A stretch of DNA of 44,142 nt from a virus. Lineage: Duplodnaviria > Caudoviricetes. The translations under genes and the position numbers were made by a program. Where the stretch lies: positions 1 to 44,142 of the IMG/VR virus record IMGVR_UViG_3300020382_000148. The stretch is one strand, 5' to 3'. This document shows, one piece after another, positions 1-44,142 of the stretch. Below the pieces are notes generated by a model. The model was not told where the DNA came from, searched no databases, and saw only the letters and a list, made by a program, of their open reading frames with translations. The first letter of the stretch is position 1. Each line of letters opens with the position of its first letter.

Positions 1-111
1 AGATATGTCTTTGTGTATGGTACAGGGGAAATACACTATTTCAGAATGTATGGCTCAAGCTGACCGCAAACGGGATGGCAACGACGACATTTAACACACA
101 AGGAGACAGTC

Positions 112-687
112 ATGAGAGATTACTTTTTACCTAAGTTGGAGCTATTGATAATATGCTCGCTTATATTTCCTACTCTGTTTCCTCAATATGCACCTGAGTG
201 GTTGTTGTTTTTAGTTTTGTACATATACTTTGTAGCAACACACAAGGTTTACGTAACAACCAAAGCCAAAGGTCACCACGACTTTGGTCTACACAACACT
301 TACAGATGTCTGGAGACAGGCAATAGAATGCCTCTGAACGAAGACCACTGGGAAGCAACAGGAACTGAAAGCTGTTACGGTTTCATGGGTTTTGGTCAGA
401 TGAAGTTCGTCAACAGTTTTAATGTAAAAGGTGGTTGCAAGTACTTAAGCTTACGAGTAGAGGTTCCTTACTTTTTCTCATCAGGTATAGACTTTGGACT
501 TGTAGAAGGTTATAAAGAATATTATGACGATGGACAAATGGGTTCAGGTATCCCTGTTAAAGATTCTCTTTTGTTCTTCATGGCACCCACAATACGTTGG
601 AGTGCAGCACATCAGAAGAATAACTTTATCAGCATCCGTCAATTCGGAAGTGCTACGGTAACAACAGAAGGAAGAATAGAATTATGA
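112..687 (+). CDS. hypothetical protein with hydrophobic N-terminus
   Basis: 191-aa ORF, AAGGAG RBS upstream, two hydrophobic N-terminal segments; no recognisable family. Confidence 0.7.
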   Translation: MRDYFLPKLELLIICSLIFPTLFPQYAPEWLLFLVLYIYFVATHKVYVTTKAKGHHDFGLHNTYRCLETGNRMPLNEDHWEATGTESCYGFMGFGQMKFVNSFNVKGGCKYLSLRVEVPYFFSSGIDFGLVEGYKEYYDDGQMGSGIPVKDSLLFFMAPTIRWSAAHQKNNFISIRQFGSATVTTEGRIEL

Positions 688-860
688 TGACTACAGGCAA
701 AGACAAGAATGGTGTCACTTTTATTGTAGGAGACCAAGTACGCATGGACGTACTCAGAGGAACCTATAAAGTTATTGACTTTCATTCCAAAGAGTTTGTT
801 CACATTCAAAACGAAGAAGCCAAGCTGTATGCTCTGGCAGAACAATTGGAGGTTTTATGA
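684..860 (+). CDS. small hypothetical protein (58 aa)
   Basis: Read from sequence (MMTTGKDKNGVTFIVGDQVR...); ATGA overlaps with both neighbours; below ORF-track cut-off. Confidence 0.55.
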   Translation: MMTTGKDKNGVTFIVGDQVRMDVLRGTYKVIDFHSKEFVHIQNEEAKLYALAEQLEVL

Positions 861-1069
861 GTAGCATATTGCTATCAGACAAAAACGTACCAGCAGAGGT
901 ATGTCAAGCACTTAAGGTGTTGGACAAACACTTCGGGTACATTAATCGAGTAGAAGTTATAGATAGCTTAGGTAGGACTTATGTCAACCTGAACGTTATC
1001 GATATTGGAATTGGGATACAAGATGATATGGGGACGCTTAAGCTGTTTCTGGAAGACATCAATTCCTGA
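857..1069 (+). CDS. hypothetical protein
   Basis: 70-aa ORF with GGAGG RBS. Confidence 0.65.
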   Translation: MSSILLSDKNVPAEVCQALKVLDKHFGYINRVEVIDSLGRTYVNLNVIDIGIGIQDDMGTLKLFLEDINS

Positions 1070-1114
1070 GGTAGGAGTAGCATGACCTGACATTTCACAG
1101 TCGAAATCGACTAT

Positions 1115-1137
1115 TACCACGTGTCACTATAGGTTAT
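1115..1137 (+). promoter_or_regulatory. candidate T7-like phage RNAP promoter
   Basis: TACCACGTGTCACTATAGG matches T7 consensus TAATACGACTCACTATAGG at 15/19 positions; intergenic; only one good copy seen and it lies in a predicted RNA stem. Confidence 0.35.
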
Positions 1138-1223
1138 GTGCCTACTGCGCTGCTGTTCCTGTCGACAGTATCAAAAGCGAACACCCCACCTAATCGGTGA
1201 GTGCGTGTATGGCAGACCTAACG

Positions 1224-1241
1224 TAAAACACTGTATTATGA
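1224..1241 (+). promoter_or_regulatory. 18-bp intergenic motif copy 1 (TAAAACACTGTATTATGA), probable promoter -10 region
   Basis: Exact repeat at 8238-8255; contains TATTAT; upstream of RBS and ATG at 1265. Confidence 0.55.
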
Positions 1242-1264
1242 TAACACACAGAAGGAGAAACGAT

Positions 1265-1438
1265 ATGGACTCAATAACAATTATAGATTTACAAGTTCAA
1301 TACGAAGCCTTGTACCACCAGCACTTAGATGTCGGAGGTAGCCCAACACTGGATAACTTATTGGCTTTCCAGCGAGTGATTAAATTTTACACAACAGAAA
1401 CTGAATTTGAAGCTTACATGGCTAGCTTCCACAACTAG
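1265..1438 (+). CDS. small hypothetical protein
   Basis: Start moved from 1136 to the ATG at 1265 preceded by AAGGAG. Confidence 0.6.
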   Translation: MDSITIIDLQVQYEALYHQHLDVGGSPTLDNLLAFQRVIKFYTTETEFEAYMASFHN

Positions 1439-1451
1439 AGAGAGATACAAT

Positions 1452-2045
1452 ATGATTGCAAAATTTAAACTATGGCTAATGGGCACTTGGATATACGCTA
1501 AGATGCTCAAAGACGTTCTACCGTACATTCGGTTCAGCACTTATTACACCTCAATGCGAGGAGAAAAGTACCACGAAGTGTATCAAGCTATACGCACTGG
1601 AGACATAATCCTCACTACCGACAACAAGAAACTTACTACATTTATCATCGGTGGAGAATTTAGTCATGCAGCGGTTTGCGTCAGTAAAGATAGGAAGTGG
1701 GAAGTCTCAGAGATGACTCATACCGACTACACTAAGAGTACTGTTGCTGACATTTGTTTTGAAGCAACACGTGTTGTTGTGTTACGTTGTGACGACTTTA
1801 CCAAGACTTACACTAAGAAGTTTGTAGAACAAGTGAAGAGTTATGAAGGAACTGAATACGATATCCAATTTGAACTAGGAGTCACAGCTTTGTCTTGTGC
1901 AGAGCTAGTGTATGAAGGTGATTTCGAACGCAGACTAGACATATCTTTAGAAGATGTGTTAGGTGTCGGACAGGAGTACATCAGTCCAACAGGACTAGCA
2001 AAAGCACTCAACTGTACAGTAGTAATTGATACAGATTTAATTTAA
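1452..2045 (+). CDS. permuted papain-like NlpC/P60 amidase (YiiX/YaeF-like)
   Basis: GDIILT...FSHAAVC with His before Cys, then YD..F...LSCAELVY; start moved to ATG 1452. Confidence 0.8.
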   Translation: MIAKFKLWLMGTWIYAKMLKDVLPYIRFSTYYTSMRGEKYHEVYQAIRTGDIILTTDNKKLTTFIIGGEFSHAAVCVSKDRKWEVSEMTHTDYTKSTVADICFEATRVVVLRCDDFTKTYTKKFVEQVKSYEGTEYDIQFELGVTALSCAELVYEGDFERRLDISLEDVLGVGQEYISPTGLAKALNCTVVIDTDLI

Positions 2046-2061
2046 TTAGCAGGAGGACAGC

Positions 2062-2184
2062 GTGAAGAAGAAGACTAGCAGTAAGGTGAACGACAAAAAC
2101 GTATTTAAACTAGTCTTTATCGGGTATATTATCCTATTCACTTTGTTCTTTTGTTCCCATCCAACTTTAGGAGTAATGTTATGA
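2062..2184 (+). CDS. small membrane protein (40 aa)
   Basis: AGGAGG RBS, GTG start, basic N-terminus plus hydrophobic stretch, ATGA overlap with next gene. Confidence 0.4.
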   Translation: MKKKTSSKVNDKNVFKLVFIGYIILFTLFFCSHPTLGVML

Positions 2185-2348
2185 GATCATTTGCAGAAGT
2201 ACTTGGAATATTCTTGGTAGGCGGCACTATTAGTGTACTGTCTGTCTCTTTAGTAACCTCTGACCCACGCATTGCCACAGTAGCATTCATAGCTGGTGGC
2301 ATTATTCTCGACAAGGGTCTGATGTATCTACGTAAAAAGGATTCTTAG
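2181..2348 (+). CDS. small two-TM membrane protein
   Basis: AGGAG RBS, ATG 2181, two hydrophobic segments. Confidence 0.6.
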   Translation: MRSFAEVLGIFLVGGTISVLSVSLVTSDPRIATVAFIAGGIILDKGLMYLRKKDS

Positions 2349-2349
2349 C

Positions 2350-3024
2350 ATGTGCGGAGTAATCGGAGTATCGTTAACAGATGTTACAGAAGCTGACCTC
2401 ACACTCGTCAAGAGAGTGTTAGAACAGACTCAAATACGAGGTATGCACGCATCAGGAGCAGTCTGGTACAATCCTTCAGGTATGGTCAGGATAAAGGTTG
2501 GTGTGCCTATAAAAAAGCTCTCTCGAGAGTTAATCGACTGGGACAGAGTGGTTGAATCAGGAAACATAAAGATGATCGCACATGCGAGATATAGTACATC
2601 TGACATGGAGTACCATCAACCTCTTGCTAGCAAAACATTGTTTATGGCCCACAATGGAGTTATAACTCAAGAACCCCCTGAGACATGGAAGGAGACTTAT
2701 GGTTACGATTTTGATACTAGGAACGACTCTGAGATTCTACTCAAGAAACTCACGTCAGGCGATACACCGAGCGATTGTGCGGCTAGCCTCTCTAGCTCTA
2801 GCATTGCTGTCGTTACAATTGATCGCAATGGCACTGTTTCTGGATGGCGTAATTCTCTACGACCTCTATGGCGTACGGACTTACATAATGGGTTTATCCT
2901 TACCAGCACTCGGGATATAATGCTTCGAGCATCTGGACAGAAACACACACCATACATGGTAGAAGTAACAGGCAGTGGAACGGAATTACAATTAAGAAAT
3001 AGCAACCAATCTATAAACATGTAA
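2350..3024 (+). CDS. class II (Ntn) glutamine amidotransferase, standalone
   Basis: N-terminal MCGVIG (catalytic Cys2), RG.HASG, HARYSTS, HQP, AHNGVI, NDSE, RPL motifs. Confidence 0.9.
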   Translation: MCGVIGVSLTDVTEADLTLVKRVLEQTQIRGMHASGAVWYNPSGMVRIKVGVPIKKLSRELIDWDRVVESGNIKMIAHARYSTSDMEYHQPLASKTLFMAHNGVITQEPPETWKETYGYDFDTRNDSEILLKKLTSGDTPSDCAASLSSSSIAVVTIDRNGTVSGWRNSLRPLWRTDLHNGFILTSTRDIMLRASGQKHTPYMVEVTGSGTELQLRNSNQSINM

Positions 3025-3040
3025 GTAATAGGAGGGGTCG

Positions 3041-3328
3041 ATGGAATTAAATTACAAGTACGTAACAGTTCGTTGTTACAAGCCACACAAAGGCTACACC
3101 GATGAAACACATATCAAAGATGTAGTGGACTGTGTGTACAAGGTAGGCTTGACTGAAGAAGAGAACATTGCTTTCTTCGAGAAAGAGTACATGGAAGTGT
3201 ATGCCCCCGACCTCAACTGTGAGGTAGTGGGATCAATCAGTTCAGTGTACAAAGGTAAGGAGGTAGCTGATGACCCGATCGCAGACTCGAAGATTGAAGC
3301 TGAATTGCTTGAAAGCACTTCGCTCTGA
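3041..3328 (+). CDS. acidic hypothetical protein
   Basis: 95-aa ORF with AGGAGG RBS. Confidence 0.6.
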   Translation: MELNYKYVTVRCYKPHKGYTDETHIKDVVDCVYKVGLTEEENIAFFEKEYMEVYAPDLNCEVVGSISSVYKGKEVADDPIADSKIEAELLESTSL

Positions 3329-3605
3329 TACTTGTCAAGATTGTGGAAGGTCTGACAGATTCGATATACTTGAATTCCACCACGTTATACCTCGACATAA
3401 GTCAGGTCGTCCAGGATGGGAAACGGTACGAGACTGGAAATGGCCTCTCCTCAAGGAAGAGTACGATAAAGAATGCGACCTGTTATGCCCCAGCTGTCAC
3501 AAAGTAAGACACGCTGAGATGGATGCAGAAGATCGTGATGACAATATGAACTACAACTATAGACACATGACTCTCGAAGACATGCTGTTAGAACTGGAGG
3601 ACTAA
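3270..3605 (+). CDS. HNH endonuclease
   Basis: CQDCG...LEFHHVIP...CDLLCPSCHKVRH; AGGAGG RBS. Confidence 0.85.
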   Translation: MTRSQTRRLKLNCLKALRSDTCQDCGRSDRFDILEFHHVIPRHKSGRPGWETVRDWKWPLLKEEYDKECDLLCPSCHKVRHAEMDAEDRDDNMNYNYRHMTLEDMLLELED

Positions 3606-3606
3606 G

Positions 3607-3849
3607 ATGTATGCGCTGTTAATAACGATAATCTTTTCATCAGGGGAGGTGACCTTGAGTCCCAAGACCCTTGTTGACAGTATCCAAGAATGTAACCAAT
3701 ACCTTTCTACTGCCCATTATGGCGCACCGTACGATAGTATAACCATTGACTTTGTTGATGGACTTATCTCAAGAAAGGCAGTAACATATAACCCCACTGA
3801 GTACATGCCGACTACTTACATTTATTCTTGCACAAAAGAACTCTCATGA
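3607..3849 (+). CDS. hypothetical protein with N-terminal hydrophobic segment
   Basis: GGAGG RBS, 80 aa. Confidence 0.6.
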   Translation: MYALLITIIFSSGEVTLSPKTLVDSIQECNQYLSTAHYGAPYDSITIDFVDGLISRKAVTYNPTEYMPTTYIYSCTKELS

Positions 3850-4004
3850 GTGAATCGTGCGACGATTGTAGGATAGAAATAAGTACCGACAGTATTGTAG
3901 TGGACAGTAGCACAGGAAACTTATACTTTGAAGCAGGAGTTTTGATGACAATTATAGCAGTACTATACATAGTCAAGAAATTAGCAGACAAGTACATCAA
4001 ATGA
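3846..4004 (+). CDS. small membrane protein (52 aa)
   Basis: ATGA overlap with previous gene; C-terminal hydrophobic helix; fills the gap. Confidence 0.5.
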   Translation: MSESCDDCRIEISTDSIVVDSSTGNLYFEAGVLMTIIAVLYIVKKLADKYIK

Positions 4005-4023
4005 AATTTAAGAGGAATACATT

Positions 4024-4254
4024 ATGAACATAGTAGAACGAATGATTGCAGTACGTGAAGAGAAGTCAGGCAGGAAGTTATCTGTTGCATCCCGAGAGCG
4101 TTACTTGCGTGAAGGATTCAAAGTGTTGGAGGCAGCATTAGGTGCAGTCAGCACCCACACTTTGGAATCAGAGACTAACAAGCTAACCGTAAGCAACAAT
4201 GTGGCAGGTATTGTACGTGACCTTAAGCGACTACATAAGGTGGAGGTGTCTTAA
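4024..4254 (+). CDS. hypothetical protein
   Basis: 76 aa, GAGG RBS, TAATG coupling to next gene. Confidence 0.65.
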   Translation: MNIVERMIAVREEKSGRKLSVASRERYLREGFKVLEAALGAVSTHTLESETNKLTVSNNVAGIVRDLKRLHKVEVS

Positions 4255-4514
4255 TGGCGAGTAAGAGTAGCGTCAAAACTATTTTAAAAGTTGAGAAAGT
4301 CCCTATGGCAATCCAAGCAATCAGTCTTGTCGCTGAAGAAGTTGCTGACGATATGTACAAACATGGTACTATGAATTTCAAAGGAACTATCCTCCAGACT
4401 GGTGTAAGTATCACCTTCAGGGATGATCAAGACTTTTGTGTCATTACTTTTCATAGTGAGAATAACACAGTTCGACCTTCATTCCACACTTACCGTTATC
4501 GGTATAACGACTAA
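4254..4514 (+). CDS. hypothetical protein
   Basis: 86 aa, GGAGGT RBS. Confidence 0.65.
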   Translation: MASKSSVKTILKVEKVPMAIQAISLVAEEVADDMYKHGTMNFKGTILQTGVSITFRDDQDFCVITFHSENNTVRPSFHTYRYRYND

Positions 4515-4527
4515 CATAGGAGTTGTT

Positions 4528-4659
4528 ATGCGAATGAAACCAATGAAGATATCTGTGGTTCAGAGAGCATTGGAAAGAATAAGTATGAGAGGTGCCATAA
4601 TCGGTGCCTCCATCTTTATTGTTACTGCCGTTTTGGTAACCATTATTTTAATCTACTAA
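4528..4659 (+). CDS. small membrane protein
   Basis: AGGAG RBS before ATG 4528; C-terminal TM helix. Confidence 0.5.
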   Translation: MRMKPMKISVVQRALERISMRGAIIGASIFIVTAVLVTIILIY

Positions 4660-4669
4660 GGAGAACCCT

Positions 4670-5275
4670 ATGCGTAGAGCTAATCAAGAAGAGATGGAGA
4701 AGTTTCTCGAAACTTTACCAGAAGGAGAGAAGAACACTAAGTTCGCCAAGGGTGCACACAACCTATGGATTCGTTTTCACAACTATGGAAGACATGACCC
4801 ATTCGTATTAGAAGTTGATGGACAGATTGTGGCAGTGTGTCACATAACTGTGTTGCAGAAGAAAGACTACGCTAACCTGTATGAAATCTACACGATTCCA
4901 GACAGTGAAGGCAAAGGTTACGCTTCATCCCTGTACTGGGAGATAATGAAACACATGACAGACAATTACCCATTCATTCGATTAAAGATGTCTTGCACTC
5001 CTACTAGTATTGGTTGGCACTATCGTAACGGTATCATTGGTTACGGGGTTGACCCAAGTGGTAGCATCCGTGTAGACATCCCTATAGCACCGAGCAAGGA
5101 CGAACAAGTATCCCTTAGGGAGCAATGGGACTCGTTCCCAGAACTCTTCTTACCCCCTACTAAGAGCCGACAGAAGCTGTTGAAAGAAAATCCTGTGTTC
5201 GGAGTCAAGAAGACCGCACAGGTGGCCCAGAGTATTTATACTATGGGTGAATATTATTTACGTGAAGAGTTATAG
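4670..5275 (+). CDS. GNAT-family acetyltransferase
   Basis: FVLEVDGQIVAV strands, IYTIPDSEGKGYASSL acetyl-CoA motif A, SIGWHYRNG motif B. Confidence 0.85.
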   Translation: MRRANQEEMEKFLETLPEGEKNTKFAKGAHNLWIRFHNYGRHDPFVLEVDGQIVAVCHITVLQKKDYANLYEIYTIPDSEGKGYASSLYWEIMKHMTDNYPFIRLKMSCTPTSIGWHYRNGIIGYGVDPSGSIRVDIPIAPSKDEQVSLREQWDSFPELFLPPTKSRQKLLKENPVFGVKKTAQVAQSIYTMGEYYLREEL

Positions 5276-5291
5276 ACCTAAAGGAGAGATT

Positions 5292-6053
5292 ATGTCGTAT
5301 ATCAAAACAGTAGTATTAGCAGCGGTGTTGTGGGCATTATCTATGTTCGCACACGCTAACCCTGCTCACCTGTCTGCTGTTACAATACCTAGTTACACCA
5401 CCAACCTCACATTTACGATGTTGAGACCTAATGTGTATTCCCTAGTGGGAGCAGTAGGTGAGAATGATTGTAATAAGATTAAATCACTACTACCCAAAGA
5501 CGGAGAAGCATTTACCGTTATCTTAGAATCTCCAGGAGGTTCTTTGTTTGAGGGAATGTGCTTGGCTGAAACACTTAAAGATTTAGATGTCACCACTGTT
5601 GTTGCGAACCTGCCTTTAATAAATCTTGAAGGAGAATTAGTATATATTCCAGGATCCTACACTAAGGCAAGTAATGCACTCGCAGCCAAAGGTGAAGACC
5701 GAGTGGTCATCTGTGCCTCAGCTTGTAGTTTGTTATTCTTAGGAGGAGATGAACGGAGACTTGTTGGAAACGTGTACTTAGGCATTCACGCACCAAGGTC
5801 TGAGAAACCTCTGCCTGACCCATTAAAATCAGAAGCACAAGCTTACAGTTTAGCAGCCCATCTTATGGGTTATCTGCAACGTACTCTGCTTGTAGAAGAT
5901 GATGACCTTCGAAGATTGTTCATCCTTGTTCCTGCAAAGAGTATATATTACGTTCAACCTCGACACTTTAAGAAGTACCCTTGGTTGAAAGACATAGCTA
6001 CACATTATCATGACTTTCACGGTTACGACTCTGTGCCAGCAAAGATAAATTAA
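5292..6053 (+). CDS. secreted ClpP/crotonase-fold protein (COG3904-like)
   Basis: Signal peptide ending AHA; LESPGGS, CASACSLLFLGG..R, LGIHAP motifs; start moved to ATG 5292 after AAGGAG. Confidence 0.75.
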   Translation: MSYIKTVVLAAVLWALSMFAHANPAHLSAVTIPSYTTNLTFTMLRPNVYSLVGAVGENDCNKIKSLLPKDGEAFTVILESPGGSLFEGMCLAETLKDLDVTTVVANLPLINLEGELVYIPGSYTKASNALAAKGEDRVVICASACSLLFLGGDERRLVGNVYLGIHAPRSEKPLPDPLKSEAQAYSLAAHLMGYLQRTLLVEDDDLRRLFILVPAKSIYYVQPRHFKKYPWLKDIATHYHDFHGYDSVPAKIN

Positions 6054-6067
6054 CAGGAGGACTTATT

Positions 6068-6226
6068 ATGGATACTAAATCCCTAGCAAAAGTCAAGAAA
6101 GTAAACGACAAACCTATTGTCAAAGCTAAGAAGAAGCCAACAGCTAAAGCCAAACGGGCCTCAGCTCTCACTAACTACCTTGAAGGCAATATGTCTATCT
6201 GGTGTCTTTACAAATTTAAACGATAA
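6068..6226 (+). CDS. small Lys-rich protein (52 aa)
   Basis: AGGAGG RBS; MDTKSLAKVKKVNDKPIVKAKKKPTAKAKR... Confidence 0.55.
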   Translation: MDTKSLAKVKKVNDKPIVKAKKKPTAKAKRASALTNYLEGNMSIWCLYKFKR

Positions 6227-6248
6227 CAATTACCCCACAGGAGGATGC

Positions 6249-7223
6249 ATGCGCAGAGAACTATTTAAACAGTTTTACGCCAACAGTGCCCAGCGCAAAG
6301 ATATTGATCCCAATGTCTGGATGCTAAACTACGTGATTGATCGCATGGAGATGAATGAACAGCAAGTCTTATGGCTATGCTTCCTCAATGCGATAACCTA
6401 CCATGCTCCTACTGCTCTCTTAATTTGGAATGAGTTTCCAGACCTAGAGTGTGCAGGGATTGAAAGACTTGAGGAGTGGTGGACGAAAGACATACAACTA
6501 CGTCTACCATTTCAGTCTGACAAACTTAAACAACGCAGACATTTACCTGAGACAGTCGCATCTTACAAAAAGATGGTTGGCGGTGATCAGGTCAAATACT
6601 TTAACAACCTATTATCTGGAACACCAGAAGAGAACTTCGACGTACTGTGGACAAAGGCGTTCAAGCCTATCCGTCACTTTGGTCGGTTCTCAGTCTGGAA
6701 CTGGGCACAAACGCTTAAGCAGGTAGCAGGATACGATATAGAACCAACTACATTGTTCCTTGGAGACAAGGACGCAGAGTCCATCACACATGGTGCTTGT
6801 TGGGTTATGGGTATGGAAAAGCAATGGGCTTACAAAGTCCGATGGGTTGACGACATCACCCTTAAGAAAAAGAAGTGGGTTCATGAGTTCACCCAATTAG
6901 AGAAAGATTTCTTAGAAATGTCCATCAGAAACATCATGGAAGAGATTCGAGAAGAGTATCCTAATATCCTTGTAGACGCATTTAATGTAGAAACAATGAT
7001 GTGTGCTTTTAAGAAGCTATTCAGGCAGAGAGACTCACGATACGTGGGCTACTACCTCGATAGACAGCGTCTAGACATCGACAACACTGCATCCAAAGAC
7101 TGGGTTGGGGTTGAATGGAAGCTGCTCTATGACGCTCGAGAGGAGCTCCTACATAAGGACTGGTTGAACGATCAGGTTGATAAAACTAAGTTTACACTCA
7201 CCGTAGAGGAGAAAATAGTATGA
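6249..7223 (+). CDS. alpha-glutamyl/putrescinyl thymine pyrophosphorylase-like amino acid:DNA transferase (probably clade 2)
   Basis: HhH-like IRHFGRFSVWNW, FNVETMMCAFKK, RYVGYYLDRQ and WL.FL..ITYH motifs; adjacent P-loop kinase; start moved to ATG 6249 after AGGAGG. Confidence 0.75.
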   Translation: MRRELFKQFYANSAQRKDIDPNVWMLNYVIDRMEMNEQQVLWLCFLNAITYHAPTALLIWNEFPDLECAGIERLEEWWTKDIQLRLPFQSDKLKQRRHLPETVASYKKMVGGDQVKYFNNLLSGTPEENFDVLWTKAFKPIRHFGRFSVWNWAQTLKQVAGYDIEPTTLFLGDKDAESITHGACWVMGMEKQWAYKVRWVDDITLKKKKWVHEFTQLEKDFLEMSIRNIMEEIREEYPNILVDAFNVETMMCAFKKLFRQRDSRYVGYYLDRQRLDIDNTASKDWVGVEWKLLYDAREELLHKDWLNDQVDKTKFTLTVEEKIV

Positions 7224-7849
7224 AGACTTACATCGGTATTTTAGGCAGTTGTGCCACAGGGAAGTCCACTCGTCTTAACATGTTCATCGAGTATTTAGAT
7301 GATATTGCAGGCATACCATATCAGGTACACGACTATGTATTTGAGAAGAATGGTGCTGAGATTGTCATCAAAAACGCTGGACGTGCTTACGCTAATGGTG
7401 TATATATCGTTGGAAACAAGACCAAATCAGGCAACTGGGTTGGAGCAGACTACACATTCGGGAAGCTTGGCGACAAGCAATCCATATATAACTTTCTTGA
7501 AGAAGCCACAGCAATCCACGACACTTTCATTGTAGAAGGTTACTTTGCAGTGGGTGGTGGGTTTCTTCGACCAGACGCTTTGTCTTTTATGTTCGACAAA
7601 GTTAATCAGTACTATTTTCTCTACGATACCCTCAACCAATACGTTGAACGTACTGAAAATCGCACAGGCAAGACTTGGGTTGACCGAGGTAAAGATCCTT
7701 CAAAATCAGCAGGTTGGAAGTCTAACCAGAGCTTTTTGACAGGAATGAAAAAGGCTATTGCTGGCTGTAGGCACAATGACAAAATCGTCAAAGTTGACTA
7801 TACCAAGAATAAATATTACTTCGTAGATGAATTCAAGGATCTTGTATGA
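7220..7849 (+). CDS. P-loop nucleotide kinase, probable 5-hmdU DNA kinase
   Basis: Walker A GSCATGKST, GAD, Walker B-like FIVEG, lid Arg motif ERTENR; ATGA-coupled to the transferase. Confidence 0.7.
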   Translation: MKTYIGILGSCATGKSTRLNMFIEYLDDIAGIPYQVHDYVFEKNGAEIVIKNAGRAYANGVYIVGNKTKSGNWVGADYTFGKLGDKQSIYNFLEEATAIHDTFIVEGYFAVGGGFLRPDALSFMFDKVNQYYFLYDTLNQYVERTENRTGKTWVDRGKDPSKSAGWKSNQSFLTGMKKAIAGCRHNDKIVKVDYTKNKYYFVDEFKDLV

Positions 7850-8232
7850 GCAACAAAAGGTTGCCCGTTGAAGGCTTCTCCCAGTATTGTATTGACGTGT
7901 CAAACCACAGGATATACAACAAGCACGGTAACTTAATCAAGCCCATGATCGACTCAAAAGGTCGCAGTTGTGTTCGCATGATCAATGATGAGGGTAAACG
8001 TAAAACTCTCGTCTTGGCCACGATAACACGCAAACTGGGAGGTATACGCTCCGAAAGGGAGGAAAACACTGTCACTTTGTTGAAGTCTTATTACCACTTA
8101 ATCCACTCTATCACTGATAAAAGAGATAATGATTACTGGTTCAACATGTTGATTAATGCTAATCCTATGATTGAGTCGCATGAGATTGAGTACTTTGTGG
8201 GCAACATTAGGCCAAACAAAAGGTTGCCCTAA
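7846..8232 (+). CDS. NUMOD4-like protein (degenerate homing endonuclease-related)
   Basis: PVEGFSQY..DVSNHRIYN...LIKP..DSKG...VRM...GKRKT resembles NUMOD4; no HNH catalytic residues seen. Confidence 0.5.
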   Translation: MSNKRLPVEGFSQYCIDVSNHRIYNKHGNLIKPMIDSKGRSCVRMINDEGKRKTLVLATITRKLGGIRSEREENTVTLLKSYYHLIHSITDKRDNDYWFNMLINANPMIESHEIEYFVGNIRPNKRLP

Positions 8233-8255
8233 ACTTTTAAAACACTGTATTATGA
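8224..8255 (+). promoter_or_regulatory. sigma70-like promoter containing motif copy 2
   Basis: TTGCCC-N18-TATTAT; 8238-8255 identical to 1224-1241. Confidence 0.55.
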
Positions 8256-8319
8256 ATAAATAGCACAGGATCAATCAATGATTTTAAGGTTACTATTCCA
8301 GCTATAACTAAGCCCAATG

Positions 8320-8482
8320 GGACGTTGTGGCAGTGATAAGCACTGTAAGACTGTTCTAAGTAGATAAGACTAATAACACTACAAGCTCGGTTAAATTCCG
8401 AGATGTACTGCCTCTAGGGTAGCATGAATGCTTATTTGGTCGGTTGGAGGTCACCCGACTACGTACTAAAACCTCTCCAAAT
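8320..8482 (+). ncRNA. candidate structured RNA
   Basis: ORF-free region after promoter with several stems (CAGTG/CACTG, CTCGG/CCGAG, GTCGG/CCGAC) and possible pseudoknot TTGGAG/CTCCAA; no family recognised. Confidence 0.3.
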
Positions 8483-8546
8483 TCAATAATATATAGCCAT
8501 GTGGCTGTGTATAACTCAACAACAATAAGACACTAAAGGTGCTATT

Positions 8547-8888
8547 ATGAAGATTAATTATTATAAAAGAGACAGCTCTAACTACGCTTTCTACATCCAA
8601 GTAGGAGAAATGAAGCAAGTAGTAGAGAATATCACAGACCCGAATCCAACCATCTTTGAAGATACAAGTTCGGTTGAAGTACGGTTTAACGTCCTGATCG
8701 AGGACAATGACAGCTTCATGAAGTACCATGCTCTTAATAAGTACATAGGCAAAAAGATCACTGTTGGCGTAATGTACGGTAACGGAATTGAACTTAAGTC
8801 CTCATTTACGGTGGACGCATACGAGCGCAGGTTCGGAAGCGGAAAAGGCCCAATAATCACTCACGTGTTCCAAGGAACAAAGGGGTAA
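8547..8888 (+). CDS. hypothetical protein
   Basis: 113 aa, AAGGTG RBS. Confidence 0.7.
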   Translation: MKINYYKRDSSNYAFYIQVGEMKQVVENITDPNPTIFEDTSSVEVRFNVLIEDNDSFMKYHALNKYIGKKITVGVMYGNGIELKSSFTVDAYERRFGSGKGPIITHVFQGTKG

Positions 8889-8891
8889 TCA

Positions 8892-9074
8892 ATGGTAGTA
8901 AAACATCCTAATAAGAACATACCTAGGCATCAAGTCTGGAAAACTGATAACATATATCAGTGTATTGCATGTAGTAAAATGTACTCTGCAGAGATGACAG
9001 AGCCGCACACTAAGCAATGTAAAAGGAAGAAAGATGAGTCCTTTAGAAATTTACCCAATACACGCATCACCTGA
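8892..9074 (+). CDS. small zinc-finger-like protein
   Basis: CxxC...HxxxC pattern. Confidence 0.5.
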   Translation: MVVKHPNKNIPRHQVWKTDNIYQCIACSKMYSAEMTEPHTKQCKRKKDESFRNLPNTRIT

Positions 9075-9210
9075 GCTTTCTCCAGCAGGTTACAGACCTC
9101 TTATTGAGCCACAAACCCATGCAGTAAACGCAGAGTACCTTGTAGTGCAACCATCTAGGGAGCCATATGGTATTCCTCAAGAGTATACAAGGAGGGTATG
9201 GATATGTTAG
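9034..9210 (+). CDS. small hypothetical protein (58 aa)
   Basis: Read from sequence (MSPLEIYPIHASPEL...); AGGA RBS; fills the gap. Confidence 0.4.
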   Translation: MSPLEIYPIHASPELSPAGYRPLIEPQTHAVNAEYLVVQPSREPYGIPQEYTRRVWIC

Positions 9211-9632
9211 CAGAATTAATGATAGCTAATGCAGCTTTCAAAGTGATTAAGACTACACTATCTAATGGAAAAGATATTGCAGACGCAGGTTCAGCTTTAA
9301 CTAAGTATTTTAGCGCAAGTCAATCTATCCAGCAAAAAGCCAAGATGGGAACAGGAGATGTATTAGCTGCATACCAAGCCAAACAAGCGATAGAAAGACA
9401 AGAGAAAGAACTAGAGTTTATGTTAAATAAACAATCTATTCAGGGATACTACAAGTATCAACAATTCCGTGACGAATTTCACAAGAAGCAAAAAGCTTTA
9501 GCAACAAAACAAAAGTTAAGAAGCAAAAAGATACAGAGTAATGTAGAAAAAGGTTTATTAGTAACAGTATTAACTATGCTTTTTCTAGTTACATTTGTCG
9601 GTATATTGTTTTATGTAAAAGATACTTTGTAA
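9198..9632 (+). CDS. coiled-coil protein with C-terminal TM helix
   Basis: AAGGAGG RBS; helical body then hydrophobic C-terminus. Confidence 0.75.
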   Translation: MDMLAELMIANAAFKVIKTTLSNGKDIADAGSALTKYFSASQSIQQKAKMGTGDVLAAYQAKQAIERQEKELEFMLNKQSIQGYYKYQQFRDEFHKKQKALATKQKLRSKKIQSNVEKGLLVTVLTMLFLVTFVGILFYVKDTL

Positions 9633-9646
9633 AGAAGGAGATCATT

Positions 9647-9943
9647 ATGAGTATTGAATATAGAGGCGAGGTATTTGCTGGTTACAATAAGCCAAAGCGC
9701 ACACCTAAGCATCCGACTAAGTCACACGTAGTGCTGGCTATGGAAGTAAAGCAAGGCGGTGGTGGATCAACTATACGCATGATTCGCTTTGGTGAACAAG
9801 GCGCAAGTACTGCTGGCAAACCCAAAGAAGGTGAGTCTAAAGCAATGAAAGCTAAACGTGCATCCTTCAAGGCTAGACATGGAAAGAACATAGCTAAAGG
9901 CAAGATGTCTGCAGCTTATTGGTCTGATAAGGTTAAATGGTAG
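9647..9943 (+). CDS. conserved basic phage protein
   Basis: GYNKPKRTP.HPTKSHVVLA...IRFG.QG...SFKARH...SAAYWSDKVKW pattern common in marine phages; function unknown. Confidence 0.8.
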   Translation: MSIEYRGEVFAGYNKPKRTPKHPTKSHVVLAMEVKQGGGGSTIRMIRFGEQGASTAGKPKEGESKAMKAKRASFKARHGKNIAKGKMSAAYWSDKVKW

Positions 9944-9952
9944 GAGATTATT

Positions 9953-10150
9953 ATGGCTGGATTATACGACAACATACGTGCTAAGCAGAAGAGAATTGAT
10001 GGCGGTTCTGGTGAGAGAATGAACAAAGTAGGAAGCAAGAACGCACCAAGCAATGCTAATTTCACAGCTGCAGCTAAAACAACTAAAGAAGCCAAAGCTA
10101 AGAAAGCAGCTGCTAAAGCTAAAGCTCGCATTAATAGCAAAGGAAACTAA
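9953..10150 (+). CDS. small basic phage protein
   Basis: GLYDNIRAKQKRI..GSGERM.K.GSKNAP pattern, Lys/Ala-rich tail; AGGAG RBS. Confidence 0.75.
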   Translation: MAGLYDNIRAKQKRIDGGSGERMNKVGSKNAPSNANFTAAAKTTKEAKAKKAAAKAKARINSKGN

Positions 10151-10165
10151 ACAACAGAGGAGGCA

Positions 10166-10435
10166 GTGATGAGCGATTATCGAGATTTAACAATTGACTT
10201 AGGCACTACTCCTAACGACGATATCGAATTTAATTCCATAGGTGCTGAGCTAGAGTTAGGTGAATTCCGATCTATACAAGTACTATTGATGGAAGATTAT
10301 CAAATATCTATGGACTTGCAAGAGATTGCAGACACCATGGACGATGCTGGAATAGACTTTCAAAGCTGGTCTTGGTCTTCTGGTCTAATGATACATGAAG
10401 CGTTATTCGAACACTTATCAGAGGACACTGAATAA
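10166..10435 (+). CDS. acidic hypothetical protein
   Basis: GAGGAGG RBS; TAATG coupling. Confidence 0.65.
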   Translation: MMSDYRDLTIDLGTTPNDDIEFNSIGAELELGEFRSIQVLLMEDYQISMDLQEIADTMDDAGIDFQSWSWSSGLMIHEALFEHLSEDTE

Positions 10436-10620
10436 TGGCTATCACAGGAACATCTAATATAGACTGTGTTCGAATTAATGGTTTGGACGTTACTATCAGA
10501 GAGCTTACAATAAAGATAGCAGAGCTAAAGACTTACAAAGAACACTACGATACAGGTGCTATGGAAAGGACTTTAGAGAGCTTAAAAATACAATTCAAAC
10601 GGGAACAGTCACTATCATAG
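10435..10620 (+). CDS. hypothetical protein
   Basis: 61 aa, translationally coupled. Confidence 0.55.
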   Translation: MAITGTSNIDCVRINGLDVTIRELTIKIAELKTYKEHYDTGAMERTLESLKIQFKREQSLS

Positions 10621-10633
10621 AAGGAGATACCTC

Positions 10634-11269
10634 ATGCAATGGCGCAAAGACGTAAGTGATGATGTTAGTAGAGAGGATCTTCAACGTCAGATAGAAAAGA
10701 TGACCAAACAGCTACAAGCCAATGGTATAGAGAATGAAGATGACATGTGTTTCGTTGAGTCAGACGGACATAAGAACTACGATAAGAATCCAAATGGTAA
10801 GTACAAGAGAGGTAAGAGTCCTGCTCTAAAGGCTGAACAAGCCAAGTGGGCTGATCCTGCTAATCGTCCAAAGGGTGGTCGTCCTAAAGGTTCCAAGAAC
10901 AAGAAGACATTACGCCAAGAGTTAGTAGACAATGGTATGTTAACACCTGCTGAATTCCTTGCCAGTGTAATGAATGATGAAGAACAGAACATGAAGATAC
11001 GCCTCAGAGCAGCTGAGTCTGCAGCACCTTATTACGATGCTAAACTATCGTCAATAGAGATGCATACAGACGAAGAAAATGTATCTCCATTCAACATCAT
11101 AATGGCTACAGGCAACAATCCAGTACTCTTAGCTAACACTATGACAGTGTGTAATACTTGTGGCACATCACCGTGTAAGTGTGGTGATCTAGAAGCATTA
11201 GAGGATGCCTCAAATGAGGATCTGTTAGAGCACAAATCAGATGAAGAGATAGAAGATAATGACGACTAA
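10634..11269 (+). CDS. terS: terminase small subunit (probable)
   Basis: GGRPKGSKNKKT, LTPAEFL..VMND...RLRAA..AAPY...KL pattern typical of TerS; upstream of TerL. Confidence 0.7.
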   Translation: MQWRKDVSDDVSREDLQRQIEKMTKQLQANGIENEDDMCFVESDGHKNYDKNPNGKYKRGKSPALKAEQAKWADPANRPKGGRPKGSKNKKTLRQELVDNGMLTPAEFLASVMNDEEQNMKIRLRAAESAAPYYDAKLSSIEMHTDEENVSPFNIIMATGNNPVLLANTMTVCNTCGTSPCKCGDLEALEDASNEDLLEHKSDEEIEDNDD

Positions 11270-11489
11270 AGTAAGTATTCCCAAGACATTTCGAAGGACA
11301 CTCTACAGTCCTCAGTACCAGTACTACCAAGGAGTCGAGCACATCATTAAAAGTGACATACAAAAGCTAATCTTAGAGCATGACGACACTGTATGGACAC
11401 CATCTGAGAACACTAAGATCGAAGTAATGGATGGCATAGCATACGGTCGTACTGAGATATTTAGACAACGTACTACTTCCGACGACTAA
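11259..11489 (+). CDS. hypothetical protein
   Basis: 76-aa ORF overlapping the TerS stop. Confidence 0.55.
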   Translation: MTTKVSIPKTFRRTLYSPQYQYYQGVEHIIKSDIQKLILEHDDTVWTPSENTKIEVMDGIAYGRTEIFRQRTTSDD

Positions 11490-12375
11490 CACGCTCCAGA
11501 CAACGTATAAGTATCTGTTACACTACTCTGACTACTACTTAAAAGACTTTAAAAGATTTTAAAAGAATAAAGTAAAAGATAACTACAACACCAAATACTT
11601 ATAAGGTACTATTAGTATATTACTACATCTTGTCAAAGTATTACTACTTAGTATTACTAACTACATTACTACTTAACATTACTACTAAATGTAATAGTAT
11701 CTGTACTAAGTCTTACACATAGACCGTACTCACACTATGTACTAGCCATGTATGATGTGGTAATGTAAGCAAGCCAGTCCCGTAATGTGTGTCGTAAGAA
11801 CGTGTCTATTACCACTAGCCTCTAGCGCTACCCTCAATACCATTAGCATACATTGCAACACAGACCTGTACACACACTCCCAGCACCCTTCGACACATGT
11901 CCCAACACCTACACCTCCACACGTACTCCTACTACTGTGAGAGTGTACGTAAGAGGATGTGTTGACATAGAGTCAAGGCAATGGGAGGGTACCTGTCAGC
12001 GTCCTGTACAATGTGTGAGAGGAGCTGAGAGTGTACGTGGTGGGGTACTGTAACGGTAGGCAGGAGGAGGGTACGTGGACGTAGTGTCGCAGTGCTGAGG
12101 GTATGTGTGGTGATGCATGTACAATGACCCCCCCTTGTTTGCGTATCATCTGTTACTACCACGCTAGTAATTTTGTAGAATTTGGAAATCTTAGCACTAC
12201 TACACATGTACTCAAACATGTACTCCCACACGCACTAACAAGTGTCTTTCAAGCATACCTCGCACAACAGAGGTCTCCTTAAAATACATTCAAACATATG
12301 CACAAGCATTGAACACAACACGCTCCTAGACTCTTTACAGAAGCCTCAGGAAACATTAACAATAACACGAGGTCG
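11490..12375. other. long non-coding region; candidate packaging site, genome terminus or origin
   Basis: AT-rich TACTAC/TTACTA low-complexity tract, then C-rich to G-rich switch near 11937, imperfect inverted repeat, 13-bp direct repeat; between terS and terL. Confidence 0.5.
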
Positions 12376-12759
12376 ATGATGATGAAAAAGTATATCACAG
12401 TACACCAGTCGCACGTTATGACACAAGATGTCGAGTGTGCTGAAGACGTTTTGGCAACCGTAATAGCCGCAGGATATCGAAGGTCTGAAATAGACAACTT
12501 CAACCAAATGTACACCAAATCCTACGCATCTACTGCCCCACAAGAGAAGAGGTGTGTCTACGTACGTTACGCTCCTAAGGGTACCACGGCTAATCCCGTA
12601 ATGAGTGACGATATTATCCTGACTCTTTTAGCCCATGGCTGGGAACCAACTTACGGTGCTCTCCTAGATTCCGTGATGTTGTGTAAGACACACGAACAAC
12701 ATATGAAAGAAGATGGACAAGTAGCAGTCAATGTTACACCAGTTACGTCTACGTACTAG
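12376..12759 (+). CDS. hypothetical protein
   Basis: 127 aa, GAGGT RBS. Confidence 0.65.
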   Translation: MMMKKYITVHQSHVMTQDVECAEDVLATVIAAGYRRSEIDNFNQMYTKSYASTAPQEKRCVYVRYAPKGTTANPVMSDDIILTLLAHGWEPTYGALLDSVMLCKTHEQHMKEDGQVAVNVTPVTSTY

Positions 12760-12818
12760 ATAAGTTGTATCCTCGATACGACGATAACACATCGATAAGT
12801 TGTATCTTCGATACGACG
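12759..12818. repeat. two 25-bp direct repeats, each a triloop hairpin
   Basis: GATAAGTTGTATC(C/T)TCGATACGACG at 12759-12783 and 12794-12818, one mismatch. Confidence 0.85.
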
Positions 12819-12859
12819 CTAAGTGAGAGCCATAGGCCCACTGATAAGGATGACAACAT

Positions 12860-14113
12860 ATGGACATTAAGTTAACAGAACCCCAAACCTCTGTGTTTGG
12901 CGACACTACGAGATTCCGCGTAGTATGTGCAGGTAGACGTTTCGGTAAGTCGTTCCTATCGGGAGCAGAACTACTCAACGCTGCCATAGGTGTAGATAAG
13001 AAAACAGGCAAACAGCAAGTCAAGCAGACTGTGGTATATATTGCCCCGACCTTTGCTATGGCTAAACAAATTATGTGGGTGTGGTTGAAAGAGTACGCCC
13101 CAAAGAGTTTCGTCAAAAGGACCAATGAATCGGACCTATTGATGGAGTTTAAGAATGGATCAACGATCTATTTAAAATCCGCAGAAAACTACGATTCTTT
13201 ACGTGGTTTGTCCTTGAGTTTCGTCGTTTTAGACGAAGTCGCTGACATAGCCCCAGAGTGTTGGAGTTTAGTTGTACGACCAGCACTATCAGACCAAGAA
13301 GGAGACGCTTTATTCATAGGTACTCCTAAAGGCACGAACCACTTCTATGATTGGTGGCTACAAGGCAAAGGATCGAGAGATGCTTGGAAGTCTTGGGCAT
13401 ACACTACACTGGAAGGTGGAAACGTAAGTGCAGCTGAGGTTGATGAATCTAAGAGAGACTTATCTCCAAGAGATTTTGCCCAAGAGTACATGGCAAGTTT
13501 CGAAGCATTGAGCAACCGAGTGGTTGACATGTTTGACAGAGACTTAAACGTTATGGAAGTAGGCGACTTAGGTGGAGAGATTCTTATTGGTATGGACTTC
13601 AACGTCTCACCAATGACAGCAGTTGTAGGAAGTAGGGTAGGTGACCAGTTACATATCTGGAAAGAGTACCATCAACAGAACTCTAACACCCGATACCTTA
13701 TGGATGCAATAGCGAAGGACTTTCCCAACAGAGAGATTACAGTATTCCCAGACCCTGCAGGTAGGGCTAGGAAGACATCCGCTATTGGCGGTGAGACCGA
13801 TCACACTATTATTAAATCATATGGTGCGAAGGTAGTATCTCCAGCGAAGTCTCCTCACGTAGCCGATGGCTTGAACAACTTAAATACAATGATGTGTAAC
13901 GGTCAAATGGAAAGAAGAATACTGATAGACCCTAGCTGTATCAAATTGATCAAGTCTTTAGACACTTGGACATACAGTGAAGATGAACAGAATTCTCGAC
14001 CAGACAAGAAGTCAGGAAACGACCACATGCCAGATGCTCTCAAGTATCTCGTATGGATGGAGTTCAGGATGAATGGTGGACAAGCACGTCAAGTAAAGAT
14101 CACAGGATTTTAG
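12860..14113 (+). CDS. terL: terminase large subunit
   Basis: Walker A AGRRFGKS, LRG, Walker B VVLDEVAD, GTPKG, nuclease GMDFN and DHMPDALKY. Confidence 0.97.
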   Translation: MDIKLTEPQTSVFGDTTRFRVVCAGRRFGKSFLSGAELLNAAIGVDKKTGKQQVKQTVVYIAPTFAMAKQIMWVWLKEYAPKSFVKRTNESDLLMEFKNGSTIYLKSAENYDSLRGLSLSFVVLDEVADIAPECWSLVVRPALSDQEGDALFIGTPKGTNHFYDWWLQGKGSRDAWKSWAYTTLEGGNVSAAEVDESKRDLSPRDFAQEYMASFEALSNRVVDMFDRDLNVMEVGDLGGEILIGMDFNVSPMTAVVGSRVGDQLHIWKEYHQQNSNTRYLMDAIAKDFPNREITVFPDPAGRARKTSAIGGETDHTIIKSYGAKVVSPAKSPHVADGLNNLNTMMCNGQMERRILIDPSCIKLIKSLDTWTYSEDEQNSRPDKKSGNDHMPDALKYLVWMEFRMNGGQARQVKITGF

Positions 14114-14115
14114 AT

Positions 14116-14481
14116 ATGATATATGAATACGATTGCACAGAGTGTGAAGTCTCTGTAGAAAAGATGCGAAGAATGAGCGAGAGGGAAGACCCTGTTGCTT
14201 GTGAATGTGGAGCTAACATGTTGCCGATTATAACAGGTGGTGCTGGCTTTAAGATACAAGGCGGTGGTGTGGCCAGTTCTGGTTACAAACACAATGGTCC
14301 AAAGTTGAAGTTTAAGAGAGGTCGGCCAGTTGGTCCCCTTGACTCTCGATCTAAGGCTTACGAAAAGAACAAAGACGAGAGCTCATCTACATATTATGGT
14401 CCAGGACAAAACGCTTGGCTTGCACAGGACACAGTCCGACGTGATGAACATAACATGAAGAAAGAACAACACGGATTATAA
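14116..14481 (+). CDS. FmdB-family zinc-ribbon protein
   Basis: MIYEYDCTEC...ACECG...GF.IQGGG; start moved to ATG 14116. Confidence 0.8.
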   Translation: MIYEYDCTECEVSVEKMRRMSEREDPVACECGANMLPIITGGAGFKIQGGGVASSGYKHNGPKLKFKRGRPVGPLDSRSKAYEKNKDESSSTYYGPGQNAWLAQDTVRRDEHNMKKEQHGL

Positions 14482-14502
14482 AATTTAACTGGGAGAGCAT
14501 TT

Positions 14503-16011
14503 ATGCCATCTATGATAAGTACAAGACACCCTTTGCTGGTAGATAAACTCGACCAGATTCGGAGAGCACGTGATGCCTTCAAAGGTACTGATGCTATTAA
14601 AGCAACGGGCTACATCGGGGCCATGCCTCGTGACGAAGAATATCTTCCTAGGCTTGGTGGACAAAGTGAAGAAGACTACGAGAACTACAAGCGAAGGGCT
14701 GTGTTTTACGCAGCAATGAATCGTACAGTGGTTGCTCTGGTAGGAGCTTTGTGCCGCAAACCTTCTCAGATCGATAACGGTGAGATGCTTTCTGAATTCA
14801 TGAAAGACGTAACTGGAACTGGAATACCCTTTGATGAATTCTTGAAGAGAATTGAATCTGAGATAATGGTCTCTGGACGAGTAGTGATCTGTGTTGACAG
14901 AATGGACAACGAAACCAACCGACCTTATCTGGTCTGGTATAAGTCGGAAGACTGTACGAACTGGTTCACATCTAAGTCTAGCAATTTCTCACAAACACTA
15001 GAAACTGTAATCTTCAAAGAATCTTACTACGATGTTGATGGTGATAACCAATATCAACAAGTTGTTCGAGATCAATACCGTGAGTACACTATGGTCAATG
15101 GCCAATCTGTAGTTAACCTACACCAGCCAGTAAATAAATCCAAAGGTGGAACTATAACAGGTTCTGAGCAATACGAGATCGTACAGACTAAAGTGCTAAC
15201 AAACCGTGGAAAGCCACTGGGCTTTTTACCTTGTACTATGATCGTATCTTCTGGAGAAGATTTCGAAGTTCCTACTCCACCATTGTTAGATTTGGTTGAC
15301 GTGAACATTGCCCACTACCGTAACAGTGCTGATTTCGAGCACGGCTTACATTGGACAGCTTTGCCTACTCCTTGGTTCTCTGGACTAAGTGATGCTAGCT
15401 CTCAAATCTCTATAGGTTCTGGTGCTGCTATTATACTACCTGACCCTGCTTCTCATGCTGGGTTCTTAGAGTTTAGTGGTGCAGGTCTTACTCAGATTTC
15501 TGGAGCCATGAAGCACAAAGAAGCATTGATGTCTACTCTAGGTGCTCGTATGTTGAGTTCAGGAATGGATCAATCGACTAGTGCTGAAGTAGTACGTATA
15601 AACGTATCAGGAGAGATATCTGCATTGATTAATGTGGCTAAATCTGTGAGCCGTTGTGTAGGACGTGCACTTCGTATGGTAGCAGTCTGGGAAAACCAGA
15701 AAGGTGCTGAGAAAGTAGAAGTACACATAAATGAAGACTACGTAGATACCAAACTAGGTGCTGCAGACATTCAAGCGTTACTTGGAGCATACCAAGGAGG
15801 AGCATTGTCTCTCGACACTCTTCTCTGGAACCTTGAACAAGGTGAGCGTTTACCTATGGGTCGAACTATAGAGGACGAGATAGCTTTGATTGAAGTTGGT
15901 GCTGAGAAGGAAGCCGAAATGGCTATGAGCATGGAAGGTGAAGAAACTGGATATGCAGGAAACTTCTTTAACAGTGAATCAGGTTCTAACGAAGACGATA
16001 ATAATATTTAA
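14503..16011 (+). CDS. portal protein (DUF4055-like)
   Basis: YLPR...Y..RAVFY, PPLLDL..VNIAHYRNSAD.EH.LH..ALPTP motifs; position after TerL. Confidence 0.92.
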   Translation: MPSMISTRHPLLVDKLDQIRRARDAFKGTDAIKATGYIGAMPRDEEYLPRLGGQSEEDYENYKRRAVFYAAMNRTVVALVGALCRKPSQIDNGEMLSEFMKDVTGTGIPFDEFLKRIESEIMVSGRVVICVDRMDNETNRPYLVWYKSEDCTNWFTSKSSNFSQTLETVIFKESYYDVDGDNQYQQVVRDQYREYTMVNGQSVVNLHQPVNKSKGGTITGSEQYEIVQTKVLTNRGKPLGFLPCTMIVSSGEDFEVPTPPLLDLVDVNIAHYRNSADFEHGLHWTALPTPWFSGLSDASSQISIGSGAAIILPDPASHAGFLEFSGAGLTQISGAMKHKEALMSTLGARMLSSGMDQSTSAEVVRINVSGEISALINVAKSVSRCVGRALRMVAVWENQKGAEKVEVHINEDYVDTKLGAADIQALLGAYQGGALSLDTLLWNLEQGERLPMGRTIEDEIALIEVGAEKEAEMAMSMEGEETGYAGNFFNSESGSNEDDNNI

Positions 16012-16026
16012 CAATTAGGAGGCCAC

Positions 16027-16776
16027 ATGGCTATTTTAGATAGCATTAAAGAGGGACTGGCGTCTCTTGAAAGTGGAATGAAAGACACAGCTCGTGAAGC
16101 CACAAACACTTCTGGTTTGCGAGGATCAGCAGTCCACAAAGAGAAGATGAAAGATTGGTCTCGGTCAAAGGAAGGAGTTGCTCTTATAGACGTAGCTCTG
16201 TCTGTAGGACTTGAAGGTGTTGAAATGGCCACTAAGTCTGTCAACACAGCTGAAGCTTTTATCAACGATTCATACGAGAAGAAAGATGAGCTTATGGACT
16301 TAGGTCGTAAGATCGTGGATAAGAAATCTTATGAAGCTGGTGAGAAAGCATTAGATATGGCAGCTGAAGTAGAGGACTTTGTAAAGAAAAACTCTAAGAA
16401 GTTTGAGAAGTCTATCGAAAAAGCTGCAAGCACTACAAGTGAGTCTGCTTCAGAAGCTGGCGAATCTGCTCTTGACACTTTGAAGAAAGCTAAAGAAAGC
16501 TCTGAACAATTCACCTCTAACCTTGTGAAAGAAGTAGCTGACAAAGCTGAAGACTTTAAGAAAGACTTGAGTGATCAGTATGACGTACAAGTTAGTGCTA
16601 TAGATATGATGCTTGAGAGATCAGGTAACGATACTGCTATGGTTATGGACGACTTGAAAAACTTAGGAATGAAGTCTGCTGAAGAGCTCAAAGCAATAGG
16701 CGTAATCAAGATAGAAGCTTACACACGGACAGATGGTGGTAAAATACCAACTCACTTCCGTAAGAGAGCTAGATAA
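16027..16776 (+). CDS. charged alpha-helical hypothetical protein in head module
   Basis: AGGAGG RBS; E/K/A/S-rich; C-terminal IEAYTRTDG.KIPTHFR motif. Confidence 0.75.
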   Translation: MAILDSIKEGLASLESGMKDTAREATNTSGLRGSAVHKEKMKDWSRSKEGVALIDVALSVGLEGVEMATKSVNTAEAFINDSYEKKDELMDLGRKIVDKKSYEAGEKALDMAAEVEDFVKKNSKKFEKSIEKAASTTSESASEAGESALDTLKKAKESSEQFTSNLVKEVADKAEDFKKDLSDQYDVQVSAIDMMLERSGNDTAMVMDDLKNLGMKSAEELKAIGVIKIEAYTRTDGGKIPTHFRKRAR

Positions 16777-16878
16777 AGTATATAGCACACAGCACGTTCC
16801 CTAGTTCAATAGGAGTGGGGAACTGCTTGCTTACTTTTAACATACCAATGAGCATTCTACCAATAGGAGTCTGACTAC

Positions 16879-19800
16879 ATGGCTAAGAAAGATTTAACCA
16901 AGCAAATAGCTGCAAGGCGTGTTGTCTTAGATAACATACAGCCCAAGCAGAAGAAAGTTGTGGACGAATTGTTGGATGAGTTGACTCTCCACGCCCTACA
17001 ACTGCAACAAATAGCAAACAACCAAGACGTTGTGCTTGCTAAGTACTACAAGAAACTATCTGATGAACTTTTAGACAAAGTCAACACATACGATTTCGCT
17101 AGTGCTAAAGGTAACAAACTTAAGGCGAAGTATATTCGATCTCTGATGAAGGAAGGTTCTGAATCTATCGATGCTTCCCACAAACTAATTCAACAAGCTG
17201 TCCGTGACGGCTTAATCTCTGTCGGAGATTTAGAAACACAGTTCGCTGTAGGTTCTATAAACAAGGCAGTGACTGGCACAGGTACAATCAAGATCGCAAG
17301 TGAGACTCTGTCTCCTAAGAAGATCAGTACCATTGCGGACAACTTAATAGTAGAAGGTGTGCCCCAATCTCAGGTTTGGAGACGCCATAGCAAACGTGTA
17401 CAGGAAAAGTTCAAAGACGCTGTGCGAATGTCTTATCAAAACAATGAAGACATAGAGACGCTCTCAGGACGTATCCGTGGAACCTCTGCTAATAAATATA
17501 AGGACGGTATCCTTAATGTATCTAAGAACCAAGCTAATACGTTAGCACGTACTTCGATATCATCTGTATCTAACAGGACTCGTGAAGAGACCTACATAGC
17601 TAACCAAGATGTAATCAAAGGCGTACAGTTCCTAGCTCATCTTGACTCTAACACAACTCCGATATGTATGGCATACTCTGGAGACCAGTGGCTGTTTGAA
17701 GATGGAGGATACAGAAACATCGAAGGTGGTCATGAATTCCGACAACCACCATTGCACTTTAACTGCAGATCCACTATGCTTCCTTTGTTGAAGACTAGTG
17801 CTGAGTTAAAAGCAACTGTCCCAGCAAAATGGGATAGGATTCCAAAAGATAAACGTAAGACAATAGGAAAGATTCTTGGACCAAAGGTTTGTCACAGTCC
17901 CTGTACATACAGAGATGCTGACGAGTGGTTAAAGGGTCAAGACAAGAAGACACGCAAGCAGGTACTTGGATCAGACAAAGCAGTTGAACTGTGGGAAGCT
18001 GGCAAGGTAGCTATGGGACGTTTCGTTACCCAGAAGGGTAGGACGAGAACTCCTGAAGAGGTTGCAGCTCTATATGCGCAGAAGGAACTTGTTCCTGAAA
18101 CCGTACTAAAACTTAAATCAACAGACACTTTCAAGGCTAACGCTGGGGCTTCTAAAGAGGCGTCAGACAGAATTGGAAAGGTTGAGAAGGGAAAGTTCCT
18201 TACTATCGAAGGGAAGCTACAAACAGGGAAGAAGGTGTCACAGGGTGACAAGGATCTTCTGGGTTACATTCTAAAGAATGCTGATCCTACTGAATTTGAA
18301 TACAACAAAGGCTACGGCCCTGCTGACTTCAAAGACTTCATAGGTAACAAAGGTAAGCGACTAGCTTTCTACAACCACACAGCGAAGAGATTCGAGAGAA
18401 TCGAAGGGTTACGTAAAGGTGACCTAACGCTAAGACAAACAAACAAGTTAAACGAGACCGAAAGTTTAGTATACGATGAGATTATTTCTAAGATTTCTAA
18501 AGACACGAGGATTAACTCAGCACATCGAGAGATATTGCTGGAGATGTTCGAAGAGTCTAAAGATATCGTTGGAACTAGACGAAGCGTACCTATGCTAGAG
18601 TCTTTACTAACATTAGCACGTAGCGAGAACTTCTCATTCATTGATGGAGATTTCATAGGCTATATTAATAACTCTCTAAAGAACTCGGTGAACTCATACT
18701 TCAGCAGGTTAGTTAGAGCAGAGATTCGTACGACTGATAGCTTAGAGAAACTGAAGCGTTATGCTTTAGTCTCTGAGTCTGGAAAGACGACAGCCAAAGC
18801 TGCAATAAACAGAGACAAGTCATTCTTGTTAGAGTCCACGCCTACTCTGGCTGAAGCAACCAAATACAAGAAACGTATTACTGCTATCGGCAATAGGAAG
18901 CTAAGAAACTACGCAGGAGAGACGGCAACTGAACTCAGCGTAGACTTGGGACTCAACACTCAAGACACTCTATCCTTATTCTTCGGAGTTCTACAGGATG
19001 GTGTCAGGATGAGGCCCATGAACATTAGCAAGTTCGGCAGAAGGATGAAATCGAAAGAAGTACAATTCGTAATCTCAAGGACAAAACCTGGAGAGAAAAT
19101 TGTAATCAACGATTCAATCCTGAACAACTCTATGTTTGCTAAGTACAAGAATAAAGTATTTTCTGGGCGAGGATTGCCTCCAGAACTCAGGGATGAGTTG
19201 GGAGCTATTTTGCAAGATGCCCAAATGTATCAAGACGCTAGACGTTACATGAAAGGTAAGATCAAGGTTCCCGATACTGAGGTTCCTGATATTTACATTC
19301 GTTCTCAACTTGATAAGTTCCTGACTAACGATACAAAACCTATGCCTCTCATAACATTTATTGAGAAAGTAGATAAGCTGTATGACATGGATGGAACACA
19401 AAGAGCCAATGAACGAGTACGTATGGCTAAGAAAGCTCAGAAAGAACTAGGTAAGCAGGGTGCTTTTACTAGGCTACTGAGAACAGAGAAAGCAATAGAA
19501 CGTAAGCTTGATCTACGAAAGGCTCGTAAGACAGCTGGAGAGGATTGGGAATTAGAATCTGATGGCCCAATACTTCGAGCAACTTATGATAACATAGAGT
19601 CTAGTATAGATCAAGATTACCGTAAGCCTAGTTCTCCTTTTTACAAGGAAGCTAACTTACTAAGAAATGATAATCCTTTAGACCTAGCACGATTAACCAA
19701 CGAGGTTGCGTTATCGTCTACTCAAAAAGGATCAATGTACATCCAAGCTGTTAAAAAGCTAGGTGAGCGATACTACTACAGGTTTCAGAATGTTCTTGAC

Positions 19801-21924
19801 CCAGACGAAGATGATGCTTTGAGGATAGGAAACTATCTCATGAACTCTCTTGTTAAGACTGGAAATGTTAAGAGAATGAAATCGGTACAACGTGTCAAGC
19901 AAGACTTTCAGATCAGAGAAGTTACAGCTTGGACTTTGAAAGCAGACAACCCCGAATGGGAGACTCTGTTATTAGAGAACAAGAAGAACTACGAAGTCGA
20001 TGGTCTGCCTAGATTCAAAGCTCCAAAGTATGGCAGGGGAACTCTGACCAACGGTATCTACGAAGATACTGGTGAAGCCGCTATCCGTGGTTCCAATACG
20101 GACTGGGTAGAACTTCAATACAGGAACGGAAAATCTAAAGCATCGCTTGATAACTTAGACACAGAAGCTGGAACAGCTATCAGGGTTAATGGATATACCT
20201 ATGACGTATTGACAAAGCTCCGAAGCAACGGTGACGAATTTATACCATCTGCTCCTAAGTCGAAGAGGGACGTTGTAACACGAAGCAAGTATGATAGCTT
20301 CAATCGTGCTTTGATAAGTGCCCGAGGATTAAGAGACCAGAAATTCTATAACGGTATGAGCAATGATAAGTATGGACGAACTTACTCTAACGCTAGTGCA
20401 CTACAATGGCAGGGAGACGACTTCAACCGAGGTCTGATGCTCTTTGACAATGCTGTGGAATTAGGTAAAGATGGTAAAGACCATTTTGCCCAAGCGTTTA
20501 TGAACATCTCAGGATTTGATAAGATACCCCTCAGGGAGAGGTTGAAATTGTATGATCTAATAGATGAAGACTTAATACTTAAAACTGCTGCTGACCCATT
20601 CGCCAATGATTGGTGGAGGACGAAGACCAACTGGATTCAGACAGGCGTATTTAAGAATCTGCGAGGAGTGAACGTAAAGTACCAAGTGCCGAAAGGTGAA
20701 GGTGGAACTATGCATGTGCTTGATGAAATCAAGAAACTTGCTGTTGAAGCTGACCCAAGAGGTGATGGTGCACTACAACTTCTAGCGATGATTAAAGAAC
20801 GAGCTGAAATGATCGAGTGGACTAGGGCTGGCAATAAGATCAGCAAGTTCAAGAGTAGAATTCCAGTACAGATAGATGGTACAACAAACGTATTACAGCA
20901 CATAGCAGGAATATCTCGAGACCAGTCTACTGCTTCAGCAGTTAACATGACTGTTCGTAATGGTGTGGCAGACGCCTACATCAAGACTCGAGATGCAGTA
21001 GAACTACTAGCCAAGACCAAGTACGCAGATGACCCTGTCATTCAGAAGTACGTGTTCGAAGGCATGTCTCATAGTAAGAGACGTAAGTCGGTAAAGCATG
21101 GTTTGATGACCAGTCAGTATAACGCTGGCCCATCTACCTTAGGAGGAACCTACTTCGATGCACTCAAAGGCACGGTAATCAATGGAGAGAAAATCTTTGA
21201 TAACCCTACCGCTGGAGAGACACTTCGTATAGGTAGACTCATTCTTGAAGCATCTGAAAACGAGTTCCCAGAGGGATTCAAAACTCGAACAATGTTCAAC
21301 CAACTAGCAGAAGCTCACACACTTTCCAATAAAAAGGAAATTACACTAATAACTCCTAACGTTGGCAACCCGTTCCGTATGACATACTCAAAGACTTCGA
21401 CCAGACAGGTTGAATTGGACGACGGAAAAGGTGGCAAGATTAACGTAGAAGTTAGAGTAGAACTAGATGAGATGGACTGGGCTAAGCAAGAAAGAGCTTT
21501 CGCACCTAACATTATCCACGCATTCGACGCAGAGCATAAATCTCTCGTAGTTAACGCAATGGCTAAGAGGGGCATAGTAGACTTCAGTATGATTCACGAC
21601 AGTTTTGGTGCACACGCAGGTAATATGTCGCTAATGAAAAAGGAAACTAAAGCAGCCTTTGTCAAGATGTACAAACAAGAAAATATACTTGAGAAACTTT
21701 ACAAACACTTTAAGTCGCAAGGCGTAGAGATGGTTAGGTACTCAAGAGATGAATTCGGTCGAAAGATCAAATACACCAATAAAACGGTTCTTTCCAAAGG
21801 ACAATCCGCTCGAGCAGTCGATGGTAGAATTTGGGTAATAGAGGACATCAATAAGGAAGATATACTAGAGATGGGCAGTTACGATTTCCGTGACTTCGAA
21901 AAACTCGACTACTTCTTTCATTAA
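16879..21924 (+). CDS. MuF (SPP1 gp7-like) minor head protein fused to T7-family single-subunit DNA-directed RNA polymerase
   Basis: N-term MuF: ANTLART, AHLDSNTTPIC, PPLHFNCRS. C-term RNAP: DKYGRTY..QGDDFNRGLMLF, motif A PVQIDGTTNVLQH, motif B RKSVKHGLMTSQY, APNIIHAFDA, motif C MIHDSFG, terminal YFFH. Confidence 0.93.
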   Translation: MAKKDLTKQIAARRVVLDNIQPKQKKVVDELLDELTLHALQLQQIANNQDVVLAKYYKKLSDELLDKVNTYDFASAKGNKLKAKYIRSLMKEGSESIDASHKLIQQAVRDGLISVGDLETQFAVGSINKAVTGTGTIKIASETLSPKKISTIADNLIVEGVPQSQVWRRHSKRVQEKFKDAVRMSYQNNEDIETLSGRIRGTSANKYKDGILNVSKNQANTLARTSISSVSNRTREETYIANQDVIKGVQFLAHLDSNTTPICMAYSGDQWLFEDGGYRNIEGGHEFRQPPLHFNCRSTMLPLLKTSAELKATVPAKWDRIPKDKRKTIGKILGPKVCHSPCTYRDADEWLKGQDKKTRKQVLGSDKAVELWEAGKVAMGRFVTQKGRTRTPEEVAALYAQKELVPETVLKLKSTDTFKANAGASKEASDRIGKVEKGKFLTIEGKLQTGKKVSQGDKDLLGYILKNADPTEFEYNKGYGPADFKDFIGNKGKRLAFYNHTAKRFERIEGLRKGDLTLRQTNKLNETESLVYDEIISKISKDTRINSAHREILLEMFEESKDIVGTRRSVPMLESLLTLARSENFSFIDGDFIGYINNSLKNSVNSYFSRLVRAEIRTTDSLEKLKRYALVSESGKTTAKAAINRDKSFLLESTPTLAEATKYKKRITAIGNRKLRNYAGETATELSVDLGLNTQDTLSLFFGVLQDGVRMRPMNISKFGRRMKSKEVQFVISRTKPGEKIVINDSILNNSMFAKYKNKVFSGRGLPPELRDELGAILQDAQMYQDARRYMKGKIKVPDTEVPDIYIRSQLDKFLTNDTKPMPLITFIEKVDKLYDMDGTQRANERVRMAKKAQKELGKQGAFTRLLRTEKAIERKLDLRKARKTAGEDWELESDGPILRATYDNIESSIDQDYRKPSSPFYKEANLLRNDNPLDLARLTNEVALSSTQKGSMYIQAVKKLGERYYYRFQNVLDPDEDDALRIGNYLMNSLVKTGNVKRMKSVQRVKQDFQIREVTAWTLKADNPEWETLLLENKKNYEVDGLPRFKAPKYGRGTLTNGIYEDTGEAAIRGSNTDWVELQYRNGKSKASLDNLDTEAGTAIRVNGYTYDVLTKLRSNGDEFIPSAPKSKRDVVTRSKYDSFNRALISARGLRDQKFYNGMSNDKYGRTYSNASALQWQGDDFNRGLMLFDNAVELGKDGKDHFAQAFMNISGFDKIPLRERLKLYDLIDEDLILKTAADPFANDWWRTKTNWIQTGVFKNLRGVNVKYQVPKGEGGTMHVLDEIKKLAVEADPRGDGALQLLAMIKERAEMIEWTRAGNKISKFKSRIPVQIDGTTNVLQHIAGISRDQSTASAVNMTVRNGVADAYIKTRDAVELLAKTKYADDPVIQKYVFEGMSHSKRRKSVKHGLMTSQYNAGPSTLGGTYFDALKGTVINGEKIFDNPTAGETLRIGRLILEASENEFPEGFKTRTMFNQLAEAHTLSNKKEITLITPNVGNPFRMTYSKTSTRQVELDDGKGGKINVEVRVELDEMDWAKQERAFAPNIIHAFDAEHKSLVVNAMAKRGIVDFSMIHDSFGAHAGNMSLMKKETKAAFVKMYKQENILEKLYKHFKSQGVEMVRYSRDEFGRKIKYTNKTVLSKGQSARAVDGRIWVIEDINKEDILEMGSYDFRDFEKLDYFFH

Positions 21925-21962
21925 ACAATACCCTTATTTCGGGGAAATAGGAGACCACTAAG

Positions 21963-22757
21963 ATGGCTATTAAATATACATATGATGATGTCGCAGACAT
22001 TCCAACAGGCTTTGAAAGCCTATTCACTCAAGACGATGCTGGTGTTTTTACAATGTCAGAAGTCGAGGGTATTGCAGACAAAGGTAAGTTGAACGAGTTT
22101 CGTGAGAACAATATCGATTTGCGTAAGCAGATAGAAGATAATGCGTCTGCTCAAGCTGACCTAGAAAGCAAATTCTCAGGTGTGGATCTGGAAAAGTGGA
22201 AAGAGTTCCAAGAGAAAGAATCAGCAATGGCTGAACAACAGCGCAAGATCGATGACCAAGAACTCATTGACAAAGGCGATGTTGATACACTGATTGATCG
22301 TAGAGTTCAAGAAGTGTTAGCCGCAAAAGATAAGGAGCTTAGCTCATTACGAGGAGACCATGACGGCAAAGTGTCGGGTCTACAAGAGCAGCTCATGAAC
22401 TATGAGAACCAGTTCAGTTCTTTAGTTATCGACAGAGAGTTAGCATCGCTTTCAGCAGACCGTGGAGTAGCAGCATCAGCTGTGGAAGACGTTTTGACGA
22501 GAGGCCGATCTACTTTTAAGGTTGAAGATGGACGCCCTGTTGCATATGATGCAGATGGTTTGAAGATGTACGGTGAAGATGCAATCACACCGCTATCCGT
22601 TGGAGAATGGATAGACGGACTAAGTGATAAAGCTCCACATCTCTTCAATAAGTCTGCAGGAACGGGCATGACTCAGCCGTCAGAAACTTCAGCACCAGTT
22701 CGTGAAAGTGGCAACGCTACTGAAATGATCTTGGCTGGTTTGAAGACTTTGCGTTAA
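21963..22757 (+). CDS. capsid scaffolding protein
   Basis: Acidic coiled coil, KLNEFRENNI, EWI..L...APHLF motif; directly before MCP. Confidence 0.85.
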   Translation: MAIKYTYDDVADIPTGFESLFTQDDAGVFTMSEVEGIADKGKLNEFRENNIDLRKQIEDNASAQADLESKFSGVDLEKWKEFQEKESAMAEQQRKIDDQELIDKGDVDTLIDRRVQEVLAAKDKELSSLRGDHDGKVSGLQEQLMNYENQFSSLVIDRELASLSADRGVAASAVEDVLTRGRSTFKVEDGRPVAYDADGLKMYGEDAITPLSVGEWIDGLSDKAPHLFNKSAGTGMTQPSETSAPVRESGNATEMILAGLKTLR

Positions 22758-22854
22758 ACCTAGTGTCTGGGAGATACTAATTCTATAAGCCTAATTTCAG
22801 GCTAAACTTTAAAACTACCCCAAAAGGGGCAACTACAATTAATGGAGGCCATAC

Positions 22855-24210
22855 ATGGCTATTTCAGGATTAACTCTAGGCACACAACGTGACCTAACAA
22901 ACGACATGCTTGTTAAAGGCATTATTGATTCAATCGTAACTGTAAACCAGTTTTACCAGCACCTTCCTTTCAAAGGAATCCAAGGTAATGCTTTGGCTTA
23001 CAACCGTGAAGCTGTTGGCGTTGATCAGCAAGACCTAGTAAGCGTTATGCGTACTGGTGTTTCTGGTATCAACAAAGATCAACAGACTTTCACTCGCCAC
23101 TCTACTGAGCTTACCACCATCATTGGTGATGCACAAGTAAATGGTTTGATCCAAGCTGTAGGTTCTGACTACAACGATGCTACTGCTGTACAAGTTGCTG
23201 CTAAAGCTAAAGGCGTTGGCCGTAAGTTTATGGATCTTATGATCAACGGACAAGAAGGTTCTGCTACACGTGGCGTTGTCGCTTCTCTAGCATTGACAGG
23301 TACTCCTGCTCTAACTGCTACTTCTGCAACTACTGCTAAGAACTTCTATGATACAGTAATTCAAGGTGCAAACCTTTCTGCTGCTCGTGGAATTACTCCA
23401 ACCTACGACCTAAACGGTTCAGGTGCAGACAACAAAGGCTTCACGCAGGCTAACTTAGTAGCTGATACTGATACTGCAGCTGGCACCAACACTGGCATGA
23501 TCAACGTATATGTAAATGGCGTTGTTCATAAAGGACCATTCGCTTCTGGTACTCCAACTGCCGTTGCTATTACTTTGACTGCTGCTGGTGTTGTTTTGTA
23601 CAACTCTGCTTTACGTCTAGTAAACGGCCCATTAGGTTTTGACGGTCTTGATCGTTTCGTAACCTTAGCTGCTCGTACTACTGCTCCTTCTGCAATCGAC
23701 ATGACTGCTTCTGGTGCTGGTGATACCTTACTATCTCGTCTTGACGAGTACATTGATAACATCCATGACAAAGACGGAATGGTTGATTACATGATGATGA
23801 ACAGTGCTGGCGTACGTAAGTATACCCAAGCCTTGCGTTTATCTAACGCTGCTGGTTTTGATGACGTTATGGAAGTTAAAGATTCTTCTGGTGGTGTCAT
23901 GAAAGTACAATCGTACCGTGGTGTTCCAATCTACCGTAACGATTTCGTTCAATCTACTCTTGCTGAGCAAGCATCTCTTGCTGGCGGTAATGCTGGTGCT
24001 GGCTCTGGTGCTGCACACGTGTTCTGTGGTACTGTAGATGACGGTTCTTTCTCTCACGGTATTTGTGGTCTTACTGCACAAAACTCTTCTGGTATTCAAG
24101 TTGCTAAACTTGGTGCACGTGAAGATGTTGATGCTGAGATTACACGTGTTAAGTGGTATGTCGGTATGGCCAACTTTTCTGAGTTGGGTATTTTCCGCGG
24201 ACAAATCTAA
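22855..24210 (+). CDS. major capsid protein (HK97 fold) with large insertion
   Basis: LPF..IQGNALAYNRE, ING...FDGL, YRGVPI..NDF, TRVKWY.G; strong GGAGG RBS and biased codon usage. Confidence 0.93.
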   Translation: MAISGLTLGTQRDLTNDMLVKGIIDSIVTVNQFYQHLPFKGIQGNALAYNREAVGVDQQDLVSVMRTGVSGINKDQQTFTRHSTELTTIIGDAQVNGLIQAVGSDYNDATAVQVAAKAKGVGRKFMDLMINGQEGSATRGVVASLALTGTPALTATSATTAKNFYDTVIQGANLSAARGITPTYDLNGSGADNKGFTQANLVADTDTAAGTNTGMINVYVNGVVHKGPFASGTPTAVAITLTAAGVVLYNSALRLVNGPLGFDGLDRFVTLAARTTAPSAIDMTASGAGDTLLSRLDEYIDNIHDKDGMVDYMMMNSAGVRKYTQALRLSNAAGFDDVMEVKDSSGGVMKVQSYRGVPIYRNDFVQSTLAEQASLAGGNAGAGSGAAHVFCGTVDDGSFSHGICGLTAQNSSGIQVAKLGAREDVDAEITRVKWYVGMANFSELGIFRGQI

Positions 24211-24237
24211 TAATACTTTAGAAGGAGGGTGTAACCC

Positions 24238-24882
24238 ATGAGTAATAACTTATTCATACCTGCTGTAGTCACTTACGCAGACGAGCTAGTTAGTGGAACG
24301 CTTAACAGCTACAACACTTTTAGCTCAATTCACGAGGCCGATTATTATCATACTCGACGCCTTGGCAATAACGCATACATTGACGCTTCAGAACGCACCC
24401 GTACTTCTGCTCTTTATTGGGCAACAGATATCCTAAATCGTCAAATATGGATCGGTACACCTAGTAGCTCGACACAGAAGCTGGCTTGGCCAAGAAAGTA
24501 TGTCCCCACAAGGAATACTATTAACTTGGATGCCACTTCTAGCCGTAGGCGCAGTAGACATGAGCGAGATGAAAATCTTACTTTGTTTAGCCAATGGCAG
24601 GATGACAAGAAAATCCCCGAGTTCATTAAAGATGCCACGGCAGAATTAGCACTTTACCTCATTGAGCGTGAAGCTGCTGGTGCGACAACTATGAGTCAAT
24701 ACGATGATAGTTTGTCTAATCTGACGTTGGGTGGTATGTCTCTTCAACTGAGAGAGAATCCTGAGTACTTAACAGATATGCCTTATCAGGTATTCTTTAT
24801 AGTCAGTGATTTCTTGAAGTCAGTTAAAGAGTCCGACCCATCAATTAAGCAGGTGCAGTCTGTTAATCTAACGAGGAGGTAG
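24238..24882 (+). CDS. head-tail adaptor (DnaT-like family)
   Basis: AD.YH..R, AL..AT..L, Q.LAWPR, IP..IK.A.AELAL. Confidence 0.8.
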   Translation: MSNNLFIPAVVTYADELVSGTLNSYNTFSSIHEADYYHTRRLGNNAYIDASERTRTSALYWATDILNRQIWIGTPSSSTQKLAWPRKYVPTRNTINLDATSSRRRSRHERDENLTLFSQWQDDKKIPEFIKDATAELALYLIEREAAGATTMSQYDDSLSNLTLGGMSLQLRENPEYLTDMPYQVFFIVSDFLKSVKESDPSIKQVQSVNLTRR

Positions 24883-24884
24883 TA

Positions 24885-25259
24885 ATGGCTATTAATATAC
24901 CAACTACACTCGTCAAGATAGACAAGACGCTTACCGCTCAAAAGCTATATACTCCAGCTACGTTTACTCAGGCAGCATCGACTGCTAGTTCTACTTATAA
25001 TCCTATCACTGGGACGTATAGTAGTTCTGGCAACTCGACTGTTCACAGTTTTAATGTTGTCCTTCTTGACATAGACTACAACTCTTTGAAAGGCGACGAG
25101 TATAACGTGACAGCTAAGATCATGATACTCCCTCAGAACATAACCTTTGAACCCAGCACACGTGATGTGTATTGTATCAAAGGAAAGTTTTGGGACGTAG
25201 ACTCGATCAAGTTATCCCCCCAAGACAGTCTATGGGAGATTACGGTCGGGAGGAAGTAA
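24885..25259 (+). CDS. head-closure protein
   Basis: YNPITG motif, beta-rich, synteny. Confidence 0.7.
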   Translation: MAINIPTTLVKIDKTLTAQKLYTPATFTQAASTASSTYNPITGTYSSSGNSTVHSFNVVLLDIDYNSLKGDEYNVTAKIMILPQNITFEPSTRDVYCIKGKFWDVDSIKLSPQDSLWEITVGRK

Positions 25260-25621
25260 TGGCTAAAAAGATTGATATAAAAAGACTAGGCATGGTGTTG
25301 ACAGATGAGATTCAGAACATATCAGAACTAGAGTTTAAGGCATTAGCTTTCGAACTCTTTGGAGAGATAGTTAAACTGACTCCTGTTGATTCAGGTAGAG
25401 CAAGAGGAAACTGGCACATAACTGCTGGCAGTGCTGACTTCTCTATCGGATCCGACACCTCACCTTCTCAACCTAACTACAATTTAAACGTCAAGGGTTT
25501 TCCTTCAGTGTACATCAGTAATGGTTTACCCTATATGAAAGAACTCGAAGACGGAAGATCACCACAAGCTCCAGACGGTATCTCTAGGGTAGCGTTAGCA
25601 GCTGTGAGGGCAAGGAGATAA
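25259..25621 (+). CDS. HK97 gp10-like tail completion protein
   Basis: TPVDSGRARGNW, YISNGLPY..LE.G.S.QAP.G; start at TAATG 25259. Confidence 0.85.
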   Translation: MAKKIDIKRLGMVLTDEIQNISELEFKALAFELFGEIVKLTPVDSGRARGNWHITAGSADFSIGSDTSPSQPNYNLNVKGFPSVYISNGLPYMKELEDGRSPQAPDGISRVALAAVRARR

Positions 25622-25623
25622 AT

Positions 25624-26085
25624 ATGAGTTATGAAGCTGTACGACAGATCGTTGAAAAACGATTCTTCGACACTTACTCTTCAACAAACGCTAAGGCTCA
25701 TGGAGCGTCAGCATACGTAGAAGGGCACGACTTCGTCCAACCTAGTAAGGACTGTGGTGAACAGTCTAAATCTCTGAACAATGGCTCTTGGCTGGTCTTG
25801 AGCGTAGTGGATGGAGGCTCTAGTATTAGAGCATTCAATAAAGGTATGAGGAAGACATCTGGATTTGTAAGATTCACCCTATACGTAGCAGAAGGTACTG
25901 GTACCAAGAAGCTGCGAGAGTTGGCAGACTATGTCGATTCAATAGTGGGATTTCAGGGAGGAGTTTCTGGAACTACAAATGCTGGCAATCTTTACACACA
26001 AGTCGGTCAATTAAGAAAGCTGACAGACAATGATCTTGGATATTTGAAGTATGCTCTAGATTTCGACTACGACTACTACGAATAA
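25624..26085 (+). CDS. tail terminator protein
   Basis: G.V...LYV..G.GT....ELAD motif; synteny before tail tube. Confidence 0.7.
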   Translation: MSYEAVRQIVEKRFFDTYSSTNAKAHGASAYVEGHDFVQPSKDCGEQSKSLNNGSWLVLSVVDGGSSIRAFNKGMRKTSGFVRFTLYVAEGTGTKKLRELADYVDSIVGFQGGVSGTTNAGNLYTQVGQLRKLTDNDLGYLKYALDFDYDYYE

Positions 26086-26120
26086 AAAATTAACACACAC
26101 AAATTAAATGGAGGCCAAAA

Positions 26121-26942
26121 ATGGCTAATATCTCTTCAAAGTTTGTAACTAGCTTCTCGGAACTATACTTCCGTACAAGTAAACTTACAACTGGTGAAAA
26201 AGCAGCACCAAAAACTTGGTTCGCTGCAACTGGAGCTGGCTCTGCTGCCAAAGTCCAATCTGTAACTGTAACCACTACTACTGCTGTCGCAGGAAATATG
26301 GTTCTTAAAGTAACTAACCCTGTTACTGGTGTAACAAACAGCATTGCTGTTGTAATCGTTGCTGGTGCAAACCAAGCTACTCTTGCTGCTGCAATCAAGG
26401 CTGGTCTAGAAACTGATTCAACTATCACAACTGGTTCTGTCTCTTCTGGTGTATTCTCTGTCACATTTACAGCTGCTGCTGGCAATGCAACAGTAGAAGT
26501 AGAAGACAATCCAGGCGGTGTTACTGTTGTAGTTGCACAAACTACTGCTTTCTCTGCTGGTACTGGTGGTACCCTGTTGATCCCTAACGTTATGGAAGTG
26601 GGAACTCTTTCTAACGAAGCTACTGTAATCGAAACACCTACTTTTGGTGAGACGTTTAAAGGTAAGCTACGTGGTCAGCTAGACGCTGGTCAGTTGGACG
26701 CACAGTTGTACTGGGCTCCACGTAACGCAGTACATCTAGCTATGCGCTCTGCTGCTACTCTAGGAACAGTTTGTTCTTTCGGTATCAAGTGGAAGTCTGA
26801 CGCTGTTGCTACTGATGCTGAATATGTTGTATTCGACGGCTTCTTAAGCTCGTTCGGTATTGACACTTCTTTCGATGATGTTGCTAAAGCAAGTTCTACA
26901 ATGATTGTAGACGGTGCATTAACATTCTCTGACGACAGCTAA
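26121..26942 (+). CDS. major tail tube protein with inserted domain
   Basis: EVG.L.NEA.VIE.PTFG...K.KL.GQ.DAG, FDGF.SSF; strong RBS; followed by terminator. Confidence 0.88.
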   Translation: MANISSKFVTSFSELYFRTSKLTTGEKAAPKTWFAATGAGSAAKVQSVTVTTTTAVAGNMVLKVTNPVTGVTNSIAVVIVAGANQATLAAAIKAGLETDSTITTGSVSSGVFSVTFTAAAGNATVEVEDNPGGVTVVVAQTTAFSAGTGGTLLIPNVMEVGTLSNEATVIETPTFGETFKGKLRGQLDAGQLDAQLYWAPRNAVHLAMRSAATLGTVCSFGIKWKSDAVATDAEYVVFDGFLSSFGIDTSFDDVAKASSTMIVDGALTFSDDS

Positions 26943-26960
26943 GGTTAACACCTAAAACAC

Positions 26961-26996
26961 TATGCCTCCTTCCACTTGGAGGGGGGCGTATTTATT
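26961..26996 (+). terminator. rho-independent terminator
   Basis: TATGCCTCCTTCCA/TGGAGGGGGGCGTA stem followed by TTTATT. Confidence 0.75.
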
Positions 26997-27036
26997 ATCC
27001 AACAAATACTTATATATATATTAAAAGGTAAAGACA

Positions 27037-27372
27037 ATGAACAAATCAGAACTATTTAAATCCTACGCCCTAAAGACTAACACAATTGAAATGGAAAACT
27101 GGGGTGGTACGGTACATATTCGTGAACTTTCCGCTGGCGCAATAGATCGTATGCGTAGCGTGGGAGAAGGTAAAGAACTTCAGATGGCAGCAACTGTCAT
27201 TATTGAAGGTGTCATTACGGAAGAAGGTAAAAGGTATTTCGTATCGAATGACATGAACAACATTTTAGAAATGTCAGTTGCTGACCTTAACAAAGTGTCA
27301 GAAGCAATCTTAGAACTAACAGGTCTGCTTGGTGGAGATGACGAAGAAGCTGAAGAAGTTGTAGAAGCTTAA
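27037..27372 (+). CDS. tail assembly chaperone
   Basis: WGGTV.IRELSA...EG.R.F motif; follows tail tube. Confidence 0.8.
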   Translation: MNKSELFKSYALKTNTIEMENWGGTVHIRELSAGAIDRMRSVGEGKELQMAATVIIEGVITEEGKRYFVSNDMNNILEMSVADLNKVSEAILELTGLLGGDDEEAEEVVEA

Positions 27373-27812
27373 TGTCAACTCCAGAACCGATGACACCTAT
27401 TGAGAGATTCGAGGTAGCTCTGTCATTGCAACTGGGCATACCAATGTCTGTCTTAAAAGACACATTAACACTCCGAGAGTATGAACTTTATCAAGAATAC
27501 TTTATAACTTTCGGAATAGGACAAGAAGCTCATTATATCAGGTCAGCTACAGAGATAATCACTATGGTTACTCAAATCGCTGGAGCAATGGGCAGTAAGG
27601 ACAAAATCAATCTCACACCTGAAGAGATTTATCCACAGTTATCATATGACGATCCTAAGAAAAAGAAGAATCGTGGCGGTAACTCGGCAGTGGATTGGGA
27701 CAACACTCCAGATCATTTAAAGAAACAATTGATTGAAACAGGATTATTTGATAAAGACGGTAATCCTAGTGGAGCACACAGCAATCCAATAGACCAATTA
27801 CGCACACAATAA
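27372..27812 (+). CDS. second tail assembly chaperone (gpT-like)
   Basis: LSLQLG.P...L...LT.RE...Y.EY motif; between chaperone and tape measure. Confidence 0.7.
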   Translation: MSTPEPMTPIERFEVALSLQLGIPMSVLKDTLTLREYELYQEYFITFGIGQEAHYIRSATEIITMVTQIAGAMGSKDKINLTPEEIYPQLSYDDPKKKKNRGGNSAVDWDNTPDHLKKQLIETGLFDKDGNPSGAHSNPIDQLRTQ

Positions 27813-27834
27813 GAATAAGATATAGGAGCATACG

Positions 27835-30800
27835 ATGGCTGATTATACAAGTACGGTAGAGCTCAAAGCTAATACTCGTAAGTTAGAAAGTAGTATGAGG
27901 GATGTCACTGTCAAAATTGACAAGATGGGCACTAAGTTAAAAGGTGCTTCAACTCAATTTAGAAGGACAGCTAATACAGGTGTTGGTAGTCTACGCAAAT
28001 TAGACAAGAAGGTAACTGGCACAACTAAGATTATCCGAACAATGACTGCAGCATTCAGTGCTGTAGCTGTTACTATGTTCGTGTCTAAATCTTTGCAAGA
28101 ATTTGCTAAGCTAGAAGACGGACTTAAGCAGATCGGAACACTAGGTGTTAAAAACCTTAAAGGTGTAGAGAAAGCAGTATTCAAAACAGCGAAAGCGTTT
28201 GGCACAGATGTCAACGCAGCTACTAAAGGATACTACGACATAATCTCTGCTGGAGCCAGTTCAGCAGCAGCGGCATCAGATCAGCTTACAGCTGCAGCCA
28301 AGCTAGCTAAAGCAGGTAACACTGATCTTGGTAAATCGGTTGATATCCTTACTACAGCCATAAACGTATTTGGGGATAACGGTGAGACATCTTCAACTAT
28401 CATAGATAAGTTATTTACTACAGTTAAGCTAGGTAAGACTACTGTAGCTGAGTTAGGTCAATCATTTGGTCTAGTTGCTGCTACGGCAGATGCTGCTGGA
28501 GTCAGTCTCGCAGAGACAGGTTCAGCTCTAGCTGTAATGACTGCAGGTGGTCTTAGTACCTCTACTGCAGTAACAGGATTAAAAGCTGCATTGAGTAACA
28601 TCATCAAGGTGACACCAAAGGCTGAGAAAGCTGCTAAAGCATTAGGCATAGAGTTTACTCAAGCCTCCTTAGCATCTAAAGGCTTTGTCGCATTCTTCGA
28701 AGATATAAGAAAGAAGACAGGCGGTTCGGTAGTTGAACTTGGTAAGTTATTTGATTCAGTAGAAGCGATTAACGCTGTAGCTACTATGACCTCAGACGTA
28801 GGTATCAAGAAGCTAGCAAATGCTATGGATCAAATGCAGAACTCCGCAGGAACTGTAGAGAGAGCATGGGAGACTGTCGCTGACAGCCTGTCTGTATTGT
28901 TCGCACGAGTTTCTAATACTATGTTAGAAGCTAGTCACTCTATAACAGAATTGATCGTAGGGCCATTGAAGAGTCTCTTAAAAGGTATTTTAGAGAACTC
29001 CGAAGGTTTCCGTACGTTCAAGAAAGTAATAGTAGGAGCAACAGGTGCTGCAGTAGCATTACTTGCAGTATTCGCAGTTTCAAAGTTTAAAGCTATAACA
29101 GTAGGCGTAATGTCGTTGACAAGAGCCTTGATGTTGAACCCACTATTCCTCATAGGAGGAGCAGCTGGATTCGCTGTAGTAGAATTGTTTGAAAGGTTTG
29201 GAGGATTCACAGAAGGGTTCACAACTGCAATCAACAGAATGCAAGTTGTGTATGAAAACTGGTTAGCTGGTTTTAAGACCAACAGTGTATTCGTAGCCTT
29301 CACAGCAAACTTAGACAAGTTACACGATACATTCAAAAAGACGATAGGAATTGCTTTCGGCTACGTATCTAACTTAGATTGGGACGCTGCTTGGCATGGT
29401 TTGGGACATTTCTCAGAAAGTGTAGCTGGCATAACCAAATCTGCTCTTGAATTTTTACAAGAGCCTATCAAAGATGCCTATGATGTTTTAAGTGCTATAG
29501 ATTGGACTGTAATATGGGGAGACTTAGCAAAAGATACACAGGCAGTTTATGATGTTTTGAAAGTAGCATACAGTGAAGTTGCCCAGCCACTTGTTGATGT
29601 GTTCGACACTATTAAAGCTATCGATTGGTCAACGATGTGGGGTGGTTTGTACGAAGGAACACAACAAGTTTTGTCTTGGTTCCTTGATATGTACATATAC
29701 CTTGTAGGATCCTCTATTGTACCTGACATGGTCAATGAGATCGGTGCATGGTTTACTAAGCTAGTCGACATGGTTCTTATTCCAGTAGAGGAAATGTACA
29801 ACGGTGTGGTCAAGTTGTTTGACTTGATGTACACAAATATCACAGGAACTACTAGGAAGTCTGTAAACGAAGTAAACTCAATACTGGCAGACGTTCATGG
29901 ACCTAATGACTTAGACAAGGGCATTTTCCAAGGGGTTTTAAGTGCAAGTACGATAGAAAACCTTAATGAAGTTTGGGAAAACTTGACAACAACCTTTAAA
30001 GTTATTGGAGGTCTGATAATTGGAATTTTTTCTATAACTATTCTTTCTAAGTTCAGTAAGACTGCATCTAAAATGTTTGATACCTTTAGGTCTTCAGCTT
30101 CCACTGTCTCTGGTAAGCAGGGATTAGTCAATAGAGCTTTGTACGGCAAAGAGGGCAGCTCTAGAGCAGCCATGAAAAACGTGGCGAAATTGCGTAAAGA
30201 AGTAGAAAGATTAGAAGGTGGACAAAGGATCCAAAAAGGGGAAGCCACTGGAAAAGGTAGGTTCCAATCCTTGGGTATGCAGAGAGCTTCAACCTTGGAC
30301 AAGGGCGTACTTAAAGGTCAGATAGCTAATGCTGAAGCCGAAATAAAGAAACTTGGCGCAAAGGCTCCAGGAAGAGGGATTATGTCCCGATTCTTATATG
30401 GCAATGGTCAAAACGTAACAGGCTTTACTCAAAAGTTTACATTGCTTACCGCTAGAGTAAAATCTAGCTTATTGTCAATAGGTGCTAGTGTAAGTAAAGG
30501 TATAGGTTTTGCTTCACGTGCTATATTCGGTGCTGCAGGTTCTGCCGCTATAAGTACTAAGTTTAGTGCTATGGTGTCTGGCATAAAGCTAAAGGCTCTA
30601 GGTCTTAGGGCTTCTTTAGAAACTAGGGCTATCTCTAACCATATGCTTTACGGCAAAGGTGGAGTGTCTGGAGCTATACTAGCTGGATGGACGAAGTTTA
30701 CTACTATCATTGGTAAGAGTAAGTTTAAGTTGCTAGGTGTAGCTGCTGCAGGTGTAGCAGGAATGGCTCTTTACGGAGCTACTGGTGGATCTGAAGGCAT

Positions 30801-33405
30801 AACTAGCAAATGGGAATCATTCCTAGATAGCATTAGCTTTGACAAGATCAAAGAGACTGCTCTTAACGCATTTTCTGAGTACGGTACAGACGGTCTTATA
30901 ATGTGGGCTATGTTTGGTGCTCCTGGATCTGGTGCACTTCTAGGCGGCATAACTAAAGCATTCGCAGGAATGAAAGGAATGCTTGCTAAAGTGTTGCTTC
31001 CTGCTATCGGTTACCTAGCAACAACTGGTGCTGGTATATTATCTGGCCCAGTGGGTTGGATTGCTTTAGGATTAGCTGGCGCAGCTGCAATCACTTATGC
31101 TTTATGGCCTAAGATAGAACCTATGTTCACTGATATGTGGAATGGCGTTACTAGCTGGTTCAGTGGGATTGATTTCTCAGGACTATGGGACGGATTAGTT
31201 AGTTCTATCACTTCTCCTTTGCAATCCATAAAAAGTGCCATTATGTCTACTTTCACTTTTACAAGTGGTAAAGAAAGAACTGGCAACCCAGCTGGTTTGG
31301 GTCGTGGGCTCCAGAAAAAGGCTGATGGTGGGTTTATTATAGGAGAAGGTTCCGCAACTTCAGACTCTATCCCAGCTATGCTATCTAATGGCGAGTATGT
31401 GATCAACGCACAATCTACAAAGAAACACCGTAAGCTTCTTGAATCTTTAAACAAGAACAGGTTTAGTATGGGTGGATATGTAGGTGGTTATGAATCAGGT
31501 TCAGGTGAAGCTGGACCACCTCGTGTACAGTTCACAGGTGGAAAGTTCGACCACACTAAGACGCTGAAAGCATTTGGTGGCTTTATGGATGAGTCCAGCG
31601 AAGAGATGCGAATCTTTAAAGATAGCTTAGATGTACTTAGTGAGAATACTTTCAGGTTGACTGAAGAGCAAATCAATGAGCTTTCACTCGTCAAACAAAT
31701 GAACAGTATGACGGCTGGTCTTATCAATACTCAAAAGATGCAAGAAAATGCTGCTAAGGTTGGTATCGTTGGTACTAAAGAAACAACCAAAGCTGTAGTA
31801 ACTCTAGGAGAGAAGACCAAGGAAGCTGCAGATAAGATCGAAAATGTATGGTCAGGCTTTGGCAAGACCCTAACAAATGATCTTAAAGATTCTCTATCAC
31901 GTGCTGACTTCAGCAGTGTTGGAGATGCTATCGGTTCAGGCATAAGAAGTTTAGCTGAAAAAGTTTCTCGTACTATGTTAGACAGAGCATTCGCTCCTAT
32001 GGAGAAAGGTCTTGATACGTGGTTCCAAACTATGGACACTATGGAAATTGAAGGCAGTACAATGTTTGCTCGTTTAGGAAACATGGGATCACAGATGTTC
32101 AGTGGCATGGGTAGTGCCCTTAGCCAAGCATTCAGTAGTATGAGTGGTGGCGGTGGTTTCTTCAGTGCTATAGTAGGAAGCCTATTCGGTGGCACTACAG
32201 GACCAAAAGCAGGCATGACAGCTTATGCAAGTGGCGGTCGAGTAGCTGGTCCAGGATCTGGTACAAGTGATTCTATAGTAGCACGTCTAAGTAACGGAGA
32301 GTTTGTCGTCAACGCAGCTAGTGCTCAAGCTAATCTGGGTCTGTTAACGCAGATCAATGGCGGCTTTGCAAAAGGTGGACACGTCGGTGAGAAGAAATCA
32401 GGCAACAAAGCAATAGATTTCTTATCAAGTTTAGACGATGGCATCCAAGGGTTTGTGGGTAAGATAACTAATGGCATTTCTAATGCTGTAAGTTCTGTTC
32501 TCCCTAAGCGTGGTAAAGCTGACGAGAAAAAGGGTGAATCTGGTGGCATCATGGATTTCCTTAAGTTCTTAATTCCTGGAGCTGGAATAATGGAGTTTAT
32601 GGTAGATGCTTTAGCAAAAGCAAGAGGACCAGATGGCTTCTTCCCTGACAGCACTATTGGTGGACTAGTTCCCGACTTCCCGACTCGAAAGGTCATGGAA
32701 CGTGGACGTGGATTCGAAGCACTTAACGGTGGTGGATTAGGTGGTTTTTCTCCTAACTCTATGGACTTTAAGAGAGCTGAGTCTCAACGTACTAGTATCA
32801 ACAGTAGATTGTTTACTACTTCTGCTCGTAAAGATCAACTAGGAAGATTGACAACAGCACAACGTGCAGCTTTTGTATCAGGTACTCAACAGAAAGATAG
32901 TCGAGGACGATTCAAGAATGCTAACGATGTTCTGTCTAGGATTTCTGGTGGATCTATGGGTGAATCCAATGCTCAACGTGAAAGTAAGACTATCGCTCAA
33001 ATCAAGAGCGGAGCTTTGTCGAACTTTGTGAGTAGTAGTGGAAGCTCTATAAAGGGTGTAACTAATAGCTTTGACAGGTCTGACTCTAGATTGTCTAATG
33101 CAGTTTCTAAACCTAAGAAGGTTAAAACTGTAAGCAGTAACACTGGCCATCCTGGAGCTATGGCTAAAGGCGGTATGGTTGGGCGTCCTAAGAATAGGAT
33201 TCCTAAGTATGCTTCTGGAGGACGAGTGAACACAGGTGGTGCTGGCAATGATGGCCCTATCTATCTAACTCTTAACAACAACTATGATGTACAGTCCGCT
33301 ATGAACCCAGCAGAGTTCCAAGCAATGTTGGCTAACAACAGCGAATTGTCCTTCTTAAGTGTTGAGAAGAAGCTTAGAGAAACAGGAAGATCACTATATA
33401 AGTAA
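27835..33405 (+). CDS. tail tape measure protein (TP901-type core)
   Basis: 1856 aa, Ala/Gly-rich helical; YDIISAG, TVKLGKTT..EL motifs; Trp-periodic repeats; two GG...G.GS.TSDSI.A.LSNGE.V.NA motifs. Confidence 0.95.
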   Translation: MADYTSTVELKANTRKLESSMRDVTVKIDKMGTKLKGASTQFRRTANTGVGSLRKLDKKVTGTTKIIRTMTAAFSAVAVTMFVSKSLQEFAKLEDGLKQIGTLGVKNLKGVEKAVFKTAKAFGTDVNAATKGYYDIISAGASSAAAASDQLTAAAKLAKAGNTDLGKSVDILTTAINVFGDNGETSSTIIDKLFTTVKLGKTTVAELGQSFGLVAATADAAGVSLAETGSALAVMTAGGLSTSTAVTGLKAALSNIIKVTPKAEKAAKALGIEFTQASLASKGFVAFFEDIRKKTGGSVVELGKLFDSVEAINAVATMTSDVGIKKLANAMDQMQNSAGTVERAWETVADSLSVLFARVSNTMLEASHSITELIVGPLKSLLKGILENSEGFRTFKKVIVGATGAAVALLAVFAVSKFKAITVGVMSLTRALMLNPLFLIGGAAGFAVVELFERFGGFTEGFTTAINRMQVVYENWLAGFKTNSVFVAFTANLDKLHDTFKKTIGIAFGYVSNLDWDAAWHGLGHFSESVAGITKSALEFLQEPIKDAYDVLSAIDWTVIWGDLAKDTQAVYDVLKVAYSEVAQPLVDVFDTIKAIDWSTMWGGLYEGTQQVLSWFLDMYIYLVGSSIVPDMVNEIGAWFTKLVDMVLIPVEEMYNGVVKLFDLMYTNITGTTRKSVNEVNSILADVHGPNDLDKGIFQGVLSASTIENLNEVWENLTTTFKVIGGLIIGIFSITILSKFSKTASKMFDTFRSSASTVSGKQGLVNRALYGKEGSSRAAMKNVAKLRKEVERLEGGQRIQKGEATGKGRFQSLGMQRASTLDKGVLKGQIANAEAEIKKLGAKAPGRGIMSRFLYGNGQNVTGFTQKFTLLTARVKSSLLSIGASVSKGIGFASRAIFGAAGSAAISTKFSAMVSGIKLKALGLRASLETRAISNHMLYGKGGVSGAILAGWTKFTTIIGKSKFKLLGVAAAGVAGMALYGATGGSEGITSKWESFLDSISFDKIKETALNAFSEYGTDGLIMWAMFGAPGSGALLGGITKAFAGMKGMLAKVLLPAIGYLATTGAGILSGPVGWIALGLAGAAAITYALWPKIEPMFTDMWNGVTSWFSGIDFSGLWDGLVSSITSPLQSIKSAIMSTFTFTSGKERTGNPAGLGRGLQKKADGGFIIGEGSATSDSIPAMLSNGEYVINAQSTKKHRKLLESLNKNRFSMGGYVGGYESGSGEAGPPRVQFTGGKFDHTKTLKAFGGFMDESSEEMRIFKDSLDVLSENTFRLTEEQINELSLVKQMNSMTAGLINTQKMQENAAKVGIVGTKETTKAVVTLGEKTKEAADKIENVWSGFGKTLTNDLKDSLSRADFSSVGDAIGSGIRSLAEKVSRTMLDRAFAPMEKGLDTWFQTMDTMEIEGSTMFARLGNMGSQMFSGMGSALSQAFSSMSGGGGFFSAIVGSLFGGTTGPKAGMTAYASGGRVAGPGSGTSDSIVARLSNGEFVVNAASAQANLGLLTQINGGFAKGGHVGEKKSGNKAIDFLSSLDDGIQGFVGKITNGISNAVSSVLPKRGKADEKKGESGGIMDFLKFLIPGAGIMEFMVDALAKARGPDGFFPDSTIGGLVPDFPTRKVMERGRGFEALNGGGLGGFSPNSMDFKRAESQRTSINSRLFTTSARKDQLGRLTTAQRAAFVSGTQQKDSRGRFKNANDVLSRISGGSMGESNAQRESKTIAQIKSGALSNFVSSSGSSIKGVTNSFDRSDSRLSNAVSKPKKVKTVSSNTGHPGAMAKGGMVGRPKNRIPKYASGGRVNTGGAGNDGPIYLTLNNNYDVQSAMNPAEFQAMLANNSELSFLSVEKKLRETGRSLYK

Positions 33406-33417
33406 TGTAACGCTTTA

Positions 33418-33462
33418 GAGGGCAGTAGGAAGAATTCTTTATAGAACCTTCCCATTGCCCTC
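33418..33462 (+). terminator. long stem-loop after tape measure gene (terminator or processing site)
   Basis: GAGGGCAGTAGGAAG pairs with CTTCCCATTGCCCTC; no clear U-tract. Confidence 0.45.
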
Positions 33463-33605
33463 AGTTACCAACGAGCACACCTACAACAGCTCTTTAAGAG
33501 CTACGAGTCTGTATTATAGTATAAAACTAAACTTCTTTGAATATAGGAAGTTTTATTTTATATTAAATATTAGAATAACATTAACGCAATGAAAGGCGAA
33601 ACCAC

Positions 33606-34061
33606 ATGGCTAACAATTTTGAAAAGAATCAAGGAGAACTCCTTCGATTTAACTTAAGTCTAAAAGATACGAAAGGGTTCCCAGTAGCCCTAACTACAGG
33701 AACTGGAACAACCCCAGTATTGTTCTTTGCAGGGTCTGCAAAATACACTGGTTCAGCTGGAACAGTCCAGTCTTTCTCTTTCGAGTATAATCAGAAAGAA
33801 GCGAATATACCAGTCAGAGGATCTAATGCCTTTGGCGCAAACGAAGTATACAAAGTAGATGCTTTCTTGTCTGCAGATATAACTTCAACTATGGCAGCAG
33901 GTTCTTGGAACTATACGATAAAGTATTCTGACAAGGCTAACCCCTCTGCTAACGATAACGTATCTGTATTACTTGAGGGCGTTATTACCCTAAATTCAGC
34001 TGTGACAGTAAATCCAGATACTACTGGTAGCGCATTCGTCACCCCATCTAACCCTTCTTAG
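33606..34061 (+). CDS. BppU N-terminal-like tail/baseplate protein
   Basis: QGE...F.L.LKD..G.PV.LT and G.W.Y.I...LLEG.I pattern. Confidence 0.6.
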   Translation: MANNFEKNQGELLRFNLSLKDTKGFPVALTTGTGTTPVLFFAGSAKYTGSAGTVQSFSFEYNQKEANIPVRGSNAFGANEVYKVDAFLSADITSTMAAGSWNYTIKYSDKANPSANDNVSVLLEGVITLNSAVTVNPDTTGSAFVTPSNPS

Positions 34062-34071
34062 GAGATATCAT

Positions 34072-34347
34072 ATGTCTAATGTTGTATCAAATACGATAAT
34101 AACAAATCCTGATGTAATCATAGTAGAGAGTGTAATTGTATCAGACAATGCTTCAATATCTCTTACAGCTGCATCAGCTACCGCAGCAGCAGCATCTGCA
34201 ACGGCAGCAGCAGCCTCAGCAGCAACCCTAGCCGCATTATCAAATGGTCAGTTTTTCATAGGAAATGCATCCAACCAAACCAGCAGTGCTAACTTTAACT
34301 CTCTCGTAGACGCAAGGGCAGTCGCACTAGCTATAGCATTAGGATAA
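34072..34347 (+). CDS. small Ala-rich virion-associated protein
   Basis: AASATAAAASATAAAASA repeat; C-terminal ALAIALG. Confidence 0.65.
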   Translation: MSNVVSNTIITNPDVIIVESVIVSDNASISLTAASATAAAASATAAAASAATLAALSNGQFFIGNASNQTSSANFNSLVDARAVALAIALG

Positions 34348-34351
34348 TAAC

Positions 34352-34657
34352 ATGGCAAACCTTTTCAAAAGATACAAAGTTACAGCTACTACTTCTTCAG
34401 CTGTAATTTACACAGTGCCGAACTCAACTACTAGTGTTATAATCGGCCTTCAAGCTGCAAACAAAAGCGCAGCACAACAGTCAATATCAGTACTTCACGG
34501 AACAACTTACTTAGCAAAAAGCATAGATATCCCTGTAGGGTCAGTTATGCATTTTCTAGATGGTAAAGTTGTTGCAGAAGCTGGAGACGTTATCACTATC
34601 GTCGCTTCAGCTGGTACAGCCCTTGACGTAATCTTATCATGTATGGAGACAAGCTAA
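34352..34657 (+). CDS. small beta-sandwich virion-associated protein
   Basis: MAN.FK...IYTVP..TT.VIIG...AN...GKVV.EAGD..LDV.LS..E pattern common in marine phages. Confidence 0.7.
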   Translation: MANLFKRYKVTATTSSAVIYTVPNSTTSVIIGLQAANKSAAQQSISVLHGTTYLAKSIDIPVGSVMHFLDGKVVAEAGDVITIVASAGTALDVILSCMETS

Positions 34658-35481
34658 TGGCTGGATTAATAGGTAATACGGTAGTTAATAATACTGTCGG
34701 AGATTTAGGCGACATAGTACTCACTAGCCCAGAAAATGGTGCTAGCCTTATTTATAATACAAGTACGGGCAAATGGGAAGACAGTGTAGTAGTTACTACT
34801 AGTAACGATTTCACTACAGCTCTCAAGAATAAGTTAAATGCTATTGAAGCTTCTGCTACTGCAGACCAAACTGGTGCTCAGATTAAAGCTGCTTATGAAA
34901 CTGAAAGTAATGCTTTCACTAATACCCTTTTCGCCAAACTTAACGGTGTTGAAGCTTTAGCAGATAAAACAGACGCAACTAATGTATTAGCAGCTGGTGC
35001 TGTACTACAAAGTTCTGTTCAAGCTTTAGGTTCAGCAAGCAATGTTCTAACAATATCAGGAACTACTGTAACTCTTACACGTGGAGATGGTTCAACTGAC
35101 ACTATCACTGTTCCTTCAGGTGGTACCATGTCAGGTGCTGCAATCAAGACTGCTTACCAAGCTGAGACTAACGCTTTCACCGATGCACAGTTTAACAAAT
35201 TAGCTGCAATCGAAGCTAGTGCTACTGCAGACCAAACTAGTGCTCAGATCAAATCAGCTTATGAAGGAAATGCTCAAACAAATGCTTTAACTGATGCAGG
35301 TCTAGCAATTATCAATGCTACTTCAAACACCAACACTGGCGATGAAGTAACCGCAAGTGCCACAGCTCAAGGTGTCATAGAGCTAGCTACACAAGCCGAA
35401 GTAAATGCTGGAACTAGTGGAGTTCTTGCTGTTACTGCTACTACTTTTGCAGCTGCTTCTTTAGATGGCGGCACATACTAA
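34657..35481 (+). CDS. short tail fibre-like protein with 35-aa repeats
   Basis: KL.AIEASATADQT repeats, GVIELATQAEVNAG, C-terminal LDGGTY; start at TAATG 34657. Confidence 0.75.
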   Translation: MAGLIGNTVVNNTVGDLGDIVLTSPENGASLIYNTSTGKWEDSVVVTTSNDFTTALKNKLNAIEASATADQTGAQIKAAYETESNAFTNTLFAKLNGVEALADKTDATNVLAAGAVLQSSVQALGSASNVLTISGTTVTLTRGDGSTDTITVPSGGTMSGAAIKTAYQAETNAFTDAQFNKLAAIEASATADQTSAQIKSAYEGNAQTNALTDAGLAIINATSNTNTGDEVTASATAQGVIELATQAEVNAGTSGVLAVTATTFAAASLDGGTY

Positions 35482-35566
35482 TATTGTATTTCTTAGTAGC
35501 CTCATTATTCATTAGTCCTTTAGGACTGGTAAAATTTGATGAGAGAATGAGTAGGGGGATCTGGAA

Positions 35567-35863
35567 ATGTCAGAAGTAAGATTTGATAGACTAGAACAAA
35601 GTCTAGTAGACCTTGCAAGTAAGGTAGATGAAGTCTCTAAGTTAATGGAGACAGTCATTCGTATAGAAGAAAAGAATATCGCAACCCAACAAAGGTTAGA
35701 TATCCTAGATGTAAGAGCAAATAAACACAGTGAAGAACTAGATCAGCTAGCAAAAGAAATGAGTGAAGTTCGTAATCGTGGACAATTCAATGAATGGTTT
35801 ATACGAGGACTAATAGCTTCAATAGTCACTGGGGTTATATTGTTTATAAACACAAACACCTAA
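35567..35863 (+). CDS. coiled-coil protein with C-terminal TM (XhlA/holin-like)
   Basis: Heptad pattern, IRIEEK motif, hydrophobic C-terminus. Confidence 0.65.
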   Translation: MSEVRFDRLEQSLVDLASKVDEVSKLMETVIRIEEKNIATQQRLDILDVRANKHSEELDQLAKEMSEVRNRGQFNEWFIRGLIASIVTGVILFINTNT

Positions 35864-35892
35864 TAATAAACTAAAATAAGGGGTAAATACCT

Positions 35893-36327
35893 ATGTTTGG
35901 ATTACCAATGGAAGCTATCACAATGCTGATTAGTGTAATAGGTGGGGCTGTCATGAAAATGTGGTCTCAGTCTCAAGCTGATAAAGCAGAACAACAAAAG
36001 ATAATGATGGGCCAGTTTCAGGCTAGTCAAGACAGCATTAATGATGCTAGGGCGTACGATACCCCTAACGCACAGTGGATCAGGAGATTCTTAGTCATAA
36101 GCTTTATGAGTATGGCTATGTTTATATTACTAGCACCATTGTTAGGATTCCCCACAGTTGTTCCCGTAGATATAGAGAGTGGTTTTAGTATACTATTCTT
36201 TGACTTTAAAAATACAGTTACTGAATTTGTTTCGTTAAATGGTATGGTAACACCAGTTTGGTTACCACATGCTATCATGGCAGTCGTAGGTATGTACTTT
36301 GGTCAGTCAATCGCAGCACGTAAGTAA
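35893..36327 (+). CDS. holin-like membrane protein
   Basis: Three hydrophobic segments, WIRR motif, C-terminal VGMYFG.S...RK. Confidence 0.65.
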   Translation: MFGLPMEAITMLISVIGGAVMKMWSQSQADKAEQQKIMMGQFQASQDSINDARAYDTPNAQWIRRFLVISFMSMAMFILLAPLLGFPTVVPVDIESGFSILFFDFKNTVTEFVSLNGMVTPVWLPHAIMAVVGMYFGQSIAARK

Positions 36328-36362
36328 CGCACAATAAATTAATTTAACACAAGGAGATACAC

Positions 36363-37403
36363 ATGGCTATAGCCAGTTTCCCCAACGGTATTAAACCTAC
36401 CTCAATGGTAGTCACTTCTGAATTTCAAACAGTGGTAACAAATTCCCACAGCTTTGCTCGTCAGTCGCGTACACGTGGTGGGCAGCGTTGGAGGATAGAT
36501 TACAACTACCCACCTATGACACGTTCTCAGATATCTCCTTTATTGGGCTTCTTACAGGCACAAAACGGCAGAGCTGGGCAGTTTGAGATAGACCCAGCTA
36601 CGTCTTTATTTACAAACACTGGAGACACTAAGCTGGCAGCAGCTATTGCCCCTATCACTGCTTACGCTTCTACACCAATCGGTGGAGGAATTGTGGTCAA
36701 AAGGGCATCTGGTGTTGTTAGCTTTGCTGCAGCAACAGACAAGATAGAAGCTGGTACGTTTATCAAGTTCAGCAACCATCCTAAGATTTACATGACTACT
36801 CAACCACTTGAGCTATCTTCAACTGGAACTTACTTTCAGTCAGCTACTATAATTGTAGAATCGAAGAGAGATACTAACTCTCCTAAACTTAACGGAAATC
36901 TGTTAATTGGTCTACCTCTTATTAACGTAGCAGGTACTTCAGACGATAGCGCAGCCGTTGTAGTTACCGTAGCCACATTAGCTGCAGATACGTACATTCA
37001 GATAGGGGCTAAGATTGCTGCTGCCATAAATGCTATATCTGCCCAAGGATTCTCTGCATCTGCTTCATTTGGTACTGTGACAGTTAACGTTGCAGCAAAG
37101 ACAGGTGGAACTGCAAATGGTCGAAAAGTTCACGTACCTGCTCTGATAGCCAGTATCAACAATGGCATAACAGGCATCCGAACAACCGTAGATCAATTCG
37201 CAACTTTAGGTGGTGGCAGTCCTGCTGCTCTATACTTTGATCCACCATTGAGAGAAGCTATAGATACTAATACTACGATTTCGGTAGCCCCTCTCAACAG
37301 TATCCCATTTAACGTGGCTCTAAAGAATGATTCTTGGACCACCAATATCGATGAGATACAACTATACAATGGATTTAAACTTACGTTCGAAGAGACGTTC
37401 TAA
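36363..37403 (+). CDS. distal tail (Dit/gpM-like) protein with inserted domain
   Basis: Q.R.RGGQRW...YPPM, FL...NGR...F, L.F.PPLR, terminal FEE. Confidence 0.75.
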   Translation: MAIASFPNGIKPTSMVVTSEFQTVVTNSHSFARQSRTRGGQRWRIDYNYPPMTRSQISPLLGFLQAQNGRAGQFEIDPATSLFTNTGDTKLAAAIAPITAYASTPIGGGIVVKRASGVVSFAAATDKIEAGTFIKFSNHPKIYMTTQPLELSSTGTYFQSATIIVESKRDTNSPKLNGNLLIGLPLINVAGTSDDSAAVVVTVATLAADTYIQIGAKIAAAINAISAQGFSASASFGTVTVNVAAKTGGTANGRKVHVPALIASINNGITGIRTTVDQFATLGGGSPAALYFDPPLREAIDTNTTISVAPLNSIPFNVALKNDSWTTNIDEIQLYNGFKLTFEETF

Positions 37404-37424
37404 TTACTTAGGGAAATATAAATT

Positions 37425-38081
37425 ATGCCTAGATTAAACACATCACAAACAAGTGACCTAGAAATACTAGGCAGATTATACTCAGACAATGTAAGGTCAT
37501 ATCACGCAATACATTTGTCCCTAAGAGCTTTGGGTAAAGCAGGTAGCTCTGTTGCATCAGAAGGTGTCGAAGTATACATGACAGACTGTTACAAAGACTT
37601 GACACTGACTATCGACGGATCAACTAACGTTTATCAAGCAACAGGAAACTTGCTATCATTTGACACCATAAAGGAGTCAACAGACTTACAAATTTCTAGC
37701 ATAAGTGTAACTTTGTCAGGAGTTGATCGCACATTCACTGCTGCACTTCTTCAATACGAGTACCTCGACCAACCAATGAAAGTCTATCGAGTATTCTTAG
37801 ATGACAACGAAGTGGTACAACACGTACCTTTGTTGACATTCTCTGGGAATATCGACACTCCAGTGATAACAGATGATCCTACCTCAGGTTCTTCTACTAT
37901 ATCTTTGTCTGCTGCTTCTACTTTCATAGACTTTGAAAGAAGGAATGGCCGCAAGACTAACCAGAGTGAGCAGGATTTGTATAGATCCATTAACGGTCTT
38001 TCAGCTGCAGATACTGGATTTGAGTTTAACTCTGATAGCAATACAGAAATATGGTGGGGGAGAACTACAGATGATAGCTAA
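37425..38081 (+). CDS. minor tail protein (gpL/DUF2163-like)
   Basis: Y...G.LL....I.E...L......VTLSG, FSG.ID, D.GFEF......I.WG. Confidence 0.8.
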   Translation: MPRLNTSQTSDLEILGRLYSDNVRSYHAIHLSLRALGKAGSSVASEGVEVYMTDCYKDLTLTIDGSTNVYQATGNLLSFDTIKESTDLQISSISVTLSGVDRTFTAALLQYEYLDQPMKVYRVFLDDNEVVQHVPLLTFSGNIDTPVITDDPTSGSSTISLSAASTFIDFERRNGRKTNQSEQDLYRSINGLSAADTGFEFNSDSNTEIWWGRTTDDS

Positions 38082-38481
38082 CCTAGACATACACGACTAC
38101 ACAGATCGGTTTAAAGACACGGAATTCCAGTGGAACAAGTTTGATTGTACTACATTCGCATTTGGATGGTTTGACGAGAAGTATGGAACTAAGTTTGTAG
38201 AAGACATGATCGAAGGTCGCTACAACTGTGAGAAGACTGCTAGAGAGTTCGCAGAGATGTCAGGGCCAGAGTGGGTTTACCTTGAAGCAGACATCCCTAC
38301 AACAACTGTTTTAGAAGGCTTCCAGAACAAAGGCGACGTACTCTGCTACTCTTATGAATGTTGGAATCCAATAGCATTGGTGTTAAGTCCTAACAGGATT
38401 GCAGTAGTAAGTACCACAGGATTACATATCGTAAAGCCTGACCAAATAATCGGTAAACATAAATACTTAAGAATCGGATAG
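38071..38481 (+). CDS. NlpC/P60-like tail protein (gpK/DUF6950-like)
   Basis: FQWNKFDCTTFA and GDV motifs; no obvious catalytic His; start moved to ATG 38071. Confidence 0.7.
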   Translation: MIANLDIHDYTDRFKDTEFQWNKFDCTTFAFGWFDEKYGTKFVEDMIEGRYNCEKTAREFAEMSGPEWVYLEADIPTTTVLEGFQNKGDVLCYSYECWNPIALVLSPNRIAVVSTTGLHIVKPDQIIGKHKYLRIG

Positions 38482-38490
38482 GAGGGTAGT

Positions 38491-41292
38491 ATGCCAGTAG
38501 CAATAGCAACAGCAATAGTAGGTGCGTCAACGGGCATAATGTTCACTATCGTGTCTACAATTGTGTCAGTAGGATTATCTTACTTAGCTCAAACTCTTTT
38601 TACTCCTGGAGGCAATCAGTCTAATGTAGAACCAGAAGACCAAGGAGTACTAACAAACAAAGTCAGTAACAACGCACCCATTCCAGTGGTATACGGATTC
38701 CGAAAAGTAGGCGGATCTAAGGTATACCAAGCATGTAATAACGACAACAAGAATTTCTGGATGTGTATTGTATTAGGTGAAGGAGAAGTTGAAGGTATAC
38801 AAAAAGTGTACATAGACGATGACGAATTAGTCCTCAGTTCATTGAATGCTAATACTCACATAACAACGACAAGCAGCAAAGACGCTGTAAGTGTGGACAC
38901 TCTGCAAACATCAGTTGTATACCGCATAACCTCAATCAAACAACCAGACTGGCGAGCACTCGGTGGAGTATTAGCTCAGGAAGTTGGGGACTTATTTACT
39001 TCCACAGTTACAACTAACGTTGCAGACTTAGCAACTTACGGAACTGTTGGAGAAGTCAAGTCAAGATATACTGGACATTGTGAGTTCTACTACAAAACAG
39101 GAACTACTACACAATCTGCTATAACTAAAGCTAACTTTAACAACGACGCAACATTCCCTCTTAACTGGGATGTAGATAAAAGACTATTAGGATTGTGCTA
39201 CATAATGTGTAAGTTTACTTACGACAGAGATGTTTTCCGTGGCATACCTAATGTAGTTGTCGACCTAAAAGGGGTGAAGGTTCCAGACGTATTAGGAACT
39301 ATAACTAACAAGAAGTGGGATAGAAATCCTTCAGCTATACTGTACGACTACTTAACAAATACTACATACGGACGAGGTCTTTCTGCTGCACAGATGGATA
39401 TTGCTTCTTTTCGAGCAGCCTACAACCATTGTAATACTACATTAGAAATATACGACACGTTCGCTGAAAACTTTATCAACAATGGAACAAAGTATCGCAT
39501 ACTTACTGTAGCATCTGCAAACTGGTCTTCAGTCGGTGGACCCACAGATGCAAAAGTTGGAGATATCTTTACAGGAACAGTGCAGAAGACTGTTGCTCAA
39601 TCTGCTGTCTTTGGTACCGTAATAGGTCTAAGCACTGGAGCACCACCACCAAAATCCTTAGAAGCAATTCTTGGAGGGTCTGAACAGAAATTGTTTAGAT
39701 TAGATGGAGTTCTAAACGTAGATGAAAACACTTTCGATAATACGAAAAAGATACTATCATCTTGTAGAGGATTCTTAATATTCTCTGCAGGAAAGTACAA
39801 GTTGGTTATCGATAAGTTCGAGAACGCTTATAGCAGGTTTACTGTAAAGGGTATTGCTCAGAATCCTTCTATACTTCCTTTTCTTTTTGATGAAAGTAAT
39901 ACGATAGGAGCTATCGACATAACTCTAGGAGATAAGTCAAATACTTACAATAGGGCTAGATATAGCTTTTTCAATCCTCAGAAAAACTGGATGTACGACA
40001 CTGTATTTTTCGATGATCCAAATATGCGGAATGACGCTGACAGAGGCGTAGTCTTAGAACAAAGTGTTCGTATGGACTTCGTAGCTAGCAGATATTGTGC
40101 ACAAGAGATAGTAAGGCAAAACCTGAGACAGTCTCGACAACAAATAGTTGTAGGATTCCAGACTAATATATCTGCATTAGCTAACGATGTTGGCGATATT
40201 GTAGATATCACTAACGAGAATGCTGGATGGTATCAAAAACAATTTAGACTTCTCAGACTGGAGCTACAAGAAGACGGCAATGTAAAAGTCGTAATGGTAG
40301 AATATAACTCTGGAGTCTATGATGTAGACGCAACAGGTCTTATCTTTGAGAATGATTCACCAGATACGGATCTTCCTAATCCATTCGCTACTACAGAAGT
40401 TCCAAATGCTCCTACAGTAGCAAATGCTAATCTGGCAGGAAAGAATGCGATAGGTATAGTTATCCCCGTAGGGCGTGTAAAAGTCTCTTGGGGGAAAGCA
40501 GTAGACCCTTTCATAGACTACTACGAGTTACAGTACGCTGTTCTGGATCAAGCTGCAAGTGCAGTTAACTCCATCGTAATAGGGAATGTCTATAAGATCG
40601 CAGCGGCATCAGCCAGCAATTGGAGTGCAAGCTCTGTAGGTGGCCCAGCTTCAGCAGTGGTCGGGGATACATTCAAAGCTGCTAGTACAGTATCTGTATC
40701 TTCTTTAGGAACAGTAACATTGATGACAGCAGACTCTGCTGGTTTCTCTACTGTCAGGATACCAACTACACAAATTGACTCTAGTAATAATCTAGTAGAA
40801 TTTGTAGAGAATCTTTCTCCTACTACAGGTTACGCTTTTAGAACGAGGTTTGTTAGGACTAACTCTGTATATTCTGGGTATTCCCTTGTAACACAATTCG
40901 TTACTGCTGGTGTTTCTCAGTCAGTCGGTGCTTCATATATAAATGTTATAGAAGCAACTGCAGGAAACTCTGAGATGCTAAATAACGCAGGCACAGTTAC
41001 ATATACTTCATTCTTGCTTAAGGGAGGCGTCAAGTTGCCTCACTACGGTCAATCAGGAACTGAGGTTAACAGCTACGCTTGGTACTACACTCCTGCTGGA
41101 GGATCTCGAGCACAGATCACTAACTCTAACAAAGCAGCAGTGACAGGTTCGACTGCAAACAACAGTTTGGGCGGTGGAGGTACTGCTTACGATGCAGTAA
41201 CTTTAACAGTAGAAGCTGACGGCACAGCACTCGGAGCAACAACTAGCGGTAGTGCTACTTTCACTTGTGAAATAAACTACACTCCAACTTAA
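38491..41292 (+). CDS. tail tip attachment / central fibre protein (gpJ-like)
   Basis: PIPVVYG..KVGG, LGEGE, NPS..LYDYLTN..YGRGL, GKY.L.I, VGDIV.IT, FN3-like C-terminal region. Confidence 0.92.
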   Translation: MPVAIATAIVGASTGIMFTIVSTIVSVGLSYLAQTLFTPGGNQSNVEPEDQGVLTNKVSNNAPIPVVYGFRKVGGSKVYQACNNDNKNFWMCIVLGEGEVEGIQKVYIDDDELVLSSLNANTHITTTSSKDAVSVDTLQTSVVYRITSIKQPDWRALGGVLAQEVGDLFTSTVTTNVADLATYGTVGEVKSRYTGHCEFYYKTGTTTQSAITKANFNNDATFPLNWDVDKRLLGLCYIMCKFTYDRDVFRGIPNVVVDLKGVKVPDVLGTITNKKWDRNPSAILYDYLTNTTYGRGLSAAQMDIASFRAAYNHCNTTLEIYDTFAENFINNGTKYRILTVASANWSSVGGPTDAKVGDIFTGTVQKTVAQSAVFGTVIGLSTGAPPPKSLEAILGGSEQKLFRLDGVLNVDENTFDNTKKILSSCRGFLIFSAGKYKLVIDKFENAYSRFTVKGIAQNPSILPFLFDESNTIGAIDITLGDKSNTYNRARYSFFNPQKNWMYDTVFFDDPNMRNDADRGVVLEQSVRMDFVASRYCAQEIVRQNLRQSRQQIVVGFQTNISALANDVGDIVDITNENAGWYQKQFRLLRLELQEDGNVKVVMVEYNSGVYDVDATGLIFENDSPDTDLPNPFATTEVPNAPTVANANLAGKNAIGIVIPVGRVKVSWGKAVDPFIDYYELQYAVLDQAASAVNSIVIGNVYKIAAASASNWSASSVGGPASAVVGDTFKAASTVSVSSLGTVTLMTADSAGFSTVRIPTTQIDSSNNLVEFVENLSPTTGYAFRTRFVRTNSVYSGYSLVTQFVTAGVSQSVGASYINVIEATAGNSEMLNNAGTVTYTSFLLKGGVKLPHYGQSGTEVNSYAWYYTPAGGSRAQITNSNKAAVTGSTANNSLGGGGTAYDAVTLTVEADGTALGATTSGSATFTCEINYTPT

Positions 41293-41305
41293 AAGTGCAA
41301 CATCT

Positions 41306-41345
41306 AAGCTCCTTCAGTACGAGGGAGCTTCAGTGTATACTTTTA
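41306..41345 (+). terminator. stem-loop after gpJ-like gene
   Basis: AAGCTCCTTC/GAGGGAGCTT stem, extendable by AAAAGT/ACTTTT. Confidence 0.55.
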
Positions 41346-41391
41346 AACAACTTAACCATACAATAAATTACACTTAAAGAGGGAATTACTT

Positions 41392-43155
41392 ATGGCTATA
41401 GCAATAGGTTATGCAACTGCACACGATATGCACGATGGCAGTAACGGATTAAACGGAAATGTCGGTGCTGCTGGTGCTGCTGGTTCTTCTACATACTTCC
41501 ATATCGCTTACGGAACTTCTTCTTCTGGAGCTAACTTTAGTCAATCTCCTAGTGGGAAAACTTATATAGGAACTTACGTAGATTCTACATCAGCTGATAG
41601 CAACACTCCTTCAGACTACGCATGGGTTTTATTCGTAGGAGCAGATGGAGAAGATGGAGATCAGGGTATAGCTGGAAATAACGGGTCGAATGGCCAAACG
41701 AGTTACTTCCACATAGCTTACGCAGACACTTCTTCAGGTGGAGGATTTAGTCAATCACCCAGCAATAAAAACTTCATAGGGACATACGTAGACAATACGT
41801 CTGCAGACTCTAGCACTGCTTCAGACTACACATGGACTCGCTATGTAGGAGCTGACGGAACTAATGGTAACAATGGTACTAATGGCAACAATGGTACCAA
41901 TGGTACTAATGGTAAAAAGGTAGCAAGTGGTTTAGTTTACTATCAAGTAGCTGCAGGTTCTGCACCTTCAACACCATCTGCTTCCTCGTACCAATTCTCT
42001 AATAATACTTTAGGAGGACTCACCAGCAACTGGAGTACAACGCCTCCTGAAGTAGATGTAGGAAACAGTAATAAATACTGGACATCTCGATACCAATCGA
42101 CTGAGTCGTCGGCTGGTTCTAACACAGGTTCTGTGTCTTTCACTTCACCAACTGCATTGTTCACATTTGATGGTGTGGTATCGTTTACGAACTCTAACAC
42201 TATTTCTGATGGATCTAACTCGTTAACTCCATTGTCAGCAGGTAGTGCAGCAGCTGACGTAAATGCCAACTCAACGACAATAAACGGTGGAAAAATAACC
42301 GCAAATTCCGTTCTTGCTAACATTGCGCTACAGGTAGGATCTGGTAATACACCAAGTTCTAAGGCTTTTGAGGTCAATGCAGCTGGTGTGGTTTGGACAG
42401 ATGGAATCATTGGTGGTATTTTTTCTGCTAACAATTTAAACGTGAGTACCGCTGCGGCAGTGACAGGCACAACTCGGCAAGCCCATCCTGGTGTATTTGG
42501 TCAAGTACCCTCAAATTATGCGTCAACTAGTGCTCATGGCATTAGAGGGACAAATTATTACACAGTGGGTAGCAGGGTACAAACGTCTGGCCTAATTGGT
42601 GCGGCAAATGGTTATGATTTTTATGCCGAAGGTGCTGGCTCAAACTATGGCCCTTTCACTGGCGCACATGATTGTTTAGTTGCAAACGATGAAACAGTTT
42701 CAATGGGTGATTTAGTAGTTGATGTGTCTTGTATCGCTAGGCGTGGTTTATCTAACACGATATTTTCCGTTGAGGCTTCTAGCTCTGCAAACCAAGTAGC
42801 AGTGTTGGGCGTGATCGTAGCAAATAACGGTGCTTTATCAGACCGAAAACCAGCCGCTTTTATTGAAGAAATGACAGAGGATGGAATTGTTATGTCCTCA
42901 GATTATGAATCCGCTAAAAACAACTATAAAATCATGGCAGTCAATGCGCTTGGAGAAGGACAAATAAACCTCACTGGCGAGGGTGGAAATCTATTGGCTG
43001 GAGATTTAGTTGTTACGAGTTCAACAGCAGGAAAAGGCATGAAACAATCAGACAATATTGTTCGATCACACACAGTAGCACGTGTTCGGGAATCAGTTTC
43101 TTTTACTTCAACTGACGAAGAAAAAATAGCAGCTTGCATATATTTGTGTGGCTAA
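41392..43155 (+). CDS. tail fibre / receptor-binding protein with collagen-like repeats and probable C-terminal autoproteolytic chaperone domain
   Basis: G-x-x repeats, two YFHIAY...FIGTYVD..S.DS...DY.W repeats, C-terminal FTGAHD...NALGEG...GDL..TS...GKGMKQ. Confidence 0.85.
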   Translation: MAIAIGYATAHDMHDGSNGLNGNVGAAGAAGSSTYFHIAYGTSSSGANFSQSPSGKTYIGTYVDSTSADSNTPSDYAWVLFVGADGEDGDQGIAGNNGSNGQTSYFHIAYADTSSGGGFSQSPSNKNFIGTYVDNTSADSSTASDYTWTRYVGADGTNGNNGTNGNNGTNGTNGKKVASGLVYYQVAAGSAPSTPSASSYQFSNNTLGGLTSNWSTTPPEVDVGNSNKYWTSRYQSTESSAGSNTGSVSFTSPTALFTFDGVVSFTNSNTISDGSNSLTPLSAGSAAADVNANSTTINGGKITANSVLANIALQVGSGNTPSSKAFEVNAAGVVWTDGIIGGIFSANNLNVSTAAAVTGTTRQAHPGVFGQVPSNYASTSAHGIRGTNYYTVGSRVQTSGLIGAANGYDFYAEGAGSNYGPFTGAHDCLVANDETVSMGDLVVDVSCIARRGLSNTIFSVEASSSANQVAVLGVIVANNGALSDRKPAAFIEEMTEDGIVMSSDYESAKNNYKIMAVNALGEGQINLTGEGGNLLAGDLVVTSSTAGKGMKQSDNIVRSHTVARVRESVSFTSTDEEKIAACIYLCG

Positions 43156-43205
43156 GACTACTACTAACGAATTAACATAAACCTCTATATAAGGGTAATC
43201 AAAAT

Positions 43206-44142
43206 ATGGCTAATACAATCAAAATCAAACGCAGTTCAGTTGCAAACAGAGTTCCGCAAACAGCAGACTTAGTAGAAGCTGAATTAGCAATTAACACAAC
43301 AGACGAAAAAGTCTATACAAAGAATAATGCTGGAGCTATCGTTGAATTAAAAGGCAACTCTACAGACAAGCTACCCCTATCTGGTGGTGCACTAACAGGT
43401 GCTTTGACCACAAACTCAACAGTAGATGGGCGTGATGTAGCAACAGACGGAACTAAACTCGACGGCATTGAAGCTTCTGCTACTGCAGACCAAACTGGTT
43501 CTCAGATTAAAACTGCTTACCAAGCTGAAACAAATGCTTTTACAGATGCCCAATTCTCTAAGCTGGCTGCTATTGAAGCTAGTGCTACTGCAGACCAAAC
43601 TGGTTCTCAGATTAAAACTGCTTATCAAGCTGAAAGTAATGCTTTCACCGATGCTCAGTTTACTAAGCTAGCTGGTATAGAAGCTTCAGCAAACGTTACA
43701 GACACGGCTAACGTAGTAGCAGCATTGAGTGCTGGCACAGGCGTATCTATCTCAGGTTCTGGCACTATCGCTGTAACTGCTGTAGCTTTGACTACTGTAC
43801 AAACTGCTAATAGCCAATCTGCACAACTGGCTTTAACTGCTCAAGAAGGTGATGTAGTTGTACGTTCAGACGAGAACAAATCTTATGTACACAATGGTGG
43901 AAGTGCTGGCTCAATGGGCGACTACACTCTATTAGCAACACCTACTGATGCTGTACTAAGTGTAGCTGGTAACACTGGAGCTGTCTCTGCTGCTCAGATT
44001 AAAGCTGCTTATCAAGGCGAAACGAATGCTTTCACCGATGCTCAGTTTAGCAAATTAGCTGCAATCGAAGCTAGTGCTACTGCAGATCAAACTGGTTCTC
44101 AGATTAAAACTGCTTACCAATCTGAAACAAATGCTTTCACAG
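43206..44142 (+). CDS. tail fibre protein, truncated at window end
   Basis: Open frame from ATG 43206: MANTIKIKRSSVANRVP...ELAINTTDEKVY, LPLSGG.LTG, VDGRDVA.DG.KLDGIE, then 35-aa repeats; no stop before the end. Confidence 0.88.
   Translation, partial: MANTIKIKRSSVANRVPQTADLVEAELAINTTDEKVYTKNNAGAIVELKGNSTDKLPLSGGALTGALTTNSTVDGRDVATDGTKLDGIEASATADQTGSQIKTAYQAETNAFTDAQFSKLAAIEASATADQTGSQIKTAYQAESNAFTDAQFTKLAGIEASANVTDTANVVAALSAGTGVSISGSGTIAVTAVALTTVQTANSQSAQLALTAQEGDVVVRSDENKSYVHNGGSAGSMGDYTLLATPTDAVLSVAGNTGAVSAAQIKAAYQGETNAFTDAQFSKLAAIEASATADQTGSQIKTAYQSETNAFT
43467..43690 (+). repeat. 105-bp (35-aa) tandem coding repeat
   Basis: Units start at 43467 and 43572; further copies near 43995-44142 and in the 34657-35481 gene. 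Confidence 0.9.

Follow-up and report, generated by a model that had tools for sequence, protein, structure and literature searches.

What does a T7-family RNA polymerase (RNAP) do at the end of a phage head protein? This question is raised by the window analysed here, which is the whole of one record (G000) of 44,142 bases with all of its genes on one strand, the + strand, to which all window coordinates below refer. Its module of head and long-tail genes is complete, and since no replication genes were found among its ORFs, we regard it as a piece of a larger genome. The gene in question (16879..21924) was assigned from its ORF and from Pfam and PHROG matches as a MuF-RNAP fusion of 1681 amino acids and about 190 kDa. 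An earlier note on this DNA had described one uninterrupted ORF between portal and scaffold. The frame is indeed open, with zero internal stops, and the scaffold does lie on one side, but a 249-amino-acid orphan gene separates the portal from the fusion.

Anatomy of the fusion gene and its neighbourhood

The head module consists, in this order, of the terminase large subunit (12860..14113, from the PHROG/annotation scan), the portal protein (14503..16011), a hypervariable orphan gene (16027..16776), the fusion, the head scaffolding protein (21963..22757) and the major capsid protein (22855..24210); the portal would be the partner expected for a MuF domain. The tail genes code for the tape measure protein (27835..33405, 1856 amino acids), major tail, distal tail and central fibre proteins of a long non-contractile tail, and the tape measure protein gave no RNAP match. 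Among the 54 window ORFs scanned, the fusion is the sole MuF-type gene. In the window's lineage the scaffold gene stands directly after the fusion in 25 of 27 loci, a set in which some entries are one contig filed twice, and the portal is found at most three ORFs upstream in the 10 loci that reach that far.

Some minor features of this neighbourhood were also recorded. The orphan gene codes for 249 to 642 amino acids in relatives, is replaced in strain X4 and is missing in some relatives; no family and no usable ESM Atlas match were found for it. Two near-identical, hairpin-like repeats of 29 nt lie right before the large terminase gene (12759-12822). The capsid protein (451 amino acids, with a weak DUF4183 match below the cut-off) carries a mid-protein insert that is missing in relatives L020, L021, L024 and L181-183 (314-322 amino acids). 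Finally, repeat units of 105 nt are common to a tail fibre gene (34766-35285) and an ORF at 43203-44142 that extends past the end of the record.

The MuF or SPP1 gp7-type minor head domain covers 16879..18102 (residues 1 to about 408, the end being placed from unfused sisters of 369-375 amino acids). Pfam Phage_Mu_F (PF04233) was matched at residues 196-300 with 32.0 bits against a cut-off of 29.6, and PHROG 241 (head morphogenesis) at residues 23-606 with an E value of 2.5e-64, in agreement with the N-terminal MuF domain claimed before. A conserved middle region of no known family follows (18103..19578, residues about 409-900, dN/dS 0.095-0.123). It gave no Pfam match above the cut-off, residues 410-900 had no usable ESM Atlas match, and in a search of representatives the matches to residues 501-900 were confined to the window's lineage. 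The next segment (19579..20268) is probably what is left of the promoter-binding domain at the N-terminus of T7 RNAP: in MAFFT alignments to T7, the single method that places it, residues 900-1100 align partly to T7 residues 94-330, the thumb is short and a hairpin-like stretch lies at about 995-1020. Since Pfam RPOL_N found no match in the fusion protein, this assignment is tentative.

The T7-family polymerase core (20269..21921) was recognised by Pfam, PHROG, alignment to T7 and its aromatic C-terminus. Pfam RNA_pol (PF00940) was matched at residues 1296-1681 with 174.4 bits against a cut-off of 22, and the PHROG RNA polymerase family at residues 1134-1616 with an E value of 4.2e-75. The core contains the DxxGR motif (20365), the motif A aspartate (20875), motif B (21082-21120), a specificity-loop-like insert placed where T7 has its specificity loop (21385-21468) and the motif C HD (21595-21600). 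The equivalences with T7 are D1163 to D421, R1167 to R425, D1333 to D537, R1402 to R627, K1406 to K631, Y1414 to Y639, H1547 to H784, H1573/D1574 to H811/D812 and F1680 to F882; in all, the equivalents of T7 D421, R425, Y427, K472, D537, R627, K631, M635, Y639, N781, H784, D787, H811, D812 and F882 are kept. Two departures were noted, a Y at the place of R423 (Y or F in the family) and N1415 at that of G640 (YN versus YG). The residues named in the earlier note for DxxGR, motifs A, B and C, YN and the aromatic C-terminus are thus all present and align with T7 RNAP, the exact form of the first motif being DKYGR, with Y replacing R423. The 17 PDB sequence matches were mitochondrial and T7 RNAPs (T7 at E 1e-39 by profile), with no N4 virion RNAP (vRNAP) chain among them. 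Judged by these matches, the fusion protein is a member of both the MuF and the T7 RNAP families.

Conservation, relatives and origin of the fusion

As the window is an uncultured assembly, the join between the two domains might be thought a chimera or a decaying gene. An assembly chimera or a stop between the domains had been named in the earlier note as what would refute it. In run X4, which comes from another study and is not flagged as the source of the record, one contig of 22.8 kb spans 16818-24500 with 12 substitutions and zero gaps. Half or more of the sampled words of the gene were contained in 16 of the 24 listed runs; the holder runs belong to 12 studies, all marine by record, and three rows are flagged as possible source. 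RNA run X15 also has contigs covering the gene, but these were discarded as evidence of expression, since they come from the same sample as a possible source and contigs cannot show transcription.

A protein search (7999 candidates scored) returned 25 matches, made up of the protein's own cluster, 22 relatives with 37-85% identity and two mitochondrial-type RNAPs. In the alignment of 23 rows, the MuF motif PPLHFNCRS is present in 21 and motif C in 22; both occur in 20, the misses being truncated. D1333 is present in all 23 rows, and R1402, K1406, Y1414, H1547, H1573 and D1574 in 22, the one miss being a truncated row. Against four relatives, dN/dS was 0.06-0.12 in the MuF, middle, N-terminal-like and core regions alike, by which measure purifying selection acts on every part of the fusion. 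With an independent gap-free contig, both motifs in 20 of 23 proteins and dN/dS of about 0.1, the chimera or decay explanation can be considered refuted. When residues 501-1681 were searched against 1.84 billion representatives, 11 family matches were followed by standalone RNAPs with at most 135 bits, matched in the core only. In a separate comparison with phage records, none of the 3182 matching ones reached 80% query coverage. On these comparisons the fusion is real, conserved and widespread.

Next to the fused proteins there are sisters without the polymerase. A search for shorter proteins (7013 candidates scored) gave 69 matches, of which the best eight, with 369-408 amino acids, are 41-51% identical to fusion residues 20-410. 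The top short proteins are as near to the MuF part of the window as the fused relatives are. Seven of these eight stop together just past an FVTQKGR motif, and the eighth resembles a cut fusion; the common end places the junction near residue 400. In both loci that hold such a gene, the plain MuF gene is followed by the scaffold gene about 25 bases later. The near relatives L241 and L242, with a plain MuF of 373-375 amino acids and without RNAP cargo, are natural controls, and the capsid proteins of the unfused-sister loci are 59-78% identical to that of the window. These sisters indicate that the RNAP is a detachable cargo, dispensable in some phages, and that MuF has a role of its own. No swap of the RNAP for another cargo was seen in the window's lineage.

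The earlier note could not exclude that database entries of this fusion existed, and the same architecture is indeed in GenBank, unrecognised, as gp108 of the cultured phage DSS3_VP1 (Naomviridae), which matches the query at two places, gp108 and a standalone RNAP of 732 amino acids. Gp108, named 'head morphogenesis', has 1463 amino acids, the portal on one side and the scaffold on the other, and Pfam matches to MuF (51.7 bits) and RNA_pol (27.1 bits, cut-off 22). Like the window fusion, gp108 and its DSS3_PM1 counterpart ('minor head protein-like') combine MuF and RNA_pol between portal and scaffold. Among 299 homologues of gp108, the 120 listed span 44-100% identity; about 93 of these, by hand count, carry both Pfam labels, and they are named at most 'gp7 family head morphogenesis'. 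In 33 aligned homologues the aspartates of motifs A and C and the K and Y of motif B are invariant. In IMG/VR, 558 stretches match this DSS3-like lineage. In PMC8323127 the fusion is absent from text and supplements, where the gene is tabulated as 'minor head protein-like', and the term 'RNA polymerase' has no use in the main texts of PMC8323127, PMC12669031 and PMC12697855. A DSS3-type fusion with 31% identity also lies at 25876-31141 of JF412302.1 (EBPR siphovirus 1), where an HNH endonuclease gene, perhaps an intron, splits its annotation into pieces.

The two lineages are far apart. BLASTP aligns the DSS3 and window fusions in the MuF part alone, with 34% identity over 174 amino acids, and their profiles are 19% identical. 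Portal, scaffold and capsid of the window had no BLASTP match to DSS3 at E 0.01, and the window portal is 20-22% identical to the portals of DSS3 relatives; judged by shared head proteins, the window phage would fall outside Naomviridae. In quick trees the two fused lineages are separate long branches. A single clade for both was rejected by the AU test neither for MuF (p 0.257) nor for the RNAP core (p 0.899), for which the constrained tree was 18.1 log-units better, possibly by long-branch pull. A MuF clade of fused proteins without the short sisters was likewise not rejected (p 0.114), nor was descent of the fused RNAP, by gene duplication, from the standalone RNAP of the same phage (p 0.524). 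By these tests, a single and a double origin of the fusion would both be compatible with the data. The short sisters lie inside the fused lineage in the MuF tree, with a support of 100 for the joint clade, and this nesting suggests loss of the cargo, although a twofold loss is the order drawn by the tree and falls short of proof.

Second polymerases and promoter-like motifs

The relative G001 (61,717 bases), whose fusion is 79% identical to that of the window, is collinear with the window from the terminase onward at about 75% DNA identity, and reaches a region to which the window does not extend. There it encodes a standalone RNAP of 876 amino acids in which both RPOL_N and RNA_pol are matched. 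The gene is preceded by those of a SAM lyase and some small proteins, and behind it come genes for a primase-helicase, DNA polymerase A and a protein similar to thymidylate synthase. G001 is the sole record of the window's lineage that reaches this region and the sole source of its second RNAP; in six fragments (11-36% complete) bearing the promoter-like motif described below, no RNAP was found. The completeness of 100% given by CheckV for G001 was rejected, since its sequence breaks off within the gene for the tape measure protein. DSS3_VP1 resembles G001 in having an extra standalone RNAP. Both RNAPs occur in 8 of 16 longer DSS3-like records, including all three rated at least 90% complete; the other eight are 38-71% complete.

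In the DSS3-like lineage, an early motif of 36 nt gave 15 matches in seven of seven genomes, all on the coding strand and all upstream of the gene for the standalone RNAP, at a distance of up to 6.7 kb. Nine of the 15 are training sites, and six lie in four genomes outside the training. In DSS3_VP1 the motif had no further match over 75,000 bases, and one shuffle of 206,606 bases gave none. A second, T7-like class occurs in 13 copies in DSS3_VP1, past the standalone RNAP gene and ahead of middle and late genes, and this two-class pattern is the one described for P23-45. The early motif contains a perfect TATAAT, which is preceded by a conserved box at a distance of 13 nt. Such a box and spacing correspond to the geometry of T4 MotA-type promoters, and the motif could also be an activator-dependent promoter of the host RNAP.

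The window's lineage has a single motif class, with nine copies in G001 (one before the standalone RNAP gene and eight after) and two in the window, at 1222..1245 (score 24.0) and at 8236..8259 (score 32.6), the latter being the last before the late genes; five shuffles gave 0-1 matches at a score of 11 or more. The structural genes of the window and of G001 are free of copies. We lean to the standalone RNAP as the owner of this motif, and with a single class the fused enzyme gets no assigned promoter. The DSS3-like early motif had no match in G001 or the window, and exact repeats in the window included no promoter for the fused enzyme. This promoter may lie in the missing left end of the genome, for which no relative was found. 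In G001 1-8500, where the left end is perhaps missing, 15 sigma-70 sites were found versus 15.3 expected.

Proposed role of the fused polymerase and its alternatives

Several known systems resemble the fusion in part. In N4 and Schitoviridae (N4 gp50, DEV gp71), a T7-superfamily RNAP is carried in the head (PMC5512222, PMC11445570), as is proposed here, and a second phage RNAP is present in the genome, as in G001 and the near-complete DSS3-like records. N4 gp50, in a short-tailed phage, has 3500 amino acids (about 3400-3500 in its class) and a metallopeptidase-like C-terminal packaging region, whereas the window fusion has 1681, begins with MuF, ends at the polymerase C-terminus and belongs to a long-tailed phage; its core is nearer to ordinary T7 and mitochondrial RNAPs than to N4 vRNAP. 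P23-45 is a siphophage with a structural fusion, as here: gp96 is a vRNAP fused to the tape measure, accompanied by the non-virion RNAP gp64 (nvRNAP) and two promoter motifs; it transcribes the nvRNAP gene, and relatives without a fused RNAP exist (as reported in bioRxiv 2022.12.01.518664). The P23-45 enzyme, however, is two-barrel and tail-borne, while that of the window is of the right-hand T7 family and is joined to a protein of the head. With SPP1 gp7, 80alpha gp44 and the MuF toxins the fusion shares PF04233, the portal-scaffold slot and a C-terminal cargo, but its cargo is a module of about 1270 amino acids with a transcription enzyme instead of a toxin, has no immunity gene and was not found in prophages. 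T7 RNAP and Xp10-like siphophage RNAPs share the catalytic core, being 24-27% identical across some 30% of the protein, but they are standalone, non-virion enzymes. The fusion most likely works like the virion RNAPs of N4 and P23-45, and by its sequence it would be a member of neither class. No paper on a MuF-RNAP fusion was found in full-text searches of a largely open-access literature. In PMC5576092, a survey of MuF proteins, the word 'polymerase' does not occur in the main text (its supplements may bear on the point), and PMC5512222 has passages in which MuF effectors and N4 vRNAP are treated apart.

Packaging, ejection, activity and promoter choice are what we infer for this protein, and we give a probability of roughly 0.7 to a portal-anchored, injected virion RNAP that starts a polymerase relay like that of N4 and P23-45. 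The head operon would supply the fusion protein late in infection, and its MuF part would dock on the portal and bring one or two copies into the procapsid, as is described for SPP1 gp7, which binds the portal at 1-2 copies per capsid (PMC5576092, PMC6316719). It would then be ejected with the DNA, probably unfolded or domain by domain; since 190 kDa have to pass a narrow long tail, unfolded or piecewise ejection, or cleavage, has to be assumed, and this is the hardest step. Once ejected it might be held near the DNA end like 80alpha gp44, a protein encoded between portal and scaffold, ejected in about two copies and binding genome ends (PMC7290940). The middle region might serve in tail passage or DNA binding, which is speculation. 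Transcription by the fused RNAP would begin at promoters of its own, in a short early block to which the standalone RNAP gene belongs, and the standalone RNAP would then take over the middle genes. With less weight, the fused RNAP may help to transcribe a genome with modified thymidine, or to pull the DNA in. That MuF is a packaging tag for a working RNAP was already proposed in the earlier note, and it now has comparative support from the conserved slot, the selection, the second RNAP, the early motif and the sisters.

The gene sits in the late operon, and an enzyme acting late in the producing cell, as late-gene polymerase or in packaging-coupled transcription at the portal, and then cleaved off or never injected, has to be weighed as well. 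T7 needs its RNAP for concatemer processing, and the structural region of the window and G001 is free of the motif, which would leave room for another late-gene transcriber in this lineage. We nevertheless consider this role unlikely: the T7-like motif of DSS3_VP1 (13 copies) also precedes late genes and leaves no late job, the join to MuF persists in relatives with 37% identity and again in a second, distant lineage, and SPP1 gp7 is located inside the procapsid (PMC6316719). The protein could instead be packaged and injected while early RNA comes from the host RNAP, with or without a virion activator; the fused RNAP would then be mainly an end-bound motor for pulling in DNA, or a primer-maker. 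The perfect TATAAT of the DSS3-like early motif and the binding of gp44 to genome ends (PMC7290940) would fit, but the box and TATAAT are 13 nt apart, whereas sigma-70 promoters have a spacing of 16-18 nt, no excess of sigma-70 sites was seen in G001 1-8500 (where the left end may be missing), and a specificity-loop-like insert is kept in the fused RNAP, so that we hold this for quite improbable.

A very improbable reading, in our view, is that of an accessory effector directed against the host or its defences, with RNA products other than phage mRNA. MuF proteins carry many swappable effectors (PMC5576092, PMC5512222), and the cargo is missing in the sisters; against this, the lineage shows no cargo swap, the scaffold and not an immunity-type gene comes next in 25 of 27 loci, and the absence of fusions among six genome-collection loci gives no sign of temperate life.

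The injected virion RNAP, if true, would directly prove, for the first time, that large cargoes of MuF proteins arrive functional in the cytoplasm; so far their delivery is a hypothesis (PMC5576092, PMC6316719, PMC11699363). The question becomes testable here, as the action of an RNAP can be read out directly and DSS3_VP1 is a cultured phage. Few phage groups are known to have virion RNAPs, and each of them loads the enzyme in a way of its own. We think it somewhat more probable than the opposite that a third route exists, in which MuF loads a T7-family RNAP into the head, from where it is threaded through the tail, and by which infection starts in hundreds of long-tailed marine phages with non-standard thymidine from at least two deep lineages, Naomviridae included. 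Such a MuF-anchored, T7-type route would be common in the sea, as judged from the IMG/VR stretches of the DSS3-like lineage, and masked by the label 'minor head protein'. It would also draw attention to new single-subunit RNAPs whose template is likely DNA with modified thymidine, and to the use of MuF as a tag by which large enzymes could be brought into phage heads.

With regard to modified DNA, the window contains amidotransferase, GNAT, ADDT and HMUD2 genes (2350-7849). ADDT (amino acid:DNA transferase) and HMUD2 (5-hmdU DNA kinase), at 6117..7849, are both above the Pfam cut-off. Enzymes of these types belong to thymidine hypermodification pathways (PMC8989533, PMC5889632), and hypermodification via 5-hmdU, possibly with a new side chain, is predicted for the window phage. 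DSS3_VP1 has dU in place of T (PMC8323127), a difference from the predicted 5-hmdU pathway, and together the two make it likely that non-standard thymidine is common to both lineages. ADDT was present in one of nine records tested; it is thus lineage-specific, and the idea that modified thymidine requires a virion RNAP is no more than a weak correlation. Phages such as M6 and ViI have DNA of this kind and are not known to carry a virion RNAP.

G001 also encodes both ADDT and HMUD2. Its early region contains two intergenic three-way junctions (L013:1094-1152 and L013:3107-3168) with a hammerhead ribozyme core in type II order, in which stem I differs yet pairs (z -2.6 and -2.3); Rfam made no call on them, and they may cut the early polycistronic RNA. 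Further genes of G001 code for a ClpX-like ATPase with ClpP and for an SbmA/BacA transporter beside a MotA/ExbB-like gene (L013:10453-12408 / L014:11953-13472), and a leucyl aminopeptidase is encoded too.
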